From positions 416,001 through 480,000 of the forward strand of contig CAWHBU010000002.1 of NCBI GenBank assembly GCA_963827685.1: a stretch of 64,000 bases of DNA, in the 5' to 3' direction. The position numbers were made by a program, and so were the translations under genes. Under the pieces are notes generated by a model, which searched no databases, was not told the DNA's origin, and saw only the letters and a list, made by a program, of their open reading frames with translations. Shown one piece after another: positions 1 to 64,000 of the stretch. The number at the start of each line of letters is the position of its first letter. Position 1 is the stretch's first letter. The DNA comes from an uncultured delta proteobacterium. GTDB taxonomy: Bacteria; Desulfobacterota; BSN033; UBA1163.

Positions 1-1
1 A

Positions 2-1855
2 CCGGGTTATGCCAACTTCATCGCTGAGGCAAAGGCCTCCATGAGGGTGGTGGATGGAGCCATCATCGTTGTCAGTGGGAATTCGGGGGTGAAGGTTCAA
101 ACCGAGACAGTATGGGGATATGCCAATGAGTTTCAAGTCCCACGGATCCTCTATGTCAGCAAAATGGACACAGAGCGGGCCAATTTCCTCAAAGTCGTCG
201 AAGAGGTAAAGAAGACTTTTCCTTCTCAACCGGTTGTTCCTGTCCAACTTCCTATCGGAGGAGAGGGAAATTTTAAAGGAGTGGTAGATTTGATTCAGAG
301 AAAGGCCTATTTCTACCGAGAAGACGGAAGTGGTCAATTCGAGCTCAAGGATGTTCCTGCGGACATGAAAGAAGAGGTAGAACGACTTCGTGAGAAGTTG
401 GTCGAGACCGCAGTAGAAATGGACGATCAATTAATGGAAAAATATTTAGAGTCAGGAGAGGTGTCCATAGAGGAAATTATTCGGTGTCTTCGAAAAGGGA
501 CCATGGAAAGGAAATTGGTACCTGCCGCTTGTGGTTCCTCCATCCGAAATATAGGGATTCAACCCCTTCTGGATCTGGCGATCTCCTGCTTTCCTTCACC
601 TTTAGAAAGAGGTTCAGTTCAAGGAAAGAATCCCAGGACGGGAGAACCTGAAACGCGTGACCCTAAAGAAGATGCGCCGTTCTCTGCTTTTGTATTTAAA
701 ACGGTCGCTGATCCTTTTGCCGGAAAGCTGAATCTCTTCAGGGTATATTCTGGATCGGCGAATGCAGATTCTACCCTCTACAATTCCAAAAAGGACGTGA
801 AGGAGAGAATCGGCCAGATTTTCTTGTTGGAGGGGAAAAAGCAGAAGCCGGTAGGCTTCGCCGGTGTGGGGGATATCGTGGCGGTTGCCAAGTTAAAGGA
901 GACCACCACAGGTGACACCTTCTCCGATGAGAAAAAGCCCATTATGTTTGAAGAAACCAAACTACCTCTCCCCGTGATCTCCTATGCGCTGACCCCAAAA
1001 AGCAAAGGGGATGAGGACAAGATCACCGCCTCGCTGGCGCGCATCCACGAGGAAGACCCGACGATGATGTTAGGCCGAGATGAACAAACCGGTGAGATCA
1101 TTCTCTCGGGTGTGGGGCAGACCCATGTGGAGGTGATCGTTGAAAAATTGAAAAGAAAATTCGGAGTGGAGGTGAACCTCAGTGTCCCGAAAGTTCCTTA
1201 CAAAGAGACAATTCGTGGATCAAAGACCGGTGTGATTTACCGTCACAAGAAACAGACCGGTGGCCGGGGGCAGTTTGCTGAAGTCCATTTCGATATTTCT
1301 TCTCTTCCACGGGGATCGGGTTTCGAATTCGACAATGCTCTCAGCGGGATGAACGTCCCAAGAAACTTTGTTCCAGCGGTGGAGAAGGGAGTTGCTGAAG
1401 CCATGCAAAGTGGAGTCCTGGCTGGCTATCCTGTAGTGGATGTGAAAGTCCGTTTTTATGATGGAAAATCTCACGAGGTCGATTCTTCGGAAATGGCTTT
1501 CAAGATCGCTGCGATCATGGCCTTTAAAAAGGGGGTACAGGAAGCCAACCCCGTGCTTCTTGAGCCTATTATGAAAGTGGTGGTGACGGCACCGGATGAG
1601 AACATCGGTGATGTGATCGGTGACCTCAACAGTCGCCGGGGAAGGGTTTTGAGAGTCGATGGCAAAGGAAATTATCAAATGATCGAGGCCAATGTCCCCA
1701 TGTCAGAAATGTTGAAATATGCCCCGGACCTTAACTCCAAGACAGGTGGGCGTGGAACCTTCACGATGGAATTTTCCCATTATGAAGAAGTTCCCGGACA
1801 ATTGGCTGAGAAGGTGATTGCTCAGGCTAAGAAGGATAAAGAGAAAGAGGATTAA
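2..1855 (+). CDS. fusA: Elongation factor G paralog (EF-G2-like), 5' end outside window
   Basis: Frame is open from position 2 (PGYANFIAEAKASM...). EF-G motifs: EEDPT, KKQTGGRGQF, YDGKSHEVDSSEMAF, LLEPIM, GDLNSRRG. Confidence 0.93.
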   Translation, partial: PGYANFIAEAKASMRVVDGAIIVVSGNSGVKVQTETVWGYANEFQVPRILYVSKMDTERANFLKVVEEVKKTFPSQPVVPVQLPIGGEGNFKGVVDLIQRKAYFYREDGSGQFELKDVPADMKEEVERLREKLVETAVEMDDQLMEKYLESGEVSIEEIIRCLRKGTMERKLVPAACGSSIRNIGIQPLLDLAISCFPSPLERGSVQGKNPRTGEPETRDPKEDAPFSAFVFKTVADPFAGKLNLFRVYSGSANADSTLYNSKKDVKERIGQIFLLEGKKQKPVGFAGVGDIVAVAKLKETTTGDTFSDEKKPIMFEETKLPLPVISYALTPKSKGDEDKITASLARIHEEDPTMMLGRDEQTGEIILSGVGQTHVEVIVEKLKRKFGVEVNLSVPKVPYKETIRGSKTGVIYRHKKQTGGRGQFAEVHFDISSLPRGSGFEFDNALSGMNVPRNFVPAVEKGVAEAMQSGVLAGYPVVDVKVRFYDGKSHEVDSSEMAFKIAAIMAFKKGVQEANPVLLEPIMKVVVTAPDENIGDVIGDLNSRRGRVLRVDGKGNYQMIEANVPMSEMLKYAPDLNSKTGGRGTFTMEFSHYEEVPGQLAEKVIAQAKKDKEKED

Positions 1856-1965
1856 GAATTAAGAGTTATGAGTTATGAATTGAGAATTCACAAATTACAA
1901 GTCACGCGTCACGAGGAACAAATTTCAGATAAAAGTAGCGGACACGTGGCGCGGACACGATAAAT

Positions 1966-2412
1966 ATGAAGGCCGTGATCCAAAGGGTAAAATCTGCCCA
2001 GGTTTGTGTGGATGGCCGAGTATCTGGAAAGATTGGAAAGGGCCTTCTGGTGCTCCTCGGTGTGGGAAAAGGGGACGGAGAGAGTGATCTCTCTTTTTTG
2101 ACCTCCAAGATACCTGAACTCAGAATCTTCGAAGACGACTTCGGAAAGTTTAACCTTTCTTTAAAAGAGATAGATGGAGAGATATTGGTCGTCTCCCAGT
2201 TCACTCTTTTCGGCGATTGCCGGAAAGGGAGGAGACCTTCTTTTACAGAAGCAGAAGAACCATCCACTGCGAAACATCTCTATGAACAATTCATTTTAAA
2301 ATTGAAGGAACGAGGCGTTCCGGTCCAGACAGGGGAATTTCAGGCGAAGATGGAGGTTCATCTCGTCAACGATGGACCTGTGACACTTCTATTGGATAGC
2401 AGACAAGGATAG
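1966..2412 (+). CDS. dtd: D-aminoacyl-tRNA deacylase
   Basis: MKAVIQRV start, SQFTL, KGRRPSF and NDGPVT motifs. Confidence 0.97.
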
Positions 2413-2423
2413 GGGAATAAATC

Positions 2424-3932
2424 ATGAGAAGGTGCATTTACCTCATTTTCTTAATCAGTTTTTTTCTCCTTGCGGGTTCTACAACAATAGCCCAGATTTC
2501 TAAGGGAGGAAAGGAGATGGGGATGAAAGAGATCAGAGAGCCAGTTGTTGCAGGGGCATTTTATCCCGATAACCCGGAAGTTCTTTCACGGGACGTGAAG
2601 CGTTATCTTGAAAATGCGAAGAAGGAGAAGTTGGAAGGGGAAATCGTTGCTCTGATCTCACCTCACGCTGGATATATGTATTCCGGCCAAGTAGCAGCCT
2701 ATGCCTATAAACTAATCGAGGGAAAGGCGTTTGATTCGGTTGTCGTGGTCGCGCCCAGCCATCGGGCTCTTTTTAAAGGTGCCTCCCTTTATGATCGGGG
2801 AAGCTTCCGAACCCCCCTGGGCGTTGTTCTTATTGACGCTGAACTTTCCAAAAAGATGATGGAGAAGCGGAAAGAGATTCAATTTCTTCCCGAGGCTCAT
2901 TCCCAGGAGCATTCGTTGGAAGTTCAAATTCCTTTCTTACAAGTCGTTTTAAAATCGTTTAAACTGGTTCCCATTGTAATGGAGCCCTACTGGAGCTGGG
3001 AAACCTGCCAATACCTCGCCTCAGCCATTGCCGAGGCTGTGAGAGGGAAAAAGGTCTTATTAGTTGCAAGTTCAGACCTCTCCCATTTTCATTCTTATGA
3101 TGAAGCGGTTAAACTCGATAAGATCGTTCTGAATCATATCGATCGATTCGACCCAGAAGGATTGAACCGAGATCTAAAGGATGGACGTTGTGAAGCCTGC
3201 GGCGGAGGGCCAATCATTTCTATCATGCTGGCAGCCAAAGCACTGGGGGCGAATAGGGGGAAGGTGCTCAAATATCTCAACTCTGGAGATGTGACTGGGG
3301 ATCGGGGCCGAGTGGTAGGTTACGCGGCTGGCGTTTTATATAAGACAGCCGGGGGGAAAGAGAAGATGAAAGATGAAAAGAAAGTTGGTGTCGATTTGGG
3401 TTTAAAGGAAGAGGAAAAGAAGACCCTCCATCATATTGCGAGAACAGTGATTGAGAATAAGGCAAGAGGAAAGGCCGTCCCAGAGTTCAAGATCGAATCG
3501 CCCGTTCTGAAGGAGAATCGGGGGGCCTTTGTGACCATTCAAAAAAGAGGACAACTGAGGGGTTGCATTGGTTACATTGAAGGGCATGGACCACTTCATA
3601 AGACGATTGAGAAAATGGCTGAGGCTGCGGCATTCAATGATCCCCGTTTCACCCCTGTTAAGGAAAAAGAACTTCCAGAACTCGATATTGAAATATCCGT
3701 TTTAACTCCCCTCAAGAGGATCACAGATGTCAATGAAATTCAAGTTGGGAAACACGGGATCTACATTAAGAAAGAATGGTTCTCAGGTCTTCTACTCCCC
3801 CAGGTCGCTACAGAATACGGATGGGATCGTCAGACCTTTTTAGAACACACCTGTCAGAAGGCAGGCCTTCCTTCCAATGCGTGGAAAGAAAAGGATATAG
3901 AAATCTATATTTTTTCGGCAGATATCTTTTAA
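2424..3932 (+). CDS. AmmeMemoRadiSam system protein B (MEMO1) - protein A (AMMECR1) fusion
   Basis: MEMO motifs AGAFYP, PHAGYMYSG, EHSLEVQ, SSDLSH, ACGGG; AMMECR1 motifs LRGCIG, DPRF, LLLPQV. Alternative start at 2517 has a strong RBS. Confidence 0.9.
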   Translation: MRRCIYLIFLISFFLLAGSTTIAQISKGGKEMGMKEIREPVVAGAFYPDNPEVLSRDVKRYLENAKKEKLEGEIVALISPHAGYMYSGQVAAYAYKLIEGKAFDSVVVVAPSHRALFKGASLYDRGSFRTPLGVVLIDAELSKKMMEKRKEIQFLPEAHSQEHSLEVQIPFLQVVLKSFKLVPIVMEPYWSWETCQYLASAIAEAVRGKKVLLVASSDLSHFHSYDEAVKLDKIVLNHIDRFDPEGLNRDLKDGRCEACGGGPIISIMLAAKALGANRGKVLKYLNSGDVTGDRGRVVGYAAGVLYKTAGGKEKMKDEKKVGVDLGLKEEEKKTLHHIARTVIENKARGKAVPEFKIESPVLKENRGAFVTIQKRGQLRGCIGYIEGHGPLHKTIEKMAEAAAFNDPRFTPVKEKELPELDIEISVLTPLKRITDVNEIQVGKHGIYIKKEWFSGLLLPQVATEYGWDRQTFLEHTCQKAGLPSNAWKEKDIEIYIFSADIF

Positions 3933-3948
3933 CCCGCTCATCCCTTCG

Positions 3949-4101
3949 TCATTCGATTTTGTATTGTTTTACAATGGCGGTTAACTGTTTGCCCAGGTCA
4001 TTCAGGTTTTAGGCTGCTTGGTCCACCTGCTGCATGCCTTTCTGCATTTGCACCGCCCCTTGATTGATATTCTCCATCGCCCGTGTGATCTGATCCATTC
4101 C
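3949..4101 (-). pseudogene. Methyl-accepting chemotaxis protein C-terminal fragment
   Basis: Hand translation: GMDQITRAMENINQGAVQMQKGMQQVDQAA*NLNDLGKQLTAIVKQYKIE*, an MCP methylation-helix pattern with an internal TAA at 4009-4011. Confidence 0.75.
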
Positions 4102-4605
4102 GGATACTTTTATTTTCCTGAAACCTGCCCAGTGCCGGATGAATATCATTCACCGTCGAAATGAGTAAGGGTCAAAAGCAGACTTGACCCCTTTTCTTCC
4201 TCTTGTGGCGGTGAGAAGAGAAGTGCATTGTTGAGAGAATTGGCAGAGAGAGAATGGATGGACGGGGAGGAACTAAGGGTGGTGAGGAGAGCGAGAGAGA
4301 TTGTGAGAGTGACAAAGCATCTTTGAGGTGGCGGTGCGGGGGTACGGGTATCCGGCCCTTAGTTGTTTCCCACGATTTTTCTTGAAATGATTGCAGGAAA
4401 TTCATTAAATTTTGTTGCTTTTTTTTAAAAGTGTAGTATAACTTCTTATGTTTAATCTTATATATTTATCCAAAAAAGGGATTTCTTCACAAACAAAGAA
4501 TTAGTTGTTTTACAGGATGTCTCCTGACAGGAACGTATAACCATAGCATTGCAGCACGGTTAATATGACATCAACCATATTAATTTTCTAACCGGAGATT
4601 GGATT

Positions 4606-5007
4606 ATGGACAAAGAACTTATCCTAGACAACGAAAATATGACCATATGGTATTATCCTCACAAAAAAATCGTCCACCATGAATTTCATAAATTTACGTA
4701 TGGGAAGACATTGCGGGACGGATTAAGTGCAGGAGCTGCAATATTAGAGGAAAAGGGGGCTCAAAAATGGTTATCAGATGACAGGAAGAATACTGGTCTC
4801 GGTAAAGATGACATGGATTGGACTGCGACTGTTTGGAGGCCTCGAGTCATAAAGGCAGGATGGAAATATTGGGCTCTTGTTCTCCCGGAAAAAATTCTAG
4901 GACAGATGAGTATGAAACGAATAATCGAAGAATATGCCAATACTGGCGTTACGGTACAGATATTCAGCGACCCCGATGAAGCCATGAGGTGGCTTGAGAC
5001 CCAATAG
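4606..5007 (+). CDS. SpoIIAA-like / STAS-SEC14 domain protein
   Basis: 133 aa; KWLSDDR and C-terminal FSDPDEAMRWL are typical of this family; RBS ggag. Confidence 0.7.
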   Translation: MDKELILDNENMTIWYYPHKKIVHHEFHKFTYGKTLRDGLSAGAAILEEKGAQKWLSDDRKNTGLGKDDMDWTATVWRPRVIKAGWKYWALVLPEKILGQMSMKRIIEEYANTGVTVQIFSDPDEAMRWLETQ

Positions 5008-5143
5008 GCTGCCAATAGATGGTATGAGCTTATATGTATGCTTTTTAACTCCACGAAAGATCAAGTTTTTCGGGACGAACCTATCTCTTCAATAAATTTA
5101 TAGAAGTCGTTTGTGTTCTGATTGTTTTCATTTCTCTTGTTTT

Positions 5144-5298
5144 GTACCAGTTTAGTCCCTATCTTACCCGCCGCTATCGAGACATCAGCTTGAATTGTTA
5201 TACAGGGCCGCTTGGGCCGTTGCCGTATCCGCAGTGAGGAGGGTTTGCAGGAATTCCCTTGGATGGATGCCTTGTCTTCTGGCAGTTTGCACTAAAAA
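5144..5298 (-). pseudogene. IS66-like transposase C-terminal remnant with right end
   Basis: LVQTARRQGIHPREFLQTLL...* resembles the TnpC C-terminus; end GTACCAGTTTAG at 5144; truncated by the adjacent element. Confidence 0.5.
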
Positions 5299-5377
5299 TG
5301 AGCTAACTACCAGATCGTAAGCTAAAGAAGAAGGGAGAAATGGGTGACACTCCTGAGAAGGAGAAAGGAGTGTACCC

Positions 5378-7324
5378 ATGGAGAATGTAGCAGGAGTTAA
5401 GAAGAAGGGCAAGAGGAAAGGAAGTCGGTATGGGAAGCGGTATGGGGTTGAGTTCAAGCTTCGGTGTGTGAAGTTACGATTAGAAGAAGGGTTACCAGTT
5501 TCTTTGTTGTCCGAGGAGGCAGGAGCCAGTAAAGATGTCATTCGTCGTTGGGTGAAGGCATATCAGGAACGGGGAGAAGCGGGGTTACGGAATCGTATTA
5601 TATCCTCGGGGAGACGACGGAAGCTTCCCGGACCAGTACGCGAGAAGATCGTCGAGATCAAGAAGCGTGAGCCTCTCTTTGGTGTCAAGCGGATTTCCCA
5701 TCTTTTAAAGCGTGCGTTCTTCCTCAGCGCGAGCCCGGAGACAGTCCGTCGGACGCTGCGGGCAGAATCGTTGATTGTTCCTTCCAGAAAGAAACACCAT
5801 CGCAACATCACCCGTCCTCGGTTTTTTGAGCGGTCGACACCGAATCAATTGTGGCAGTCGGACATCTTCACCTTTCGCCTGGGGGGTCGGTATGCCTATT
5901 TGATCGGGTTTATCGACGATTACTCGCGGTACATGGCGGGTTTGGAGTTATACCGGAGCCAGACGGCGGATCAGGTACTGGAGGTGTATCGTCGGGCAGT
6001 TGGGGAGTATGGGGTACCGAAGGAGGTGTTGACAGATCGGGGACGGCAATATACGAACTGGCGGGGATCGACTCGGTTTGAGCGGGAGTTACGGAAGGAC
6101 CGAGTCAGACACATTAAGTCCCAGGCCCATCATCCGATGACGCTGGGGAAGGTGGAGCGGTTTTGGAAGACGATCTATGAGGAGTTTTTGGTACGGGCGC
6201 AGTTTGGGAGTTTTGAGGAGGCGAGAGAGAGGATTCGGCAGTGGGTGCAGTATTACAATTACAAGCGGCCTCACCAGGGGATTGGAGGGCTGTGTCCTGC
6301 GGATCGGTACTTTGAGATCCAGGCAGAGCTGCGAAAGACGATGGAGCAAGGGATCGCAGAGAATGTGCTGGAGATGGCCTTGCGGGGGAAGCCGCGGGAG
6401 CCGTTTTACATGGTAGGGCGGATGGAGGGGCAGTCGGTGGTCTTACGGGCGGAGAAGGGAAAGCTGCGTTTGATGGTGGATGATGAAGAGGGCGGTGGAA
6501 AGCAGGAGATGATCTATGAAGTTGGCGCCAAAGGAGAAGAGAAAGATCGTTCTATTAAGAGGGAGGAGAGCGATGGACAAGGTAGAGAAGCCGAAGGTAG
6601 AGAGGTCAGGGATAGAGGACAAGAGAGGGAGGAAGGTTTCGGGGCACACGGCGGAGGAGAAGTGCCGGGCGGTGTTGTCGGTATGGACGGAGAGACGCAA
6701 ACCCGGAGAGGTTTGCCAGGAGTTGGGAGTCGCGTGGAGTTTATTGAACCAGTGGCAGGAGCGGGCGATGGAGGGGATGCTCTTGGCATTGCAGTCACGG
6801 GTTGCGGTGATGGAGAAGAGAGTGGCATTGAACTCGCGTCTTGCGGTATTGTTGGAGCGGAAGAGCAAGGGAGGAGCGATGAAAGGATTGGAGCGGCGTT
6901 TGGCGAGACTGCAGGGAAGTCCGGTGGCCAAGCCAGGAGAGTTGAAGGAGGTTGGGGCAGAGAAGAAGGTCTGACAATCTACAGGGAGATTTTGGATGGA
7001 GGAAAGGAAACGGCGGCACGAGAGGGAGAAGGAACAGAAACTTGCACGGGAGCGGGCGCTGGTGATTCTCCAGGTGCGCAGTGGAGCCTTAACTGCAAAG
7101 GAGGGAGCGCAGCGGCTGGGGGTGTCGCGCAAGACGTATTACGAGTGGGAGGAGAAGTCGCTCAAAGCCATGGCCCTGGCGTTGGAGAATCATCCTGCGG
7201 GAAGACCGCCTGTGCCTGTGGACGAAGAGAAGGAGACGCTTCTGGAGCGGATCCAGGAATTGGAGAAGAAGCTGGATGTCGCGAAGCAGACCACCAAGGT
7301 GAAAGAGTTCCTGGGGGTGTATGA
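5378..7324 (+). CDS. IS481-family-like DDE transposase with long low-complexity tail
   Basis: N-terminal HTH; rve core WQSDIF, IDDYSR, LTDRGRQY, GKVERFW, YNYKRPH. Confidence 0.88.
   Translation: MENVAGVKKKGKRKGSRYGKRYGVEFKLRCVKLRLEEGLPVSLLSEEAGASKDVIRRWVKAYQERGEAGLRNRIISSGRRRKLPGPVREKIVEIKKREPLFGVKRISHLLKRAFFLSASPETVRRTLRAESLIVPSRKKHHRNITRPRFFERSTPNQLWQSDIFTFRLGGRYAYLIGFIDDYSRYMAGLELYRSQTADQVLEVYRRAVGEYGVPKEVLTDRGRQYTNWRGSTRFERELRKDRVRHIKSQAHHPMTLGKVERFWKTIYEEFLVRAQFGSFEEARERIRQWVQYYNYKRPHQGIGGLCPADRYFEIQAELRKTMEQGIAENVLEMALRGKPREPFYMVGRMEGQSVVLRAEKGKLRLMVDDEEGGGKQEMIYEVGAKGEEKDRSIKREESDGQGREAEGREVRDRGQEREEGFGAHGGGEVPGGVVGMDGETQTRRGLPGVGSRVEFIEPVAGAGDGGDALGIAVTGCGDGEESGIELASCGIVGAEEQGRSDERIGAAFGETAGKSGGQARRVEGGWGREEGLTIYREILDGGKETAAREGEGTETCTGAGAGDSPGAQWSLNCKGGSAAAGGVAQDVLRVGGEVAQSHGPGVGESSCGKTACACGRREGDASGADPGIGEEAGCREADHQGERVPGGV
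6573..6974 (+). CDS. Transposase-associated HTH protein (nested in another frame of the transposase tail)
   Basis: RBS GGAGGA; HTAEEKCRAVLSVW...VCQELGVAWSLLNQWQ resembles an OrfA-type HTH. Confidence 0.7.
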   Translation: MDKVEKPKVERSGIEDKRGRKVSGHTAEEKCRAVLSVWTERRKPGEVCQELGVAWSLLNQWQERAMEGMLLALQSRVAVMEKRVALNSRLAVLLERKSKGGAMKGLERRLARLQGSPVAKPGELKEVGAEKKV

Positions 7325-7364
7325 GGAGTTTCGGGACCGCGGCGGCGCTAAAAAAAAACAATAG
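6996..7364 (+). CDS. OrfA-like HTH/coiled-coil protein
   Basis: TAKEGAQRLGVSRKTYYEWE HTH and GRP motif; ends in an A9 run. Confidence 0.78.
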   Translation: MEERKRRHEREKEQKLARERALVILQVRSGALTAKEGAQRLGVSRKTYYEWEEKSLKAMALALENHPAGRPPVPVDEEKETLLERIQELEKKLDVAKQTTKVKEFLGVYEEFRDRGGAKKKQ

Positions 7365-8446
7365 ATCGGCAAGAAGCGATCAGAAAGGTTGTAGAGACGA
7401 TTGAGAGTATGAAGGAACGGACAGGGATGCCTTATGGGATGATTTGCAAGACGCTTCAGCTCCCTTTAGCGAGTTTTAACCGGTGGCGCTTCAGGATCAA
7501 GGAAAACGTTGTTTTAATCAATCGTCCGGGTCCGAAGAAGGTACAACCGTTTGATCCTTCGGTTCTTGACACGGAGGTTCAATCGTTAGATCATGGGGTG
7601 AAGCGGAGTGTAGGAACAACCGGCTTATATCAACGGTACCGGTTTAGTGTGTCACGGCGGGAGCTGGGGCGAATGGTGGAGCGGGTACGGCACGACCTGG
7701 AGTCGGATCGCCGTGCCCATCTTCGCTGGATCGAATGGCTGACGCCAGGGGTAGTGTGGGCTATGGACTTCACGGCATATGACCTGGGGATAGCCGGTAA
7801 AATCTATTTGCACAATACGCAGGATCTGGGCTCGCGGTACAAGTTTTTGCCGATGGCCGGAGAGTATCCGGTTGGAGAAGAGGTGGCTGGATATCTGAGC
7901 GAGAAGTTTGATCGGTATGGCACGCCTCTGGTGTTGAAGCGGGATAATGAAGGGAATATGAACCACACCGCCATCAACGATGTATTAGCCGAATCATTTG
8001 TTCTACCTTTGAACAATCCGGAGTATTATGCACCCTACAATGGAGCAATCGAAGAGTCACAACGAGAGGTGAAGACAACTCTACGGAAGAAAATTATGTT
8101 GGGTTTGCATGGCTACCGGGATCATATCGCTGCGTATGCGGAAGCTGCGGTCAATGATCTGAACCATCGGATCCGGCCTTGCCTGAATGGGAAGACATCC
8201 TGTCAGGCATTCTTTGAATCTGGCAACAGACCGGCTTTTACGAAACGGCAAAGGAGGGGAATCTATGATTGGGTAATGGAAAGGGTGGAAAGGATTTTGT
8301 TGGCAATGAATCAATCTGGACTGGCTGTCAGAGAATCAGCCTGGAGGATCGCGGTGGAATCCTGGCTCCAATCCAGTGGACATATCAGGGTTCACATCAA
8401 TAAAAAGTGTCACCCAATTTTACCCCTTTTTTTAGCTCATGAATAG
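7352..8446 (+). CDS. Second DDE/integrase-core transposase (OrfB-like, probably fused to OrfA by -1 frameshift at A9, 7350-7358)
   Basis: WAMDFT, LKRDNEG and YNGAIEESQ catalytic motifs; the -1 frame is open from 7352 to the ATG at 7409. Confidence 0.8.
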   Translation, partial: KKTIDRQEAIRKVVETIESMKERTGMPYGMICKTLQLPLASFNRWRFRIKENVVLINRPGPKKVQPFDPSVLDTEVQSLDHGVKRSVGTTGLYQRYRFSVSRRELGRMVERVRHDLESDRRAHLRWIEWLTPGVVWAMDFTAYDLGIAGKIYLHNTQDLGSRYKFLPMAGEYPVGEEVAGYLSEKFDRYGTPLVLKRDNEGNMNHTAINDVLAESFVLPLNNPEYYAPYNGAIEESQREVKTTLRKKIMLGLHGYRDHIAAYAEAAVNDLNHRIRPCLNGKTSCQAFFESGNRPAFTKRQRRGIYDWVMERVERILLAMNQSGLAVRESAWRIAVESWLQSSGHIRVHINKKCHPILPLFLAHE

Positions 8447-8464
8447 GTAGCGTGTACAATCGAG

Positions 8465-9064
8465 TCAACCCCGTTTGAAAGGGCCGTGCTTTACCCTGTC
8501 CTTTCTGTTAGAAATTGCATCTTTTTTGATATCATCCCCACCATCATTGGCGGGGTTTTCTAACGGGGTCAACCTGTCGACCCTTTCCACACCATTGTTC
8601 GGCAACAACCGAGAGGCGTCGAGGACCAATATCATGGTATCCTCCTGCTGGACGGCCGCTGAAAGAAAGCGCGACTGCGACACAGCCGCTGGAGGAGATT
8701 GGATCTGCTTTGATGAAAATTCAAGAATGTTCAACACTTCATCTACAATGACTGCCACCGTTTGGTCCTGGATCTGAACGATCAAGAGGACATCCTGCAA
8801 TTCAGGATGATTGCCCGCTTGGCCGAAAAGCCTTCTCAAGTCAATCACTGGCAGCATCTGTCCAGCCATTGCGATAATCCCCAACATCGAATTAGGCGCA
8901 TCGGGAATCGGGGTTACGGCCACCATACGTACCGCTCGACTCACATGATCCAATGGCAAGGCATAGCGCTGCTGATCAATCCGGAAAACAACATAGTGTC
9001 TGGACTTGCCCTCTGATTGAGAAGGCTCGGTCACTTTTTGCATTGATAAGGCTGCGAGGTCCAT
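8465..9064 (-). CDS. cheW: CheW-like chemotaxis adaptor
   Basis: YVVFRIDQQRYAL, VTPIPDAP, GQMLPVIDLRRLF, AVIVDEV, LVLDASRLL; the C-terminal ~34 aa derive from the MITE. Confidence 0.88.
   Translation of the reverse strand: MDLAALSMQKVTEPSQSEGKSRHYVVFRIDQQRYALPLDHVSRAVRMVAVTPIPDAPNSMLGIIAMAGQMLPVIDLRRLFGQAGNHPELQDVLLIVQIQDQTVAVIVDEVLNILEFSSKQIQSPPAAVSQSRFLSAAVQQEDTMILVLDASRLLPNNGVERVDRLTPLENPANDGGDDIKKDAISNRKDRVKHGPFKRG
8469..8568. mobile_element. 100-bp MITE
   Basis: TIR CCCCGTTTGAAA / TTTCTAACGGGG, flanked by a TCAA duplication. Confidence 0.75.
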
Positions 9065-9074
9065 ATCCTGTTCA

Positions 9075-9175
9075 CCCCGTTGGAAAGCCCCGCATTTTAT
9101 GTGCGGGGCTGACCTGGATTTGTATTTCCTTCCTTATAGAAAGATCGAGTAAAAGCCCCGTGATTTCTAACGGGG
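9075..9175. mobile_element. 101-bp MITE (same family)
   Basis: TIR CCCCGTTGGAAA / TTTCTAACGGGG, flanked by a TTCA duplication. Confidence 0.75.
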
Positions 9176-9176
9176 T

Positions 9177-10736
9177 TCACTCCTTATTCAAGAGAGGCAA
9201 CCTAAAAAAGAAGGTGGAGCCTTTCCCAACTTCACTTTCAACCCCAATGGTACCTTGATGCCCTTCGACGATCTTCTTTACAATGGCCAGCCCGAGACCT
9301 GTACTTTTTTCACCCGCTGTTGGTTTGGTGCTTGCTTTTTGAAAGGGTTTAAAAACATGCGGCAATTCATTTTCGGGAATGCCTTGACCCTGGTCGATCA
9401 CTTTGGTGACCACAAAGTCCTTTTCCTTTAACACTTCGATACGCATCATCGTATTGGGATGAGAATATTTGATGGCATTGCTGATTAAGTTATTCAATAC
9501 TTGTTCAATTTTATTCTTATCAAAATCGACCAGAGGGATGTCATCCGAAAGCACGGAATCGATTGAGATGCCTTTCTCCGTTGCAAAGAATCTATTGAAT
9601 TCGATATTCTTTCTTACAAAGTCTGGATAATTATTCTTCGTTATCTCCAGCTCTAATTTTCCCGATTCAATTTTTGATATGTCTAACAAACTATTCAAGA
9701 GTTCGAGCATGAATTTGCTTGTGTCATAGATCTTTTTCAAAAATTCCTTCTGTTTTTCTGATAAATTTTCGCTTGAATATCTCGATAGGACTGAGGAAGA
9801 ATTCTGTATCACAGCAATTGGATTTCTCAGGTCATGAGCTGCCATTCCCAAAAATTCATTCTTCTGTATGTTTAGCTCTCGCAGCTGATCGTTGGACTGT
9901 CGCAATGCCTCCTCAGCCAGCTTGCGCTCGGTGATGTCGTGAATGATGGAGTACAATAGTTGTTTGCCACGCATGAAAAGCGGGCCGCTGTAGACTTCGA
10001 CGTCCCGGATTTGACCATTCGCCAGCCGATGCTGATAGTAAGAATGGTTCTGCTGCTCGGTCAGAACGCGCTGCATCTCGGTCTTGACCTCCTCTGCCGT
10101 CAGGGTGTTGATATCCGTCATCTTAAGTTTGAGCATCTTTTCATAGGGGTAACCGTAGAAAACGCAGGCACCTAAGTTGGCATCCACAATCGTCGCTGTT
10201 TCCGGATCGATCATCAGCATGGCCGCCTGATTCTTCTTAAACAGGCTGTGATAGCGTGCCTCGCTTTCGTGCAATTCTTTCTCAGCCTGCCGGAGCGCAG
10301 TGATATCCTGCATCATGCCGATCATACGAGTCGCTTTTCCCTGCCCACTGGTCGTGAAACTTCCGCGGTCGTGGACCCAGCGATAGGCGCCGTCCTTATG
10401 ACGGAAGCGGTATTGCGCGTCTAAGGGTGTCAGATATTTTTCGGAAATCTTCAACATCCGAAGGACCTTCTCCCGATCCTCCGGATGGATCATCTGCTCC
10501 CATTGGGCAATTCCTCCCCGCATCTCATCGGGGGAATATCCCAGTACCTGTTCGAGGCAGTCGCCCCACATCATGTCGCCCGTGCTGACATCGTACTCGT
10601 GCACGAGCTGTCCAGAGGCTGCAAACAGCAGCTCATAGCGGTTCTTCCAGGCGGCGATTTTCCCCTCGGCTTTTTTGTGCTTGGCGATATCAGCAACGAT
10701 GCAGAGTTCAGCCGGGGTTGATGAATTCTCATTCAT
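9177..10736 (-). CDS. PAS-PAS sensor histidine kinase
   Basis: Two PAS/PAC domains (IHPEDRE...YRFRHKDG); H-box AAHDLRNP; NLISNAIKYS, DQGQGI, GLGLAI. Confidence 0.93.
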   Translation of the reverse strand: MNENSSTPAELCIVADIAKHKKAEGKIAAWKNRYELLFAASGQLVHEYDVSTGDMMWGDCLEQVLGYSPDEMRGGIAQWEQMIHPEDREKVLRMLKISEKYLTPLDAQYRFRHKDGAYRWVHDRGSFTTSGQGKATRMIGMMQDITALRQAEKELHESEARYHSLFKKNQAAMLMIDPETATIVDANLGACVFYGYPYEKMLKLKMTDINTLTAEEVKTEMQRVLTEQQNHSYYQHRLANGQIRDVEVYSGPLFMRGKQLLYSIIHDITERKLAEEALRQSNDQLRELNIQKNEFLGMAAHDLRNPIAVIQNSSSVLSRYSSENLSEKQKEFLKKIYDTSKFMLELLNSLLDISKIESGKLELEITKNNYPDFVRKNIEFNRFFATEKGISIDSVLSDDIPLVDFDKNKIEQVLNNLISNAIKYSHPNTMMRIEVLKEKDFVVTKVIDQGQGIPENELPHVFKPFQKASTKPTAGEKSTGLGLAIVKKIVEGHQGTIGVESEVGKGSTFFFRLPLLNKE

Positions 10737-10744
10737 ACCATTTA

Positions 10745-10927
10745 TTACCTTTCCATTACGTTCAGAAATCGGTACAACTCGGATTGGTGTACCCTCCAGC
10801 CGTTCCCGGCTTTTACGGCTTTGATTCTTCCAAGTCGGATATACTTCAGATAAGTAGGTTTCGAAATCTTAAGATAGTGGATGGCTTCATTGGTTGTTAG
10901 GACGACGTCTTTGTCCGTTAAAGGCAT
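10745..10927 (-). CDS. Excisionase/HTH_17-family DNA-binding protein
   Basis: LTTNEAIHYLKIS...GRIKAVKAGNGWRV; RBS GGGAG. Confidence 0.85.
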   Translation of the reverse strand: MPLTDKDVVLTTNEAIHYLKISKPTYLKYIRLGRIKAVKAGNGWRVHQSELYRFLNVMER

Positions 10928-10966
10928 TATCTTGACTCCCTTTTTCCGTGTTTTCTGGGGTTTTAC

Positions 10967-10982
10967 TGCAAATTAAGTGCCA
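10967..10982 (-). promoter_or_regulatory. Sigma-54 promoter
   Basis: TGGCACTTAATTTGCA matches the -24/-12 consensus, 40 bp upstream of the HTH gene. Confidence 0.85.
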
Positions 10983-11093
10983 AGGCCTGAATTTGTGTAT
11001 TTCGATTCAATAAGTAATGGATATTCATAGTTAATTAAATTTCGGAAGGGGTCGGTAGTGGTAAGAATTCAGTTGACAAGAGCGACTTCTTGG

Positions 11094-11135
11094 CAAAACA
11101 GACAAAATTCTGTACAAAACAGACAAAATTTTGTA
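11094..11135. repeat. 21-bp tandem repeat, candidate enhancer
   Basis: CAAAACAGACAAAATT(C/T)TGTA x2, ~110-150 bp upstream of the sigma-54 promoter. Confidence 0.65.
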
Positions 11136-11202
11136 GATGGATGACCGCCGTTCACGGCCCATGGGCCCGCCAAAGGCCCGTTGGGTCCCGCAGACGGCGG
11201 GA

Positions 11203-11760
11203 TTAGAAAAATCTTTCTAAATCTCTATTCCTGCCTGCCGGTAGGCAGGTACAAAGGGAGACTTTCAGTCTTCCCCATTTGGAAAAAGGAAGGTGTGAAA
11301 AAATCCCTGAAAGCACATTTATCAATTTTTTGATACTTTCTGGGCCAATATGGTCTGCAATTAAGCGTCCCCACCACGGTAAGTATTCATACCATATTAC
11401 ATCTTCTAGGAAAGGGACGATTTCGCCTAGTTTTTCTATAGGGAGATAGAATGGAGTTGCCCTTTTGATTGCCTGATTCGGGGGTTCTGGATTCAGGGAA
11501 GGGTTAGTAAGAATTGCCAGTGGGAAGTTACGCACCAGCGCCCAGTCCAATAGGTCGAAGTCACGAGTACCCATGCCGTCCAAGATGACCGCATCATAAG
11601 TCCAAGACATCATCTTCTCGACGGCTTCTTGATAGGTGGTGGCAGTTTCAAACCTGCATTCTGGGCATGATTCCGAGATTTCTTTTTCCAAAACCGCCAA
11701 CACATCTGGTTTGTCGTCCACAGCTAAGATCCTCTTGCCCATTAGAATAGATTCTTTCAT
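11203..11760 (-). CDS. Single-domain response regulator receiver (degenerate)
   Basis: RILAVDD and YDAVILD motifs; the C-terminus runs through palindromic repeats. Confidence 0.75.
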   Translation of the reverse strand: MKESILMGKRILAVDDKPDVLAVLEKEISESCPECRFETATTYQEAVEKMMSWTYDAVILDGMGTRDFDLLDWALVRNFPLAILTNPSLNPEPPNQAIKRATPFYLPIEKLGEIVPFLEDVIWYEYLPWWGRLIADHIGPESIKKLINVLSGIFSHLPFSKWGRLKVSLCTCLPAGRNRDLERFF

Positions 11761-11923
11761 GACTACCCTCCTTACTTGATACGGAACACAAAGCGAAAAG
11801 CGCTAAGCCTATCACTCTTGCCCAAATTAGGCTTTTAAAAAGAGGCGCATTTAAGATAGAACCAAGCTTAAAACCCGCGATAGCCAATAACTTGAATTTT
11901 ATGTCCTTTTTTAAAAGGGTAAA

Positions 11924-11939
11924 TGCATAGACTGTACCA
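11924..11939 (-). promoter_or_regulatory. Sigma-54 promoter
   Basis: TGGTACAGTCTATGCA (GG-N10-GC) upstream of the receiver gene. Confidence 0.6.
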
Positions 11940-12292
11940 AATGCTAAAATCTGACTAAGAGTCAAAGATGTTTAATGTAAGATATAAACAAAATATTAAT
12001 AACTTATGACCCAAAAGGACTGGGAATCGATAAAAGAGAAAAAGGTGAACCTGGTTTTGAAAACATCCAAAATTTGTCAAAAGTCGTAATAATTTCAATA
12101 CATTTTTAAAAATTCTCGTTTAATTTGGAGAGCAGTATAAGTGGGTATTCCGACGCAATCCCAAACGACGCTGTGGCTGAATTTTTTCAAAGCTCCAGGG
12201 GAGAGGGGGATTTTCCGACCAGCTTATTTTCGAGATCAATTTAATTAGGTGGGGCTGACTTTGAAGTTAACGTAGTCCACATTCAAAAATGA

Positions 12293-12321
12293 TTGACAAG
12301 GATCGGTAGTTTATATATATT
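12293..12321 (+). promoter_or_regulatory. Sigma-70 promoter
   Basis: TTGACA-17-TATATT directly upstream of the riboswitch. Confidence 0.85.
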
Positions 12322-12334
12322 TTTTCATAATATA

Positions 12335-12453
12335 CTGGCCGAATTGAAATAAGCGGGGGAACCATTTTTTTTGGGGGTGAATTCCAGAAATCCTGGAAAG
12401 GATATCCCTTAATTCTAACCCGTCAGCTAACCCCGCAGGCGACTAAGGGAGAG
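12335..12453 (+). ncRNA. c-di-AMP (ydaO/yuaA) riboswitch
   Basis: Conserved blocks GCCGAAT, CGGGGGAACCA, TGGGGGTGAAT, CCCGTCAGCTAACCCCGCAGGC; upstream of a K+-type transporter operon. Confidence 0.92.
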
Positions 12454-12461
12454 AATCGAGG

Positions 12462-12489
12462 GTAGGGGACCTTCCTCTACTTTTTTTTT
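12462..12489 (+). terminator. Riboswitch expression-platform terminator
   Basis: GTAGGGGA-CCT-TCCTCTAC hairpin followed by T9. Confidence 0.75.
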
Positions 12490-12492
12490 GGG

Positions 12493-14100
12493 ATGAATAT
12501 GAAGAACGAAGTGCTGAAAGAAGCTTCTTGCCCGGTGGAGAAAGTGGAACTCCGTAGAGACGTGACGGTTTGGGGTTCCTATATGTGGGGATATGCTGAT
12601 GTCGGAGCGGACATCTATGCCGCCCTGGGTTTGGTGATGGGAGCTGCTCATGGTGGAGCGAGCCTTGCCTTTTTTGTGGCTGGCCTCATCTATATCATGA
12701 TCGGACTCTCCTATACGGAGATGGCGTCGACCTACCCAGTTGCTGGAGGAGGCCATTACTATGCGCTAAGGGGTTTGGGGGACTTTTGGGGATATGCGGC
12801 GGGGGTGGCCCTTCTGTTGGACTACACCATTGATATTGCCCTCTTTGCTACTGCCTCGGCTGGGTATATGAACTTCTTCATGCCTTTTGTCATAGGTGTT
12901 CCGCCGGAGTATTTTGCGATGGACATCTGGGTCTTTAAGAAAGTGAATCCTATCTGGGCAGCCGAAACGATCATCCTCATCAGCTTTCTCATCTGGCTCA
13001 ACATCCGGGGAGTCCGTGAATCCTCCCTCTTCAACGAGGTCATCGGTGCCATCGATATCATCACGGAATCGTCCATTATTGTACTGGGTTTTCTTTTCGC
13101 ATGGAAACCCGAGCTCTTCGTCTTACAATGGAAGACCCAATTTCCAACGATGAAGGAGTTCATGTATGGTTCGTCCTTAGCGATCATCTCCTTCGTGGGG
13201 TTGGAATCGATCTCCCAGGCGGCTCAAGAGACCAGAAGACCGGCCACGATCATTCCGCGAACTTCCATCACTTTGATTTTTACGGTTTTCATTTTTGCTT
13301 TGGCGTTTTCGACCATGGGTCTTGGAGTTCTCCCTTGGCAGGAATTTCCACAGGGAGATCCTGTGGCCAAACTGGCCCATGCCATTCCTATTTTTGGTGT
13401 GATGGCTGGACCCTTTGCGGCCATCCTTGGGGCAACGATCCTTCTGATCTCTTCTAATACCGGTGTCATGGGCGCGTCACGTCTCACCTATTCGATGAGC
13501 GAACTCCATCTGATCACTCCCTGGTTTGATAAAGTTCATCCGAAATATAGAACGCCGGTCCGCACTATTGTATTCTTTTCCCTCATTGGTATGCTTGAAG
13601 CGATTCTTGCGTTTCTAACACCCAGTGCCATGGATACGCTCGGGAATATGTACGCTTTTGGGGCAGCAAGTGGTTATCTCCTCGTCTTCATCTCAATGAT
13701 CAAGCTTCGGTTCTCCGATCCTTATTCTCCACGGCCGTACAAGATGCCTCTCAACATCAAATGGAATCACAAAGGGAAGACGGTAGACATCCCGGTCCTT
13801 GGATTCATCGGGATGATAGGAGTCAGTTTTATTCTTTTTGAGGTTATTCTGACCCATGAGATAGGTCGTATTGCTGGACCCGCGTGGGTGTTAGTCTGTC
13901 TCATTTATTATTTCTGGTTTCGAAAGAAAAAAGGGTTACCTTTAATGGGAAGTGTGAAGCACGACTGGGAGGAGGAACAAAAGAATATATTGACCTCCGC
14001 AGAGGAATTTGACATGCTCGAACAGTACAAAATCGCCCTGGCTGAAAGAGATAAACGGGAAAAGGAGAAGGCGTTTGGTAAAGTTACCCGAAGTTCCTGA
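12493..14100 (+). CDS. APC-family permease (possibly K+/osmolyte transporter)
   Basis: About 12 TM; YTEMASTYPVAGG, FVGLESISQAAQE, ASRLTYSM, HPKYRTP. Confidence 0.9.
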   Translation: MNMKNEVLKEASCPVEKVELRRDVTVWGSYMWGYADVGADIYAALGLVMGAAHGGASLAFFVAGLIYIMIGLSYTEMASTYPVAGGGHYYALRGLGDFWGYAAGVALLLDYTIDIALFATASAGYMNFFMPFVIGVPPEYFAMDIWVFKKVNPIWAAETIILISFLIWLNIRGVRESSLFNEVIGAIDIITESSIIVLGFLFAWKPELFVLQWKTQFPTMKEFMYGSSLAIISFVGLESISQAAQETRRPATIIPRTSITLIFTVFIFALAFSTMGLGVLPWQEFPQGDPVAKLAHAIPIFGVMAGPFAAILGATILLISSNTGVMGASRLTYSMSELHLITPWFDKVHPKYRTPVRTIVFFSLIGMLEAILAFLTPSAMDTLGNMYAFGAASGYLLVFISMIKLRFSDPYSPRPYKMPLNIKWNHKGKTVDIPVLGFIGMIGVSFILFEVILTHEIGRIAGPAWVLVCLIYYFWFRKKKGLPLMGSVKHDWEEEQKNILTSAEEFDMLEQYKIALAERDKREKEKAFGKVTRSS

Positions 14101-14305
14101 GCGACCTGGATGGCGGGATTATTTTCAGATGATCACGACCGGCTTCATGGTCGTTCTGGGTTTTTACATCTTATGGCAGACCCTTTTCGTGAGGTGGGCG
14201 ATTCCATCTCTGATTTTTTCCATTGCCCTCGTCCTCTTCAGCATCTTCCGAATCAGAATGATCTGGACTTACTTCCAACAGAAAGGCAGGAGAAATGGGA
14301 TCTGA
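14075..14305 (+). CDS. Small two-TM membrane protein
   Basis: TTG start after AAGGAG; two hydrophobic helices; overlaps both neighbours. Confidence 0.65.
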   Translation: MVKLPEVPERPGWRDYFQMITTGFMVVLGFYILWQTLFVRWAIPSLIFSIALVLFSIFRIRMIWTYFQQKGRRNGI

Positions 14306-14858
14306 GATTCAGATCAGCTTTATAGGGGCATTTCTGGCTTTTATCTTTACGGCGTCTATGACTGCCCTTCTCTGGTGGATGTTTCATGTTCCCAGAGCCA
14401 TCCCCCAAGCGGCAGCGAAGGCCAGAAGGGCCGTCGGGGCGATCAAGAAAATTTTGGTTCCCACTTCGGGGACTCTTTATTCAGAGCGGGGAATTGAATT
14501 AGCATGTCGACTTGGGGAAGAACAGAAGGCGGAGATCTATCTTGTGACTGTTCTCGAAGTTCCCAGGACACTCCCCTTGGAAGCACCCATGCCTGACGCA
14601 GAGGCTAAGGCAGAAGATGTGATCAAGCGTGGGGAGGAGATTGTCAGCCTGAGAGGACTTCAGGGAAAGGGAGAGGTGAGGCGAGGACGAGTTGCAGGAG
14701 AAGAAATTATCAGAGCGGCCAAAGACTGGGAGGCTGATTTGATTGTGATGGGAATCCGATCGCAGGTCACGATGGCCCAGGATATCTTGGGTCGTAATTC
14801 TGATTTGGTTTTGCGTCGAGCTCCGTGTGAAGTGATTGTGGACAAACTCTCTGGGTAG
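14295..14858 (+). CDS. Universal stress protein with N-terminal TM
   Basis: KKILVPT, ADLIVMG, ILGRNSDLVLRRAPCEV. Confidence 0.9.
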   Translation: MGSEIQISFIGAFLAFIFTASMTALLWWMFHVPRAIPQAAAKARRAVGAIKKILVPTSGTLYSERGIELACRLGEEQKAEIYLVTVLEVPRTLPLEAPMPDAEAKAEDVIKRGEEIVSLRGLQGKGEVRRGRVAGEEIIRAAKDWEADLIVMGIRSQVTMAQDILGRNSDLVLRRAPCEVIVDKLSG

Positions 14859-14877
14859 ACAGAATGGGAGGGGTTGG

Positions 14878-15279
14878 ATGAAAGTGATGATTATCGGTTG
14901 TGGCAGAGTAGGATCGGTTCTGGCGAACCGTTTGGATGAGGCAGGTCATCAGGTGTCGGTTCTCGACAGGAGTCAGCAGGCCTTTCGGAGGCTCTCCGAG
15001 AAATTTTCTGGTAGGCGGATAGTCGGCAATGGTCTGGTGGAAGAATATGTGCGTCCAACGCTGCAAGAGGAGGCCGATATCCTTTTTGCGATGACGGATG
15101 AGGATAATGTTAATCTGATGATTGTCCAGAGAGTGAAACGAAACTTCAAGTTAGAGAGGGTAGTCGCAGTGGTTCACGACTCCATTCTGGCAGGACTCTA
15201 CAAGGAGCTGGGAGTAGAGACGGTCTGTCCCACCGACCTGGTTATAAAAGATTTATTACAGACGATCCAAGAAAGATAA
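14878..15279 (+). CDS. TrkA-N (RCK_N) protein
   Basis: IIGCGRVGS, TDEDNVN, VCPT. Confidence 0.88.
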   Translation: MKVMIIGCGRVGSVLANRLDEAGHQVSVLDRSQQAFRRLSEKFSGRRIVGNGLVEEYVRPTLQEEADILFAMTDEDNVNLMIVQRVKRNFKLERVVAVVHDSILAGLYKELGVETVCPTDLVIKDLLQTIQER

Positions 15280-15944
15280 TGGGTGAAGTCATGTATATCA
15301 TTATTGTAGGCGCTGGAAAGGTCGGATATCATCTCGGAAGTCTGTTGATGGCCGAAGGTCATGAGGTGATGGTGATCGAGGAAGACCGTTCCAAGGTAGA
15401 ACTCCTTTCTTTGGAGTTTCATGATGCGATCATGCAAGGAAATGGTTCAACGGTCGAGGTTTTGAAGGAGGCAGGGGCCAACCGGGCGGATGTGGTTGTA
15501 GCAACGACGGGCAATGATGAGGACAATCTGGTGATCTGCCAAGTTGTAAAATTGATGTTCCTCCGCCCCCGGACCATTGCAAGGGTTAACAATCCCCGGA
15601 ACGAAGAGCTTTTCGCTGGCCTTGGAGTGGATGCCTCCGTCAGCGCAACGAAGATCATCAATGCCGTTATTCAGGAACAGGTCAAGGCCGGAGACATGAT
15701 GATTCCTCTTCTCACCTTGAAGGCAGGAGATGTGGAGATTGTAGAAGTGGAACTCTCACGTTCCTCACATATTGTGAAGAAGAAGATCAGGGATCTATCA
15801 CTACCCCAAGGGTCGATCTTCATCGCCGTGATCCGGGGAGAAGAGGTCATTATCCCCACTGGGGAGACCGTGTTCCAGCCGGAAGATAAGGTCCTCGCCC
15901 TCGTCAAACGCGAAAGCGAACAAATTCTTCGGAAGATGTTGTAA
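15279..15944 (+). CDS. trkA: TrkA-family K+ uptake regulatory protein (RCK_N + RCK_C)
   Basis: IVGAGKVG, TGNDEDN, ARVNNP, IRGEEVIIPTGET. Confidence 0.9.
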   Translation: MGEVMYIIIVGAGKVGYHLGSLLMAEGHEVMVIEEDRSKVELLSLEFHDAIMQGNGSTVEVLKEAGANRADVVVATTGNDEDNLVICQVVKLMFLRPRTIARVNNPRNEELFAGLGVDASVSATKIINAVIQEQVKAGDMMIPLLTLKAGDVEIVEVELSRSSHIVKKKIRDLSLPQGSIFIAVIRGEEVIIPTGETVFQPEDKVLALVKRESEQILRKML

Positions 15945-15956
15945 TTTCAGCCATAG

Positions 15957-17309
15957 ATGACCGCAACAATAAGCCAGTCGCTCAATATCCTTATCGTGGA
16001 TGACGAGGTCAACATCCGCAAGACTCTGTCCGTCTGCCTTGAGACCGAAGGTCACAAAGTGATTGCTGTCAGCAACTTTCAGGATGCCTTAGCGGAGGCG
16101 TCACGAAGGTCCTTTGAACTTGCATTCGTAGATCTAAGGCTTGGTACGGAAGATGGACTGGATTTAATCCCTCCTTTGCTGGCAGCAGCGCCATGGCTTA
16201 AGGTTATTGTCATTACAGCCTACGCTTCTATCGATACGGCCGTCGAGGCCATGCGACGCGGGGCAACCGACTACATTCCGAAACCATTCACACCCGCCCA
16301 GGTAAAACTGGCGGTTAACAAGGTATTCGAAATGCGTACGCTGGAGCAAAGAGTTGCAGTTCTACAAGAAGACCTTAAACGGTTAAATCCTGAAGTGGAC
16401 TTTTCAAGTTCCAGTGCTATCATGCAGCGGGCTGTGAATCTGCTGCACCAGGTGGCCTCCACTGAAGCCACCATTCTTTTGCGCGGGGAAAGTGGAACAG
16501 GTAAGACCGTGCTCGCCCGCGCCATCCATTCCTGGAGCAAACGGGCCGACAAGCCTTTTGCCGTCATTTCCTGTCCCTCTCTTTTGCCAGAACTTCTGGA
16601 GAGCGAACTCTTTGGTCATGTAAAAGGGGCTTTTACAGGCGCTGTGCGGGATAATCCTGGCCGCATTGCAACCTGTGAAGGTGGGACCCTTTTACTGGAT
16701 GAGATCGGCGATTTACCGGCAAACCTGCAGCCAAAACTTCTGCGCTTTCTTCAGGACAGGGAGTATGAGAGGGTGGGAGATTATACAACACGAAAAGCGG
16801 ACGTCCGCATCATTGCCAGCACCAACAGGGATCTCGATAGAGCAGTCAAAGAAGGCCAGTTTCGCGAAGACCTCTTTTATCGACTCAATGTGATCCAGAT
16901 CGATATTCCCCCTTTGCGTGAACGGCCGGAGGATGTGACGATCCTTGCTGAGAGGTTATTAGCCTTTTTTGGTCGGGCCGGGCATCATCTCTTTCTCGGT
17001 TTTACCCCGGAGGCGCTTCAAGCCCTCAAACAATACCACTGGCCTGGAAACCTCAGAGAGCTGCGAAACGTTGTTGAACGGGCAGCCATTCTCTGTCAAA
17101 CAGACAAGGTTGGAATCGAATGTCTTCCTGAAAATCTGTTGCCAAGTGATTCAGGCGCGAGACCTGGCGATAGGGTCTCTTTGGAGAAAATCGAGGAGGA
17201 ACATATCCGGCGGGTGTTGGCTACGACAAAATCGCTTCAAGAGGCCGCAGATATACTCGGCATAGATCAGGCGACCCTATGGCGCCGCAGGAAGAAGTAT
17301 GGAATTTGA
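15957..17309 (+). CDS. Sigma-54-dependent response regulator (NtrC family, AlgB-like)
   Basis: REC domain; GESGTGKT, ESELFGH, GAFTGA, LLDEIG, WPGNLREL; C-terminal HTH. Confidence 0.95.
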   Translation: MTATISQSLNILIVDDEVNIRKTLSVCLETEGHKVIAVSNFQDALAEASRRSFELAFVDLRLGTEDGLDLIPPLLAAAPWLKVIVITAYASIDTAVEAMRRGATDYIPKPFTPAQVKLAVNKVFEMRTLEQRVAVLQEDLKRLNPEVDFSSSSAIMQRAVNLLHQVASTEATILLRGESGTGKTVLARAIHSWSKRADKPFAVISCPSLLPELLESELFGHVKGAFTGAVRDNPGRIATCEGGTLLLDEIGDLPANLQPKLLRFLQDREYERVGDYTTRKADVRIIASTNRDLDRAVKEGQFREDLFYRLNVIQIDIPPLRERPEDVTILAERLLAFFGRAGHHLFLGFTPEALQALKQYHWPGNLRELRNVVERAAILCQTDKVGIECLPENLLPSDSGARPGDRVSLEKIEEEHIRRVLATTKSLQEAADILGIDQATLWRRRKKYGI

Positions 17310-17341
17310 TATTAGTGGAAGGAAGGATTCGGTGCTTTGTT
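17229..17341 (+). repeat. R2 copy 1 (native 3' end of the regulator gene plus ~30 bp)
   Basis: Repeated at 27874-27986 and 29984-30094. Confidence 0.95.
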
Positions 17342-17635
17342 CCACCTACAACTAAAGAATTCTCAAAATCATTTGAACTATTGATTTCGATTTGAAAGTG
17401 AGCATAACGCTCAAGGCCAAGAGAAGTGTGAAGGCTCCTTATTGCTCGCATCAATAACATATAAAATTGGTTGCACAAAACTAACTTGAGGCATCGGTAA
17501 CCCTCAATCATTATCTTTTTCAAGGTCTGGCTTCTCTTTAAACCAGTAATCATCAGGTAAATCCTTAACCAATGTTTTAAAGCCAGTGAACGGCTTCATA
17601 TCTTCTTGGAATTTGTTCTGAGGCTTGGGCCCCGA

Positions 17636-18061
17636 TTAATGCCCTGACTGGGTGCCAGCTAGGATTTGGGTAAATACTACATTAGTCTTTCTTGTCTCTC
17701 CGTCTCGAATATACTCAGCATAACATTCCACCCTATGTGAGCCAATGCTAACACCGGGAAGGTACACTTGGAAAGCTCTCTTCGTTCCTAAGGTTAAATA
17801 CGATGCATCCGATACATCAAAACAGTATGGCTCCTGCCCTGATTCATAGATACAGGCTCTTTTAATCTCTGGCTTACCAGCTGCCTCAAAAAAAATATTA
17901 ACCGCAAAGGATGCATTCGCTTGGATACCACTTCCCAGAGCATCTATACTTAATAATCTTACCTCGCCTGAAGCGAGAGGCTCCCTTGGGACCGTAGCAC
18001 AAGAAGAAGCTATCAACAAAACCACTCCACTCAACAAAACAGTTATTAATATAGACCTCAT
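17636..18061 (-). CDS. Hypothetical lipoprotein
   Basis: Signal peptide with lipobox IASSC. Confidence 0.7.
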   Translation of the reverse strand: MRSILITVLLSGVVLLIASSCATVPREPLASGEVRLLSIDALGSGIQANASFAVNIFFEAAGKPEIKRACIYESGQEPYCFDVSDASYLTLGTKRAFQVYLPGVSIGSHRVECYAEYIRDGETRKTNVVFTQILAGTQSGH

Positions 18062-18152
18062 AGAAATAACCTCCTTCCTATTTTTTTATATCGTGTTATA
18101 CAGCAAATGTGACCAATTTCTTTGCCTTGTAAATCTGACAGAAATCTTACTA

Positions 18153-19257
18153 ATACAAACGCATTAAGTAATGTTACATAGCCTACGAATCTTTTGACAA
18201 GACCATGAGCGAGTTGTTTTACAAACGACAGACCAAAGATTATCAAGGTTTTCAAACCAACGGTTGGTGGTGGATTCATAGCGAACACTGCGCCAAATCC
18301 GTTCTTGCACGTTTAATCCCGGTTGATACGGGGGTAAATATTCGATATGGAGCCTCGGATGTTTTTTAAGAAATTGTTCGATGGGATCGCCTCTGTGCCA
18401 GCGGGCCCTGTCGACATAAAGCCAAATGGTATATTCTTTAAACCTTCCATAGAGGTGGCGCAAAAGTTTGAGAAACCCTTCTCTATCCCCCCGTTTTGTC
18501 TGAATCATGCCATAGCGTCCAAGCAAAGGATTGACCCACCCAGAGATATTCAAGCGGATACGATGCTGGCTGGTGGTGGGAATCTTAAGACGCTTTCCTT
18601 TCTTCGCCCAGCCCCGGCTAAGCCTGGGGTGCATCGTAAAGCCTGTCTCATCCTGGAATACAATTGTCTCTTTTGGCCCCAGGGACTCAAGTTTTTTTTA
18701 AAGCCCGCTGGAACTTTCGGGCTTCTTGGCTTTGTGCTTGAAGATAAGAATAACTCGCTCTCTTTAACCGATAACCCAAATGATGCATCCAGCGTTGGGC
18801 TTGCCGCACCTTCAGGTTTATCCCGAAAGACCGCTTCAGATGAATCGCAACCGTTGGCCCATCCCATTGAGTCCGGTTTAAACCAAATTCCCGCGGAGAC
18901 TTCTCTAAGTGTCCCTCCAGCACCCTTTGAATCTTTGTCTCTAACCGTGAAGGCCTTCCCGATCTTGGCTTGGATTTTAAGAACTCTAAGCCGTCTTTGT
19001 TCACCCCGTGAATCCATCGGCTTAAACTCATCCGGGTCAACCCTAACACCTCGGTTATCCATCCCGGACGTTGCCCTTCAAGCACCAGGAGTAAGGCGGC
19101 TATCTTTATGCCTATCCAAGCCCCTGATATTTGTTCGGCTAATGCTAATAAACGCTCTTTATTGGCCTCTTTATGCTCTAAGATTAATGTGGGATTTTTC
19201 ATGCCCACATATTAACATAAATAAACTGCTATGTCACTTTATTTAGGACGTTCGTAT
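18153..19257 (-). mobile_element. IS630-family element (HTH ORF 18687-19208 + DDE ORF ending at 18164, frameshift)
   Basis: TA flanks; imperfect IR ATACAAACGCATTAA / ATACGAACGTCCTAA; A8 slippery run; YVDRARWH and LPPYQPGLNVQERIW motifs. Confidence 0.9.
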
Positions 19258-19410
19258 TAAATAAAGATTAAACGGGCATTAAATTTAGATTAAGATTTCT
19301 TAACTTCGGCAAATAGAATTTTAAGCTTTTGGGAGAGGGCAATTCACAAAGCGAAGGTTGAACCCTTACTCGGTTCCCTTCACACCTCAATTCCTTCGTA
19401 CCGTAGAGAA

Positions 19411-20534
19411 CTAGTATCTAATTATATAAATAAGCGTACTTATTTTTAGGGTGAACTGATTTGACATAACGCTTGGTCCATTCAAACGGGGCTGCCTTTT
19501 CGTTATGGACGGAAATAAACTCATCGATCGCCTGGCGCAACTGTCGGACGCTTGTAAAGGAGGCGCCCCTCAAGGCATAGCGGCTCAGAAGACTGAACCA
19601 GATTTCGATCTGGTTCAGCCAGGAAGCATGTGTGGGCGTAAAATGAAAATGAACCTTCGGATGGCGTTTAATCCAATGATCCCTCTTCGGTCGATGAGTC
19701 TTCAAATTGTCCATAATCACATGGATTTCCTCGTCCGGATGTTCGGCAACGATCTCGTTCATAAAATCCAGAAACTCCCGGCGACGACGGCGGCCGTAAT
19801 GGCCCGCCTTCACTTGTCCCGTGGCCACATTCAAGGCTGCAAAGAGGGTACTCGTTCCATGCCGTCTATACTCATGGTTGGCTCCCGTCAGCGCCTTGCC
19901 ATTGGGCAGTTTAAGCCACCCCTGAGCCCGTTCCAACGCCTGAATGGCTGGCTTCTCATCCATGCATACCACCATGGCGTTCTCAGGAGGATCCAGGTAA
20001 AGCCCAACAATATCAGCGGACTTCCGTGCAAATTCAGGGTCCGTCGAAATACACCAACTGCGCCGTCTCTGAAGGCTAATCCCATACTTGCGCAACACCG
20101 CCCACACTTCATAATCCGGGATGCTCGTCCTCTCCCCCAGAAGCCTTCCGTTCCACTGGGCATATCCCTTCGGAGGAGCTTCATCGATCTTGCGCAGAAT
20201 TGTGTGTTCGGTCTCTGCGGTGTACTTACGTGGCTGCCCGGGGCGCGGTTCATCAAGCAAACCTGCCAACCCTTCTCTGACGAAACGGCTACGCCATTTG
20301 CAAACGCGTGCAACACGAGTCCTCAGCCTTTTGGCAATCTCCGTGTTACTCTGCCCTTCAGCACCCCAGAGAATAATTTGCGCCCTCTCCGCCATACGCT
20401 TGGGAGTGGTATGGGTTCGAACCAATCGATCCAACTCAGCCCGTTGCTCGGGCTCCAACGTGATTTCTTTTGCTTTCCTGCTCATAATACAGGAAAGTTA
20501 GCATATTACGCTTATTATGTCAAGTAGATACTAG
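19411..20534 (-). mobile_element. IS630-family element (transposase 19418-20485)
   Basis: IR CTAGTATCTA...AATAAGCG; CMDEKP, IMDNL and TPTHASWLNQIE motifs. Confidence 0.95.
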
Positions 20535-20604
20535 TCCATCTTATCGATTACTGTTTGAAATGTCGTACTGAGGGAAGATTTACAAGAATCACGCTTTCAA
20601 GAAG

Positions 20605-20766
20605 AAGCTTTTGGGCGGGAGTTTGGTCGGAGGCAATCCCCAGTGGAGGTCTGAGGAGGTTGAAAGACCTTAGGAATGCAGGTAAATATTTTAGATTATT
20701 CTGTGAAGTCCGGAGACCTTTGTAACCCGTACTTATTTAACAAACTTAACTACGACCCCTGGGCAT
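20605..20766 (+). repeat. R1 copy 1 (162-bp att-arm-like repeat)
   Basis: Near-identical to 27706-27867 and 29816-29977. Confidence 0.95.
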
Positions 20767-20866
20767 GCGATTACCAGTTGAAAGAGAGCATGATGCCCCA
20801 ACCTACCCGCCGTTTCTTCTATGGTTTCTTAACCAAGACAAGCAGATATCCCGATTATCGCCTTGC

Positions 20867-22150
20867 CTAAGGTTCCGTCTCATCGGGATCCTCTATAACG
20901 TCGATCCCGACACCCGGTTTAAAAGGGTAAGAAATTACCCGCGAGGTCGCAAAGACATTTTGCTTGCTGGCCTCCAATAGCTTCTTTGCTTCTGCGACTA
21001 CGGCATCAGTTTGAATTAGCCTCGGCCGGACAGCAACGGCAATCTCAGCATGAAGCAAAATCGGGTTTGCGAAGCTGTCCGCATAGACCTTTGCACCAAA
21101 CTCGGCTTTACAGGCACCCGATGCCAGAAGGTACGTAAACGGCTGTACGAGGCGAACTCGATGTGGCTGAAGTGCTTCCCACTCAAAGCTATATTTCCAT
21201 TCGTCACCTTCTTTTGTCAAGCCTTTACCGCTTAACTTTTCAAGCTTACGTTCTATTTCACTGGGTTCACCCATCTGCAGATTTTCAGCGAGGGAATACC
21301 AAGTTACGGCATATTGGGACCTTGCCGAACGTAAAGGATTCGTTTGCGATACCTGAAAAGCACCTGCCGATGCCGTTATTGACATTTCCACGTAGAGGTT
21401 GCGTATTCCAGATGAACTGATGTTCTTAATTGCCAAGATGGCTGGAACTAATCCAGCTTCCATGCGCGCGTCTTGAAGGACTCGCTCAAAATACTGCTTG
21501 AGCTCGCGATCAATTTCAATATCGGGGGCCGACAGTTTAAGCACGTCGACACCTGTTGACAATGAGTTACCCGCAAGCTCGCCTGTTTCCAGAGACACAA
21601 ACTGGAGATCGAGAGGCAGCGGTTGACCTGAATTGTCCACCCTTTGCAGATCACGGATCTTCAATTCCAGTTGGTTTGCAAATTTGTCACGAAAATTAAG
21701 TGAAGAACCGAAGACCTCTACAAGTGCATGCGATGATATTCTCTCCTTGAAAGTTTTTAGCTTTTCCATCTGGTCAAGATCGACATGGCTAGGATCAACT
21801 GGGACATGGGAAAAATACAGCATCACTGGCTTGCCGGCTTTTGCCACTCGTTCGATTTCTTCCAATGTGCCGCTGTCAGCCTCACCGGTTGGCGTACCGA
21901 GCCTGGTCCAGAAAATCCCGACGAGAAGGTCACAATCATCAACTATCCTGCGGTTAACCGCCTCTTGTGGTCGCACGTTATATTCAGGGGCAGCATGGGT
22001 TTCCCACCTGAGAGGAAGAACGACAACGCGGCGATTGTCCGAATGAAGGTTATTCCAGTCTTGCATCACACGGACAGCTGCTTCACGCTCTTCAAGAACG
22101 TCAGAAGGAGATGCGATGAGAATTCGGTACACGCGAGCGTCATAGGACAT
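20867..22150 (-). CDS. DUF4062 (TIR/NDT-like) domain protein
   Basis: ILIASPSDVLEERE...LRWE...CDLLVGIFWTRLGTPT...SGTLEEIE. Confidence 0.82.
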   Translation of the reverse strand: MSYDARVYRILIASPSDVLEEREAAVRVMQDWNNLHSDNRRVVVLPLRWETHAAPEYNVRPQEAVNRRIVDDCDLLVGIFWTRLGTPTGEADSGTLEEIERVAKAGKPVMLYFSHVPVDPSHVDLDQMEKLKTFKERISSHALVEVFGSSLNFRDKFANQLELKIRDLQRVDNSGQPLPLDLQFVSLETGELAGNSLSTGVDVLKLSAPDIEIDRELKQYFERVLQDARMEAGLVPAILAIKNISSSGIRNLYVEMSITASAGAFQVSQTNPLRSARSQYAVTWYSLAENLQMGEPSEIERKLEKLSGKGLTKEGDEWKYSFEWEALQPHRVRLVQPFTYLLASGACKAEFGAKVYADSFANPILLHAEIAVAVRPRLIQTDAVVAEAKKLLEASKQNVFATSRVISYPFKPGVGIDVIEDPDETEP

Positions 22151-22627
22151 TAGGGAATCTCACTCTACACCAGAGGTCCACACCGCTAATCGCGCCTCGA
22201 ATATTTTCTAAACCATTGAGGCTTTTCTGCTCAAAAAGGTCTGAATTAGATAAAATTCATCCAGCAAGAAAAGATCGTTTAGCACTATAAAACACAGAAT
22301 TGAGATAATTGGAACAAATTATCGTCGGAATCGGAGCATACCCCATTGCTACTTTTCGTTTATAATATACACCTTTTTCAAAAAATAGCAAAGCGAAAAC
22401 TTCATGAAGAACTTCTCTTTTCTCCTAAATCTTGCCGGCCTCAATCCCGTTTTAACGCTTCCCTACAAATCTTCAGTCTAAGATGACTCTGAGGATCGAC
22501 AATTACTGGTAGAAACATGCACAAAAAAAGGCAGGACTATTTCTAACCCTGCCTTTGCTCTTTGACCACTGAATATTGACTTACTTCCCTCGATGATGGC
22601 GTGCTTAGTCCAAGCCTCCATCCCCTC

Positions 22628-23212
22628 CTACCGGTATTTTCTGCGTTGGATTTCACTCCGAATCCTACTCCTCTCCCGCCCATCAGAGACATAGAGGGAG
22701 GGTGGGACATTCCATCCCAATCCCCGATGCTGTCTGATGATTGAATGAAAATTTTTTAGGCCAACCTTCCGCCCTATCGTGTGGATCCGGAGTCGTTTCA
22801 TAAAATAGATCGCATAAGCCTTCTCTGCTCTCTTTGAGCGGAGTCTTCCAAATTTCTGACTGACCAATCCCCGGTTTCTCAGCGTTCGGAAATGGTAAAA
22901 GTATTTTGCTCTTGATCCCCCCGTTTCCTTTTTGATCGTGTGGGAAGAAATAAATTCGCTGTGGGGTTTCTTGCTGATCTGGATCAGCTTCTGACAAAAA
23001 CGACATCCCTCCGTTTGATGCCCTCTGGGTTTCAATGGTCTCTTGATCCCCTGCCTTTTAGAAAAGGCATAAACCGCCTGCCTCGACACTCCATACCTTT
23101 TCCCCAGTTTCTCGAAGGGAAGAGTAGTCCTTTTCAAGTCCCTTAGCAAATCGTCTTCCTTACCCCGAAGTATTCCCCATCTTCTCATTATCATCTTAGG
23201 AACTTTCAGCAA
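22628..23212 (-). CDS. Basic hypothetical protein with HTH
   Basis: FEKLGKRYGVSRQAVY HTH, CxxC, K/R-rich. Confidence 0.6.
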   Translation of the reverse strand: MLKVPKMIMRRWGILRGKEDDLLRDLKRTTLPFEKLGKRYGVSRQAVYAFSKRQGIKRPLKPRGHQTEGCRFCQKLIQISKKPHSEFISSHTIKKETGGSRAKYFYHFRTLRNRGLVSQKFGRLRSKRAEKAYAIYFMKRLRIHTIGRKVGLKNFHSIIRQHRGLGWNVPPSLYVSDGRERSRIRSEIQRRKYR

Positions 23213-23410
23213 AATTTTAATTCTTCCATTCCAATCTATTCAATCAGAAACGAGGTGTCAATGAGAATTGGGAGGAGGGTTTAGTCGTCCTTGAATTTTT
23301 GCTAAGCACGGAGTATCTATGAAAAAGAGAGTGCGGGGATGAACTTCGGCCTGCAAATTGAAGACCACTGTTATAAATTGTGATAAAATTAGCTCAAAAG
23401 GACTGGAAAG

Positions 23411-23590
23411 ATGAAGGTATGGGAATACCTTTTAGATTTTTCGGCAAGGATACTTGCTCCGAATTTTCTAAAAATTGGCCTCATCGTTGTTGTTATATGG
23501 CTTCTAATTTCAGGTCTTAGAAAGGGGTTAAGAAAGGCGAGTCGGAATAACGATTCTGAGGAAAATAACGAAGATAACAATAGGGACTAA
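23411..23590 (+). CDS. Small single-TM protein
   Basis: Hand translation, 59 aa: MKVWEYLL...IGLIVVVIWLLISGLRK... Confidence 0.45.
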   Translation: MKVWEYLLDFSARILAPNFLKIGLIVVVIWLLISGLRKGLRKASRNNDSEENNEDNNRD

Positions 23591-23685
23591 TTTAGATTTT
23601 TGAATCCTCTTTTAAGAAGTCACTGGGGAGCATCTTCTCAATAGGATTGTGGGTTGGTAGTTCAAATCCCTCCGTGGGCTGTGAA

Positions 23686-23832
23686 TTATCCCGAAAGAAT
23701 ATTCAAAAACTTTTTAAACTTAATCATATCCTCTGGAGAGATATCAATAAATTTTACTCCACACCGATAATCTCCCCAGCTTTCACCCAAATGAATCTCT
23801 GTCCAACCTACCTCGGCCAGCACTTCAACGAA
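23686..23832 (-). pseudogene. PilZ-domain C-terminal fragment
   Basis: Hand translation FVEVLAEVGWTEIHLGESWGDYRCGVKFIDISPEDMIKFKKFL; EVxW...GVKF pattern; no N-terminal half. Confidence 0.6.
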
Positions 23833-23848
23833 ATTCGACCATATCCTC

Positions 23849-24280
23849 TCAGGGTGGCCAAATGAGAGAAGCGCTGAGACAGTCGCCTTGCTCGTGAAAA
23901 ACTCTTTCCCCCAGAGTCAAGGTTATTCCGACCTCAGAGCAGCATTCGATCGTCCGGGTCCGCTCTTTTGCCAACTTTTCGTTCCAGGAGTAAACACCCG
24001 CTGTATAATATTCTTCAGTCCCGCGGTCGGTACGCACCGAAAATCGGGAGAAGCGCCAAGGTACTCCAAAACGGATTGAAACCGGCCGGTGGGTGACGGA
24101 GTGAATGAATTCAATCCGGCCCTCCTGCCAGGCCCAGAACCAGAATGTATTGGAGCTGCGATTTCCGGCGATTCGGACCGGCCGGACGAATCCCGCCACG
24201 AAAAGGACTGGAATCAGGATAACCGCAAGGGACAAAGTTCTTGTGGAAACCCATTTGCCTTCTGGGGCAAGGTCAATCAC
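23849..24280 (-). CDS. DUF1850-like TRAP-TAXI accessory protein
   Basis: FIHSV motif, N-terminal TM, coupled to the TAXI gene. Confidence 0.65.
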   Translation of the reverse strand: MIDLAPEGKWVSTRTLSLAVILIPVLFVAGFVRPVRIAGNRSSNTFWFWAWQEGRIEFIHSVTHRPVSIRFGVPWRFSRFSVRTDRGTEEYYTAGVYSWNEKLAKERTRTIECCSEVGITLTLGERVFHEQGDCLSASLIWPP

Positions 24281-25272
24281 TTCAACGTGCCTGTTTCCTT
24301 AAAGTAGCGTAACGAACCCGGGTCGTAAGGAATGATTCCATGAATGAACTTTACCGCATTCGCAGGAGTGGTGTCCTTGGCCGCTTTGGCCGAAGCCTGC
24401 AGTTGCGCCAGATGTTCGAAGACTGCCTTGGTGATGGAGTAAGAATATTTCTCGGGCAAATCCTTTGGTCCCACGAAGAGGTTCCAGAAGGCCAGTGTCG
24501 GGTTGTCCCTGTCGGTCTTGTAGACTTCCTTGGGGATCACGCCCGCTTCCAGCACTCCGGGGAATTTCTGGAGAAGTTTTTTTACCAGGTCTGACGGTAT
24601 GTCCACCAATTCTATCTTACTCCCCTTGCGAGCCAAAGAGGTGGCAAGCTCGGTCACCGAGGCAGTAGGGAGGCCCCCGGACCAGAAATAAGCGTCCAGA
24701 GTTCCTTGTGACATCGCTTCCGACAATTCAGAGGCTCCCAAACGTTCTTGCTTGCCTAAATCGGAAGTCTTCAGCCCGGCCGCATCCAGCACCATAAAGG
24801 CCTCTACCTCGGTGCCCGACCCTGGGGCCCCGGTAGAGACACGCTTTCCCTTCAAGTCGGCTACGGTTTTAATACTTGATCCAGACACGGCCACGAGATG
24901 TAGGTAGTTGGGATACATGGCCCACATGATTCTGATTTCTTTAGCGGGTTTATCTTTGAAGCGATCAAGTTTTCCGGTATATGCAAGGTAAGCCGAATCG
25001 GGAAGGACCGTCCCGAGATAGTAGGTATTCTTGGCCGGGATCGTCCGCCGTTGAATCAGGAGAAGATTGTCCACCGATGCCGCAGTCTGGATGGCGGTTG
25101 CTTCTACTCCAGCGTACTTCGTCAGGATTTCGGCGACTGTCGTCCCGTAGTAATAGTAAACTCCGCCAATGCCACCGGTAGTAACCAAAATCCTGGGTTT
25201 CTCCTCCGCGGCGACGACCAGGGTAGCCAGTCCAAAAATCATTGCCAAAACGATACATGTGATTTTCTTCAT
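24277..25272 (-). CDS. TAXI-family TRAP solute-binding protein
   Basis: Signal peptide; TGGIGGVYY, ASVDN, DLKGKRVSTGAPGSGT. Confidence 0.93.
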   Translation of the reverse strand: MKKITCIVLAMIFGLATLVVAAEEKPRILVTTGGIGGVYYYYGTTVAEILTKYAGVEATAIQTAASVDNLLLIQRRTIPAKNTYYLGTVLPDSAYLAYTGKLDRFKDKPAKEIRIMWAMYPNYLHLVAVSGSSIKTVADLKGKRVSTGAPGSGTEVEAFMVLDAAGLKTSDLGKQERLGASELSEAMSQGTLDAYFWSGGLPTASVTELATSLARKGSKIELVDIPSDLVKKLLQKFPGVLEAGVIPKEVYKTDRDNPTLAFWNLFVGPKDLPEKYSYSITKAVFEHLAQLQASAKAAKDTTPANAVKFIHGIIPYDPGSLRYFKETGTLK

Positions 25273-25360
25273 TCCAACCTCCTCTCACGTTTTGAAAATC
25301 GGGTTAAAGGTGCTTTCCTCAGAAGGTGTCAAGAAATCGCATGCCTTACAGAATGATTCT

Positions 25361-27466
25361 CTATTCGGCAGCGCTGACAGCTTCGGATTTCTTACCCAGG
25401 AAGAACCAGATCGAAACAAGCAAAACTGCCATGTTGACCCAAAGATAAGGTGCAAATAGACCAATAGAAATGATTCCGAGGACCCAACATTCCCATGGGC
25501 GCAACGGCCGCCGTGCATAACCCACCGTGGCTGCTGCCATACAGATCGCGCCCGCCGACACGATTGCCAGGCGAAGGATGAAGCCGGTGATCGCGTCGAA
25601 ACCCGAAGCAGTCCGCCACATTGGCAACAGGAGAAGGGCCGTGCCCCGGTAAGCCAGGATGAAGGAAAAGCCCACGAGATACTTGGGCAAGGCCACAATG
25701 GCCGCATGCCAACCTGTCTTTAACGGGTTCGTTAAAAAAACCGAAGCCGAGGCATACGCGGAGAGGGCCACGGGCGGGGTCACATCGGCCAGAATCGAAT
25801 AATACATCAGGAACATATGTGTGGACAGCAGGGCCGCTTCGGGAGGGATGCCGTTAGCGATGGCTATTTGCACGATGCCCGGGGCCGTCAGGGACGAAGC
25901 CACCACGTATGTCGCCGTTGGCGGAATCCCCATTCCCAGGAGCAAACTTAACACCGCCGCTAAAAAGGTGGCAATAAACAGGCTCTGTCCGGAAACCAAT
26001 GCCATGAACTGGGAAAATTTGTTCGGAAGACCGGTCATGACCATTAAGGTCAGGATCAAGTTGGCACAGACCACGGCTGTGCCGATGGGGATCAAGGTTG
26101 AGAAACCATCAGCCAGCCCTTTCAGGAGCACACGCGGGCTCACTGGACGAAGCGTGGGGTCCAGGTAGCAAAAAATGACGAAGAGAACCACGGCAGAAGC
26201 TACGGCCATGCTGATCGAGTAGCCCAGATAGATGAAGACCACAATTAAAAGGATGGGGACGAAAATGTAGCAGTACCGGCGAAAATACCGCCCACCATAG
26301 CTTTTTTCATTCTCGATGGGCTTCAGCCCGATCTTCTTAACATAAAAATAGTTGTAAGCCATGATGGCCACGAGATAGAGAAACATCGGTCCCAAGGCCA
26401 TGATGCAAACCCATAAATAAGGGATGGAAAGTATCTCCACCATGACAAAGGCCATGGAGCCCAAAACGGGTGGGGTGATCATGGCTATGGTGCCTGCAGT
26501 GGCGGCTATTCCGGAGGCGACATAGCGATCATATCCTGCCTTTTCGAACATGGGCTTGCTGATAGTCGATACGAACTGGGTGTCCGCCGCGCCGGAACCG
26601 CTGAACATGCCCATGAAAACGGAAGCCAGACACGTGACTATGCCTGGGCTGTCGGCCCGCCCGCGGGCGGCCATTGAGGCGATGTTGGCGATTATCCGGC
26701 CCAAATTCAAGACGCTAATCATACCCCCCAAGATGGTGAAGTAGACGAGATACTTCATGGACACGCCGGTAATGAGTCCGAACAGCCCGGCCTCGGTCTC
26801 GCTGAAAAGTTTTCCCAGCAACAGGTCAAAGCCGAAAGAAGGGTGTGAAAAGACGCCCGAGAGCATATCTCCATACAGGTTGTAAAGAAGGAAAATAAGA
26901 ACCAGAGACGGCAGGATGGCTCCGGTATAACGGTAAACCTGGCCGAGCAAGAGAAGAGTGAGCCCGAAACCCATGACGAGGTCCCAAGGTTCCGGTATCA
27001 TGGCCCGCTCAATGATGTCTTGGAAAAAGATCACCAAATAAAGAAAAGCCACGGTGGCGAGGATAGCCCCGACTTTATTCAGCCACGGGCCCGAGCGGGG
27101 ATAAACGGCCGGCAGGACTGCCACCAGCCAAAAAATGGTGGCCACAACATTGAATTGCAGGTTCAACCCCAGCTGCCAGAAGGCATAGAGCGGAAATGCA
27201 GCCAAAATTGCGAAGACAAAAGAACCGACTCCCGCTCGCCTATCGACTCGGATCGAGGATAGAAGGTATCCTGTCAGGAGAAGGAAAAACACGTGAGTCG
27301 CCCTCTGTACCTGGGTGAGGTCCAGGATGGAAATGGATAGTTTTGAGAGCGGCGTGTAAGGGTGAACCACTAAGTACAAGCTGTAGAGGCTGGCGATGAT
27401 CAGGAGCGGGGTGATGATAAAACGTCTGAGGATGCTATCTTGGGTACTCTGGGGTTCTGCGTGCAT
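25361..27466 (-). CDS. TRAP transporter 4TM/12TM fused permease
   Basis: Polytopic; SGSGAAD, ITPPVLG, LGMGIP, ADVTPPVALSAY. Confidence 0.92.
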   Translation of the reverse strand: MHAEPQSTQDSILRRFIITPLLIIASLYSLYLVVHPYTPLSKLSISILDLTQVQRATHVFFLLLTGYLLSSIRVDRRAGVGSFVFAILAAFPLYAFWQLGLNLQFNVVATIFWLVAVLPAVYPRSGPWLNKVGAILATVAFLYLVIFFQDIIERAMIPEPWDLVMGFGLTLLLLGQVYRYTGAILPSLVLIFLLYNLYGDMLSGVFSHPSFGFDLLLGKLFSETEAGLFGLITGVSMKYLVYFTILGGMISVLNLGRIIANIASMAARGRADSPGIVTCLASVFMGMFSGSGAADTQFVSTISKPMFEKAGYDRYVASGIAATAGTIAMITPPVLGSMAFVMVEILSIPYLWVCIMALGPMFLYLVAIMAYNYFYVKKIGLKPIENEKSYGGRYFRRYCYIFVPILLIVVFIYLGYSISMAVASAVVLFVIFCYLDPTLRPVSPRVLLKGLADGFSTLIPIGTAVVCANLILTLMVMTGLPNKFSQFMALVSGQSLFIATFLAAVLSLLLGMGIPPTATYVVASSLTAPGIVQIAIANGIPPEAALLSTHMFLMYYSILADVTPPVALSAYASASVFLTNPLKTGWHAAIVALPKYLVGFSFILAYRGTALLLLPMWRTASGFDAITGFILRLAIVSAGAICMAAATVGYARRPLRPWECWVLGIISIGLFAPYLWVNMAVLLVSIWFFLGKKSEAVSAAE

Positions 27467-27705
27467 ATTCAGTCTTATTTCTTTATCCAGGAATTAAATT
27501 CTACGAGACCTGGCTTCTTACCTATTTATCCCCCGCCACCCGCCACAATCTGAGGGTGAACTAAATATACGAAAGAACGAAGTTGAATGTCAAGAAGGAA
27601 GACAACAAGATATGAAGGAAGGTTTTAGGCCAGTATTGCAGATAACGATTACCAAATGAAAACTTGCATCATGGGCGAAATCTGTCAGCCGACGACTACA
27701 GGAAA

Positions 27706-27986
27706 AAGCTTTTGGGCGGGAGTTTGGTCGGAGGCAATCCCCAATGGAGGTCTGAGGAGGTTAAAAGACCTTAGGTTTGCAGTTAAATATTTTAGATTAT
27801 TCTGTGAAGTCCAGAGACCTTTGCAACCCGTACTTATTTAACAAACTTAACTACGCCCCCTGGGCATTAACCGAAATCGCTGCAAGAGGCCGCAGATATA
27901 CTCGGCATAGATCAGGCGACCCTATGGCGCCGCAGGAAGAAGTACGGGATTTGATATGAGTGGAAGGAAGGATTCGGTGCTTTGTT
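27706..27986 (+). repeat. R1 copy 2 + R2 copy 2
   Basis: R1 at 27706-27867, 6-bp linker TAACCG, R2 at 27874-27986. Confidence 0.95.
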
Positions 27987-28196
27987 ACGGTAGAAATAGC
28001 ATATACTAATTAAATGTATAAAGATCACATCACAACTTTTTGAAACTGCATACCCATAAGAGAAAAACACAAAATATTTTGCAGGAGTCTCTATTGAAAA
28101 CGAATCAACCCTTTTGAAATTTGTCCCGCCGGGGGGAAGTTCAGCCAATTCTTCAGAAGGCTAATTTGTTAGGTGGGTTATCATTTCCGGGTAGAT

Positions 28197-29624
28197 CTAT
28201 GAATTATTCTCCTTTGAGTGGTGACTCAATCGCGCAAGCTTCCCACGAACGGAATCAACGTACTCTTTAAGCCTATAGACCTCTCCAAAAAAAGTAAGGG
28301 GCACGCGAATTCGATGGATCGAAGCTTCGATCTGATCAAGTCTTCCCTGATATTCCAATACCCTTTCTGGCTCCGGATTTTTCATTGCATCCGATTCGAG
28401 ATTCTTTAGTTCTCCAAACCAGCGGTAGAATTTGCGGCGGTTCCGCCAGGAGTATAGCCAGGGTATGCCTCGCATTAGAGGAATCAAGACGATGGCCACC
28501 GGCACCAGGATCAAAATCAGGCGGTCAACTAAAACCGCCACCCCAAAAGGAAGGTAATCGAGCAAAAAAGGGCGGCCTTTCTTATAAAATCTCTCCGCAG
28601 AGGTGGACAACGGAAAATCCAGTTCCTTAGGCGAGGGGAATTCTCCTCTCTTATTCAACCAGCCGGCCCTGCTGTGAATCTCCATAGCCGCGTCCAAAAG
28701 CAGATACTGGAGAGCCGGATGCAGATTCTGGCGTACAATCAAACTTGTTGTCGTGGCGACAAGATGAATATCCTGGGGCGGTACTTTCTCCGACAGATTC
28801 AGTATTCCTTCAGGCAAAATGATATGCGACAAGGCTGGAAAAAGCCGGGTATAGGCCTCGGCATGTTTGAAACTCATCAACTTTATTTTTTCGGCGTACA
28901 GAAGTTCCCGAACGAGCGCATTGTCCTCTGTTCCGATTATCATGACTACATCCAGGGTCCCTTCGAGGAGGGCCTTATTGGCGGCGGCGCTGGGAATATC
29001 CAGCAGCAAGGTGGGAGGTTTGGCTGCACCGCTTGCCTTCAGCAAATCCAAGGAAAACTTCCGCGCCCCGCTGCCCTCTGGCCCGATGGCAATCTTCTTT
29101 CCTATAAGCCTCGAAAGGTCATCCCATGTCTCTTGGCTCCGATAAAAAACCCAGAGGGGCGAGTAGCATATTGCCCCGAGGGAAACGAGATTTTTCGTCT
29201 CGGAGGGGGAGCTTGTCCCATCCTGCACAAAACCAGCATCCACTCGCAAGGACGTATCTCCAAGACGCTTGAGGTTTTCCACCGAACCTGACGAGGGGAG
29301 TAGCTCAAGACGGACCTTTTCCCGCGCCAGGATTTTTTTGTACCGCTCACCAAAATTTGCGTAAGTCCCTCGTTCGAACCCAGTGCTCATGGTCAAAGTA
29401 TCCGGAGGTGTCAAATGATAGGCTATGACGATGGAGATGAGGGCGGTTAACAGTACCGAGGCAATAACCACCAGAAGCCTGCGATTTCGTATACCAGGAA
29501 TGAATTTTCGTCCCATTTTCGGTTCTTTGGGCATGTTACACTCCCATGCAGGCAAAGCTTTTGTCGCCGAGTAGTGATAGTGATAAAAACTTGCTTCGGG
29601 ATAGGTTGAACATACAAAAAACAA
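28197..29624 (-). CDS. TAXI-like binding protein with N- and C-terminal TM helices
   Basis: SSGSVEN, GFVQDG, KKIAIGPEGSG; true start probably later (MPKE/MGRK). Confidence 0.85.
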   Translation of the reverse strand: MFFVCSTYPEASFYHYHYSATKALPAWECNMPKEPKMGRKFIPGIRNRRLLVVIASVLLTALISIVIAYHLTPPDTLTMSTGFERGTYANFGERYKKILAREKVRLELLPSSGSVENLKRLGDTSLRVDAGFVQDGTSSPSETKNLVSLGAICYSPLWVFYRSQETWDDLSRLIGKKIAIGPEGSGARKFSLDLLKASGAAKPPTLLLDIPSAAANKALLEGTLDVVMIIGTEDNALVRELLYAEKIKLMSFKHAEAYTRLFPALSHIILPEGILNLSEKVPPQDIHLVATTTSLIVRQNLHPALQYLLLDAAMEIHSRAGWLNKRGEFPSPKELDFPLSTSAERFYKKGRPFLLDYLPFGVAVLVDRLILILVPVAIVLIPLMRGIPWLYSWRNRRKFYRWFGELKNLESDAMKNPEPERVLEYQGRLDQIEASIHRIRVPLTFFGEVYRLKEYVDSVRGKLARLSHHSKENNS

Positions 29625-29815
29625 AGGAGTAGGTCAAGAAAAATCACCAGAAAAATCACCACAAGATATGGGAGTGTCCTCCTTATCCGTTTGAGACCCA
29701 ACCCACCAATAAAAAAGTGAGGGAGGACTTTGGAGGGTCAAGAAAATAACACTGATGATTACCAATTCACATCGAGCATGCTTGGCCAAAGTGTCGGGTT
29801 GTTGACCTCAGTAAT

Positions 29816-30094
29816 AAGTTTTTGGGCGGGAGTTTGGTCGGAGGCAATCCCCAAGGGAGGTCTATCGAGGTTAAAAGACCTTAGGAATGCAGTTAAATAT
29901 TTTGAATTATTTTGTGAAGTCCAGAGACCTTTGTAACCCGTACTTATTTAACAAACTTAACTACGTCCCTTGGGCATTAACCAAAATCGCTTCAAGAGGC
30001 CGCAGATATACTCGGCATAGATCAGGCGACCCTATGGCGCCGCAGGGAGAAGTACGGGATTTGATATTAGTGGAAGGAAGGATTCGGTGCTTTG
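29816..30094 (+). repeat. R1 copy 3 + R2 copy 3
   Basis: R1 at 29816-29977, linker TAACCA, R2 at 29984-30094. Confidence 0.95.
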
Positions 30095-30157
30095 GTACGC
30101 CTACAAGTCATTGCTGGGAACCGTATTCAAGGATCGAAGATTACGGGATGAAAGAGA

Positions 30158-30235
30158 GGCTAACGTTCGCGTTCAGTGGCGGGAGCCAGTGGGCGAAGCC
30201 CCCTGGTGACCGTCCACTACAACGCGGGGTTAGCC
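30158..30235 (-). other. Integron attC site
   Basis: Minus strand GGCTAAC-CCCGCGTTGTAGTGGAC...CACTGAACGCGAAC-GTTAGCC, an imperfect palindrome starting 1 nt after the stop codon. Confidence 0.88.
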
Positions 30236-30236
30236 G

Positions 30237-31064
30237 TCATTTCGCAAGTGTGGTTATGAGTCTTCCGCCTGGGCTTAGGACCCGGAAGTCCTCGATGACT
30301 TCATCGTCATTGCTCGCAATGGCACCGGCAAGAGAACCGAGGATGACGTACGCCATGTCATGCACGGAGTGCTCGGCGCGCTCAAGCACGCGGGCAGTAG
30401 GACTTGTCGGTACGTTGCACTGGTACCGTTCGAAGATGCGAAGAGCGGCGAGCAATTGGCATTGAACCCACCTGAACCACGCCCAATCGGGACTGATTTC
30501 CGCAGGCATCGGCGCCTTTGGTGGAAGATCTTCTCGTAAGAAGGATGCATACACAGTGCGGACAACCTCGGGATTCGTGGCGACCCTGGTCCGGGCTGCT
30601 GCAACCGCAGCAGGAAAGTCTCGGAACTCGATTCCGATCAACTCCGGGAAAAACGCATGGACCGACTGGCAACGCCGGAGAAACGACTGCGCGTCTTGGT
30701 AGACCTGGTTGCGCCATGACTGGAGGGTTTCGAGAATCTCACCTCCGGCTATGTAGGTTCCGTTGCGCAGCTTCGGATTGAAGATGTACGAACCCTGGAT
30801 GACGTGCCGTTCAAGCGGACCGCATGGGGATTGGTTCTCGATCTCTGTACGCAGTAAGGTGCCTACGTTCGGGAGAAGCGCGAATGAGCCTGGGCGACTT
30901 GGCAGCTTCGAAAAGCACCGCACTTGGCTCTTCGGGCTCGCGGTCATGAGCTCGTAGAACAGATTCTGGGAAACCATGACTGAGTGGTCTCGACACAGCG
31001 CGGTGATCAACTCTGATGGCGCGCCATCGAGGTAGCTCTTATCGAGTATAAGCGCGGCGGACAC
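30237..31064 (-). CDS. Cassette-borne PIN-like domain protein
   Basis: LILDKSYL, FYELM and HDMAYV...ASND acidic pattern; GTG start just inside the GTTAGCC cassette boundary (31074-31080). Confidence 0.6.
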   Translation of the reverse strand: MSAALILDKSYLDGAPSELITALCRDHSVMVSQNLFYELMTASPKSQVRCFSKLPSRPGSFALLPNVGTLLRTEIENQSPCGPLERHVIQGSYIFNPKLRNGTYIAGGEILETLQSWRNQVYQDAQSFLRRCQSVHAFFPELIGIEFRDFPAAVAAARTRVATNPEVVRTVYASFLREDLPPKAPMPAEISPDWAWFRWVQCQLLAALRIFERYQCNVPTSPTARVLERAEHSVHDMAYVILGSLAGAIASNDDEVIEDFRVLSPGGRLITTLAK

Positions 31065-31162
31065 GCTGGTGGCGGCTAACTTATTTTTTATGCTGCTTCC
31101 ACATTTTCGTAAGTCTTGAACCAATAAAGGCTCTCTTCTACTCAAAACCGCATGCCAGGACA

Positions 31163-31846
31163 CTACTGACCTATAAGTGCAGTCCATAAGTTAAAGGAGA
31201 CACGGGCTACGAGATCTCGCCATGTAGCATACACGCGCATCGATGCTCCGCGAGTTGATGGAACTTTTGGCGTAACTTTAAGTTTCTCGCTTAAAGCCCA
31301 CATAGTATTCTGAATATTCTTAATTAGAGGATAGCGATGCCAGGTCGGAAGTTTGTTCACATCGAAAAACCCGAATGGTAGGTTCCTTTCACCGAACTTT
31401 AAATTCTCGGGCCATAAATATCGCTCCCTATCGTTCTGTGGGTGTACGACCCCGCTAGTGTAATCATGTTTCCAGTTCGAGAAGGTCTCAGCAACTGCTG
31501 CAAATAGTCTTTGGGATACAACCACAACATCTAAGTCAGAGTTTTCGCCAAATGGTCGGCCAAAATTTGTACGCCCAGCCATGGAAAAGCCTATTCGGGC
31601 GCCACCAACGACAGTGATCTCCTTCGGGCACACCTCAAGACGGATCCCCAACCACCGTCGCAGTTCTTCGTATGTGCCCGGGCAGTCGCGGAAAGCAAAC
31701 GGCGCTCCCTCAGTCAGCCAAAGTCGAACCACATGTTCCCTCGATCGTTTAGAGACATCGACGAGGGCTGCCCGAAATTCTTCAGGCGAGGGGTACTGGG
31801 CTAACAGCTTTTGTAAGCTTTCTTGAACCTCGAAAGGCTGAGCCAT
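31163..31846 (-). CDS. Pol-beta-superfamily nucleotidyltransferase
   Basis: VVGGARIGFS...SDLDVVVV (hG[GS]...DxD). Confidence 0.75.
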   Translation of the reverse strand: MAQPFEVQESLQKLLAQYPSPEEFRAALVDVSKRSREHVVRLWLTEGAPFAFRDCPGTYEELRRWLGIRLEVCPKEITVVGGARIGFSMAGRTNFGRPFGENSDLDVVVVSQRLFAAVAETFSNWKHDYTSGVVHPQNDRERYLWPENLKFGERNLPFGFFDVNKLPTWHRYPLIKNIQNTMWALSEKLKVTPKVPSTRGASMRVYATWRDLVARVSFNLWTALIGQ

Positions 31847-32495
31847 GTTTTGCGATTCCAAGATAGTCATATGTGCCATCAGCAATGTGGGTCCAGTAAA
31901 ATCTTTTCAAGTACTTCATTCTTTGTTCGATTTGTATAACCCGTTGGAGAGGAGAGATTCTAGGCTCCGGGTATTTGAGCCGTGCAACAATAGCTGCAGC
32001 GTCATCCAATGACAAGTTATTGGGCTGGAGCTTAAGACGACAACACGCTTGAATATAGTTGTTCATTTGCCAACCATAGTATCCAATTGCCAGGTAAACC
32101 GATGGGCTAACAGATTTTGGGAAATGGGCTGCGACGAGCGACGCTAGCATTATCTCGCCGAGCTTCCGGCGAAGGGTTAGTTCAAACCGGTTGGTGACGA
32201 CGCGAACTATTTGTTGTTCGATGGTGCTCGCTCCCTCGCGACGCCCACTAGTGAAATGTCGGAAGATTGCACGACAAATAGCATAGATGTCAAAACCCGG
32301 ATGACATCCATGGCGGTGATCCTCTGCGGAAACGAGTAGACGTTGTGCCACCAGAGGTGGAACCAACTCGGGGTGAGTCCGATGAAAGGCGATTAGCTCA
32401 TCAACACGGGAGTGAACGAACACCCACTCACGTTGCAGTAAAACCCTTGCAAAGGTACGGACTATTGCGCCAAGAATCTGTTGAGAGTAAAGCAT
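31782..32495 (-). CDS. Stand-alone GT51 (peptidoglycan transglycosylase) domain protein
   Basis: AEDHRHGCHPGFD, GASTIEQQ, RRKLGE, YLAIGYYG; no clear TM anchor. Confidence 0.85.
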   Translation of the reverse strand: MLYSQQILGAIVRTFARVLLQREWVFVHSRVDELIAFHRTHPELVPPLVAQRLLVSAEDHRHGCHPGFDIYAICRAIFRHFTSGRREGASTIEQQIVRVVTNRFELTLRRKLGEIMLASLVAAHFPKSVSPSVYLAIGYYGWQMNNYIQACCRLKLQPNNLSLDDAAAIVARLKYPEPRISPLQRVIQIEQRMKYLKRFYWTHIADGTYDYLGIAKHGSAFRGSRKLTKAVSPVPLA

Positions 32496-32520
32496 ATTTC
32501 AATTGTCACTTTGCAGTAGT

Positions 32521-32549
32521 AATATACATTTTTTTTGAAATCTTTGGAA
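32521..32549 (-). promoter_or_regulatory. Sigma-70 promoter of the GT51-NTase pair
   Basis: TTCCAA-17-TATATT. Confidence 0.55.
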
Positions 32550-32593
32550 GTGTGGACTTCAGAAACAAGGAAACAAAAAAAGGCAGAGCTTTT

Positions 32594-33034
32594 TTACCTG
32601 CCCGCTGCGATCCGCTTCAGTGCTGGACTATTGCCGCATTTTCTAACCCCGCAGTCAGTCTCCGCATACGCACACCTGATTGGGTGGCCGAGCATAATGT
32701 CAGGTCTTCGGCCATATACGCTTATTGAACTCCTTGGCTCCAGACGTCGCGGCCAGGGACCGCCATCCACCAAGATAGGGTTGATAAAAACTCCACGCTT
32801 GTCAGTTCCGCGGTATAGGATCCCGACCTCCCTGATGGTAACGGGGAACGTACTGAGGTTGGTTACGGCGATGTAGAAATTGACGGAGGGATCGGCACCG
32901 CCGACAGGGATCGCATGGCCGGGGGCGACCTTCAGCTTGACGCGGGAAGCGTCAATCGCTCGCCACGTGTTGATGACCCCGAGTACTGCACCCACCATGG
33001 CAATCGCAAACGTTATGGCCTCGACCACTGTCAA
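32594..33034 (-). CDS. Cassette-borne hypothetical protein with N-terminal TM
   Basis: RBS AGGAGG just after the GTTAGAG boundary; one TM followed by a beta-rich domain. Confidence 0.7.
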   Translation of the reverse strand: MTVVEAITFAIAMVGAVLGVINTWRAIDASRVKLKVAPGHAIPVGGADPSVNFYIAVTNLSTFPVTIREVGILYRGTDKRGVFINPILVDGGPWPRRLEPRSSISVYGRRPDIMLGHPIRCAYAETDCGVRKCGNSPALKRIAAGR

Positions 33035-33050
33035 TGTTGATCCTCCTGTA

Positions 33051-33110
33051 GCTCTAACACAAAAATCAGCCGAGAGTGTAACGAGTCAGCTGGATTGATT
33101 TGATTAAGAG
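33051..33110 (-). other. Degenerate short attC site
   Basis: TCTTAA(T)C-AAATC-AATCCAGCTGAC...GGCTGATTTTTGT-GTTAGAG; hairpin with an extrahelical base; overlaps the stop codon. Confidence 0.75.
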
Positions 33111-33481
33111 TCCTCGTTAATTGACTGCGGAAGCACAATAGGAACCTGAAATTTGATCCTGCTCACAACACTGTCTCTGTCCGAGACTCCACCCCCACCG
33201 CCAATTCCAATACCTGCGACTCTGAGAGATAAACCACCCTTTACTTCGGACGTTGAATCGGTAGTTACGGCCACGTCGAAATCCACGAAGTGGACAAGAT
33301 TTCTGCCGACCGTTGCAAAGTACTTGCCCTTAGGTGCCGAGTCTGCTCCGTACATAACAGCCGGATTAATGACATCGGGTTCAGACGATTGTTTTCCGGG
33401 GAGGCGTGTAGCCTTTTGCGCCTTCTTAACCCCGGCAATGATCTGTCGAAGAGACGTGTCTACGAAGTCCTCAAGGGTCAT
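33104..33481 (-). CDS. Trypco2-like protein
   Basis: LEDFV..SLRQI..GV..AQ, VDFDVAVT, Gly-rich hairpin, SRIKFQVP. Confidence 0.65.
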   Translation of the reverse strand: MTLEDFVDTSLRQIIAGVKKAQKATRLPGKQSSEPDVINPAVMYGADSAPKGKYFATVGRNLVHFVDFDVAVTTDSTSEVKGGLSLRVAGIGIGGGGGVSDRDSVVSRIKFQVPIVLPQSINEDS

Positions 33482-33535
33482 TTGTGGCCTCCTTTTTCTC
33501 AGAAAGCTCGTAACATTTATTTTTTAGTTGGTTAT

Positions 33536-34054
33536 TTACTGTCTTATCCGAACCAGTATGTTGATTACCCTTCTCTTCCCTTCCTCGATTAGGTCTTGAG
33601 CATCGAACCGAGCTTTCTCTTCTCCTTTCTGCTGTGCCGCTACCAGGATACCATATGGTGAATTGGCAGCCAAGCTATACATAGAGCTGTAGTAGCTCGA
33701 TTGATAGTATCTAAACATCTCAAGAGGATATTGGCATTGTGAAACCGCTGCCTCTGCAATCTCTGTGGCAGATGCCGAAGCCCGGGCGTTTTTTAGGCCA
33801 TAATCACTCATACAATTGAGAAAATCCTCCCTGCATTTAAGTGCTTTATCCCCGGCCTTTTTTGCAAGCTCAAGCGTTTCTCTTCGAGCTTCCATCATTT
33901 TGTCCTGTAACGTTGGTCCGCATCCGGGCAACCAGATTGCGATCAGAACAATAGCAGCCAAGACAAACAGTTTCTGGCGCACTATGTCTTCAACCCCCGT
34001 TATCAAAAATTCTTTTAGATCCATTTCTATCCTTCCACTCGGCATTATACACAA
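33536..34054 (-). CDS. Hypothetical lipoprotein
   Basis: Hydrophobic stretch and lipobox LPGC; true start probably later. Confidence 0.6.
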   Translation of the reverse strand: MCIMPSGRIEMDLKEFLITGVEDIVRQKLFVLAAIVLIAIWLPGCGPTLQDKMMEARRETLELAKKAGDKALKCREDFLNCMSDYGLKNARASASATEIAEAAVSQCQYPLEMFRYYQSSYYSSMYSLAANSPYGILVAAQQKGEEKARFDAQDLIEEGKRRVINILVRIRQ

Positions 34055-34399
34055 ATCTCAACAAGTAAGGAAAGTATTTCTTAATGATTTTCGTTTGAAA
34101 TATTGCATACGAAGGAGGACACCAAAAACAATATTTCAGGAAGAAATACTGACGTTCGCACTTCCTAAGAACCCAACTCTTGAAGGGCTCTCAGCGCTAA
34201 TCTTTCCTGTTTCCTTCCGCCTTGCAATTTTCAAGGTTCTTTTTTTTATTTTTTGCAATTTGCAAAACTCATCGTCAAAAAACAGATTCGAATGGCACGA
34301 ATGACACCGAATGAAGCGAATAAGAAACCATCCGTTATCATTCGGGTAAAGCGTTCGGAAAGGTCTCAAATAGATGGAATTTTCTGTGAGAATCATTCA

Positions 34400-34413
34400 G
34401 GCATGGAGTTTGC
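34400..34413 (+). promoter_or_regulatory. Sigma-54 promoter of the kinase-kdp cluster
   Basis: GGCATGGAGTTTGC (GG-N10-GC), with TTGCAA-containing motifs at 34222-34234 and 34253-34265. Confidence 0.7.
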
Positions 34414-34598
34414 TATATAGATTAGTGATTCAGACAGTAAGACTATAGACCTTAGACATTTGACTGTAGAATGAAACGCAAGGCTGAGGTTGAAAAATTC
34501 TAAATCTGAACCTGAGCCTGCACGAAGTGCTTGTCAGGGGTCTGACGTCTGAAGTCCAGTGTCTGAATTGCAGATAAAGATTAAAAGGAGGAAGTTGA

Positions 34599-36413
34599 AT
34601 GCTTGGGCTTCGGCAGAAGTTATCTCTTGGGTTCGGTGGTTTGTTGTTAATCATCTTAATTATAGGCATCCAAAGCATCATCCATCTTACCAAATTGGGA
34701 GAATCCATCGATGTCATCCTAAGGGAAAACTACCGGAGTGTCATCGCATGCCAACAAATGAAAGAGGCATTGGAGCGAATGGATAGCGGGATACTTTTTG
34801 AACTTCTCGGATATACCCAGAAAGGGGACGAACTTATCCGCAAGAATGAACTGGTTTTTGAGATGGCACTTCAAGTTGAGTTGAATAACATTACCGTTCC
34901 GGGAGAAGGAGAAAAGGCATCCCATCTCCAGGACCTTTTTGGCAAATACAAAACAGCGCTTAAGAGGATAGAGGATTCGAACGTGGCGATTACTGTCCGG
35001 CGCAATGCCTATTTTACCGATCTTTTCCCGTTATTCCTGCAGATTAAGGACACGGCCGGAGAGGTCCTCCGGATGAATCAACAGAATATGAGTGACGCGA
35101 ATGATCTGGCCCGAAATAGCGCAGCCGCAGCGCGAAGACAGATGTATATTCTTTTGGTTGCCGGTACGATTGTTGCCATCGGTTTTGTTTTCTTTACCGG
35201 CAGGTGGATTCTTCGCCCAATCAATCGCCTTATTCAATCAGCAGATGAGATCAGGCAGGGGAATCTTGATCTTGTCGTGGAGAGAGAATCCCGGGATGAA
35301 GTCGGGCACCTTTCCGAAGCCTTCAATGCAATGGCGGCAAGCCTTCGGGAATTTCGCCGGTCCGATCAGGCCAAGCTGGTTCGGATTCAACGCGCAACCC
35401 AGCAGGCATTCGACAGTCTCCCCGATGCAGTGGCGGTTGTTGACCTTCAAGGGAAAGTGGAAGTGGCAACGAAAGCAGCCGGAAACATTTTTGGGCTAAG
35501 ACCCAACACGCTCATATTTGACTTGCCATTGGGATGGATGGCTGATCTGTACAAGGACGCCCTGAAGGATGGCCGTGCTGTGCAGCAAAAAGTGGTTCAA
35601 CATTTTGTGGGGGGAGAGGAGCGATACTATCGTCCAGAGGCAATCCCAATTTTAGACAACGACAGGCAACTCACAGGGGTAATCCTTGTGCTTCAGGATG
35701 TGACACAACTCCGACAGCAGGAAGAGATAAAGAGGGGAGTCGTCTCAACGGTCTCCCATCAACTGAAGACACCGCTCACCTCCATTCGTATGGCGATCCA
35801 CCTGTTGTTAGAAGAGAAGGTAGGACCCCTTACAGAGAAGCAGGCTGAGCTTCTGGTGGCGGCCAACGAGGACAGTGATCGATTGCATAGCATCCTCAAT
35901 AACCTGCTGGATATCAGCCGAATCGAATCCGGGAGGGCTCAGATTGACTTTCGCGCGGTATCACCTCATTCGATGGTGTCAGAAGTTGTGGAGTCCTTTC
36001 GGAGAGCCGCCCAAGAACAAGGGGTATCTTTAAGCCTTGCTTTCCCGGATGATTTGCCCGAAGTTTGGGCTGACGTAACCCGAATCAACCATGTTTTTGG
36101 CAACCTGCTCTCGAATGCGCTCAAATACACGCCACCTGGAGGCAAGATTACCCTTTCTGCAAAGGCTGATGAAGAGCAGGTCCGGTTCTTCATCTCAGAT
36201 ACCGGTCAAGGTATTCCCGGTAAGTATCTCCCAAGAATTTTTGAGCAATTCTTTCGTGTGCCTGAACAAGGAACAGAGACAGGAGCAGGGCTTGGCCTTG
36301 CCATCGTGAAGGAGATCATTGAGGCTCACGGTGGGGCGATCGGGGTCGAAAGCCACGAAGGGAAGGGGACCACATTCACCTTTACCCTCCTACGCAGAAA
36401 GCCACGGGCTTAA
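34599..36413 (+). CDS. KinB-like sensor histidine kinase (4HB-HAMP-PAS-HisKA-HATPase)
   Basis: 2 TM, HAMP (DEVGHLSEAFNAM), SHQLKTP, NLLSNALKYT, GLGLAI. Confidence 0.93.
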   Translation: MLGLRQKLSLGFGGLLLIILIIGIQSIIHLTKLGESIDVILRENYRSVIACQQMKEALERMDSGILFELLGYTQKGDELIRKNELVFEMALQVELNNITVPGEGEKASHLQDLFGKYKTALKRIEDSNVAITVRRNAYFTDLFPLFLQIKDTAGEVLRMNQQNMSDANDLARNSAAAARRQMYILLVAGTIVAIGFVFFTGRWILRPINRLIQSADEIRQGNLDLVVERESRDEVGHLSEAFNAMAASLREFRRSDQAKLVRIQRATQQAFDSLPDAVAVVDLQGKVEVATKAAGNIFGLRPNTLIFDLPLGWMADLYKDALKDGRAVQQKVVQHFVGGEERYYRPEAIPILDNDRQLTGVILVLQDVTQLRQQEEIKRGVVSTVSHQLKTPLTSIRMAIHLLLEEKVGPLTEKQAELLVAANEDSDRLHSILNNLLDISRIESGRAQIDFRAVSPHSMVSEVVESFRRAAQEQGVSLSLAFPDDLPEVWADVTRINHVFGNLLSNALKYTPPGGKITLSAKADEEQVRFFISDTGQGIPGKYLPRIFEQFFRVPEQGTETGAGLGLAIVKEIIEAHGGAIGVESHEGKGTTFTFTLLRRKPRA

Positions 36414-36540
36414 GACCGCGGATGAATGCGTGGAGGGTACCCCCTCGAAGCTCCGGAGGAGCGCAGTGGGGTGTGCTTCGGAGGGTTCCGCCATTCGAAG
36501 CATGTGGAGGGGCCATGGGCTTTAGTCCATGGGGCTCCAC
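36387..36540. repeat. IS200/IS605-end-like hairpin MITE
   Basis: Paired hairpins GCCACGGGCTTAAGACCGCGG and GCCATGGGCTTTAGTCCATGG; supplies the kinase stop codon. Confidence 0.5.
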
Positions 36541-36737
36541 TCTCAGAAGGGCCGACCGAATTTCGAAAGAGGAGGATCATTCATGATGGATTTGCCTAGA
36601 AAACAACTTTCTTAAATCCCTCCCAACCTCCCTTTGCCAAAGGGAGGAATATTATCCCCCTTAGTAATCTTTTTCCTGTCAAAGACAGGCAAAAGGGGGG
36701 CGAGGGGGGATTACAGATTTGGATCATTGGGTCACCT

Positions 36738-38441
36738 ATGGTTGAAGACAGAGCCAATTCTTTTCTCAGGATGATCCGCCGCAGCCAGCGTGGAAGGTTG
36801 AAGGTTTACCTCGGTTACTGTGCAGGCGTGGGCAAAACTTATCAGATGCTTCAGGAAGGCCATCGAATTAAGGACGAAGGGATAGACGTAGTGATCGGGC
36901 TACTCGAAACGCATGGCCGTGCCGAGATCGCAAAACTTTCAGAGGGAATGGAAGTTATCCCAAGACGCCAGCAGGAGTATCACGGTGTGACTGTGGAAGA
37001 AATGGACATGGATGCAATCTTAGCCCGCAAACCGCAGGTCGCTCTCATCGACGAGCTCGCTCATACGAATGTTCCGGGGAGTCGAAACCCAAAAAGATAC
37101 CAGGACGTCCAGGACATTCTTGCAGCAGGGATACATGTCATCACTACGATGAACGTTCAACATCTGGAGAGCCTTTACAATACAGTCGAAAACGCTGTGG
37201 GGGTGAAGGTGCGCGAGCGTCTACCCGATTCCGTTCTTGCTGAGGCGGACCAGATCGTTGATGTGGACGTGAGCACGGAAGATTTACAGAAACGTCTGAG
37301 AGAAGGCAAAGTCTATCCAAAGGAGCGGATCGAGACGGCTTTAATCAATTTCTTTAAGACCTCGAATCTGGAGAAGCTTCGTGAGCTCACACTTCGTGAG
37401 CTGGCCTCGCAGATTGATTCAAGAAGACGTGAAGCTCCTGAGGAAGAAATTGGTACCACTCCGGACCAGGTGATGGTCTGTCTGAGCTCGCGAGGCCCAA
37501 ACAGTGAGAAACTGCTTCGCTATGCTTCGCGCCTGGCAGGGAGACTTAATCGGAACTGGTATGCTGTTTATGTTCAAACGCCTTCCGAGGAAGCCACTGC
37601 CATCGATGCCAAGACTCAGCGCTTCGTCTCCAATACGTTGACCTTGGCCAAACAATTGGGCGCAATGGTTTTCACTTACAAGGGCGAAGACATTGCAGAC
37701 ACCCTCCTTAGGTTTGCAAAGGAATACCGTGTGGGACATATCGTCATTGGAAGACCGATCCTGAAACCATTCTGGAAGAGGTTTGGAAAGAATAAGAATA
37801 TAGTTAAGAATCTGATCAAAAATGCCAGGGGAATCACCCTCATCGTCCTCGATACGCGGAAAGAGGAACCCCTCGTCACCCGGCCACCTTTGGAGGTTTC
37901 AGAAGAAAGGCCGTCAACTATCGGACCTTCTCAAACTGCGGCTCAACACCCGGATCGGCTGAGGCTGAGTCGGCTCCTTTCCTCCCGACGTATTGTCATC
38001 TGGGATCAGCCTGTCCGAAAAGAAACGGTCCTTCGAACATTGGCGGAGACAATCGGGAAAGATGACGGGATCGAAGATGTTGAGGCATTACTCATGGCCA
38101 TCATGAAAAGGGAGGAACAGGGCTCGACCTTTTTCAACGAAGGGGTGGCTTTCCCGCACGTGCGGTCCGATGGCCTGACCACTTCAGTAGTCAGCATTGG
38201 CCTGACAAAACTGGGTGTCTCCGATGTATCCACGGAAAAACCTATTGAACTTGTCTTTCTGATCCTTTCGCCGGCCCGAACTCCTGACAGTCAAGTTCAA
38301 ATTTTAGGTCTTGCGAGCCGGGCAGCTCAAAACAGGCGTCTTCTCCAGAGTCTTAGGTCCGTCCGGACTTCTCAAGAAGCGATGAAAGCAATCTTCGATT
38401 GGGAGGCGTACGATGAATCCAGCCCTTCGAAATTGTCCTGA
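36738..38441 (+). CDS. KdpD N-terminal domain - USP - PTS EIIA fusion
   Basis: GVGKTYQML, DELAHTN, NVQHLES, LRELTL; USP; C-terminal EIIA motif GSTFFNEGVAFPH. Confidence 0.9.
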   Translation: MVEDRANSFLRMIRRSQRGRLKVYLGYCAGVGKTYQMLQEGHRIKDEGIDVVIGLLETHGRAEIAKLSEGMEVIPRRQQEYHGVTVEEMDMDAILARKPQVALIDELAHTNVPGSRNPKRYQDVQDILAAGIHVITTMNVQHLESLYNTVENAVGVKVRERLPDSVLAEADQIVDVDVSTEDLQKRLREGKVYPKERIETALINFFKTSNLEKLRELTLRELASQIDSRRREAPEEEIGTTPDQVMVCLSSRGPNSEKLLRYASRLAGRLNRNWYAVYVQTPSEEATAIDAKTQRFVSNTLTLAKQLGAMVFTYKGEDIADTLLRFAKEYRVGHIVIGRPILKPFWKRFGKNKNIVKNLIKNARGITLIVLDTRKEEPLVTRPPLEVSEERPSTIGPSQTAAQHPDRLRLSRLLSSRRIVIWDQPVRKETVLRTLAETIGKDDGIEDVEALLMAIMKREEQGSTFFNEGVAFPHVRSDGLTTSVVSIGLTKLGVSDVSTEKPIELVFLILSPARTPDSQVQILGLASRAAQNRRLLQSLRSVRTSQEAMKAIFDWEAYDESSPSKLS

Positions 38442-39159
38442 TGCGCTTAAGCTTAAGAAACCGCTGGCTAGTGCACTGCGTCAAAAGTCCCGTTACTTTA
38501 AATGTCATTCCGGGCTTGACCCGGAATCCAGTATTTTTGGGCTGGATCCCCGCTTTCTCGGGAATGACGACTTCGGAACTAATGTAAAGAAGCGCTGGAC
38601 CCGCTACACCGGCTTTCCGACCCGTGGGCGAGCTGTGGCCCTTCTTACTGCAGCCATAGCTCTAATATTGGCTATGAGCCTTGTATACGGATGTGCCAAA
38701 GAGAGTAAAGACCTTGATAAGCTTGAGGAAGAAAACAGGGTCTTGAAGGAAAAGATAACGTCGCTTGAGAGTCAAATGAAGCCCGGCGTAGCTTCAAAGC
38801 CTGAAATGAAGGAAGAACTTCTTGTCCTGGCGAGGAAGTTGAAGACATCGCCAAATGATTTTGTAGGGCAGCAAATAAAATTGCATTGCAGATTTGGAGG
38901 TTTTGAAAATAAATTCCTGAATGACACGAATGGTCCCAAATTCCTTTCCACCTATTACGTTGGACTCATCGCTCAGAGCGGAAAAGAAATAGATGAACCT
39001 CTGTTTGATCATTTATTCATAAGTAAAAAGGAAGCTAAGGAGCAAGGTACTTATCACTTAAGTGTAAATGATCTCATTACCGTTTATGGAATAGTAAACA
39101 GTGCATACAATAAAGAACCCTGGATTGAGGTATATGTGGTAAAAAGGGGATGGGAATAA
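38413..39159 (+). CDS. Hypothetical lipoprotein (coiled coil + possible OB fold); true start probably near 38620-38640
   Basis: Lipobox VYGC after a hydrophobic stretch; the N-terminal ~70 aa run through repeat DNA. Confidence 0.55.
   Translation: MNPALRNCPDALKLKKPLASALRQKSRYFKCHSGLDPESSIFGLDPRFLGNDDFGTNVKKRWTRYTGFPTRGRAVALLTAAIALILAMSLVYGCAKESKDLDKLEEENRVLKEKITSLESQMKPGVASKPEMKEELLVLARKLKTSPNDFVGQQIKLHCRFGGFENKFLNDTNGPKFLSTYYVGLIAQSGKEIDEPLFDHLFISKKEAKEQGTYHLSVNDLITVYGIVNSAYNKEPWIEVYVVKRGWE
38504..38568. repeat. Palindromic REP/RPE-like element
   Basis: GTCATTCCGGGCTTGACCCGGAATCCAG...CTGGAT...GGAATGAC. Confidence 0.75.
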
Positions 39160-39240
39160 AATATTGCACCTTGCAATTTTTAATGGATTTTTCTGTTGGT
39201 CCTTGAGAGGTCTTATCAAAGGGTAAGGAGGTATCTTGAA

Positions 39241-39336
39241 ATGAACCTTGGAATCTGGCTACCGGCGATGTTTCTCTTGGGCATTGTAACGATGGGAATA
39301 GTGTACCTGTTCTTGATCGCTTGCGAGAAAATATAA
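39241..39336 (+). CDS. 31-aa Kdp-associated membrane peptide
   Basis: RBS TAAGGAGG; MNLGIWLPAMFLLGIVTMGIVYLFLIACEKI. Confidence 0.75.
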   Translation: MNLGIWLPAMFLLGIVTMGIVYLFLIACEKI

Positions 39337-39353
39337 GAGATGAGGTGATACCA

Positions 39354-39437
39354 ATGATGATCTATCTGACAGCAGTTGTAGCAGTCTTCTTGTTCGTTTA
39401 CCTGGTTGTGGCCCTTGTGCGGCCGGAATGGTTCTGA
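39354..39437 (+). CDS. kdpF: K+-transporting ATPase subunit F
   Basis: MMIYLTAVVAVFLFVYLVVALVRPEWF (YL..AL.RPE.F); RBS GAGGTG. Confidence 0.92.
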   Translation: MMIYLTAVVAVFLFVYLVVALVRPEWF

Positions 39438-39479
39438 GCAAGGGCAGCGGATACCGAGATACTGAAAGGAGATAAAAGA

Positions 39480-41306
39480 ATGTTTATTCAAACCTGGTTT
39501 CTTCCTTTGTCGCTTCTTGCAGCAGCGACCCTGATCGCGTTTCCTTTAAGTCGCTACATGGCGTGGATCATGGACGGAAAGTACCGGCGTTTGCCGATTC
39601 TGGGTTGGTTCGAAAGACGCTTGAACAGCGGCCCCCAAGACTGGAAGCAGTATACCATCTCGTTGCTCCTTTTCAACACGCTGCTGTTCGTCTACGGCTA
39701 TGTGGTTCTGTCACTCCAGCCGTGGATGCCGCTGAATCCGGATGGTAAGGGGATGGTGTTTCCAACGACCATCTTTCAAGCGGTGACCTCGTTCATGACG
39801 AACACGGACCTCCAGCACTATTCCGGCGAACAGGTTTTGTCAAACTTTAGCCAGATCTTCTTTGGCGTCGCCATGCTATTTATGTCTGCGGGAGTCGGCC
39901 TGAGCGCACTGACTGCGGTCATCCGGCTCTTCCGTAGCGACTCCAAAATTGGTAACTTCTTCGTTGATATGTGGCGCGTGGTGGTTTACATGTTCGTGCC
40001 GATCTGCATTGTCATAAGCCTCATATTTATCTACCAAGGCAGCCCGATGACCTTCAAAAGCTCTCATCAAGTCTCGACCCTCGAACATGGAGCCATGGGA
40101 ACCACGGACAAAGGCGAGGTGAAGCAGCAGACCATTGTGGTAGGGCCGGTGGCGGCCTGGGAATCCATCAAGATGATCGGGACCAATGGGGGCGGGTTCC
40201 ACGGTATGAACGCCGCGCATCCATTTGAGAATCCCACCGGATTGTCGAACTTTCTGAACTGTCTGTCCATGATGATTTTTCCATTCGCTCTGGTGTTGAT
40301 GTACGGCCGGATGCTGGGTCGACTGCGGCATTCGCTCGTTATTTTTTCGGTCATGATGACGTTGATGATCGGCACCATCGTCTGGTCGGTCTACTTTGAC
40401 ACCGTCAAACCGAACCCGGCGTTCGCCAGCCATTCTGCCCGAACGTTCCATATCCCCAGTGCGACAGCACCGGGAGGAAAACGAGAGGTAGCCTTCTCCT
40501 CCGTCCCAAGCTTGCCCGTGGACCAGCACCTGGGCAATCTCGAAGGTAAGGAACTGCGCTTTGGAACTTCGGCTGGGGCTACGTATGCAGCGGTGACGGT
40601 AGACGTGACTTGTGGATCCGTGAACGCGGAGGCCGACAGCCTTAACCCGATTGCCGGCTTGTCGCCCATGATTGGAATGTGGCTGAACTGCATCTACGGC
40701 GGCAAAGGTGTGGGGATGATCAACATGTTGCTCTACTTAATCATCGGGATCTTCGTGGCCGGCATGATGGTGGGCCGGACGCCCGAGTATCTGGGTAAGA
40801 AAATCGGGGGGCGCGAGGTAAAGCTCGCGATCATCGCCCTGCTGGTCCATCCCTTCATGATTCTCTTCCCCACCGGGCTCTTTGCTGCCACGGACTGGGG
40901 ACTCAAAGCTATCAGCAATCCAGGTGCCCATGGTTTTTCACAAATGCTGTACAACTTCTCTTCAGCCTCCGCCAATAATGGATCGGCCTTCGATGGATTG
41001 GCGGTTGCCTACGGTTTGGCAAGCAATCCGAATCCGGCGCCGACCGCCATCCCATGGAATATCGCAGCCGGCCTCGTGATGCTCTTCAGCCGCTATCTGC
41101 CGATTGTGGCGCCGATTGCCATGGCGGCATTTCTCGGAGCGAAGAAATCGAGCCCGTTCGGTTTGGGAACCCTGCGCGATGACACCGTTACCTTTGGCAT
41201 CCTCTTGCTCGGGACGATTCTTATTGTCGGGGCTTTGCTCTTCCTGCCGGTTGCTACGCTGGGGCCACTGGCTGAGCACTTAGGTCCCATCCCTTTCGGA
41301 GGCTAA
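39480..41306 (+). CDS. kdpA: K+-transporting ATPase subunit A
   Basis: TNTDLQHYSGE, GTNGGGF, GKELRFG, GRTPEYLGKK, NNGSAF. Confidence 0.97.
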   Translation: MFIQTWFLPLSLLAAATLIAFPLSRYMAWIMDGKYRRLPILGWFERRLNSGPQDWKQYTISLLLFNTLLFVYGYVVLSLQPWMPLNPDGKGMVFPTTIFQAVTSFMTNTDLQHYSGEQVLSNFSQIFFGVAMLFMSAGVGLSALTAVIRLFRSDSKIGNFFVDMWRVVVYMFVPICIVISLIFIYQGSPMTFKSSHQVSTLEHGAMGTTDKGEVKQQTIVVGPVAAWESIKMIGTNGGGFHGMNAAHPFENPTGLSNFLNCLSMMIFPFALVLMYGRMLGRLRHSLVIFSVMMTLMIGTIVWSVYFDTVKPNPAFASHSARTFHIPSATAPGGKREVAFSSVPSLPVDQHLGNLEGKELRFGTSAGATYAAVTVDVTCGSVNAEADSLNPIAGLSPMIGMWLNCIYGGKGVGMINMLLYLIIGIFVAGMMVGRTPEYLGKKIGGREVKLAIIALLVHPFMILFPTGLFAATDWGLKAISNPGAHGFSQMLYNFSSASANNGSAFDGLAVAYGLASNPNPAPTAIPWNIAAGLVMLFSRYLPIVAPIAMAAFLGAKKSSPFGLGTLRDDTVTFGILLLGTILIVGALLFLPVATLGPLAEHLGPIPFGG

Positions 41307-41399
41307 CTGAGAAGCCTTTACAATCGCTTATGGAAACTTCATTGGAGCCCTAATTAATGATGAATTGCGAGATGAAAAAAATGCTCAAAGGAGTGCGAC

Positions 41400-43562
41400 A
41401 TGAATAAAGTACCCTATATTACAGAAACCGTGAAGACGGTTCCCTTGCCTTCGGAGCAGCAGCGGTCGCTGCGCCGGATGAAACGAAGAGCACTACTGGA
41501 GAAGAAGACAACGATAGCGGCATTGAAGCAGGCGTTCGTCATGCTGCGGCCCGACATCCAGTGGAAGAATCCTGTAATGTTTGTAGTAGAGGTGGGTGCC
41601 TTCCTGACTCTTTTGTTTATTGCTCAAGCGGCCTGGGGTAAGGAAGCGAGTCAAGTGCCGATTACGTATTTTATCGCGCTTGACGCATGGCTTTTCTTGA
41701 CTGTGTTGTTTGCGAACTTTGCCACTGCCCTTGCCGAGGCTCGCGGTAAAGCCCAGGCCGATTCCCTCAGGCGAGCCCGTCACGACACGGTGGCCTACCG
41801 TTTGAATGCTGCCGGAGCAATCGAGGAGGTTTCCTCGACGGTTTTGAAACCGGGCGATCGGGTAGTCGTACAGGCGGGACAAACGATTCCTGGAGATGGG
41901 GAGATCATGGAAGGGATCGCTTCCGTCGATGAGTCGGCGATTACCGGCGAGTCGGCGCCGGTCATTCGCGCCGCTGGCGGCGACCGATCCGGCGTGACCG
42001 GGGGCACCGTTGTACTTTCCGATCGGATCGTTGTTCAGATCACCAGCGGAGCAGGTGATTCGTTCCTCGACCGGATGATCGCGCTGGTGGAGGGGGCCAT
42101 CCGTCAGCGAAGTCCGAATGAGATTGCTCTGACGCTGTTATTGTCCGCCTTCACGCTGGTTTTCTTGATCGTGGTGATTCCGCTTTGGGCGATGGCCTGG
42201 AACGCCGAGCAATACATGATGGCTTACCTGGGCATTCAACAACCTTTGAGAAGCCTTGGCACCGATGTTCCGACCCTTATTGCGCTCTTAGTCTGCCTCA
42301 TTCCTACCACGATTGGCGCTTTGCTTGCCGCCATCGGAATTGCGGGCATGGATCGCGCTCTGCAGGCCAACATTATCGCCAAGAGCGGAAAGGCAGTGGA
42401 GTTGGCCGGCGACATAGACGTCGTGCTGCTCGATAAGACAGGGACGATCACGATAGGGAACCGGAACGCAACAACGTTCTTACCGATAGGAAATTATTCG
42501 GCTGCCGACGTTGGGCGGCTGGCTGCCCTGGCGTCCGCCGCCGATGAGACGCCCGAGGGAAAGAGCCTTGTTAGGTTGTTCGAGAAGCAAAGCCAAACCC
42601 CAGTCAGCGTGCCGCTTGACGCGCAGTTTGTGCCATTTACAGCCCAAACGCGAATGAGCGGCATCGATCTTCCTGACGGCCGGCGAATACGAAAAGGAGC
42701 ACCAGACGCCGTGATCAAATTCGTCGAGGACAACCATGGCAGCGTGCCGGGTGATCTCAGCGCGTTGGTTAATTCCGTCGCATCCAAAGGCGCAACCCCC
42801 CTGGTCGTCGCTGATGACGGCCACATTGCGGGCGTGGTCGTTCTTGAGGACATTTTGAAACCCCACATGCATGAGCGTTTCGAGCGGCTGAGGAGAATGG
42901 GGTTGCGGACCGTTATGATCACCGGAGATAATCCTCTAACGGCTGCAACCATCGCTGCACGGGCGGGGGTCGATGACTTTCTCGCTCAGGCCACGCCGGA
43001 GACCAAGCTCTCTTACATCCGCAAGGAGCAGGCTGGCGGGAAGCTTGTGGCCATGATGGGCGACGGCACGAACGACGCTCCGGCCCTGGCCCAGGCAGAC
43101 GTTGCTCTGGCCATGAACGCAGGCACCCAGGCAGCTAAAGAAGCGGCCAACATGGTCGATTTGGACAGTGACCCCACCAAGTTGATCGAAGTTGTGGAAG
43201 TCGGAAAGCAGCTCTTGATAACACGGGGCGCTCTGACGAGCTTCTCGATCGCCAATGATGTGGCCAAATACTTTGCGATCATCCCGGCGCTTTTTGCAGG
43301 GACTTTACCCTGGCTCAAGGCGATCGACATCATGCATCTCCATTCACCGACCTCGGCTATTTTGTCGGCTGTGATCTTCAACGCGCTCATTATTCCTGCG
43401 CTCATCCCGGTCGCGCTCAAGGGAGTCAAATACCGACCTCTCGGTGCCGATGCTCTATTGCGCAGGAACCTGCTCATCTGGGGACTGGGAGGCGTGATTC
43501 TACCCTTTATCGGCATCAAACTGATTGACCTCATCATGGTGGGTTTTCATTTGACTATTTGA
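41400..43562 (+). CDS. kdpB: K+-transporting ATPase subunit B
   Basis: NPVMF, TGES, CLIPTTI, DKTGT, KGAPD, TGDN, GDGTND. Confidence 0.98.
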
Positions 43563-43632
43563 TGTTTCAGTGGATCAAGCCTGCCTACTGGCCCCGGTCC
43601 TGACCGAGGGCGGGCAGGCAGGGAGGCATAAC

Positions 43633-44646
43633 ATGTGGCGATACTTTTCGAAGAGCATCTTTCTGTTGTTAGTGCTGGTGGTCATCTGCTGCGTCCTTTA
43701 CCCATTGGGTTTGTGGGTGGTCGGACAGGCCGTCTTTCCCTTTCAGGCCAACGGGAGCCTGCTGACAGGTCCTGACGGTAAACCGGTGGGATCACGACTC
43801 ATTGCGCAGCCGTTTACTAAGGACGAATACTTTCAGCCCCGCCCATCTGCTGCATCCTACGATGCGTCTGCTTCAGCCTCGTCATCTCTTGCGGCATCCA
43901 ATTACGCCCTGCGCGACCGGGTTGCCCGGACGCTAGGTCCGATTGTGAAATATCGAAGCGGTCCCAAAGCAGGACAACTCGTGGCACCGGACATCGAAAG
44001 TTGGTTCCAGAAGGATATGTTCCAGGGCAGCCCCCAGATCGTGGCTCAGTGGGCAGACCTGCACAACTCCCTGGCCCAGGCCTGGGTGAAGGCAGACCCC
44101 ACACACAGTGCGTTCGTCGATGATTGGGCGAAAAAACATCCCGCCTTAGTCGCTAAGTGGATTAAGGATAACCCGGACACCCCGCAGCCAAAAGCAGATG
44201 ATCTTGCCGTCATCTTCTTCGAGAACTTTTCCAAGGAGAACCCCGGGAAGTTTCCCTCCGCCGTTACTCGCAAAGGAGCTGATGGCAAGGACCGAACGGC
44301 GATTGAACCGGTCAAGGACGGCTCGGACATTCAATCGATCTTCTTTGATATGTGGCGACAGGATCATCCCGAGGCTGACCTCCAAGAGGTTCCCGGCGAT
44401 CTCGTCACTACTTCCGGCTCCGGACTCGATCCTCATATCACGCTTCAGAACGCCGAGTATCAACTCGATCGGGTTGCCTCCAAATGGGCTGCCAACTTGA
44501 AACGCGACCCGAATGTAGTCCGAAAAGAGATCGAGCAGATATTGCAGAAAAACGCCTCGGCGCCATGGTTCGGGCTGGCAGGTGAAAAGTTCATTAACGT
44601 GCTTGAAGTCAATCTCGAACTTCGCAAGCAGTACGGGACGCCATAG
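43633..44646 (+). CDS. kdpC: K+-transporting ATPase subunit C (long variant)
   Basis: QANGSL, YFQPRPSA, DLVTTSGSGLDPHI, INVLEVNL; ATG after GGGAGG. Confidence 0.93.
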   Translation: MWRYFSKSIFLLLVLVVICCVLYPLGLWVVGQAVFPFQANGSLLTGPDGKPVGSRLIAQPFTKDEYFQPRPSAASYDASASASSSLAASNYALRDRVARTLGPIVKYRSGPKAGQLVAPDIESWFQKDMFQGSPQIVAQWADLHNSLAQAWVKADPTHSAFVDDWAKKHPALVAKWIKDNPDTPQPKADDLAVIFFENFSKENPGKFPSAVTRKGADGKDRTAIEPVKDGSDIQSIFFDMWRQDHPEADLQEVPGDLVTTSGSGLDPHITLQNAEYQLDRVASKWAANLKRDPNVVRKEIEQILQKNASAPWFGLAGEKFINVLEVNLELRKQYGTP

Positions 44647-44729
44647 CCATAGCTGGATTAGCGTTCTCTTTGCTCTGCTGTGGCGGTTCGCCGAGATATA
44701 GCCCTTAAGAAAGAGGAAGAAAAATCAAT

Positions 44730-46055
44730 ATGGACAGAAGGATAAAGAAGAGGTTATTAGGCTTGATTCTGGCGGTTCTGATGATGTTCCCATTTGTGAC
44801 GAACGCAAGCGGTGAAGAGGAATCAGCATCGACTTCAGACAAAGAAATCGAAGAGGTAAAGCCGATCGAAGAGGTAAAGCCGTCGGAGGCCCCGGCACCA
44901 TCGCCCGGGCTGTTGATGAGCACTTTGGGCAAGGCGGGACTGGCGCAACCTTTGGACAAGGCTGGGATCAACATCTACGGCTACATCGAAGGCGGTTACA
45001 TGCATGACTTCAGCGCGCCGAGTGCTCACAAGGTTCCAACCTTCATCGGATTTAACAGTTTCAAGAACACGGGTATCCTTGACAAGATCAGTTTGAACGT
45101 CGAGCGCACGGTCGATCCGACCAAGAAGAAGCTTGACTTTGGTTTCCACGTGGAAGGTATTTGGGGTACGGATGCCGCGTTCGTCCACTCGAATGGGATG
45201 GGTGATAGGCAGACGAGCCGATATCAAGGGGACCTTCTCCAAGCCTACGTGGACATGACCATCCCCGGCATGCCGGTGCGAATCCGCGCAGGCAAATGGA
45301 TTGAACTGGCGGGCTTCGAGCAATTCAGCGCCAACATCTACGGAGCCTTCGGCGATCCGTCCAGGGCACTCTATTCTTATAGCTACCAATTCCTCTATGC
45401 TGAGCCGAGCACGCAGACGGGCGTTCTGGTTACCTACGTGCTGAACCCCAAGTGGTCGGTTGACGCTGGCTTCACGCGTGGCTGGAACCAGTCCACCAGC
45501 GACGCCAACGGCGCCCTGGACTTTTTGGGCCGCATCACCTTTACGCCCAGTGACAAGACCTCCATCATTTTCGTTATGACGGAAGGCCCGGAGTTCCCGA
45601 CGGGCTTCGGACACAATCTGCCTAAGGGCGACGCCCACCACTGGTGGACCGCGTTGGACCTGGTTGCCACCCAGAAGATCACTGAAAAGTTGAGCCTCGG
45701 CTTGGGCATTGACTACGTCTATGCTCCGCAAATCCCCGGCTTACCAAGCGGTGCCAAGCAGTGGGGAGGCGTGGCAGGCTACGTCAGCTACGCGATCGAT
45801 CCGCACCTCACGCTCAACACCCGGCTGGAGTGGTATAGAGACTCCGCCAATGGCTTCTCCACCGGTGCGCCCGTCAGCGCCAATTATTACGAGGCCACGG
45901 TGGGCGTGGCCATCAAGCCTTTCCCGAACGACAAGATCCTCTCGAAGTGGTTGTTCAGACCGGAAGTTCGCTACGACCACTCTGACCACCCGCTCTTCAA
46001 CAGTGGCGACAAAAATCAGTTGACATTCAGCGTGGACACCCTCTTCACCTTTTAG
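44730..46055 (+). CDS. Outer-membrane beta-barrel porin (BBP2/DUF1597-like)
   Basis: Signal peptide, amphipathic strands, FRPEVRYD, terminal Phe. Confidence 0.85.
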   Translation: MDRRIKKRLLGLILAVLMMFPFVTNASGEEESASTSDKEIEEVKPIEEVKPSEAPAPSPGLLMSTLGKAGLAQPLDKAGINIYGYIEGGYMHDFSAPSAHKVPTFIGFNSFKNTGILDKISLNVERTVDPTKKKLDFGFHVEGIWGTDAAFVHSNGMGDRQTSRYQGDLLQAYVDMTIPGMPVRIRAGKWIELAGFEQFSANIYGAFGDPSRALYSYSYQFLYAEPSTQTGVLVTYVLNPKWSVDAGFTRGWNQSTSDANGALDFLGRITFTPSDKTSIIFVMTEGPEFPTGFGHNLPKGDAHHWWTALDLVATQKITEKLSLGLGIDYVYAPQIPGLPSGAKQWGGVAGYVSYAIDPHLTLNTRLEWYRDSANGFSTGAPVSANYYEATVGVAIKPFPNDKILSKWLFRPEVRYDHSDHPLFNSGDKNQLTFSVDTLFTF

Positions 46056-46135
46056 GATTGCCCTGGCGTTTCGCACCCGCCTGGGCGCGGCGGAGATGAG
46101 GGTATCAAAAACCTGTCTTGGGAGAGGTAGAAAAG

Positions 46136-46339
46136 ATGAAAAAGATTGAAGCCATTATTGACCCTTCTAAGATGCAAGAAGTAAAGAATGCTTTGACTAA
46201 GATCGGGATCCGGCGGATGACGATAAGCAAGGTCGATGAGTTTGGGAGCCAAGAAGCTCACAAAGAGTCTTTTTCAGATTCCGTACTTCTTGCGGTGACG
46301 CCAGAGAGTAGCCTTCGATACCAAGGATGCTGGCGGTGA
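46136..46339 (+). pseudogene. Truncated PII (GlnB/GlnK-like) protein
   Basis: MKKIEAIIDPSKMQEVKNAL...MTISKV; similarity is lost after ~45 aa. Confidence 0.75.
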
Positions 46340-46493
46340 TTGTGAGACCGGAGTATAGGCACGACTGGTCTAACAAAGACGGCTTTGATTCACAACACAC
46401 GACATTCAGTAAGAAGAGTCAGGATAGCATTGCCATTGGCATAATGTATACATGGTAATTGGCCCGTATAAAACGATAGATCAGATTACGGAT

Positions 46494-46526
46494 GCACAGC
46501 GACTTTACTGTCGCTGTGCAAAAAAA
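46494..46526 (-). terminator. Intrinsic terminator-like hairpin
   Basis: GCACAGCGAC-loop-GTCGCTGTGC followed by A7. Confidence 0.45.
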
Positions 46527-46679
46527 GGATTCCTCCGTTCTTTCCCTCGCATCAATCCCTACAACCAAATACTTCTCCGAATACCAAATCTCTCCCTTTA
46601 GTTGACGAAACTACTCAAGTCTTTTACGATTTAGCTCGTCAGGTGAAGTCATTGAGAACAGGGAGGGCGGTCCTAAAAG

Positions 46680-48731
46680 ATGGGGGTGAATGACAGTTTA
46701 AGCGATACTACAAGGCCAGATCCGGATGCCCTGTTAAAGGAAGTTCAACGTGAGGAAGCAAAAAGGGGAAGGCTAAAGATATTCCTGGGCTATGCGCCTG
46801 GCGTGGGAAAAACGTATACCATGCTCAATGAAGCGCATGTCTTGAAGAACCGGGGCGAAGATGTTGTGGTTGGCGTTGTGGAGACGCATGGCCGCTCTGA
46901 AACAGAGGCATTACTCAAAGATCTGGAAATGATTCCACGACGGCGTGTGGAATATCAAAATATTGTTCTCGAAGAATTGGATCTTGATGCCATCCTCACA
47001 CGACGTCCCGCGGTTGTTTTGGTAGATGAACTTGCCCACAGCAACGCTCCCGGTAGCCGACATCCGAAACGATACCAGGATGTCGAAGAATTGCTTGACA
47101 GCGGCATTGATGTTTACACAACGATGAACGTCCAGCACTTTGAAAGCCTCAACGATGTCGTCGAAAAAATCACGGGGATACGCATGCAAGAGACATTGCC
47201 CGATACTTTTCTGGATCGAGCAGACGAAGTTCAGGTCATCGATATCCCCCTGGAAGAACTCTTTGAGCGGCTGAAAGAAGGAAAAGTTTACATTCCCAAG
47301 CAGGCGGAACGGGCGATGCAGAACTTTTTCCAGCGAGGCAATCTCGTCGCCCTCCGGGAGCTGACGCTCACCCATGCCGCTCGCAAAATGGATACCGAAC
47401 TTTTGAACTATATGAGAGCGAAAGCGATTTCCGGCCCCTGGCCGGCGGGCGAAAGATTGATGGTCTGTATTGCCCCGAGTCCGTATGCAAAACAGCTTCT
47501 CCGCAAAGGGTATAGCATTGCCAAAGATGCCCATGCGGAATGGTATGCTGCATATGTCTCTACACCGGCCCTGAAAGAGATGTCGGATAAGGATAAGGCT
47601 TACATCGCTGAGGCATTGAATCTTGCAGAGGAATTGGGGGCAAAAATTGCAACCCTTTCTGGAACGGATGTGGCCAATGAAATCCTGCGCTTTGCCCGTG
47701 AATATAATATTAACCATATCGTGATCGGTAAGCCCCTTCACTCCATGTTATTGGGATTCTGGAAAGGCTCACCGGCATCCCGATTGCTGCACACTCCGAG
47801 TGAGTTTGAGCTGCATCTCATCACGCCAACGGTTGAAAAAAGAGAGATAGAGGTAAAACCAACACCTGAACGATTTGCACTCAATCCTAAAGACTACCTC
47901 CTCAGCATTCTTATGGTCGCCGGCGTTACCTTGTTGAACTTTTTTCTTCAGGAATTCATTAATCCCCTGTCACTCGTTTTCATCTACTTGATCGCAACGA
48001 TTGCCAGTGCTCTCCTTTTCGGTACAGGGCCTTCGCTTTTCTCATCGATCATCAGTTTACTCACCTTTGATTTCTTATTCATTGAACCAAAATACAGTTT
48101 CTCAATGTATCATCCTCACGATATTATTAATACTTTGGTTTTCTTTTTCACATCGATTATCGTTGGGCAACTTGTCAAAATAACGAAACGCCAAAATCTT
48201 CTTTTACAACTGCGCGTGAGGCGGGTCACCCTAATCGAAGAGATGAGCAAAGAGTTCTTAATGCTTCCTCCTGTTGAGCAATTTGTAGGGGGGCTTGTTC
48301 AGAATTCGAGCGAATGGGAAAATGTGTTGACACTATTTCGTACGACTGTTCTCGATCACATCAGTCATATTGCGATCAGGTATCTCTCAAAGATTATTGA
48401 TGCACCGTCCTTTGTGCTTTTCACCGGGAAAGATGGTAGGCTCCAGGTCTGGGCTCGAAGCGAAACCGACATTGACCTTACCTCCCATGAGATGGCCGTT
48501 GCAGAGTGGACCTACACACATGGTGAACCTGCAGGCGCGGGTACGCAAACACTTCCCAACATCAAAGCCTTTTTCATACCCATGAAATCGCTTGAAGAGA
48601 CCATCGGTGTCATCGGCATTCAGTACGATTTCAAAGATCTTCTGTTCGATCAACGGCGCCTTTTGGGAGTCATATCCAATCTCTCGGCTCTTGCCGCTGC
48701 GAGATGGGTTAAAACATGGAATGTTAAGTGA
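46680..48731 (+). CDS. kdpD: KdpD sensor lacking the kinase transmitter (KdpD-N, USP, 4TM DUF4118, GAF-like)
   Basis: RPDPDALL, GVGKTYTML, DELAHSN, 4 TM, AGAGTQTL; stops where HisKA would begin. Confidence 0.9.
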   Translation: MGVNDSLSDTTRPDPDALLKEVQREEAKRGRLKIFLGYAPGVGKTYTMLNEAHVLKNRGEDVVVGVVETHGRSETEALLKDLEMIPRRRVEYQNIVLEELDLDAILTRRPAVVLVDELAHSNAPGSRHPKRYQDVEELLDSGIDVYTTMNVQHFESLNDVVEKITGIRMQETLPDTFLDRADEVQVIDIPLEELFERLKEGKVYIPKQAERAMQNFFQRGNLVALRELTLTHAARKMDTELLNYMRAKAISGPWPAGERLMVCIAPSPYAKQLLRKGYSIAKDAHAEWYAAYVSTPALKEMSDKDKAYIAEALNLAEELGAKIATLSGTDVANEILRFAREYNINHIVIGKPLHSMLLGFWKGSPASRLLHTPSEFELHLITPTVEKREIEVKPTPERFALNPKDYLLSILMVAGVTLLNFFLQEFINPLSLVFIYLIATIASALLFGTGPSLFSSIISLLTFDFLFIEPKYSFSMYHPHDIINTLVFFFTSIIVGQLVKITKRQNLLLQLRVRRVTLIEEMSKEFLMLPPVEQFVGGLVQNSSEWENVLTLFRTTVLDHISHIAIRYLSKIIDAPSFVLFTGKDGRLQVWARSETDIDLTSHEMAVAEWTYTHGEPAGAGTQTLPNIKAFFIPMKSLEETIGVIGIQYDFKDLLFDQRRLLGVISNLSALAAARWVKTWNVK

Positions 48732-48893
48732 CTCATTACTTTCTTCTTTTCTAACCTCCTCAAGAACATTGCCCCTTGTCTATCTCTCCAAAAGATGAGA
48801 CTTTTTCGATTTTGAACAGAAGCGATCCATGACAGCAATAATATTTGATTTTTTAAAAAAATCCTGTAATATGATGAAATTAATCCGGCTTAA

Positions 48894-50201
48894 ATGGAGC
48901 AGATCATGACGACACAACAATGGATTGCTTTAGGAATTTTCGTTCTATCTTACGGGCTGATCATTTCGGAGAAGGTGAGCAGAACGATTGCCTCGATCTT
49001 CGGTGCCATTCTGGCTTTCCTGTTCATCTTAACACCTCAGGATCTGGTCCATTATGAAAACTGGGAAACCCTCCTCTTTGTCTTCGGTATGATGACGGTG
49101 ATTGAGACCATGAGCGAGTCGGGGTTCTTCCGATGGTTAGGTCTCCACAGCGCCCGATGGGTGAAGCTTGATCCCTTGAAGCTTTTCATCCTCTTCCCGT
49201 TTATCGCCGGGTTTCTCTCAGCCTTTGTGGACAGCATCACCGTGATGCTCTTCATGGCTACCTTAACGATCGAAGTGGGGAATATCATTGGGATCAATCC
49301 CCTTCCTCTTATCTTTTCAGAGATCTGCGCTTCGAATATTGGAGGGGCATCCACGATGGTGGGAGATCCTCCGAATGTGATCTTAGGGACCTACTTTGGG
49401 CTCTCCTTTATGGACTTTGTAAAGAATACCGGCCTCATTGCATGGATAGGTTTTGGAGTGAATACCCCCTTCTTCATCTGGTTTTATAAGAAGGAGATAT
49501 TTTCAGCACGAGAAAGGCTTCACGAAAACCCTCAATGGCTTCAACAGCAGGTTGATACCCTGAATCCGAAAGAGGCCATTAAAGACAGGTGGCTCTTTGC
49601 GGTGGGTTTAATTGCCTTTTTTTATGTTGTGATTGTCCTGGTCACTCATCATCTTACTCATTTTTCAGTCGCCACGTGTGCTCTGACCGGAGCATTGATT
49701 GCCATGCTTCTCGGGGGCCACAAAATGAGTAGGGTTCTACTGAATATTGATTACCCGACGATCATTTTCTTTGCAGGGCTATTTATCATCGTGGGTGCCA
49801 TGGAACATGTGGGTCTTCTTAAAATGGCAGCGGCAACGGTGAAAGAATTATCGGGAGGGAATTTCTTCATCGCCTTGTCGATCATCCTGTGGGTCAGCGC
49901 CTTTGGATCTTCAATTGTTGATAATGTCCCTTTTGCAGCTACGATGGCCCCTATCCTCAAGCATATGGGCGAGACCTTTGGTTTCTCCCTTCTCCCCTTG
50001 GTCTGGTCAACTTCTCTCGGGACCGATATTGGAGGAAATGGAACCCCCATCGGGGCTTCTGCCAATATAGTGGCCGTTGCAACCTACGAAAGAATGACCG
50101 ACAAGAAAATCGGTTGGGGGTATTATTGTAAGGCATGCTACCCTGCCATGATGGTGGTTGTGGCTGTCTGTAATCTTCTCCTCTATCTTTTCTATATTTG
50201 A
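48894..50201 (+). CDS. ArsB/NhaD (SLC13-like) ion transporter
   Basis: SNIGGASTMVGDPPN, VDNVPF, GGNGTPIGASAN. Confidence 0.9.
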   Translation: MEQIMTTQQWIALGIFVLSYGLIISEKVSRTIASIFGAILAFLFILTPQDLVHYENWETLLFVFGMMTVIETMSESGFFRWLGLHSARWVKLDPLKLFILFPFIAGFLSAFVDSITVMLFMATLTIEVGNIIGINPLPLIFSEICASNIGGASTMVGDPPNVILGTYFGLSFMDFVKNTGLIAWIGFGVNTPFFIWFYKKEIFSARERLHENPQWLQQQVDTLNPKEAIKDRWLFAVGLIAFFYVVIVLVTHHLTHFSVATCALTGALIAMLLGGHKMSRVLLNIDYPTIIFFAGLFIIVGAMEHVGLLKMAAATVKELSGGNFFIALSIILWVSAFGSSIVDNVPFAATMAPILKHMGETFGFSLLPLVWSTSLGTDIGGNGTPIGASANIVAVATYERMTDKKIGWGYYCKACYPAMMVVVAVCNLLLYLFYI

Positions 50202-50301
50202 TTTTTTGTTGTTGAGAGCGAAATCATCATTGGCTAAAATCAAATAGGGTGATGCGGGAGATAAAGTGAATCGTTGTTTTCGAAGTTTCCCCATCTCCTC
50301 A

Positions 50302-51012
50302 TCAGTTTTTTTTGCGGGTTTTCCCAGAAATGACCAAGGTGATTTCGCCCTTTAACTTCCGCTCACCAATCTGAGTTTGGATTTCACTTACTCTTCCCCT
50401 GAGAACCTCTTCGTAGATCTTTGTCAATTCACGGGTAAGAACCATTTCTCGATCCCCAAGGATCTCGAAGATGTCGTCCAACGTTTCTGAGAGGCGGTGC
50501 GGGGATTCGTAAAAGATAAGTGTTTCTCTGACACCTTCCAATTGCTTGAGCCAATCCCTTCTCTTTTTCGATTTGTGAGGAAGGAATCCCTTAAAAAGAA
50601 AGGCATCTGTTGGGAGTCCAGAGACGCTCAGAGCGGCAATCACTGCAGAGGCACCCGGGATGGACACAATAGGAATCTGGTTTTCAATGGCTATTTGAAT
50701 AAGTCGGAATCCCGGGTCAGAAATGCCGGGTGTACCAGCATCCGAGACCAGGGCAACTCGATGGTCCTGCTTCAATTTAGAGAGGATGAATTCCTTTTTT
50801 CTAAATTCATTTCCTTCAAAGTAGCTGGTGAGCGGGGTATGAATTCCAAAGTGCTTGAGGAGAAGGCTAGTATGTCGAGTGTCCTCGGCAGCGATCAGGT
50901 CCACCTCCTTTAAGATGCGGAGAGCCCTGAGGGTGATGTCCTCTCTGTTCCCGATGGGAGTGGAGACAATATAGAGCATGCCTTTCGTTGGGTTGAGAGA
51001 AGGAGACGTCAT
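50302..51012 (-). CDS. rsmI: 16S rRNA C1402 2'-O-methyltransferase
   Basis: TPIGN, AEDTR, SDAGTPGISDPG, YESPHR, RELTK. Confidence 0.96.
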   Translation of the reverse strand: MTSPSLNPTKGMLYIVSTPIGNREDITLRALRILKEVDLIAAEDTRHTSLLLKHFGIHTPLTSYFEGNEFRKKEFILSKLKQDHRVALVSDAGTPGISDPGFRLIQIAIENQIPIVSIPGASAVIAALSVSGLPTDAFLFKGFLPHKSKKRRDWLKQLEGVRETLIFYESPHRLSETLDDIFEILGDREMVLTRELTKIYEEVLRGRVSEIQTQIGERKLKGEITLVISGKTRKKN

Positions 51013-51111
51013 AATTCTCTAAAATCATTAACTATTTAAAAAAATATCATTTATTGATAAATTGATCAAGAGGGAAGAAACAAAAAAAGATTTCTGAAAA
51101 AATTCAGAAAT

Positions 51112-53271
51112 GCTGCATTCAACAGTGAAGTGCAACACATGAGCCCAAAACTTCATTGGGCGTTCGATAATTGAGGCATTTTCGTGGCCTCGTATTAAGT
51201 AAAGTTTCGACGCGTTTGACTTGTTCTTTGGGAACCAGATTAAAATCCGCCTTCTTGGGGAAGAAGCGTCGGATCAGCCCGATGGCATTTTCGATAGAAG
51301 TCTTTTCCCAACTATGGAAGGGTTCACAGAAGTAGGATTGGGTTCCCAACACCTTGTTATTGACTTTCGCATAAATAATGGAACGTTTTAACTTTTTCTG
51401 CTATAATATGGGGCATGAGACCCCATGGATCCCAAGAGGAACTGGAGAAGCGCCGTCGAGGCGCCATTTCGTTGTTGAAAGAAGGCAAGGCCAGTCTTTC
51501 GGCCATAGCGCGTTCGGTGGGGGCATCAAAAAGCTCAGTCTTCCGATGGTTTCAACAGTACCAAGAAGGCGGATCGGAGGCCCTTCGCTCGAAGGCCATT
51601 CCAGGACGTCCTCCGAAGCTGTCTCGAATCGAGAAAGAGAAGTTAGCGGAACTGCTTTTGGCGGGTCCTCTGGCCGCAGGATATCGGACCGATCTGTGGA
51701 CATTGAAGCGGATCGCTCAAACCATTCTGAAACACTTTCGTATCCGGTATCACCCCAATCATGTGTGGCGGTTGCTTCAGGGCATGGGATGGAGTTGTCA
51801 GAAACCAGAGCGTCGGGCGTTACAAAGGGACGACAAAGAGATCGTACATTGGAAGGTTCACCGGTGGCCGCATATAAAAAAACGCCAAAAGACTTGGGGC
51901 CCAGCTGGTCTTTCTTGATGAGTCTGGCTTCTTACTCATTCCAAACATTCGCCGCACCTGGGCTCCAAAAGGGAAAACCCCTGTCTTCTACCACCTGTAC
52001 AAACAGGATAGGATTTCCTCTATCAGTGCTTTGTCGGTCTCCCCGAAACGAAAGCGGTTGGCCCTTTATCTCCGATTTCGGGCATGGAACCTCACCGGTC
52101 TGGATGTTCGGTCTTTTCTTAAAGAACTGCTCCAACATATCAGGGGACCCATGTTCCTGTTGTGGGATCGAGCCACCATCCATCGGCGAAAGGAAGTTAA
52201 ACAGTTTCTTCTTCGGCACCCTAGAATTCATATGGAATACTTTCCGGCCTATGCTCCCGAGCTTAATCCGGCTGAGTATGTTTGGAACCAGACTGACCGT
52301 GCCTTGTCCAACAGTGTACCGGAAAGTCTAAATGATCTTAAGAAAATGCTTCGAAACTCGAGACGAAGACTCAGGCAATCACAGAAACTCCTCCGGTCAT
52401 GCATCTATGCTTCTGATCTCCCATGGACTAGAGAGTAGCGTTCCATTATTTATGCGAAACTCAATAATATACTCATGCTCCACGTTTTCGCAACCATTAT
52501 CATAGGTGATAGAGCGGAGAAGGGGTTGGGGGTAACGGCTGAGTCTGCGAGTGAGGGCACATCGCAAGTTCTGTGAGGTCTTGGCAGCCAATTTGGCCAA
52601 GTGCAGGTGTCTACTGGTTCTCTCAAGGGCTACCGCTAAAGCGGCCTTACTTGTTCGGGAGATTAACGTATCAGCTTCCCAATGGCCGGGTTGGATCCGG
52701 GTTTGGACCTCCAGGGGACGCTCTTTGATGGAGATCCGTCGTGGAATATGGAGTGTCTTATGCCGGTGCGAATGGGTACGGAGTCTACGGCGCTTGTGAG
52801 CCCGAGTCAGATAGGGCACCAGGTTCTGCTTCGTAGGGATCGATTTATCATAGATGAATTGATAAATGGCCTCATGGCTGATACGAAGGTCTGGATATTC
52901 TAAAGAAAGTCTTCCTGAAATCAGTTCGGGAGACCATTTGAGCTTGAGCTTTTTCATGATATACCTACGGATCAAAGGATTGCGTATTCGCTGTCGTTGG
53001 ACGGATTCATGTTTTCGTTTAACGGCTCTTTCATGGGCCCTATTGGCCAAGTAAACGTTGTAGATGGGCGATCGGTTACGCTTGAGTTCTCGTGAAATGG
53101 AACCTTTGTTTCGCCCGATACTCTCGGCTATCTCCGAGATGCTTTTACCTCGTGCGTGAAGATATGCAATTTTGTCTCTCTCTTCACTGGAGAGATGTTG
53201 ATAGTTTAGCTTTTCCATACACTTAGGATACTACGTCACCCTAAGTGTTGCACTTCATTATTGAACTGGCG
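51112..53271 (-). mobile_element. IS30-family element, interrupted by an IS630
   Basis: IR TTCAA(C/T)A(G/A)TGAAGTGCAACAC, AAT duplication; GHWEADT, ITYDNG, ENAIGLIRRFFPK, RPRKCL. Confidence 0.93.
51360..52464 (+). mobile_element. IS630-family element (51415-51918 + ORF ending at 52438, A7 frameshift)
   Basis: 26-bp IR with 1 mismatch; TA duplication; LDESG, WDRATIH, PAYAPELNPAE. Confidence 0.95.
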
Positions 53272-53624
53272 AATCTGATTACATGGATTATAGGAGAATT
53301 ACACAGATTAGAAATGCATTGAAAAAGGAAAAAATCCTTTTAATCATTCTTCGAAATCAGTGTAATCAGGGGTCTCTGATAGAGATTTTGAGGGTTTTTC
53401 AGGGACCCCCAAAAAACTTATTGACAAATGGTGTCAAAACCCATAAAAATATAGTCATCTCAAAAAGTTGCCTTCCTACGCTAACATGCCTACCAAACTT
53501 GCCTCCGCCGAAGCGGGTACGCGCAGGCAGGCAAGTTCTTTGGCAGGGGGAGCTTCGAAGGGTTCTGGCTTACGCAGCAATTAAGCCCATACTTTAGCCT
53601 CGGGGCTTTACCATAAAGGAACTT

Positions 53625-55391
53625 ATGCCTGAAGAGGTTTCAGCAGATAAAAAGGCTCTTGATGTCGGTCCAGAGATACCGTTGATCGAGGGAGTGGAAT
53701 CGGACGAGGAGTTCATCCTCGCCAGAGATTTAACGAGTGCCTTCGTCAAGGCGATCAAGGCCTTTCGTTTTTATCCACCCGACAACCCCGCCCTCAAGGG
53801 ATTCCGAGACCAGCTTCTTAAAAGATTCCAGTTTTTCTTGAATAAGTATCAGTCCTTCGTGATTCAGGTTGGAGAATACGACCTCTCCTTTAAGGGAAAG
53901 ATCATCTATCAAAATAAAGATGTGAAAACGAGTCTTGCTTTTCTCCTCTACAAAGATGGGTTAAGGGAAGTCCGTTTTATGAAGGGGGTCGAAGAATGGG
54001 AGGTTCAGGGGATCATTGATATCATCAAGCAGAGCGATAATATCAATCAATTAGAGGATGACATCGTCACCTTGATGTGGGAAAAAGATTTCGAACACAT
54101 CAGTCATTTGGCAACGGATGAATTCTTGGAGGAAACACCCGTCGTCATTCCGGATAATGTTGACGAGTTCAGGAAGAATCTGGTTTTCAAACCCCTTGCC
54201 CATCATGTGGAGGTAGAGCTTGCAGAAGAAGGTTCAGAGGAAGGAGCCGATTTGGACGAAATCCTCTCCAGCCTGATCGAAGAACCCGCTCCATTTGTTT
54301 CAGACCGGAGCGTCTATTTCCTCACGTCAGATGAGCTCGAAGGATTGAGAAAGGATGTCGAAGCCGAGATCGACCCCATTTTTGTATTCACGATCATGGA
54401 CATTCTCTTCGAGATATTGGCTTTGGAAAAAGAGCCTGATCCCTATCAAGATGCGGTGAATATCCTAATTAAAGTATTAGATGCTTTTTTGACTCTCGGC
54501 GAGTTCACCAAAGCGACCGATCTTTTGAAACGGGTGAATATCATTCTCAAGACTTATGACCTGCAGGATTGGCAGATCGAAAGCATCCGAAAAATCATCG
54601 TGGAAGCCGGTGGCGAGGTGCGGATCGAACGGATCGGGAAGGTTCTGGAGAGGGAGGAGGTCCGTTTGGAAGATGTCAACGCCTACCTCTCGCTCCTGCA
54701 AAAGAACTCCATCCCCCCCCTGATCAAGTTATTAGGGGAACTGAAGAACTCGAAGACGAGGAGGATGTTCTGTGATGCTCTCTCTGAAATCGGAAAGGAT
54801 TCGATTGAACTGATTACTCCTTTTATTGATGACCGACGATGGTATCTGGTTCGAAATATCACCTATATTTTGGGCCGAATCGGAAAGGAACAGTCCTTCC
54901 CTTACATCCAAAAGGTATTCAATCATGAAGAAAATCGGGTGAGGAGAGAAGCCATACAGGCACTGGGACTCATTGGTGGACCGAAGGCCATCGGACTATT
55001 GGTGAGGGCTCTCACAGACAATGACGTTCGAATTCGCTGTATGGCAGCCATTAATTTAGGAAAGGTGGGTAAAGAAACGGGCCTCATCTCCCTTTTAGAA
55101 GTGGTGCAAACCAAAGATTTTTACAAAAGAGAACCGGTGGAAATCAAGGCCTTCTTTAACGCGATCGGAATGGCGGGTTCCAATGAAGCGATCCCTGTGC
55201 TGCAACAACTCTTGGAACGAAAGAGTTGGTTCGTTCGAGGAAAAACAGATGAAATCCGCACTGGAGCTGCCAACGCGATAGCCATGATTGGAACTCCTGA
55301 GGCAAAGGCCATCCTGGAAGTGGGAGAAGATTCAAAGGACGAATCCATCCGGGATGCTTGCACACAAGCCTTGAAGAGCCAATTCCCCTAA
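53625..55391 (+). CDS. HEAT-repeat protein
   Basis: WYLVRNITYILG, VRREAIQALG, IRCMAAINLG; N-terminal FYPPDNP. Confidence 0.85.
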   Translation: MPEEVSADKKALDVGPEIPLIEGVESDEEFILARDLTSAFVKAIKAFRFYPPDNPALKGFRDQLLKRFQFFLNKYQSFVIQVGEYDLSFKGKIIYQNKDVKTSLAFLLYKDGLREVRFMKGVEEWEVQGIIDIIKQSDNINQLEDDIVTLMWEKDFEHISHLATDEFLEETPVVIPDNVDEFRKNLVFKPLAHHVEVELAEEGSEEGADLDEILSSLIEEPAPFVSDRSVYFLTSDELEGLRKDVEAEIDPIFVFTIMDILFEILALEKEPDPYQDAVNILIKVLDAFLTLGEFTKATDLLKRVNIILKTYDLQDWQIESIRKIIVEAGGEVRIERIGKVLEREEVRLEDVNAYLSLLQKNSIPPLIKLLGELKNSKTRRMFCDALSEIGKDSIELITPFIDDRRWYLVRNITYILGRIGKEQSFPYIQKVFNHEENRVRREAIQALGLIGGPKAIGLLVRALTDNDVRIRCMAAINLGKVGKETGLISLLEVVQTKDFYKREPVEIKAFFNAIGMAGSNEAIPVLQQLLERKSWFVRGKTDEIRTGAANAIAMIGTPEAKAILEVGEDSKDESIRDACTQALKSQFP

Positions 55392-55403
55392 GGAGTCTAT
55401 GGT

Positions 55404-56855
55404 TTGATGCCAAAAGAAAAACCCAACCTTGATCATGAACATCGACCGACAAAATTAGGGACAGAATTTATCACAAAATTCTACCGACTGCTAAAAGGAA
55501 CCACGATCTATGATCAGAAGAATGTCATCATCGATCGCCTCACCCAGGAATGTGTTCAGGTGATCAATGGCATCGTCCGATCAGAAGGAAATCTTTTCCT
55601 AAAAATCGTTCGGGATAATTTCTTTTTTAATAATACCCGGATCATCGTAAGAGCTGACAAATATCCCATTTTCAAAGCTTTTTGGCAGGACATGAGAAAG
55701 AGGTGGATCGGGGAGGTGGAGTTCTCAGAAGAGGTGAACGCGGAACATCTCAAAGATTTTATTTATCTCCTTTCAGGGCTGGAGGAAAATAACGAGAGCA
55801 ATTACCTTTATGTCAAGAAGCAATTGGAATACCGAAACATCGAATCCATCGAAGTCGGGAAATTGGAGTTTTATAAAGACGAGGAAATCTATGTCGATTC
55901 CGAGGATCAGAAGAAATATTCGAAGGAGGTTTATTTCAAATCCATTAGTTTAGTCAAAGAAGTCGTGGAAGGCATTAATCAACAAAAAGCGCTCAACATC
56001 CGAAAAGCCAAACGTCTCATGCAGAACGCCGTCAACGCGATCATGCAGGATGATTCCACTCTGTTGGGATTGGCGAATATTAAGAATTATGATGAATACA
56101 CCTTCAATCATTCTGTAAATGTAGCCATCTATGCCATCGCTTTGGGCCAGAGGATCGGGATTCCCAAAAAGCACCTTTCCCATCTGGGCATGGCAGGTTT
56201 GTTCCATGACATGGGAAAGACGAAGATTCCGAAAGAGATCCTTAACAAAACAGGGAAATTGTCACCGGAGGAGTGGTCGATCATGCGATCCCATCCTGTC
56301 ATCGGGACGGAGCTCATCATGCGGATGAAGGAATGGGGAGAACTCTCCACCCGGATGATTGAAGGCGCTTTTGAACACCACCTTCGATATGATTTGACGG
56401 GATATCCGAAGCTTACCCGAAAGAGGAAGATCAGCCTGTTCGGCAGGATCATCACCATTGCTGATTTCTACGATGCTTTGGTGAGGCCGAGGGTCTATAA
56501 TCGATTCCCTTATGTCTCGGAAAAAATCCTGGGAATCATGCTGGAACGAAGTGGAAAAGACTTCGACCCTGCTGTCGTCAAAGTCTTCATTAACATGATC
56601 GGGATCTTTCCGCTCGGAACCCTGGTTTTATTAAACACCAATGAGATGGGGATTGTCACCCAGATCCAGGAGGAGACAGAACTGATCGATCGGCCCAAGG
56701 TCTGCCTCCTTTATTATGGCGATGGAGAATATCGGAAAGGAAAAGTGGTGGATCTGAGGGAGATGGATGAAGCAACCAGGAATTTCAAGAGGAGCATCGT
56801 CAAGACCGTCGATCCGAATGAATATAATATCAACGTCGCGGAATATCTCATGTAA
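55404..56855 (+). CDS. HD-GYP domain phosphodiesterase
   Basis: HSVNV, FHDMGK, EHHLRYDLTGYP, ADFYDAL, FDPAVV. Confidence 0.93.
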   Translation: MMPKEKPNLDHEHRPTKLGTEFITKFYRLLKGTTIYDQKNVIIDRLTQECVQVINGIVRSEGNLFLKIVRDNFFFNNTRIIVRADKYPIFKAFWQDMRKRWIGEVEFSEEVNAEHLKDFIYLLSGLEENNESNYLYVKKQLEYRNIESIEVGKLEFYKDEEIYVDSEDQKKYSKEVYFKSISLVKEVVEGINQQKALNIRKAKRLMQNAVNAIMQDDSTLLGLANIKNYDEYTFNHSVNVAIYAIALGQRIGIPKKHLSHLGMAGLFHDMGKTKIPKEILNKTGKLSPEEWSIMRSHPVIGTELIMRMKEWGELSTRMIEGAFEHHLRYDLTGYPKLTRKRKISLFGRIITIADFYDALVRPRVYNRFPYVSEKILGIMLERSGKDFDPAVVKVFINMIGIFPLGTLVLLNTNEMGIVTQIQEETELIDRPKVCLLYYGDGEYRKGKVVDLREMDEATRNFKRSIVKTVDPNEYNINVAEYLM

Positions 56856-56954
56856 TAAATTGAGGAATTTAGGAATTGCGAATTTTCTTTGATTCAATAT
56901 TCTAGTCTTTCAAACTCCAATCCCTCAATCCCTGAATCCCTGAATTCCTCAATC

Positions 56955-57446
56955 TCATTTGATTTTCTTCTTTTTCGATTCTTCCCATAAATGATCCATT
57001 TCGATGAGGTTAGACTGACGAAAAGATCTTCCTTCCCTGTAGAGGGAATTCTCAATATAATGAAATCGAGATACGAATTTGTCTACTGTTTTTCTCAATG
57101 CCTCCTCCGGGTGGATGTGGAGAAACCGCGAAACGTTTGCCAGAACAAAAAGGAGGTCTCCGATTTCTTCGCGAATCCTTCTTCTGTCTCGAAGGGAAAG
57201 GGCTTCTCTAAACTCCCTCATTTCTTCATCCAATTTATTCAATACCCCTTCGATATTTGGCCAATCAAATCCCACCCGGGAGACCCTTCGGGTCAATTGA
57301 TAGGCCTGAGAGAGAGAGGAGGAATTTTTGGATACCCCTTCGAGAATGGATCTCCATCCCTTTATTGAGTCTCTCTTCTTCAACCGACAAGGGATATCTC
57401 TCCCTCTCTTTTTCCTCATCTTCATCAGTACCTCCCGATTCCCCAA
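56955..57446 (-). CDS. MazG C-terminal-domain-like NTP pyrophosphohydrolase
   Basis: VGFDW, KLDEEMRE, EEIGDLLF, KFVSRF, MDHLWEESK; no N-terminal MazG domain. Confidence 0.8.
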   Translation of the reverse strand: MGNREVLMKMRKKRGRDIPCRLKKRDSIKGWRSILEGVSKNSSSLSQAYQLTRRVSRVGFDWPNIEGVLNKLDEEMREFREALSLRDRRRIREEIGDLLFVLANVSRFLHIHPEEALRKTVDKFVSRFHYIENSLYREGRSFRQSNLIEMDHLWEESKKKKIK

Positions 57447-57684
57447 TTCCGATTTAGAGAACGAAACCTATTTTCCATTCCGTCATTGCGAGCACCTGAA
57501 AGGTGCGTGCCTGCACGCCGAAGTGCTTGCCTTTGTTGAAGCAGATACTTGCAGCCAAACGTTCCGGCACGCAGGCGTGCCTGCGCGCTGAAGCGCTCCG
57601 GCGCGCAAGCGTGGCAATCTAACGGAAAAAGGTGAGATTGCTTCGGTTCCGTCGTAATGACAATTTTCTAAATCGGAATTTGGG
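57443..57684. repeat. Nested palindromic elements
   Basis: Outer IR AATTCCGATTTAGA / TCTAAATCGGAATT; inner GTCATTGCGA...GTAATGAC; innermost GCCTGC-type repeats. Confidence 0.75.
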
Positions 57685-57814
57685 CAATTTTATAAGATTG
57701 CTAAGTTCCTGTTTTTATGTTATTTAAATACCTCTAAAAATAAAGGATTTTAAGCTTTTGTTCAACGAAAAGAAATATTTCATAAAAGATGATCGTGATT
57801 AGGAAGGAAGGGCA

Positions 57815-60616
57815 ATGGATTATCGTCATACATTGAATCTCCCAAAAACCGACTTCCCTATGAAGGCCAATTTAGCGAAGAGGGAACCGGATATCCTGAA
57901 GGCCTGGGAGGCAAATGGAACTTACCGCCAATTAAGCCAGCAGGCGAAAGGGAAACCGAAATATATCCTCCACGATGGTCCTCCCTACGCCAATGGAAAC
58001 ATTCACATCGGGACCGCCTTGAATAAAATCCTCAAGGACTTCATTGTTAAATCGAAGTTCATGACAGGGTTTGATAGCCATTATGTTCCAGGATGGGACT
58101 GCCATGGATTGCCCGTTGAACACGAGGTGGAAAAGAGCCTCGGTTCGAAGAAAGGAAAACTCTCCATCGTTGAAATCCGGAGAAGATGCCGCGATTACGC
58201 AGCCAAATTTGTGGGAATTCAGAGAGAGGAATTCAAACGCCTTGGGGTTTTTGGGGAGTGGGAGAATCCCTATCTGACCATGAATTTTGAATATCAGGCA
58301 ACGATTGTGCGAGAGTTCGGAAAGTTTCTTATGGATGGTTCGGTTTACAAAGGAAAGAAACCCGTCTACTGGTGCCCCACTTGCAAAACGGCATTGGCTG
58401 AGGCAGAGGTGAAATACGAAGATCTCCGTTCCTCCTCCATCTATGTGAAATTTAAAATGGTCTCCACCCCCTCCCACCTCGAAGGGGAGGGTAAGGGTGG
58501 GGGGGATATCGGGGATGTCTTTCCCAGTCTTAAAGGGAAACCTGTCTCTGTCATTATCTGGACAACCACTCCCTGGACGATCCCAGCCAATTTAGCGATT
58601 GCACTCCATCCAGATTTCACCTATGTGGCAGTGGACGTAGGTGGTGAGATCTATATCCTGGCAGAGGGCCTCTTGGAAGAGGTGATGAAGAAATTCGGGA
58701 TCAAGAAATATAAGGTATTGGAAAAATTTGCAGGGAAGAGATTAGAAGGACTCAAAGCGCGCCATCCCTTCCTCGACCGGGACTCCTTCATCATTCTCGC
58801 CTCCTACGTAACCTTAGATGCCGGAACAGGATGTGTTCATACAGCACCAGGGCACGGTCAGGAGGACTATGAAAGTGGAGTTCAATATGGTCTGGAGGTC
58901 TACAGCCCGGTCGATGATGATGGCCGCTTTACCAAGGATGTTCTTTTCTTTGCAGGACAGTTCGTTTTTGATGCGAATGATGCTGTGAATAAGAAGCTTG
59001 CCGAGGTTGGAGCGCTCCTCAAGGAAGAGATGATGGTGCATTCCTATCCCCATTGCTGGCGGACCAATGACCCGATCATCTTTCGAGCCACAGAGCAATG
59101 GTTCATTTCGATGGATAAGAAGGGATTGAGACAGAATGCCCTGAAAGCCATCGGTGAAGTAACCTGGATTCCTCCCTGGGGAAGGGATCGGATCTACGGG
59201 ATGATTGAGAACCGACCTGATTGGTGTGTCTCCAGACAGAGGGCCTGGGGGATTCCCATTACCGTCTTTTACTGTTCCGCCTGCAAACAACCCCTGGTCA
59301 GTCAGGAAACCATTGATCATATCGTCCGCCTTTTTGAGGTGAAGGGAGCGGACATCTGGTTTGAAGAAGGAACGAATCACCTTTTGCCTAAAGGAACCCA
59401 ATGTGCGCAATGCGGGGGAAAAGATTTTACAAAGGAGATGGACATACTGGATGTCTGGTTTGACTCAGGAGTTTCCTATGCAGCCGTCCTTGAGAAAAGG
59501 AAGGACCTTGTCTTTCCAGCCAGTCTCTATCTGGAAGGAAGTGATCAACACCGGGGATGGTTCCATAGTTCTCTTCTAACTTCGGTCGGGACGAGGGGTC
59601 GTGCCCCTTATCTTTCCGTCCTCACCCATGGGTTTGTCGTGGACGGAGAGGGGAAAAAGATGTCCAAGTCAGCGGGGAATGTGATTGCACCCGAAGAAGT
59701 CATCAATCAATTGGGAGCCGATGTCCTGAGACTCTGGGTAGCGGCAGAGGATTACAAGGATGACATTAAGATCTCCAACGAGATCCTGAAACGGCTGGCC
59801 GATAGCTACTTTCGTATCCGAAACACCTTCCGCTTTCTATTAGGAAATCTCTACGACTTCGATCCCGAGAAAGATCGAATCCCCTATCACGAACTCCATG
59901 AGATGGACCGATGGGCTCTCCATCAGCTTCAAAAACTTATCGCCAGAATTTGCGAGGCTTATGAGCGTTTCGAGTTCCACACGGTCTACCATAGTGTTCA
60001 GAATTTTTGTGCCGTGGAGATGAGTGCTCTCTATTTTGATATCTTGAAGGATCGACTTTATACATTTTCATCCCGGTCTCGTGGTCGTAAATCGGCTCAG
60101 ACCGCCCTTTATGAGATTTTGGAAGCCCTGACCCGCCTCATGGCTCCTATTCTTTCTTTCACTGCGGAAGAAGTTTGGAAATACCTTCCTCAAGAGCCGG
60201 GGAAAGCGGGAAGTGTTCATCTCACATCGTTTCCTGAAGTGAAAAGTGAATATTTGGACGATGCCTTGAACGAGCGATGGGAGAAGATCTGGGAAATCCG
60301 GGCGATCGTGACGAAAGTCTTGGAAGAGGCCCGGAAGGAGAAGGTGATCGGACTTTCGTTAGATGCACAGGTCCACCTCCATCTTCCTGAAGAGGTCTTT
60401 TCATTTCTTGAACGCTATGAGAAGGATCTGAAGTCAATCTTTATTGTCTCCTCGGTCACCCTTCATCAAATCAAGGATAAAAAAGAGGTGAGGGCGGAAG
60501 TACTCCGGGCAGATGGTAAAAAGTGTGAAAGATGCTGGAACTATGATGTGAGTGTGGGGCACTATCCAGAGCATCAAGCCATCTGCGATAGGTGTGTGGA
60601 GGTAATCCAGAAATAA
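57815..60616 (+). CDS. ileS: Isoleucyl-tRNA synthetase (type 1)
   Basis: HDGPPYANGNIHIGT, WTTTPWT, KMSKS, C-terminal CERCW...CDRC. Confidence 0.99.
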   Translation: MDYRHTLNLPKTDFPMKANLAKREPDILKAWEANGTYRQLSQQAKGKPKYILHDGPPYANGNIHIGTALNKILKDFIVKSKFMTGFDSHYVPGWDCHGLPVEHEVEKSLGSKKGKLSIVEIRRRCRDYAAKFVGIQREEFKRLGVFGEWENPYLTMNFEYQATIVREFGKFLMDGSVYKGKKPVYWCPTCKTALAEAEVKYEDLRSSSIYVKFKMVSTPSHLEGEGKGGGDIGDVFPSLKGKPVSVIIWTTTPWTIPANLAIALHPDFTYVAVDVGGEIYILAEGLLEEVMKKFGIKKYKVLEKFAGKRLEGLKARHPFLDRDSFIILASYVTLDAGTGCVHTAPGHGQEDYESGVQYGLEVYSPVDDDGRFTKDVLFFAGQFVFDANDAVNKKLAEVGALLKEEMMVHSYPHCWRTNDPIIFRATEQWFISMDKKGLRQNALKAIGEVTWIPPWGRDRIYGMIENRPDWCVSRQRAWGIPITVFYCSACKQPLVSQETIDHIVRLFEVKGADIWFEEGTNHLLPKGTQCAQCGGKDFTKEMDILDVWFDSGVSYAAVLEKRKDLVFPASLYLEGSDQHRGWFHSSLLTSVGTRGRAPYLSVLTHGFVVDGEGKKMSKSAGNVIAPEEVINQLGADVLRLWVAAEDYKDDIKISNEILKRLADSYFRIRNTFRFLLGNLYDFDPEKDRIPYHELHEMDRWALHQLQKLIARICEAYERFEFHTVYHSVQNFCAVEMSALYFDILKDRLYTFSSRSRGRKSAQTALYEILEALTRLMAPILSFTAEEVWKYLPQEPGKAGSVHLTSFPEVKSEYLDDALNERWEKIWEIRAIVTKVLEEARKEKVIGLSLDAQVHLHLPEEVFSFLERYEKDLKSIFIVSSVTLHQIKDKKEVRAEVLRADGKKCERCWNYDVSVGHYPEHQAICDRCVEVIQK

Positions 60617-60620
60617 CCAC

Positions 60621-60750
60621 GAAATCCCAAGCACCAAATAACAAACAAATTCCAATGTTCAAAATTCAAAATCTCAAACAAAGTCTTTTTGATTTTTTGT
60701 AAATTGGTGATTGAAATTTATTTGGGACTTGGGATTTGGAATTTGGGACT
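60621..60750. repeat. Heptamer-rich palindromic intergenic element
   Basis: AAATCCCAAGCACCAAAT... pairs with ATTTGGGACTTGGGATTT; related copy at 61296-61421. Confidence 0.65.
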
Positions 60751-60809
60751 TAAGATGGGAAATTACGAAACAAATTTTAATTCCGAATGGGTTCGTCGTT
60801 AGCGTGGAC

Positions 60810-61322
60810 ATGAAACGAAAATATTGGATTCTTTTGATTTTCTTTTTTGGGATTCTTTTGTTAGATCAATGGACTAAATATATGGTTGTACAGAAGTTAC
60901 CTCTCTATCAAAGGGTGGAGGTGATCCAAGGATTTTTCAATCTCACCCATGTCAGGAATACGGGCGGTGCCTTTGGAATATTTGGAGGAGAGAAGGGTGG
61001 ACTCAGTTCCGCGCTCTTTGTGGTCGTCTCCCTGATCGCCGTTGGCGCCATTATCTTTTTCTTCGCTAAAGTCAAGGAGAGTGAGAAAATCCTTGCTCTC
61101 TCATTTTCTCTCATTCTGAGCGGTGCGATTGGAAATCTCATTGACCGTCTCCGATACGGGGAGGTTGTAGATTTCCTCGACTTTCATCTATCTACCTACC
61201 ATTGGCCTGCCTTCAATATTGCAGATTCTGCCATCTGTATCGGTATCGGTTTGATGGCCTTAGAGGTATTGATCAGGGATCGTAAGAAAAGCACCAAGTC
61301 CCAAGCACCAAATCCCAAATAA
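60810..61322 (+). CDS. lspA: Signal peptidase II
   Basis: DQWTK, NTGGAFG, GAIGNLIDR, VVDF, FNIADS. Confidence 0.97.
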   Translation: MKRKYWILLIFFFGILLLDQWTKYMVVQKLPLYQRVEVIQGFFNLTHVRNTGGAFGIFGGEKGGLSSALFVVVSLIAVGAIIFFFAKVKESEKILALSFSLILSGAIGNLIDRLRYGEVVDFLDFHLSTYHWPAFNIADSAICIGIGLMALEVLIRDRKKSTKSQAPNPK

Positions 61323-61461
61323 ATTCCAATGAACCAAATCCCAAATACGAAAAAATATTTTGGTCATTGTAAATTGGACCTTGGGAGTTATTTGTAATTT
61401 GAGATTTGGAATTTGGGATTTATACTCATAACTCATAACTCTAAACTCATAACTCCAAAAG

Positions 61462-62232
61462 ATGTACCCCATCCTGTTTCAGTTCGGCAGTCTCCATATT
61501 TACGCATACGGGTTCTTTATCGTTGTGGGCTTTGCCACAGCAGTGGTTCTTGCGGCCCTGAAAATTCGAAAATCAAATAGTGGGGTTTCTTTTGGAAATA
61601 TCGTGGACCTCTTCTTCTACACGGTCCTGTCAAGTTTTATTGGATCGAGATTACTGTTTGTATTAATCAATTTCGATGTTTATCGTCAACATCCCGCGCA
61701 GATATTCAAAATATGGGAAGGAGGATTGGTCTTTTATGGAGGACTTGCCCTGGCCGTCATGGTTGCCTTCTGGTATATGAAGTGGCACCGATTGCCCATC
61801 TGGAAATTGGCTGATCTTATTTCGCCTCTGATTGCTCTGGGCCTCTCTTTTGGCAGGATAGGCTGCTTTTTCGCGGGGTGTTGCTATGGAAAAGAGACCT
61901 CCCTTCCATGGGCGGTGGTCTTTAAGAATTCGGACTCGTTGGCCAGGTTGAATATTCCCCTTCATCCCACCCAGCTCTACGATGCGGTCAATGGCTTAGC
62001 CATCTTCTTCTTTCTAAGCTGGATGGAAAAGAGGAAGACTTTCGACGGCCAAATCTTCTGGCTCTTCCTCTTCCTCTATGCCACCACACGTTTTTTCATT
62101 GAAATATTTAGAGGCGACCCGAGGGGATTTCTATTCGGAGATCTGCTTTCTACCTCCCAGGCGATAGGTATCCTGTTGACCATTTTCTCTCTTTTTATGT
62201 TATTCTATATAAAGAAACGGTATCGGAGATAG
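61462..62232 (+). CDS. lgt: Prolipoprotein diacylglyceryl transferase
   Basis: WEGGLVFYGG, GRIGCFFAGCCYG, HPTQLY. Confidence 0.96.
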   Translation: MYPILFQFGSLHIYAYGFFIVVGFATAVVLAALKIRKSNSGVSFGNIVDLFFYTVLSSFIGSRLLFVLINFDVYRQHPAQIFKIWEGGLVFYGGLALAVMVAFWYMKWHRLPIWKLADLISPLIALGLSFGRIGCFFAGCCYGKETSLPWAVVFKNSDSLARLNIPLHPTQLYDAVNGLAIFFFLSWMEKRKTFDGQIFWLFLFLYATTRFFIEIFRGDPRGFLFGDLLSTSQAIGILLTIFSLFMLFYIKKRYRR

Positions 62233-62236
62233 AAAG

Positions 62237-62752
62237 ATGGCTGTTCTTGAAATTCTCAAATATCCTCATCCCGTTTTGAAGAAACGCTCTCAGGCAGTGA
62301 GCCAGATTGATGAGGAAGTGCAAAAGTTGATTCAGGACATGAGGGAGACCATGTACGGGGCGGGTGGAATCGGATTGGCCGCCTGTCAGGTCGGAGTTCC
62401 CCGAAGAGTGATCGTTCTCGATGTCAGTCCAATGGATCCCCAGCACAGTTTCTTCGCGCTTGTCAACCCCGAAATCATCTCTGAAGAAGGTGAAATCGAC
62501 CATGAGGAAGGATGTTTGAGTGTCCCCGATTGCCTGGAAAAAGTGAAAAGGAAAGAAAAGGTCTGTGTGAAAGGGTTGTCTCCACAAGGAATGGAAATAG
62601 AGATCAAGGGAGATGGCATATTGGCGATTGCGCTTCAGCATGAGATTGATCACGTCAATGGCATTCTTATATTGGATAGGGTGAGTCGGCTGAAGAGAGA
62701 AATTTATCGGAATAAATTGAAAAAAGGAAAGCGTAAGGAAGAAAAAAGTTGA
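62237..62752 (+). CDS. def: Peptide deformylase
   Basis: GIGLAACQ, EGCLS, QHEIDH. Confidence 0.97.
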   Translation: MAVLEILKYPHPVLKKRSQAVSQIDEEVQKLIQDMRETMYGAGGIGLAACQVGVPRRVIVLDVSPMDPQHSFFALVNPEIISEEGEIDHEEGCLSVPDCLEKVKRKEKVCVKGLSPQGMEIEIKGDGILAIALQHEIDHVNGILILDRVSRLKREIYRNKLKKGKRKEEKS

Positions 62753-63693
62753 GCGCATCCCCCTGGCGGATCGTTTTCTTTGGGACACCCTCCTTTGCAC
62801 TCCCGACCTTGCAATTCCTTTTGGAGGGACCTGATACAGTGGTCGGTGCCGTCACTCAGCCAGACAGGGAAAAGGGAAGGGGAAGAAAAATTGTTATTTC
62901 TCCTGTGAAGGAACTTGCTCTTGAGCATGGTCTCACCCCTCTTCAGCCTGAGAAAGCGAAGGAGGAAGCCTTTCAGAGAGCCTTGAGAGATCTTCAACCG
63001 GATGTCATTGTTGTGGTGGCCTATGGTCAGATTTTGCCAAAGTCCGTCTTAAACATTCCCAAATATGGAGCAGTAAATGTCCATGCCTCTTTGCTTCCCA
63101 AATATCGGGGGGCCGCTCCCATTGCCTGGGCGATTTTGAAGGGGGAGAAAGTGACAGGAGTGACAACAATGCTCTTGGACGAAGGCATGGATACAGGAGA
63201 CATCCTTTTACACACGGAGGTTCCCATTGGTGATGAGGAGACGTGTGAAAGGCTCCATGATCGGTTGGCCTCCTCAGGAGCTCAATTGCTGTTAAAGACT
63301 TTAGAGAAAATGAAGGCGGAAAATATTCGGCCCATTTCACAGGATCATTCAAAAGCGACCTATGCCCCTCCTCTTAAAAAAGAAGATGGACACATTGATT
63401 GGAAGAAGGAAGCCAAGGAGATTGATCGTCAGGTCCGTGCCTTCAATCCATGGCCTGGTGCCTTTACGAAATGGGGTGACCAGTTACTCAAAATTTATAG
63501 AGGTGCAATAAGGGAAAGGGCGTCCGCAGGAAAGGCAGGAGCTGTGGTCTGGATGGGATCGGATTTCATAGAAGTGGAAGCAGGGAAGGATTCTTACCTC
63601 ATCAAAGAAGTCCAATTGGAGGGGAGAAGGAGAATGACCATCCGGGAATTTCTTTCTGGACATCCCATATCTGTGGGGACAGTCTTTCATTGA
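62749..63693 (+). CDS. fmt: Methionyl-tRNA formyltransferase
   Basis: FFGTPSF, TQPDR, HASLLPKYRGAAP, MDTGD. Confidence 0.97.
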   Translation: MSASPWRIVFFGTPSFALPTLQFLLEGPDTVVGAVTQPDREKGRGRKIVISPVKELALEHGLTPLQPEKAKEEAFQRALRDLQPDVIVVVAYGQILPKSVLNIPKYGAVNVHASLLPKYRGAAPIAWAILKGEKVTGVTTMLLDEGMDTGDILLHTEVPIGDEETCERLHDRLASSGAQLLLKTLEKMKAENIRPISQDHSKATYAPPLKKEDGHIDWKKEAKEIDRQVRAFNPWPGAFTKWGDQLLKIYRGAIRERASAGKAGAVVWMGSDFIEVEAGKDSYLIKEVQLEGRRRMTIREFLSGHPISVGTVFH

Positions 63694-63831
63694 ATGGCAG
63701 GTTTTGAGTTAGAAGTTCACAGTTGAGAGTATTAAACCCTTAATCAAACATTCCTAACGCCTGCCTGCGCATAGCCGCTTCGGCGAAGGCAGATGGAATT
63801 CATACAAACGCATTTTATAAATTGACATTCG

Positions 63832-63882
63832 CCCCTCACCCTTCCCCTCTCCCCCATCGGAGGAGAGGGCGGGGTGAGGGGG
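63832..63882. repeat. CCCCTC...GAGGGG palindromic element
   Basis: CCCCTCACCCTTCCCCTCTCC...GGAGAGGGCGGGGTGAGGGG. Confidence 0.75.
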
Positions 63883-63913
63883 AAAGCTGTTATTTCACAA
63901 TCAGATTAGTGAT

Positions 63914-63942
63914 TTGACAAAAAATCGTTTAATGATTATATT
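63914..63942 (+). promoter_or_regulatory. Sigma-70 promoter
   Basis: TTGACA-17-TATATT, followed by RBS AAGGAGG. Confidence 0.8.
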
Positions 63943-63971
63943 TTTAAGCCAAAAAGGAGGGTGAACTATTA

Positions 63972-64000
63972 ATGAATCAATTTAAGACATTCTTTTTGAT
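63972..64000 (+). CDS. Start of next gene (HtpX-like N-terminus, tentative)
   Basis: MNQFKTFFL after a promoter and RBS; only 9 codons visible. Confidence 0.4.

Follow-up and report, generated by a model that had tools for sequence, protein, structure and literature searches.

What does a single pair of inverted repeats mean when it encloses genes for two different DDE transposases? The arrangement was found in an uncultured delta proteobacterium, in a stretch of 64,000 nucleotides (the window; all positions refer to it), and the original prediction was that the repeats bracket one element served by both enzymes, with an extra HTH protein between them. By the usual view a single transposase is enough for a DDE insertion sequence, and duplication of the target is the hallmark of such elements; both expectations are addressed here.

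A single insertion sequence with four genes

Positions 5299-8458 (Table 1) are one autonomous insertion sequence (IS) of the IS3/IS481 (rve, DDE) superfamily, belonging to a large unnamed lineage. In the genome it occurs as four identical copies and a fifth of 83% identity, all with different flanks, which is more than chance would give; the last base differs in one copy, and other DNA is joined at 5299 in a contig of the public run X2. Near-identical copies are also present in other genomes, numbering 5, 5, 4, 3 and 2. Only five end pairs are present in the window genome, which has no solo ends, and a scan of 12 elements for the repeat core (13-mer, at most 2 mismatches) detected none internally, in agreement with the first inspection. 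The evidence supports the view that the one repeat pair and the four genes make up one old, mobile element in which two DDE enzymes are conserved.

The inverted repeats were initially described as 45 bp long. The arms at 5307-5351 and 8406-8450 are real (45 nt, 73% complementary), but comparison with other copies and with relatives extends the full repeat to 53 bp, out to tips of the form 5'-TG...CA-3'; most lineages have TGT...ACA ends, and the window copy has TGA...ACA. The right tip is unlike the left at positions 3-9. This difference is consistent in 16 lineages, in which the left tip retains the motif TG.(C/G)CTAAC.ACCAG, and the right tip consensus TGTGC(A/G)(C/G)GC is likewise retained across lineages. 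Asymmetric ends need not mean two enzymes, since end asymmetry is also known in the single-transposase IS3-type elements IS2 and IS911. Rfam gave 0 matches on positions 5000-9300, and a promoter and terminator scan returned sites no more numerous than in shuffled sequence.

Table 1. Features of the insertion sequence, with positions in the window
Feature	Position	Strand	Description
Whole insertion sequence	5299-8458	+	3,160 bp, TG...CA tips; exact block shared by the four identical copies
Left inverted repeat (IRL)	5299-5351	+	53 bp; tip TGAGCTAAC.ACCAG, ATGAG-type box, inner GGGTGACACT box
ORF1	5378-7324	+	648 aa; rve, rve_3 and HTH_32 domains; IS481-like transposase
ORF1 triad	D162 5861-5863; D220 6035-6037; E260 6155-6157	+	Invariant in 31 sequences
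ORF2	6516-6974	+	152 aa; HTH_Tnp_1; own AGGAG-ATG start within ORF1
ORF3	6996-7364	+	122 aa; OrfA-like HTH and helical protein
A9 slippery run	7350-7358	+	From ORF3 frame to ORF4 frame by a -1 shift
ORF4 frame	7352-8446	+	364 codons open; ATG at 7409 (345 aa); rve-fold DDE protein (predicted)
ORF4 triad	D120 7766-7768; D179 7943-7945; E215 8051-8053	+	D120 and D179 invariant, E215 in at least 90%, of 31 sequences
Right inverted repeat (IRR)	8406-8458	+	53 bp; reverse complement begins TGTACACGCTACC

The two DDE proteins and the A-run

The description of ORF1 as an IS481-like transposase is borne out by its domains; on the NCBIfam IS481 model NF033577, of which positions 2-284 of 284 are covered, its score of 221.9 bits lies just under the curated cut-off of 224, and on the IS3 model NF033516 it scores 159.8 bits (cut-off 160). 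The HTH domains and the DDE core occupy residues 1 to about 385. Beyond them extends a tail rich in Gly, Glu and Arg, about 265 aa long here and 120-285 aa across the family, which overlaps ORF2 and ORF3 in the -1 frame. The first reading had ORF1 ending ahead of ORF2; this is ruled out by the frame itself, which has no stop ahead of ORF2 and is open over 648 codons, spanning ORF2 and the greater part of ORF3.

For ORF4, a domain search gave a weak rve match (E = 1e-3), and the score on the IS3 model was 27.2 bits (cut-off 160). Its AlphaFold model (pLDDT 87.6) matches retroviral integrase cores with a Foldseek probability of 1.00, and ORF4 is thereby predicted to have an integrase-type fold. 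When the profiles of ORF1 and ORF4 were compared (hhalign), 279 columns were aligned (probability 80%, E = 1.4e-5) with the three catalytic residues in register; ORF4 is, on this alignment, evidently a distant paralogue of ORF1. Both catalytic triads had been judged intact, and a wider sampling agrees: the ORF1 residues do not vary (Table 1), and D120 and D179 of ORF4 are invariant in 31 sequences, with E215 present in at least 90%, while D, D and E are all invariant in 22 diverse ORF4 sequences of 25-43% identity. At one locus (L050), E215 is replaced by K. Substitutions show a third-position bias of 4.0 in ORF1 and of 2.8 in ORF4, and both enzymes look active to judge from the triads, this bias and the modelled fold of ORF4. 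A predicted complex of the ORF1 core with ORF4 scored 0.00 and 0.00, values that speak neither for nor against binding.

Inside the ORF1 frame lies the small HTH reading frame noticed at the outset, ORF2, which is found in 50/50 of the collinear loci described below and carries an HTH_Tnp_1 domain; it matches ORF3 with 31% identity over 52 aa (E = 7e-6) and is by that match a small HTH paralogue of ORF3. The third-codon-position bias is 1.9 for ORF2 and 2.0 for ORF3.

The presence of an OrfA/OrfB pair joined by a -1 site was also confirmed at the sequence level, with the A9 run at 7350-7358 and the -1 frame open from 7352 to 8446; a TAA at 7349-7351 closes the frame of ORF4 and the ORF1 tail immediately ahead of the run. 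The predicted ORF3-ORF4 fusion is about 485 aa long. Of 76 loci, 75 have a run of A7-A9 where ORF3 meets ORF4; to pass from one frame to the other, 39 loci require a -1 shift and 33 a +1 shift, while 4 require no shift. Since the required direction is -1 or +1 according to lineage, the pattern points to transcriptional slippage on the A-run as the step joining ORF3 and ORF4, and the IS3 member IS1447 offers a precedent for slippage on such a run (PMC6211511). At locus L126 there is one 1,011-codon frame; a readthrough fusion of ORF1 to ORF4 was considered on this account and set aside, being a lone case that may reflect an assembly indel.

Distribution and insertion footprint

The order of the genes was compared in the 57 loci whose upstream DNA reaches 2,300 nt or more. 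The same order is kept in 50 of these, so that the four-gene layout does recur across lineages; four more are broken only by a nested IS21 (IstB at E = 1.5e-85), which lies on the opposite strand and at varying positions, and the other three are truncated. The loci carry seven or more phylum labels (Thermodesulfobacteriota, Nitrospirota, NC10, Acidobacteriota, Verrucomicrobiota, Planctomycetales, Alphaproteobacteria), those closest to the window copy being labelled Thermodesulfobacteriota or delta proteobacterium. When 401 genomes of the phylum were searched, ORF4 matches turned up in 15, and every one of the 12 genomes in which ORF1 has a match at E <= 1e-70 belongs to those 15. These counts call for caution, since many of the genomes are incomplete metagenome bins and several copies from the same genome do not count as independent. 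An independent existence of either half, named at the outset as the sign of a chance IS-in-IS, was not seen: in the 57 loci and the 401 genomes no half occurred by itself with repeats of its own, and no lineage having lost ORF4 was seen among the loci and phylum genomes compared. Pairwise distances of ORF1 and ORF4 co-vary across 36 distinct elements (Mantel r = 0.964, a value reached in 0/2,000 permutations), ORF4 evolving faster, with a mean pairwise distance of 0.54 versus 0.36 for ORF1. The linkage of the two enzymes is old and runs both ways.

The footprint of insertion is unusual. None of 31 insertions has a direct repeat of at least 3 bp at both tips, unlike IS481 members, which duplicate 2-15 bp of the target, mostly 6 bp, and IS3 members, with duplications of 3-5 bp (PMC10045372). 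A 3-bp NNT duplication, hinted at by two of the four copies in the window genome, was abandoned when the tips had been placed correctly, and a comparison by eye of the last 3 nt of left flanks with the first 3 nt of right flanks in four genomes gave no cross-matches of the kind left by scrambled duplications. Because no duplication of at least 3 bp is seen, we infer that the target-joining step, or the whole pathway, may not be the one that IS3 and IS481 elements ordinarily use; post-insertion rearrangements could instead account for the missing duplication.

A clean empty site was not found in five comparisons. The window copy was compared with 14 genomes of the genus, and copies L003 and L004 were also matched to the genus; L110 was compared with a genome with 97% identical flanks and, reciprocally, a junction from that genome with the genome carrying L110, where 2/3 left flanks had no usable match. 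All five showed differing DNA adjoining the element. The elements are located where related genomes differ. Assembled contigs of public runs contained no joints representing an empty site or a circle junction, the abutted ends through which IS3 elements move by copy-out-paste-in; an RNA-library run included contigs 90-95% like the element, which are not evidence that this copy is transcribed.

How two enzymes might serve one element

The element shares with IS481 (type: IS481 of Bordetella pertussis) the domain order of ORF1, a transposase gene without frameshift, inverted repeats, a DDE (rve) core and, in relatives, ends starting with TGT. IS481 elements have one transposase gene in about 1-1.3 kb, whereas here there are four conserved genes in 3.16 kb, a second DDE gene that is always present, and the ORF1 tail; the score of ORF1 on the IS481 model also falls slightly short of the cut-off. 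The likeness to IS3 elements (IS911, IS2, IS1447) lies in the OrfA/OrfB layout of ORF3 and ORF4, the A-run, the predicted OrfAB-type fusion and the TG...CA tips; the differences are the score of ORF4, far below the IS3 cut-off, an ORF3/ORF4 pair that was not found as an element of its own, and a direction of shift that varies between lineages. Tn7 is, as far as we are aware, the only well-known model of a heteromeric transposase, and it too employs two different nucleases from one element, TnsA and TnsB, each of which deals with its own DNA strand. Unlike a DDE protein, TnsA resembles restriction enzymes, whereas the two enzymes here are paralogues of each other; Tn7 also requires the TnsC ATPase and target selectors, and duplicates 5 bp. 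Domain searches of the four proteins detected no TnsA, AAA+ or Mu-transposase C-terminal domain, and the element has no IS21-type IstB.

The explanation we favour, and consider reasonably probable, is that of one IS with two paralogous transposases that both move it, the second joined by slippage, and with an unusual mode of target joining. Transposase 1 is ORF1, contiguous and IS481-like, with two HTH domains, a DDE core and the long tail. Transposase 2 is split, ORF3 giving the first HTH and ORF4 a second HTH-like segment and the DDE core, and its halves would be united by slippage of RNA polymerase (or the ribosome) on the A-run, an event that would limit activity by keeping this second enzyme scarce. 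Both DDE proteins may assemble on the long multi-box repeats and take part in moving the element, with labour divided by end, as the conserved difference between the IRL and IRR tips would allow, or by step or strand. From the conserved triads and tip difference we infer that the enzymes may act together, or one per end. A more specific form, in which a heteromer of the two paralogous DDE enzymes assigns one to each unlike end, or to a strand or step, joins the target without a staggered cut and so without duplication, often leaves a rearranged or deleted neighbourhood, and is expressed through two-way transcriptional slippage and an overlapping frame of about 800 nt, is put forward tentatively and with considerable doubt.

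Rather unlikely, though the strongest of the rivals, is that a single enzyme, probably ORF1, does all the chemistry and the ORF3-ORF4 product is an accessory, which could be a regulator or inhibitor competing for the ends, a structural subunit within the synaptic complex, or an enzyme called on only in an alternative pathway. ORF1 is the better conserved of the two, and ORF4 gains a DNA-binding head only through slippage; the small OrfA and OrfB products of IS3-type elements serve as regulators, and the integrase-type fold match of ORF4 recalls solved intasomes, in which some integrase subunits are purely structural. A structural or inhibitory protein need not retain D, D and E, however, and these residues are invariant in the 22 sequences, nor has a lineage without ORF4 been seen among the loci and genomes compared. 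We give little credence to an ordinary IS481-type element in which ORF2-ORF4 are captured, decaying IS3-like cargo that plays no part in movement: the full domain set of an IS481 transposase is present in ORF1 by itself, and published work mentions passenger genes in some IS481 members, but co-divergence with the transposase across phyla (r = 0.96) is unexpected of cargo, as is the retention of the triad, the A-run and the reading frames, and loss would be expected sometimes, yet none of the 12 genomes with a close ORF1 relative lacks ORF4. Least credible by far is a chance composite, an IS3-like element beside or inside an IS481-like one. The halves do look like two different IS families, but internal repeats and solo halves were not found in the elements, loci and genomes compared, order and spacing recur in every lineage, the halves co-diverge, and the genuine nested element in relatives, the IS21 described above, looks different; the distribution data refute this explanation.

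The favoured reading, with both enzymes needed, would offer a simple natural system for learning how a transposase complex divides ends, strands or steps, a problem for which the only comparable model, Tn7, has unrelated nucleases. The family is widespread and keeps two catalytically intact-looking paralogues strictly linked without target duplication, and IS finders that use duplications or one-gene models will miss or split such elements. Full-text searches of the literature yielded no description of the layout, and ORF4 had no match in a plasmid collection (tblastn) and hence no curated IS name there. At E <= 1e-30, the relatives of ORF4 fall into 240 clusters of proteins (50% identity); the practical gain lies in their annotation, which at present reads mostly "hypothetical protein."

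Architecture and mobility of the element

Four genes on the same strand are enclosed by one pair of inverted repeats, as the original prediction had it. The repeat arms it placed were recovered, but their true length is greater than the 45 bp proposed, and they extend to the tips of the element, which alignment of copies and relatives defines as TG on the left and CA on the right. No internal inverted repeats were seen: in 12 related elements, the 13-nt inner core of the repeat occurs once 5' of ORF1 and once 3' of ORF4, and never inside. ORF1, previously taken to end ahead of ORF2, has a frame that stays open for 648 codons across ORF2 and most of ORF3.

Features of the element (window coordinates)
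Feature	Position	Strand	Description
Element	5299-8458	+	four genes, one pair of inverted repeats
Repeat arms, repeat finder	5307-5351 and 8406-8450		45 nt, 73% complementary
Full inverted repeats	5299-5351 and 8406-8458		53 bp, from alignment with other copies and relatives
ORF1	5378-7324	+	two HTH regions, rve/rve_3 DDE core
ORF2	6516-6974	+	small HTH protein
ORF3	6996-7364	+	small HTH protein
A9 run	7350-7358	+	ORF3 reads GCT AAA AAA AAA CAA TAG
ORF4	-1 frame open 7352-8446, ATG at 7409	+	345 aa

Within the IS3/IS481 superfamily, the element is one autonomous insertion sequence of a large lineage that has no name, and its two paralogous DDE proteins are both conserved. Four full-length copies in the window's genome are identical, and a fifth, 83% identical, has all four genes as well; the flanks of the copies diverge directly beyond TGAGCTAAC... 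on the left and ...GCGTGTACA on the right. When both ends were searched by BLAST against the whole genome only these five pairs were returned, with no solo ends or miniature copies. The 83% copy (L005; genome G000, C2:8693-11839) has an altered left tip (GCC instead of TG.) and an A8 run; it is possibly old and no longer mobile, though its four frames all remain open. Full-text literature searches turned up no insertion sequence described as having two rve transposases; we consider an existing entry for the element in the IS catalogues ISfinder or TnCentral improbable, if quite conceivable.

Linkage of the two halves

ORF4 is present in eight of 61 related genomes, and in six of the eight loci compared among these close relatives ORF1, ORF2, ORF3 and ORF4 are collinear, the other two holding ORF4 fragments only. 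When 401 genomes were sampled evenly across the phylum, ORF4 had a match in 15 and ORF1 a match at E <= 1e-70 in 12, all of which fall within the 15; the three additional ORF4 genomes have a contig-end fragment or weak matches only. Each of the eight loci retrieved from these genomes has ORF1 upstream of ORF4, and the linkage is kept even in three distant versions with ORF1 identity of 44-64% and ORF4 identity of 29-38%. None of these three has an ORF2 match: one is without any middle HTH gene other than ORF3, and each of the other two has a single middle HTH gene.

A scan of species-representative genomes yielded 80 loci, with the taxon labels Thermodesulfobacteriota/delta proteobacteria, Nitrospirota, NC10/Methylomirabilis, Acidobacteriota/Terriglobia, Verrucomicrobiota, Planctomycetales, Elusimicrobia and Alphaproteobacteria. 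The four-gene layout recurs: of the 57 loci where at least 2,300 nt precede ORF4, 50 have ORF1, ORF2 and ORF3 ordered ahead of it, the ORF1 core and ORF4 being 690-980 nt apart. One locus is 5'-truncated, two are fragments, and in four ORF1 is more distant from ORF4 because a 2.3-kb IS21-type element is nested inside; no single-half element is therefore seen among these 57 loci. The nested element (L116 1463-3800, also in L118, L120 and L121, all from one NC10-labelled genome) is inserted on the opposite strand, at one of two positions in each of the four copies that carry it, and encodes an IstA-like protein (rve and Mu-transpos_C_2) and IstB (E = 1.5e-85).

ORF1 and ORF4 have a common history. 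Pairwise distances for the two correlate closely across 36 distinct elements (Mantel r = 0.964, matched by none of 2,000 permutations), with ORF4 evolving faster (mean distance 0.54, versus 0.36 for ORF1). Of the 3,306 candidates that a word-indexed search scored for ORF4, 1,657 proteins reached E <= 1e-3; where names are given they are ‘hypothetical protein’ or ‘InsO family’. At 50% identity ORF4 is represented by 1,340 clusters, 240 of them at E <= 1e-30. Full-length ORF1 relatives (629-669 aa, 93-100% of the query) form at least 120 clusters, for which no source gave an IS name.

Paralogous enzymes and overlapping frames

Both catalytic triads proved intact, as predicted: D162, D220 and E260 of ORF1 are invariant in 31 sequences, and D120, D179 and E215 of ORF4 in 22 sequences with 25-43% identity. 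E215 is retained in at least 90% of a second set of 31 sequences, and its position is occupied by K at one locus (L050) of a third set of 12. Substitutions are concentrated at third codon positions in all four genes, the ratios being 4.0 for the ORF1 core, 1.9 for ORF2, 2.0 for ORF3 and 2.8 for ORF4. ORF4 matches rve weakly (E = 1e-3), and its structure model (pLDDT 87.6) matches retroviral integrase catalytic cores (Foldseek probability 1.00, E ~ 1e-9). Judged by sequence and predicted structure, ORF1 and ORF4 both look like active enzymes.

When their profiles are aligned, ORF1 and ORF4 match over 279 columns that begin at the second HTH and run past the triad, and all three catalytic residues coincide (hhalign probability 80%, E = 1.4e-5); ORF2 and ORF3 share 31% identity across the HTH (E = 7e-6); ORF3 plus ORF4 therefore corresponds to one ORF1-like transposase. 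The element contains two diverged copies of one kind of enzyme and, in addition, a spare DNA-binding head.

The ORF1 frame remains open for 120-285 codons beyond the catalytic core in all 50 elements with ORF1; relative to ORF2, and in most lineages to ORF3 too, this tail lies in the -1 frame. When synonymous codons of ORF2 and ORF3 were shuffled, the tail frame was stop-free by chance in at most 0.25% of trials for six close relatives; for 20 distant elements P was <= 0.05 in eight, the others being uninformative; in these, codon usage by itself seldom makes stops. One distant element has part of the tail without an overlapping gene. In most lineages a T directly precedes the A-run, so that the tail frame closes there with TAA. 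We infer that the tail is probably translated.

The proposed frameshift site between ORF3 and ORF4 is likewise seen in the sequence, ORF4 lying in the -1 frame at the A9 run, and an A7-A9 run is found at this junction in 75 of the 76 loci with ORF3. Going from ORF3 to ORF4 takes a -1 shift at 39 loci, a +1 shift at 33 and no shift at four, counts that include many copies within single genomes. In the in-frame cases L136 and L138, ORF3-ORF4 is a single gene of 475-479 aa; in-frame loci have one A fewer in the run than their sister elements do, and single run-length cases carry little weight because assemblies can mis-call homopolymer lengths. Since the run is kept whichever way the shift goes, the junction fits RNA polymerase slippage, by which an A would be added or dropped, and -1 ribosomal frameshifting alone would explain it less well. 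PMC6211511 provides a precedent for +1 transcriptional slippage in IS3-family elements. At one locus, L126, the shift is -1 by script label and +1 by eye, and the ORF1 core, tail and ORF4 occupy one open frame of 1,011 codons (about 2500-5520); if real this would be a natural two-DDE fusion protein. It is a single case, and an assembly indel could account for it.

Ends, insertion footprint and roles of the enzymes

Across 16 lineages the tip consensus is TG(T/G)(C/G)CTAAC.ACCAG at the left end and TGTGC(A/G)(C/G)GC... at the right, the start TGT and, at about position 20, a box of the ATGAG type being common to both; as each side keeps its own consensus, the left/right difference is itself conserved. 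This fits two ends that may be handled differently. Functional end asymmetry occurs also in single-enzyme IS3-type elements.

No target-site duplication (direct repeat of at least 3 bp at both tips) was found in 31 insertions from 14 element lineages with both tips defined; by script count the tips share 0 nt in 27 and 1 nt in four, and in one five-copy group a one-base correction of the left boundary gives two copies that share 2 nt. PMC10045372 gives duplications of 2-15 bp, mostly 6 bp, for IS481 members and 3-5 bp for IS3 members. Five attempts in related genomes gave no clean empty site: one flank was conserved each time up to 2-4 nt from the tip, and the relative's DNA past it was missing from this genome, on another contig, or replaced. 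A caveat is that many of the genomes are incomplete bins. Either the element would be joined without a staggered cut, or DNA would be deleted or rearranged at insertion, or later inter-copy recombination would have erased the footprints; no exchanged half-footprints between copies were seen by eye within four genomes. At locus L021 the element is bordered on its two sides by 5-nt inverted, not direct, copies (TTCCA, element, TGGAA); these may reflect a longer repeat in this lineage, or coincidence.

The element resembles IS3 and IS481 members in enzymes, ends and slippage, but departs from both in gene number, size, target duplication and model scores, narrowly so for ORF1 (221.9 bits against the NCBIfam IS481 model, cut-off 224; 159.8 bits against the IS3 model, cut-off 160). 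Tn7 is alike only in the idea of two nucleases per element. We think it somewhat probable that both DDE proteins participate in transposition. A division of labour by end or by strand, with blunt or rearranging insertion, is a tentative extension that we hold less likely than not, and a single working enzyme with the other as an accessory seems doubtful. Set against the common history of ORF1 and ORF4, a passenger status for ORF2-ORF4 is unlikely. The original prediction would be refuted by halves that occur independently; neither was met as its own element at the 57 loci, and a chance insertion of one IS into another is effectively refuted.

Dispersed repeats also lie close to the element. 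Two inverted copies (8468-8572 and 9065-9185) of a palindromic repeat of ~108 bp, with ends AACCCCGTTAGAAAG ... CTTTCTAACGGGGT and many copies in the window's genome and genus-wide, flank an ORF at 8465-9064 (minus strand), the first beginning 9 nt off the right tip. Other short dispersed repeats (~110-170 bp), present dozens of times across the genus, sit in the flanks of two other element copies (L003 4813-4981 and 5901-6010; L004 4757-4894).

Follow-up and report, generated by a model that had tools for sequence, protein, structure and literature searches.

Repeats and cargo modules behind a response-regulator gene

In the window (the whole stretch of DNA analysed, 64,000 nucleotides), an intact gene for a sigma-54-dependent response regulator and a downstream histidine-kinase (HK) gene enclose an array of cargo modules punctuated by recurring sequences (Table 1). 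The source organism is an uncultured, sulfate-reducer-type bacterium. One repeat, R2, consists of the final 83 nt of the regulator gene, stop codon included, together with 42 nt downstream, and its three copies are 90-95% identical to one another. The other, R1 (~178 bp), also occurs three times, with 88.5-92.5% identity over 174 aligned columns, and contains the direct repeats TTGGGCGGGA / TTGGTCGGA, GGAGGT twice at 10-bp spacing and an A/T block. R1 copies B and C end in GGGCAT, followed by TAACC(G/A) and then R2; copy A abuts other sequence, GCGATTACC, leading directly onto M3 without an R2. Repeat alignment bears out the original prediction as to the three copies of each repeat and the two TAACCR joints, and the paired repeats, GGAGGT pair and A/T block that it described in R1 are all present. 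The R2 copies displaced from the regulator show decay, including one stop codon and several missense changes, and CACCTAC, exact in the regulator-proximal R2, has mismatches in the distal ones.

Every cargo gene in the array is antisense to the regulator. The array comprises at least five recombinase-less modules, probably seven, whose cargo includes a lipoprotein-like ORF with two insertion sequences (IS), a DUF4062 protein, a TAXI protein with a fused TRAP permease, a second TAXI-like protein and a six-ORF set with a transglycosylase. A Pfam scan of the array's ORFs found no recombinase genes in these modules. The modules are unrelated and integrase-less, as had been proposed; the proposed 'integron cassettes' at 30.2-34 kb are not supported, no attC-like sites being visible there by eye.

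Table 1. Features of the array and its flanks, in window coordinates
Feature	Position	Strand	Content or basis
NtrC-type sigma-54-dependent response-regulator gene, intact, 450 aa; its 3′ end anchors the array	15957..17309	+	Pfam Response_reg, Sigma54_activat, AAA_lid_14, HTH_8
R2, regulator-proximal copy ('ext' of the array)	17227..17351	+	exact CACCTAC at 17343-17349
Left-end trailer x and M motif	17352..17402	+	M1 = 17383-17402, GATTTCGATTTGAAAGTGAG
Module 1	17403..20545	-	lipoprotein-like ORF 17636-18061; basis of the module includes inverted repeats I1 and depth
Module 1, multi-copy IS-like stretch with DDE_3 fragment	about 18150-19260		
Module 1, IS630-type element	19410-20535		
Right-end site A	20546..20775	+	M2 (20546), R1A (20593-20775), direct M3 (20769-20788)
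Module 2a	20789..22340	-	DUF4062 protein 20867-22150
Core-less linker	22340..22520	+	M2-type arm, TTCATGAAGAAC, 50-nt spacer, CCCTACAAATC, x, M (22501); by eye against G010 sequences
Module 2b	22521..27646	-	ORFs 22628-23212 and 23849-24280, no Pfam match
Module 2b, transport genes	24277-25272; 25361-27466	-	TAXI binding protein; fused TRAP permease
Right-end site B	27647..27871	+	M4 (27647), R1B (27694-27871), long form of conserved core
R2 copy B	27872..27996	+	followed by degenerate CACCTAC and x-M5 (about 28026-28050)
Module 3	28051..29756	-	TAXI-like protein 28197-29624
Right-end site C	29757..29981	+	M6 (29757), R1C (29804-29981)
R2 copy C and trailer	29982..30158	+	R2 (29982-30106), CGCCTACAAGTC at 30098, x, M7 (30139-30158)
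Module 4	30159..34085	-	six ORFs, among them transglycosylase 31782-32495; probable internal boundary near 32562-32594 (a run X2 contig joins 32562 to a box1-like site)
Far end of array	34086..34134	+	M8, y, TTCAGGAAGAA, degenerate remnant; G010 homology back at 34135
Conserved flank	34135..36413	+	enhancer-like inverted repeat 34219-34237; sigma-54 promoter-like GGCATGGAGTTTGCT 34400-34414
Histidine-kinase gene	34599-36413	+

The genome is a metagenome-assembled genome (MAG) with 7.98% estimated contamination, and the repeats are 300 bp long, which could favor an assembly chimera of strain alleles. The contig carrying the window is 1.28 Mb long, however, and independent short-read contigs from public runs bridge repeat-to-cargo junctions (17238-17767, 29372-29849 and 30038-31107). 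Because the same architecture recurs in a sister genome assembled in 2 contigs (G010), we give an artefact of this kind almost no credence.

The regulator-HK spacer is an insertion hotspot

Orthologues of the regulator share 97% (G010), 92% (G009) and 91% (G011) amino acid identity with it. In two relatives the regulator and HK genes are separated by only 220 bp (G008) and 155 bp (G038), representing an empty or near-empty site, and in others the gap is filled with unrelated DNA: 8.3 kb in G019, 16.8 kb in the window genome (G000) and 25.4 kb in G010. These relatives show that the two genes formerly lay 155-220 bp apart. The flanks of the G010 locus are 92-94% identical to those of the window at the nucleotide level, and the two genomes have no cargo in common; the G010 array nevertheless displays the same architecture, with three full R1-R2 linkers and four copies of R2, and a scan of 21 of its ORFs found no recombinase. 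The spacer is an insertion hotspot with cargo turnover, in agreement with the original prediction. We found no transfer, replication or phage genes in the cargo of the window, of G010 or of the metagenome loci.

R1 belongs to a dispersed family built on a 79-bp core

R1 represents a longer version of a conserved core of 79 bp, expanded by an insert of ~95 bp. The core is a dispersed family, specific neither to this locus nor to R2: about 13 copies lie at 5 loci of the window genome, fused elsewhere to other flank-derived sequences, yet joined to R2 here twice. Across all loci examined (this genome's arrays, four congeners and 69 metagenome contigs) we counted 142 core sites. Of 55 genomes searched from the order, 9 contain box1 with up to one mismatch (reversed-pattern controls, 0), and 92 metagenome stretches contain an exact 26-base match. 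The 114 distinct core copies align with sharp edges and unrelated flanks, most of the 79 columns reaching a conservation of at least 0.8. Copies of box1/box2 in inverted orientation are absent save across one IS3-mediated inversion, and IS3 copies cluster beside the sites. A REP/RAYT or MITE identity was rejected, given this lack of inverted copies and the weak folds.

Around the core, linkers of about 350 bp follow a common order on the + strand: an M arm (consensus GATTAC-N4-TGAAA), 67 nt, the core, terminating in CCCCTGGG(C)A, a segment we call ext, CACCTAC, about 30 nt and a second M arm. With up to 2 mismatches, the M arm is found 5′ of box1 at 38/91 sites, at a fixed spacing of 67 nt from the core, and 3′ of the core end at 36/91. 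CACCTAC is exact at only 18/116 sites; on the 3′ side of the core, up to 330 nt away, TTCACCTAC occurs with at most one mismatch at 32/116, compared with 8 and 5 for two controls. The ext segment is an array-specific copy of native flank: in the window it is R2, and in the C4 / G010:C2 array it copies native C4:745250-745157. An MBL-fold cassette common to G009 and G010 loses homology at the core end and not at CACCTAC; the site goes along with its downstream gene.

Sites lie upstream of the next gene, at a median of 251 bp from its start, and the nearest ORF runs antisense to the site in 85 of 99 cases on the M side and, on the other side, in 95 of 104. A position upstream of genes is what would be expected if core and M arms were a shared promoter, insulator or regulatory leader and the arrays ordinary variable regions; by eye, M also resembles the enhancer-like repeats before the HK gene, and promoter-like hexamers occur between M and some genes. 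Promoter-like matches show no excess over shuffled sequences, however (21 versus 19.5), and the core has no RNA structure, covariation or Rfam match. A leader would also leave unaccounted for the duplicated regulator 3′ ends and the persistence of linkers in a sister genome with wholly different cargo, and we regard this explanation as distinctly improbable.

The core end stays constant, but the native position joined to it varies (17227 in G000 and G010, 17062 in G005; for the C4 origin, C4:745250 versus about 745222). One-ended, rolling-circle-like capture, in which mobilisation would start from a precise nick or origin-type end at the edge of the core and continue through the module and beyond its far end into the flank, would explain an ext of this form. 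The linker ends are asymmetric and without terminal inverted repeats, and a short palindrome, GTCCC-CT-GGGAC, sits at the extreme end of the core, both in keeping with such capture. Against it, IS91-type Y2 transposases (PF04986) number 0 in G000 and G010 and occur among 5 genomes only in G004 and G009; the abundant IS200-like element has unrelated ends; just 2/69 contigs have Y1 transposase genes close to a site; and single-stranded DNA folds are unremarkable. This route seems to us improbable.

attC sites of integrons are imperfect palindromes that fold as single-stranded DNA, with R''/R' boxes (RYYYAAC ... GTTRRRY) and crossover in R', and Cury et al. (2016) reportedly named attC-site clusters without integrases CALINs. 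Were the array a remnant of this kind, its co-oriented, mostly single- or few-gene cassettes would be expected, and the genome does hold a truncated intI elsewhere (C3:782919-783275, a 141-aa C-terminal fragment) as well as RYYYAAC-like heptamers seen by eye in box2. Yet folding of the short form, the long form and ext type c gives z values of only -1.5 to +0.7 relative to shuffles, GTTRRRY is missing at the junction, the linkers are about 350 bp long, the site moves with the downstream gene, and no intact intI exceeds the TIGR02249 cut-off. A classical integron remnant is thus very improbable.

A mobile element with two Xer-like recombinases targets the linker

No recombinase was found at junctions in the 69 metagenome contigs (0/112 ORFs scanned), and in the five genome arrays none was found except within an inserted 2.17-kb element; the search suggested originally, for R1 copies beside an integrase, otherwise gave none at these loci. 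The element (2172 bp; 3 copies in the window genome, 99.8-100% identical) encodes two Xer-like tyrosine recombinases and ends in 11-bp inverted repeats, each touching GTAGGTG. It targets CACCTAC specifically: all 9 copies read (3 in G000, 4 in G010, 2 in G002) are inserted in the CACCTAC of a linker, with an M arm within about 60 nt, by eye, in at least 7 of the 9. The recombinase footprint accordingly falls at the R2/x boundary instead of the R1-R2 joint, to which the original prediction had pointed.

Because the element sits exactly in the linker CACCTAC, its Xer-like pair is a candidate trans-acting enzyme for the cassettes, of the kind that the earlier idea of an integrase acting in trans would require. 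Among 15 genomes of the genus, 5 have the recombinase (E ≤ 1e-60); box1 sites occur in four of these and R1-like copies, detected by BLAST, in the fifth, G011. The recombinase was not found in site-bearing G005, G009 and G012, which are draft MAGs of about 300-420 contigs. The element lies outside the window, its nearest copy 221 kb away, shares neither arms nor cargo with the modules, and may be only a parasite of the site.

Proposed growth of the array

We favor a reading, to which we assign roughly an even chance of being right, in which a cassette array (window 17,352 to about 34,135) has grown in the short spacer separating the regulator gene from its HK operon by serial entry via ext/CACCTAC, with the enzyme acting in trans. 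The linker would be the joint of a circularised module. Crossovers within the linker's ext/CACCTAC portion would bring modules in beside the regulator one at a time, every new entry pushing the previous R2 copy rightwards. The Xer-like pair of the 2.17-kb element would be the best candidate for the enzyme. Recombination at CACCTAC alone does not account for ext copies beside the core end, nor for the joining of that end to varied native positions. The break of the MBL-fold cassette at the core end, the scatter of homology break points, and the limited share of sites with CACCTAC or an M arm also count against this reading. The assembled contigs of public runs contained no circular joint, including the circular junctions anticipated originally, and no excision scar or single-module presence/absence polymorphism; no circular contig occurs among the 69 from metagenomes.

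Homologous recombination by itself is unlikely to be the whole explanation, though it is a serious contender. Linkers would then be portable homology, with modules exchanged by RecA after DNA uptake; the 125-bp R2 would allow Campbell-style integration of circles or fragments, and the Xer-like element and IS3 copies would merely parasitise repeated sequence, much as IS1111-attC elements parasitise attC. Homology ends at scattered positions in the linkers of different loci, with only small peaks at the core end, ext end and M, and ext and the native site share 65-125 bp of identity. R1-R2 copies are equally diverged within and between genomes (83-92%), and the clustering of IS3 and the lack of a recombinase in cis would likewise fit. 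Homology does not predict, however, a sharp-edged core conserved at 0.9 or more in most columns over 114 copies with unrelated flanks, co-oriented cargo or the fixed spacing of the M arm.

Relation to known systems

CIMEs, as described for the ICESt1/ICESt3 model (PMC5704250), no longer have integration genes but retain att sites. They accumulate in tandem behind a target gene, a repeat of whose 3′ end borders each of them, and depend for mobility on a recombinase from elsewhere. The modules here are similarly flanked by direct repeats of the target 3′ end (three R2 copies in the window, four in G010). Unlike CIMEs, no module in more than 80 loci carries an integrative element or resembles a decayed one, the modules are of 1-7 kb with one or few genes, the same site family occupies several chromosomal loci, and the 125-bp target repeat lies between two separate boundaries.

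Many Dehalococcoides ssrA islands (PMC3146451) occur in tandem, bounded by a 3′-end direct repeat (20 bp) of the tmRNA gene and a short conserved motif; 16 carry a serine-recombinase (dsiB) module, and some, devoid of an integration module, were suggested to be mobilisable in cis. Our array likewise consists of tandem units behind one gene, bounded by its 3′-end repeat, but the target is a protein gene, the modules are without recombinase and the candidate enzyme, an Xer-like tyrosine pair, is encoded by a separate element of 2.17 kb.

Like integrons and CALINs, the arrays combine co-oriented recombinase-less cassettes, a conserved recombination site between them, site-specialised insertion sequences and cargo rich in defence, toxin-antitoxin and unknown genes. 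In contrast to integrons, the site is not a folded attC but a composite one that precedes its gene, IntI is absent, and arrays bear copies of their own native flank. IMEX and Acinetobacter pdif modules are integrase-less segments in tandem at one site, moved by an Xer-type tyrosine pair encoded elsewhere, namely host XerC/XerD, at dif-like 28-bp sites. Tandem integrase-less segments and a candidate Xer-type pair encoded elsewhere are shared features, but here a mobile element encodes the pair, and the core is a 7-mer next to which the element has 11-bp inverted repeats. A dif-motif search of the genome gave nothing convincing, every match having at least 7 mismatches; a GTTTG...CAAAC dyad was noted, by eye only, at the box1/box2 centre.

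We regard the locus as tandem accretion of recombinase-less cassettes in a new form, and the array looks like a little-known gene-capture route. More tentatively, and with doubt prevailing, we propose an integron-independent mode of gene capture in Thermodesulfobacteriota that would use two M arms, the 79-bp core and a CACCTAC crossover, a mobile Xer-like pair, and ext as an address label. Lying between core and crossover, ext would direct and repair insertion at a given chromosomal site. If this is true, one cassette pool could seed arrays at several loci, even inside the end of a protein-coding gene.

Variable cargo behind the regulator gene

Both repeats described in the original prediction are present in the sequence, the three copies of R2 being 90–95% identical (table). 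R2 consists of the final 83 nt, including the stop codon, of the regulator gene, which encodes an intact sigma-54 response regulator of 450 aa, plus 42 nt downstream. The C-terminal peptide of the regulator can still be read from the displaced R2 copies; those of the source genome (G000) and its sister species (G010) have, between them, one stop codon and several missense changes, which fits discarded gene ends. R1, a repeat of ~178 bp, ends in copies B and C with GGGCAT, followed by TAACC(G/A)AAATCGC running into R2. Copy A is followed by a different sequence.

In two relatives, G008 and G038, the histidine-kinase gene directly follows the regulator, and within the gap (220 and 155 bp, respectively) are an enhancer-like inverted repeat and a promoter of sigma-54 type. 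The regulator-to-kinase distance is 8.3 kb in G019, where the insert is a Pst/PhoU/PhoR/PhoB cluster, 16.8 kb in the window and 25.4 kb in G010. We found no recombinase gene in any of these three inserts. The G010 flanks are 92–94% identical to those of the window and its array contains three full R1-R2 linkers, the joints between cargo packets, with no cargo segment in common with the window. The locus is thus an insertion hotspot, as predicted, in which linkers persist around variable cargo. No tRNA or tmRNA gene was found in the 15–36 kb interval of the window.

The alternative of a chimeric assembly can be discounted because the window lies on a 1.28-Mb contig, the two-contig G010 assembly has the same architecture, and several repeat-to-cargo junctions are bridged by contigs assembled from short reads of other runs.

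Ahead of the kinase operon, the window retains an enhancer-like inverted repeat (TTGCAATTTTCAAGG) and a sigma-54-type promoter (GGCATGGAGTTTGCT), both kept in G008, G019 and G010. The array has moved the regulator 17 kb from the operon that is probably under its control. A second indel adjoins the regulator gene just upstream: 3.4 kb encoding an amino-acid permease, Usp, TrkA-N and TrkA, missing in G010 and present in G009, G011 and G002.

Composite linkers with parts in fixed order

Read on the regulator strand, a full linker comprises an M motif (GATTAC-N4-TGAAA); TTCAGGAAGGAG; the core, with terminal CCCCTGGG(A/C)(C/A); an array-specific stretch, ext; the CACCTAC motif, (T)TCACCTAC(AAGTC); x, of ~30 nt; and a second M. 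M (≤2 mismatches) stands at a fixed 67 nt from box1, a conserved block of the core, at 38 of 91 sites (core copies) versus 4 in the control. Core-less linkers also occur (M, y, TTCAGGAAG, short spacer, CACCTAC, x, M), one of which divides the second interval of the original prediction into two modules. A contig from sequencing run X2 joins position 32562 to a box1-like site, which suggests an additional boundary within the last interval.

The ext is a copy of each array's native flank. It is R2 in the window and G010 arrays; in the C4/G010:C2 array it copies a native origin sequence beside DUF72 and hisI/hisG, with two alternative start positions. G005 has a long-form R1 joined instead to 49 nt from within the regulator gene. 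Thus the core end is constant, and its junction with native-derived DNA is variable in position. By eye, no motif or consensus was found at the native break points 17227, 17062, C4:745250 and about 745222.

Two sequences near linkers belong to other dispersed families. The stretch from R1 copy B to the TRAP gene, which includes M4, has relatives (81–93%) at C2:1088471, C3:732583, on C7 and at four places on C8. An ext of type 'c', beside two C4 sites, is a member of another family, which forms clusters at C1:260-265 kb, C5:58-70 kb and C4:505-519 kb and is also present after a site in a different genus (G044); there may be further arrays with other linkers.

Coordinates of array features and associated elements (bare numbers refer to the window)
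Feature	Location	Remark
Indel upstream of regulator	12488-15872	
Regulator gene	15957-17309	
R2 copies	17227-17351; 27872-27996; 29982-30106	
Regulator-gene stretch equivalent to G005 fusion	17062-17110	
Regulator-proximal CACCTAC	17343	exact
R1 copies A, B, C	20593-20775; 27694-27871; 29804-29981	
Core-less linker	22340-22520	
Dispersed-repeat stretch with M4	27600-27700	
Core site, example	27853-27833	minus strand
Enhancer-like inverted repeat	34219-34237	
Sigma-54-type promoter	34400-34414	
Histidine-kinase gene	34599	start
R1-related loci, G000	C4:283 kb; C4:726-741 kb; C3:1004-1010 kb; C2:1196-1201 kb	
Native origin of C4/G010:C2 ext	C4:745250-745157	
Ext type 'c' beside two sites	G000:C4:726196-726310; 729051-729165	
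IS3-family copies	G010:C2:1034-1060 kb (L128, L129); G000:C4:740938-742094	
Y1 transposase fused to DnaA-type HTH	L187:49-1089; L189:1256-2242	≤1.2 kb from far end of two arrays
IS200-type tnpA, example	G000:C4:636157-636519	
Truncated integron integrase	G000:C3:782919-783275	

A conserved core shared by several arrays

BLAST and pattern searches recovered R1-related copies at four further G000 loci (table), and the exact 26-base version of box1 occurs in 92 metagenome stretches. R1 is therefore not tied to this locus; the original interpretation is supported in part, namely as to a hotspot filled with recombinase-less modules. In the alignment, a short form of the site has box1 (GGGCGGGAGTTTGGTCGG) and box2 (CTTAYTTAACAAACTTAAC) separated by 13 nt, and R1 is its long form, with ~95 extra bases between the boxes. 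Of 55 genomes of the order, 9 contain box1 (≤1 mismatch), nearly all of them members of the source genus, and reversed-pattern controls gave no hit. Aligning 114 distinct short-form copies defines a 79-bp block with sharp edges on both sides and most columns at least 0.9 conserved. The core had no match in IMG/VR viral contigs or PLSDB plasmids.

The core block folds as ssDNA no better than shuffled sequence, RNAalifold gives −4.6 kcal/mol with no covariation across the 114 copies, and Rfam searches (E up to 1) returned nothing in the 15–36 kb interval and only chance-level matches at the C4 array origin. These results argue that the core is neither an attC hairpin, a reading that failed this structural test, nor a structured RNA. 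Most simply, it would be a double-stranded protein-binding site. Promoter readings of M and core (sigma-54 or sigma-70) were rejected, as the fit was poor by eye and a scan did not exceed shuffles, and a search of the genome for dif-like sites gave no match with fewer than seven mismatches. By eye, the first 25 nt of the core in the cargo-gene direction (…GTAGTTAAGTTTGTTAARTAAG…) contain stops in three frames, which could block read-through out of the preceding cassette. A core 14-mer matched no paper in the literature collection searched; queries on recombinase-less cassette arrays gave, among the matches listed, only integron, MITE and defence-hotspot papers.

Cargo of the arrays

Sites recur every 1–5 kb between unrelated genes at G010:C2:1038-1060 kb, on G000:C4 and on contigs of G004, G009 and G012. 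In a survey of 142 sites, 85 of 99 nearest ORFs on one side, and 95 of 104 on the other, were encoded on the strand opposite to that of the site, and the site stood a median of 251 bp upstream of the next gene. Among the cargo are defence genes (GmrSD, Shedu, TIR, restriction-modification), PIN-TPR proteins, a reverse transcriptase, toxin-antitoxin genes, transporters, methyltransferases and regulators. We scanned with Pfam 112 of the 213 ORFs of ≥100 aa from 69 metagenome contigs (those ≥204 aa, duplicates dropped) and none encoded a tyrosine or serine recombinase. Site-bearing contigs have no recurrent family of recombinase-like proteins, and their sole clean protein cluster of five is a conserved deacetylase flank; four 316-aa array ORFs considered as a common protein are not homologous. 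The arrays are integron-like in behaviour, without integron parts.

Six IS3-family copies (105-aa and 286-aa ORFs) in the G010 array, and one in G000, lie 120–300 bp from cassette sites, in what looks like site targeting by analogy with insertion sequences on attC; in the G010 array, an inverted block is flanked by two copies in inverted orientation. Y1-transposase/DnaA-HTH genes lie near two arrays, their proteins 41% identical; with relatives in G000 that are not located near sites, they were rejected as the array enzyme. The C4 array origin has a perfect DnaA-box-like TTATCCACA 40 nt away, a putative link to these genes. An IS200-like element (545 bp with hairpin ends, six copies aligned) is very active in G000, which has 21 near-identical copies of its tnpA gene, and was discarded as the source of the site since its ends are unrelated to it.

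A Xer-like recombinase element inserts within linkers

The sole integrase genes near any G000 site lie in a 2172-bp element present in three copies (99.8–100% identity). It carries genes for a 387-aa and a 297-aa tyrosine recombinase, both Xer-like, which match XerC, XerD and XerA models, all below cut-offs. Perfect inverted repeats of 11 bp form its ends, and each has GTAGGTG (complement of CACCTAC) next to it. In all nine copies whose flanks were read by eye (three in G000, four in G010, two in G002), the element sits exactly within CACCTAC. AAGTC-type sequence follows, and an M motif lies within ~60 nt in at least seven of the nine. The insertion point is the ext/x boundary of the linker; by eye, the opposite side carries ext-type sequence in the G000:C4 copy and an M-y-TTCAGGAAG arm in the C2 copy and one G010 copy. 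Like the hotspot and the linker anatomy, this choice of target is directly observed. More broadly, 32 of 116 sites have TTCACCTAC (≤1 mismatch) no more than 330 nt 3′ of the core, versus 8 and 5 in two controls.

At E ≤ 1e-60, the 297-aa protein is found in 5 of 15 genomes of the genus, four with box1 sites and the fifth with R1-like copies by BLAST; it has no match in G005, G009 or G012, draft genomes with sites. As relatives are not independent, this co-occurrence is weak evidence.

A possible route of module entry

We infer that modules move as circles, that they enter in a given order, and that the enzyme responsible is this pair, not RecA or some other enzyme. Each linker would be the joint of a circularised module, with CACCTAC as the crossover core for the Xer-like pair supplied in trans. 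A circle (core, ext, CACCTAC, x, M) would recombine at CACCTAC just behind the regulator or, alternatively, enter through homology anywhere along the 125-bp R2. Entry would place cargo beside the regulator, and the previous R2 copy, with the modules already present, would come to lie nearer the kinase gene. Circle entry would account for the tandem R2 copies and their decay with distance, for an R1/R2 junction that is identical in every one of the five full linkers in the two species, for co-orientation, and for linkers that persist while all cargo is replaced. Of the CACCTAC copies in the window, the regulator-proximal one is exact and the distal ones have mismatches. No excision or circle joint was seen in contigs of four sequencing runs, whose uncovered parts are uninformative, and none of the 69 metagenome contigs is circular.

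Circle entry does not account for the boundary at the core end or for the native flank between there and CACCTAC. In one shared cassette, homology breaks at the core end. Break points are in general scattered, which counts for the main rival, movement of modules by homologous recombination between linkers. Given both observations, this rival and a one-ended, nick-initiated capture are less likely but viable beside circle entry; the latter capture lacks its enzyme, an IS91-type transposase being absent from G000 and G010.

We class the array as a variant of tandem accretion of recombinase-less cassettes, and consider it rather doubtful that it represents a separate, independent way of capturing genes comparable to the integron.

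Relation to known systems

Among described systems, the nearest are cis-mobilisable elements and tandem accretion at ICE/IME att sites (PMC5704250), and the tandem ssrA islands of Dehalococcoides, some of which have no integration module (PMC3146451). Unlike either, the window array is anchored at the end of a protein-coding gene, with a 125-bp target repeat and a composite linker of ~350 bp. Here, too, one site family serves several chromosomal arrays, no module resembles a decayed autonomous element, and the candidate enzyme is a mobile Xer-like pair. The genome contains no intact IntI. A truncated integron integrase retains in frame only its C-terminal 141 aa, including the IntI-specific insertion, and no attC-like repeat array was seen within 15 kb on either side.

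To our knowledge, no well-understood platform other than the integron stacks single promoter-poor genes without a recombinase for each. If the proposed route is correct, these arrays would form a second such platform, based on a different site and a pair of Xer-like enzymes. The system is directly testable, as two recombinases and a ~350-bp linker are enough for a plasmid assay, and it would provide a concrete sequence signature by which arrays of this kind could be recognised in metagenomes. The 125-bp repeat of the end of a protein gene shows that an array can be anchored in coding sequence with the gene left intact. Such a system would help explain the turnover of accessory genes, including those for defence (GmrSD, Shedu, TIR, restriction-modification), transporters and regulators, in slow-growing anaerobes of peat, wetland and sediment.

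Follow-up and report, generated by a model that had tools for sequence, protein, structure and literature searches.

The window, that is, the whole 64,000-nucleotide stretch of DNA from an uncultured delta proteobacterium that was analysed, carries on its minus strand a gene for a GT51 transglycosylase-like protein followed by a gene for a nucleotidyltransferase (NTase)-like protein (Table 1). The original prediction of two overlapping genes at 31163-32549 agreed with the minus-strand ORFs found. The NTase-like ORF can be extended up to a TTG at 31885 (31163-31885); the N-termini of its homologues align at the ATG given in Table 1. Because the two genes overlap by 65 nt, a single transcript with coupled translation is suggested by the sequence. 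At related loci the NTase match likewise starts near the end of the GT51 match, on the same strand, with an overlap or a gap that ranges from some tens of nucleotides to about 140 nt.

Table 1. Features of the GT51-NTase locus (positions are those of the window)
Feature	Position	Strand	Details
NTase-like gene	31163-31846	minus	227 aa from the likely ATG at 31846
GT51 gene	31782-32495	minus	237 aa, ORF call
Gene overlap	31782-31846	minus	65 nt; 3' end of GT51 gene and 5' end of NTase-like gene
Candidate promoter of the pair	32521-32549	minus	TTCCAA (32549-32544), 17-nt spacer, TATATT (32526-32521); read from the sequence
Putative terminator-like hairpin	32575-32602	minus	GGCAG (32602-32598) and CTGCC (32586-32582), 11-nt loop

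The promoter claimed for the pair was recovered only in part: both elements can be read upstream of the genes, but the −35 element fits the consensus at only 3 of 6 positions and for this reason the candidate was not listed by the consensus scan. The putative hairpin, also missing from the scan listing (the loop limit of the scan was 8), is followed by a run of seven T (32581-32575) and sits at the stop codon of an upstream gene encoding a protein of 146 aa, which a terminator at this place would separate from the pair. Neither this protein nor the flanking one of 316 aa had relatives at the 80 related loci described below, and the neighbours of the pair within the window gave no defence matches. 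The operon of the window contains no HEPN gene and no effector gene. Among 22 sequencing runs, no RNA run with this locus was listed. Prediction of a complex from the GT51 and NTase alignments gave an ipSAE of 0.00 in both runs, which were made without controls.

The 237-aa protein matched PF00912 (Transgly) with an E-value of 1.7e-22 and 80.1 bits, well over the cut-off of 27, and the match covered positions 23-173 of the 178 of the profile. All five GT51 motifs were located, including both catalytic glutamates, and with them the three that had been reported from the sequence: E58-D59, G88-A-S-T-I-E-Q-Q95 and R110-K111..E114, corresponding to GT51 motifs 1 (ED), 2 (GxSTIxQQ) and 3 (RKxxE). 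Among the homologues, E58 and D59 were conserved in 78/78 and E114 in 77/78, and the family has invariant blocks of its own (EDHRH.xHPGFD, GYYGWxMN and ARLKYPEP). A word-indexed search gave 414 matches to the protein among its candidates. The best Foldseek matches were MtgA of S. aureus (3vmt_A, E 2.4e-5) and the Aquifex GT domain (3nb6), and the NCBIfam PBP and MtgA models matched far below their cut-offs (for MtgA, 43 vs 183 bits). The protein (AF2 pLDDT 82.8) has an N-terminal amphipathic helix at residues 2-19, with a hydrophobic moment of 0.50, and residues 215-237 form a disordered C-terminal tail.

The absence of a transpeptidase and of a membrane anchor was also upheld, as no PF00905 match was obtained with Pfam and the maximal 19-residue Kyte-Doolittle mean was 1.12, with no transmembrane (TM) segment. 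Elsewhere in this genome four further GT51 proteins are encoded; these are anchored and reach 1.7-2.7 at their N-termini over the same length. With neither export signal nor anchor predicted, a cytoplasmic location is inferred for the window protein. Because the NTase partner depends on cytoplasmic NTPs, and fusions of it to GT51 exist, the GT51 enzyme would work inside the cell.

The claim that the second protein is a Pol-beta NTase stood in its motif and in the order of its modelled elements, but HMM searches gave no match and structural scores did not exceed a Z of 5.0. The motif is GG(81-82)...S103-D104-L-D106; the only invariant columns in 61 diverse homologues were G81, G86, S103, D104 and D106, and in a set of 72 homologues G81 was found in 72, S at position 82 in 69, and D104 and D106 in 70 each. 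A candidate third carboxylate, D162, lies on the next strand of the AF2 model (pLDDT 91.1) and is kept in 64/72 homologues; the model runs in the order helix, strand, G[GS], strand (DxD), helices and strand (D162). Its best match by VIA was the minimal NTase HI0073 (Z 5.0, rmsd 3.7 over 93 residues), a top score tied with unrelated folds. In a further structural look, 13 of the 18 rows were Pol-beta NTases at Z 2.0-3.3, and the aminoglycoside adenylyltransferase AadA was among the weak matches (Z 2.9-3.2). No match was found in the Pfam, NCBIfam or PADLOC HMM libraries; Pfam over all 23 members of the NTase alignment gave no NTase family, including PF01909 and PF18765; Foldseek against the PDB gave zero matches at E<=0.001, and the profile found no NTase among PDB sequences. 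When it was compared by hhalign with seven PF01909 proteins encoded in this genome, the probability was 5%. The protein matched phrog_32008 (E 2e-7), the phage genome collection contained no match to it, and in the ESM Atlas it hit only unnamed clusters plus one with PF01909 in 11% of its members; about 1,300 clusters were counted for the NTase partner. Taken with the confident model, the motif, the secondary-structure order and the weak structural matches partly confirm the protein as a divergent Pol-beta-type NTase.

The two genes, predicted as an operon, proved to be strongly co-conserved. At 73 of 80 GT51-related loci, which span more than ten phyla, tblastn placed the NTase gene directly 3' of the GT51 gene, and a divergent NTase copy at locus L068 raises the paired loci to 74/80. 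When loci were found from the NTase side (n=29), a short GT51 gene lay upstream in 26, a long soluble PBP in two and a contig end in one, so that a GT51 gene precedes in 28/28 assessable cases. At least six natural fusions have the Transgly domain N-terminal and the NTase C-terminal (P0186, P0202, P0272, P0294, P0309 and P0262); one natural fusion form has 452 aa. No third conserved gene was found in the 80 loci, no other neighbour being common to more than six. The pattern of these sequences is that of a single module made up of the GT51 and NTase genes, whose pairing is not due to chance. Cultured carriers are Pandoraea eparura, Chitinibacter tainanensis, Pseudoduganella ginsengisoli, Gilliamella sp. 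and Soonwooa buanensis.

Variant architectures were also found. At six of the 80 loci the GT51 gene occurs without the NTase and with a gene for a membrane protein of one helix and a Cap15-like beta domain instead. In L127 the gene for such a protein stands first in a three-gene operon, with the NTase and a soluble full class A PBP (GT51 plus transpeptidase, PF00905 E 1.3e-6). The membrane partner had no Pfam or PADLOC match; its nearest named look-alikes were the Cap15 receptor domains (features 0.85, TM 0.59, both below the bar of the tool). Its gene is absent from the window operon, and the 146-aa TM protein encoded upstream there is unrelated to it (hhalign probability 0.3%). P0185 is a fusion of a CE4 deacetylase and GT51 without export signal. 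Disrupted copies of both the GT51 and the NTase gene are seen, for the most part in long-read MAGs, and are indistinguishable from assembly errors; in one incomplete MAG (G025) the NTase gene is split over three frames next to a GT51 gene that looks intact, and these breaks too could be assembly errors.

The NTase profile was present in 2/55 genomes of the order and in 0/14 other genomes of the genus. Twelve congeners with flanks of 85-94% identity lack the segment at 30.1-34.1 kb of the window. As judged from these sequences, the module is accessory and horizontally mobile and lies in a variable hot spot. The proposal that the pair sits between integron cassettes was rejected: there is no family of attC-like inverted repeats in 29500-34700, and the best match to the integron integrase model TIGR02249 in the whole genome, located on another contig, had 191 bits and so fell short of the cut-off of 265. 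Elsewhere, the pair is carried by the Aliarcobacter plasmid pM830MA in a defence island, among IS21, AAA ATPase plus HNH, DUF4365, PLD, TIR and DUF4917 genes; a search of the plasmid collection gave one record. In IMG/VR, where the GT51 alignment found no relative and the NTase alignment two loci, the pair is flanked by two recombinases on contig L134 and adjoins a methyltransferase and umuDC on contig L133.

Enrichment in defence islands, expected from the original prediction, appeared only partially. Some loci have neighbours of defence type (PARIS-like, HEC-01, GmrSD/HEC-06, IetS, type I/III R-M) and a minority are clear defence islands; many have housekeeping neighbours such as rpoC, gyrA, sodA or catalase. 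At a PADLOC match threshold of E<=1e-10, 16/100 sampled neighbours matched vs 3/43 control genes taken from the window (p 0.18), while the subset that we curated ourselves gave 11/100 vs 0/43 (p 0.03). The enrichment of the module in defence neighbours is thus weak.

We tentatively favour, with a confidence somewhat short of even, the reading that these sequences describe a mobile accessory two-enzyme conflict module of toxin-antitoxin, abortive-infection or defence type, and we infer that its role may be in defence. The conserved pairing, the recurrent fusion, the kept catalytic residues and the patchy mobile distribution would all favour it, and the peptidoglycan-directed relatives P0185 and L127, likewise predicted to lack export signals, may be counted on the same side. 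Intact catalytic motifs and the predicted cytoplasmic location are consistent with an effector that consumes lipid II. The N-terminal amphipathic helix would hold GT51 at the inner face of the membrane, where it could encounter lipid II, or a different glycan linked to undecaprenyl-PP, ahead of flipping. Polymerisation or other consumption of this substrate would tie up the undecaprenyl carrier and block synthesis of the wall, with growth arrest or death of the infected cell. As an obligate partner, the NTase might restrain GT51 by nucleotidylation, by analogy with MntA, which nucleotidylates HepT, or might transfer a nucleotide onto the GT51-bound substrate. In some lineages the Cap15-like one-helix membrane protein could work alongside the NTase or take its place, adding another effector or regulator. 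A precedent is Audmula, which shows phage defence to be possible for a GT51-like protein (PMC11381338, PMC12184496).

A more specific form of the conflict reading, possible yet doubtful on the present sequences, is a new class of immunity or addiction system in which the cytoplasmic GT51 would capture inner-leaflet lipid II and, with the fused or co-translated NTase, polymerise it or cap it with a nucleotide, for example at the acceptor hydroxyl. The capped or polymerised lipid II would be a dead-end precursor by which wall synthesis comes to a halt when a cell is infected, and the inner-leaflet pool, raised when phage lysis proteins block flux, could be the trigger. Several observations count against the conflict reading as a whole. 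The persistence of GT51 without the NTase (6/80), or beside a split one (G025), is difficult to reconcile with a lethal toxin whose only antidote is the NTase, and a fusion of enzymes agrees no less with a two-step pathway than with a toxin-antitoxin pair. Housekeeping neighbours, weak enrichment, the lack of defence matches among the neighbours in the window and the weak structural scores of the NTase (best Z 5.0) weigh in the same direction.

It is rather unlikely that the pair is instead a sensor-signal system. The GT51-like protein would then sense wall precursors or imported muropeptides, which are perturbed by a phage breach of the wall or a block of lipid II flux, and a signal, either a nucleotide made by the NTase or the GT51 product itself, would activate an effector, Cap15-like in some lineages. 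That CBASS and related systems use NTases to produce signals counts for it, and the membrane partner of 6/80 loci and L127, with its TM helix and Cap15-like beta-rich domain, offers a lead only. Yet most loci (74/80) have no such effector gene, and the six with the membrane protein have no NTase, so that no single chain from signal-maker to receptor fits all architectures; the NTase, moreover, gave no SMODS/CD-NTase or PADLOC match. The near-complete conservation of both GT51 catalytic glutamates also points to turnover and not to mere binding. The invariant catalytic residues bear likewise on the converse assignment of roles, in which the NTase would be a MenT/AbiEii-like toxin acting on tRNA or another essential target and GT51 its antitoxin or a trigger sensor, since an antitoxin would not need five GT51 motifs. 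We consider this quite improbable, even though NTase toxins exist in the AbiE and MenAT systems, the upstream gene of toxin-antitoxin operons is often the antitoxin, which is the position of the GT51 gene, and the NTase never occurs without its GT51 partner (28/28 assessable loci): GT51 genes do occur without the NTase, and the latter has no similarity to the AbiEii/DUF1814 models of Pfam and PADLOC.

An accessory function unrelated to conflict, in the envelope or in resistance, is in our view unlikely. It could be a cytoplasmic two-step glycolipid pathway, or the inactivation of a sugar-containing antibiotic by an ANT-like NTase with the help of a GT51-like binder. Fusions of two enzymes are typical of consecutive pathway steps, those to the CE4 deacetylase and the transpeptidase suggest glycan processing, AadA appears among the weak structural matches (Z 2.9-3.2), many loci have metabolic neighbours, and resistance genes are likewise patchy and mobile. 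Nevertheless, flippases, other glycosyltransferases or precursor genes are not co-conserved with the pair, and the tiny self-contained operon, its extreme patchiness and its integrase and defence neighbours fit conflict modules better. Moenomycin-type drugs, in addition, act outside the membrane, and a cytoplasmic decoy would not protect against them. The view that the genes lie side by side by accident, or as independent integron cassettes without a link in function, has only their adjacency in a variable region in its favour and retains practically no probability: it is refuted by the co-conservation at 74/80 loci, the six fusions and the lack of both attC repeats and an integron integrase.

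To our knowledge, every GT51 enzyme described so far is exported, anchored in the membrane and engaged in building the cell wall, and we know of no role for peptidoglycan-precursor chemistry inside the cell. Such intracellular chemistry is what the module would imply, because here an anchorless GT51 is tied by operon or fusion to an enzyme needing cytoplasmic nucleotides. Should the module serve in defence or act as a toxin system, the lipid II cycle, a validated antibiotic target, would join the targets of bacterial immune effectors, and a new genetically encoded way to poison it would be at hand; if it is biosynthetic, it would point to an undescribed nucleotide-linked or cytoplasmic glycan. 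Because cultured strains carry the module, it can be tested directly.

The earlier view that no described system has a GT51 partner was supported by comparison with known systems. Both window proteins matched 0 families at E<=1 among the 5027 models of PADLOC-DB 2.0.0 (2023), the fused proteins, the long variant of PBP type and the membrane partner gave 0 matches at E<=0.01, and no description of a GT51-NTase pair was found among the papers listed in searches of openly accessible articles. MtgA and the GT51 domain of class A PBPs share the fold and the five motifs of the window protein. However, they are biosynthetic and N-terminally anchored, and class A PBPs have a transpeptidase, whereas the window GT51 has no anchor, export signal or transpeptidase and belongs to a mobile accessory module together with an NTase gene.

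Among systems with an NTase, Hailong consists of the channel HalA and the NTase HalB and would resemble the pair in its two-gene logic of NTase plus effector, but the pair has no channel protein. The structural comparison proposed for the NTase was answered in part, with the MNT protein HI0073 as best match (Z 5.0) and no HalB-like structure among the matches listed, though the two NTases may nonetheless be related. CBASS has a CD-NTase cyclase, while the module operon with the membrane partner has none, and the window NTase-like protein gave no SMODS/CD-NTase cyclase match in PADLOC or Pfam; the Cap15 receptor of CBASS has two TM helices and a beta-barrel that binds cyclic nucleotides, whereas the Cap15-like partner, an alternative or third gene at seven loci, has one TM helix and a beta-rich domain. 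MNT/MntA proteins such as HI0073 share the G[GS]...DxD signature and the core fold order with the window NTase-like protein, and the type VII toxin-antitoxin system HEPN-MNT is likewise a two-gene operon with an enzyme partner. However, the window protein is about twice the size of MNT and differs from it in a conserved helical N-terminus (RLWLTEGxPFAF) and in the 21 residues that separate GS from DxD, and its partner is GT51 instead of a HEPN RNase.

Finally, Audmula is described as a single-gene antiphage protein of lactococcal plasmids with a GT51-like domain and four to five TM helices, acting on the wall outside the membrane, with a thicker wall, delayed lysis, endolysin escape mutants and a non-abortive outcome (PMC11381338, PMC12184496). 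It has a GT51-like domain in common with the window protein. As described, however, Audmula has a multi-pass membrane domain and no NTase partner, whereas the window GT51 protein has no TM segment and is paired with an NTase.

The window is G000:C2:416001-480000, and the interval flagged within it in the original prediction is filled by two overlapping ORFs on the minus strand. The product of the upstream gene (237 aa) is a GT51 domain. It matched nearly the full PF00912 profile (E 1.7e-22; 80.1 bits, cut-off 27), the five motifs of the GT51 family were all found in it, and its AF2 model (pLDDT 82.8) matched S. aureus MtgA and the glycosyltransferase domain of Aquifex PBP1a (Foldseek E 2.4e-5 to 1e-4). 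Residues E58/D59, G88-S-T..Q95 and R110-K111..E114 were invariant or nearly so among 78 homologues. As had been predicted from the sequence, no transpeptidase domain was detected by the Pfam search and no hydrophobic anchor was present, the best 19-residue hydropathy being 1.12, whereas the N-terminal anchors encoded by the genome's four other GT51 genes reach 1.7–2.7. Residues 2–19 form an amphipathic helix with a hydrophobic moment of 0.50.

The downstream gene probably encodes a divergent nucleotidyltransferase (NTase). Its likely start is an internal ATG, with which the N-termini of homologues align, and it shares 65 nt with the GT51 gene. The 227-aa protein had no match in Pfam, NCBIfam or PADLOC, and its sole family match in the profile libraries was phrog_32008, of unknown function (E 2e-7). 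Its model (pLDDT 91.1) shows a helix, a strand, G81-G/S82, a strand with D104-x-D106, helices and a strand with D162, an order which we take to be that of a Pol-beta nucleotidyltransferase core, and only G81, G86, S103, D104 and D106 were invariant among 61 diverse homologues. The best structural match among 48,161 chains was the minimal NTase HI0073 (Z 5.0), followed by three further minimal NTases (Z 3.5–4.3), all of them tied with unrelated alpha/beta folds. In Foldseek's own list, Pol-beta NTases (CdnD, AadA, CutA, PAPD1, Pol X, Cid1 and Tut1 among them) occupied 13 of the 18 rows at Z≥2, with Z values of 2.0–3.3. Weak as they are, these matches point one way, and the modelled fold is likely that of an NTase. 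The proposed Pol-beta assignment has signature residues and core order in its favour, but no profile match in Pfam, NCBIfam or PADLOC.

Pairing of both genes is real. When a single genome of each species was scanned, the short GT51 was found at 80 loci. At 73 of these tblastn placed an NTase gene immediately after it in the same orientation; a divergent copy at L068 made the 74th. A search begun with the NTase recovered 29 loci, of which 26 carried the short GT51 upstream and two (L123 and L127) a soluble protein of 448+ and 488 aa with GT51 and transpeptidase domains, while the only one without a visible partner was cut by the contig end. The co-conservation called for by the original prediction was therefore found from both sides, with all 28 assessable NTase loci having a GT51 partner. 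Any other gene was common to at most six of the 80 loci, and the bit scores of both proteins correlated across loci (rho 0.42, p 2e-4). In addition, at least six cluster representatives (P0186, P0202, P0272, P0294, P0309 and P0262) join the two domains in one polypeptide, the GT51 part being N-terminal and the NTase part C-terminal; metagenomic P0262 (634 aa) bears an extra C-terminal region of about 180 residues without a Pfam family. At E≤1e-3 the NTase family comprised 1,286 clusters among 1.84 billion representatives, and the GT51 search yielded 414 proteins among the candidates of a word-indexed search.

Features of the window in and around the variable segment
Feature	Position	Strand	Remarks
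c-di-AMP riboswitch RF00379	12327-12456	+	91.7 bits, E 3e-20; closely precedes 535-aa ORF 12493-14100
Direct repeat, about 290 nt	27699-27989; 29809-30099		93% identical; flank 475-aa gene 28197-29624
Partial copies of this repeat	20598-20766; 17227-17351		also on other contigs
316-aa gene	30237-31187		no Pfam, NCBIfam, PHROG or PADLOC family
Short dispersed repeats	31078-31147; 34085-34146; 34425-34574; 36380-36712		repeated on several of the genome's contigs; possibly MITE or REP-like
NTase-like gene	31163-31885 from TTG; likely ATG 31846	-	227 aa from ATG
GT51 gene	31782-32495	-	237 aa
Putative promoter of the pair	32549-32521	-	TTCCAA-17 nt-TATATT
Putative terminator	upstream of GT51 gene, at stop codon of the 146-aa gene	-	hairpin + T7
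146-aa gene	32594-33034	-	no Pfam, NCBIfam, PHROG or PADLOC family
125-aa gene	33104-33481		no Pfam, NCBIfam, PHROG or PADLOC family
172-aa gene	33536-34054		no Pfam, NCBIfam, PHROG or PADLOC family

The putative terminator and promoter ahead of the pair are only plausible candidates, because the consensus scan listed neither; for the promoter expected there, candidate motifs can be read. The 146-aa protein encoded directly upstream has an N-terminal hydrophobic helix followed by a beta-rich part. Its likeness to the Cap15-like membrane protein of variant loci, described below, is superficial, the two being unrelated by hhalign (probability 0.3%).

Twelve congeneric genomes lacked the 30.1–34.1 kb segment, while its flanks (from the histidine kinase gene at 34.6 kb onward) were 85–94% identical in G010, G008 and G002. 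In G010 about 3 kb of different DNA lies between the same flanks. Positions 30100-34140 are a variable hot spot, bordered by dispersed repeats. One of the short repeats comes directly after the stop codon of the NTase gene, with others at the segment's far edge; pieces similar to the 290-nt repeat were seen in most of the congeneric genomes. No integron was found around the pair, which had been placed between integron cassettes: no attC-like repeat family occurs at 29500-34700, and no integron integrase in the genome exceeded the TIGR02249 cut-off. On another contig (G000:C3:782919-783275, L081) a 141-aa ORF aligns only with the C-terminal 119 positions of that model (191 bits, below the cut-off of 265) and is possibly a truncated IntI-like gene.

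Within the order, the NTase profile was detected in two of 55 genomes, this one and G025 of the same family, in which (L136:783-2128) the NTase gene is split over three frames, either by decay or by an assembly error, beside an intact-looking GT51 gene and followed by an integrase gene. Elsewhere the pair was located on Aliarcobacter plasmid pM830MA among IS21, AAA ATPase+HNH, DUF4365, PLD, TIR and DUF4917 genes, and on two contigs of IMG/VR: in L134 a tyrosine recombinase and a serine recombinase enclose it, and in L133 it adjoins a methyltransferase gene, an SRAP gene and umuDC. The module is a conserved, mobile and accessory unit of two enzymes, each with its active site intact, and its GT51 protein is not exported.

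Defence-island enrichment, which the original prediction had marked for testing, was studied in ORFs drawn at random from 574 neighbours of 120 aa or more. Sixty-seven of 150 lacked a Pfam family at E≤1e-5, and 21 of 150, in 14 loci, were of defence, toxin-antitoxin, restriction-modification or mobile type by our own reading of family names. PADLOC matches at E≤1e-10 numbered 16 in the first 100 neighbours versus 3 in the 43 window genes outside the island (p 0.18). After removing generic matches (ABC transporters, polymerase, methyltransferase, NUDIX) the counts were 11 versus 0 (p 0.03), an enrichment that emerges with curation and is suggestive only, because the control was this one unmatched region. 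Many module loci had ordinary housekeeping neighbours.

At six of the 80 GT51 loci (L047, L052, L062, L073, L074 and L076) the NTase is absent, and a protein with one transmembrane helix and a beta-rich domain is encoded next to GT51, in most cases by a preceding gene that overlaps it. Its nearest named look-alikes were Cap15 cyclic-dinucleotide receptor effectors, a lead only, because the scores fell below the tool's bar. A Bacteroidetes MAG (L127:2029-4678) carries a three-gene operon for this Cap15-like protein (163 aa), a soluble, anchorless class A PBP (488 aa) with visible SxxK and KTG motifs, and the NTase (259 aa). In metagenomic P0185 (426 aa) a CE4 polysaccharide deacetylase (PF01522, E 4.6e-20) is fused to a short GT51 domain, and no signal peptide was found. 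All these variants combine peptidoglycan-directed domains without export signals.

NTases need NTPs and, since this one is sometimes fused to the GT51 domain, we infer that both would act in the cytoplasm, where lipid II at the inner leaflet is the one known substrate that a GT51 enzyme would find. We tentatively propose, at rather less than even confidence, a conflict module in which the GT51 protein would consume or derail this lipid II and the NTase would either restrain it or complete its reaction. A simple toxin-antitoxin scheme is opposed by the six loci having GT51 without NTase and by the broken NTase gene of G025, and a simple signal-effector scheme by the rarity with which membrane partner and NTase occur together. 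That the module serves a pathway or confers resistance appears unlikely, and less probable than the conflict module.

As the original prediction held, no catalogued system was recognised: PADLOC-DB 2.0.0 gave no match for the GT51, the NTase, the fusions, the long PBP variant or the membrane partner, and full-text searches of the literature found no description of the pair. The sole GT51-like antiphage protein that they found was Audmula, from lactococcal plasmids, described as a multi-pass membrane protein by which the wall is made thicker and the action of endolysins delayed (PMC11381338, PMC12184496). Compared with Audmula as described in those reports, the module differs in topology, partner and proposed mode.
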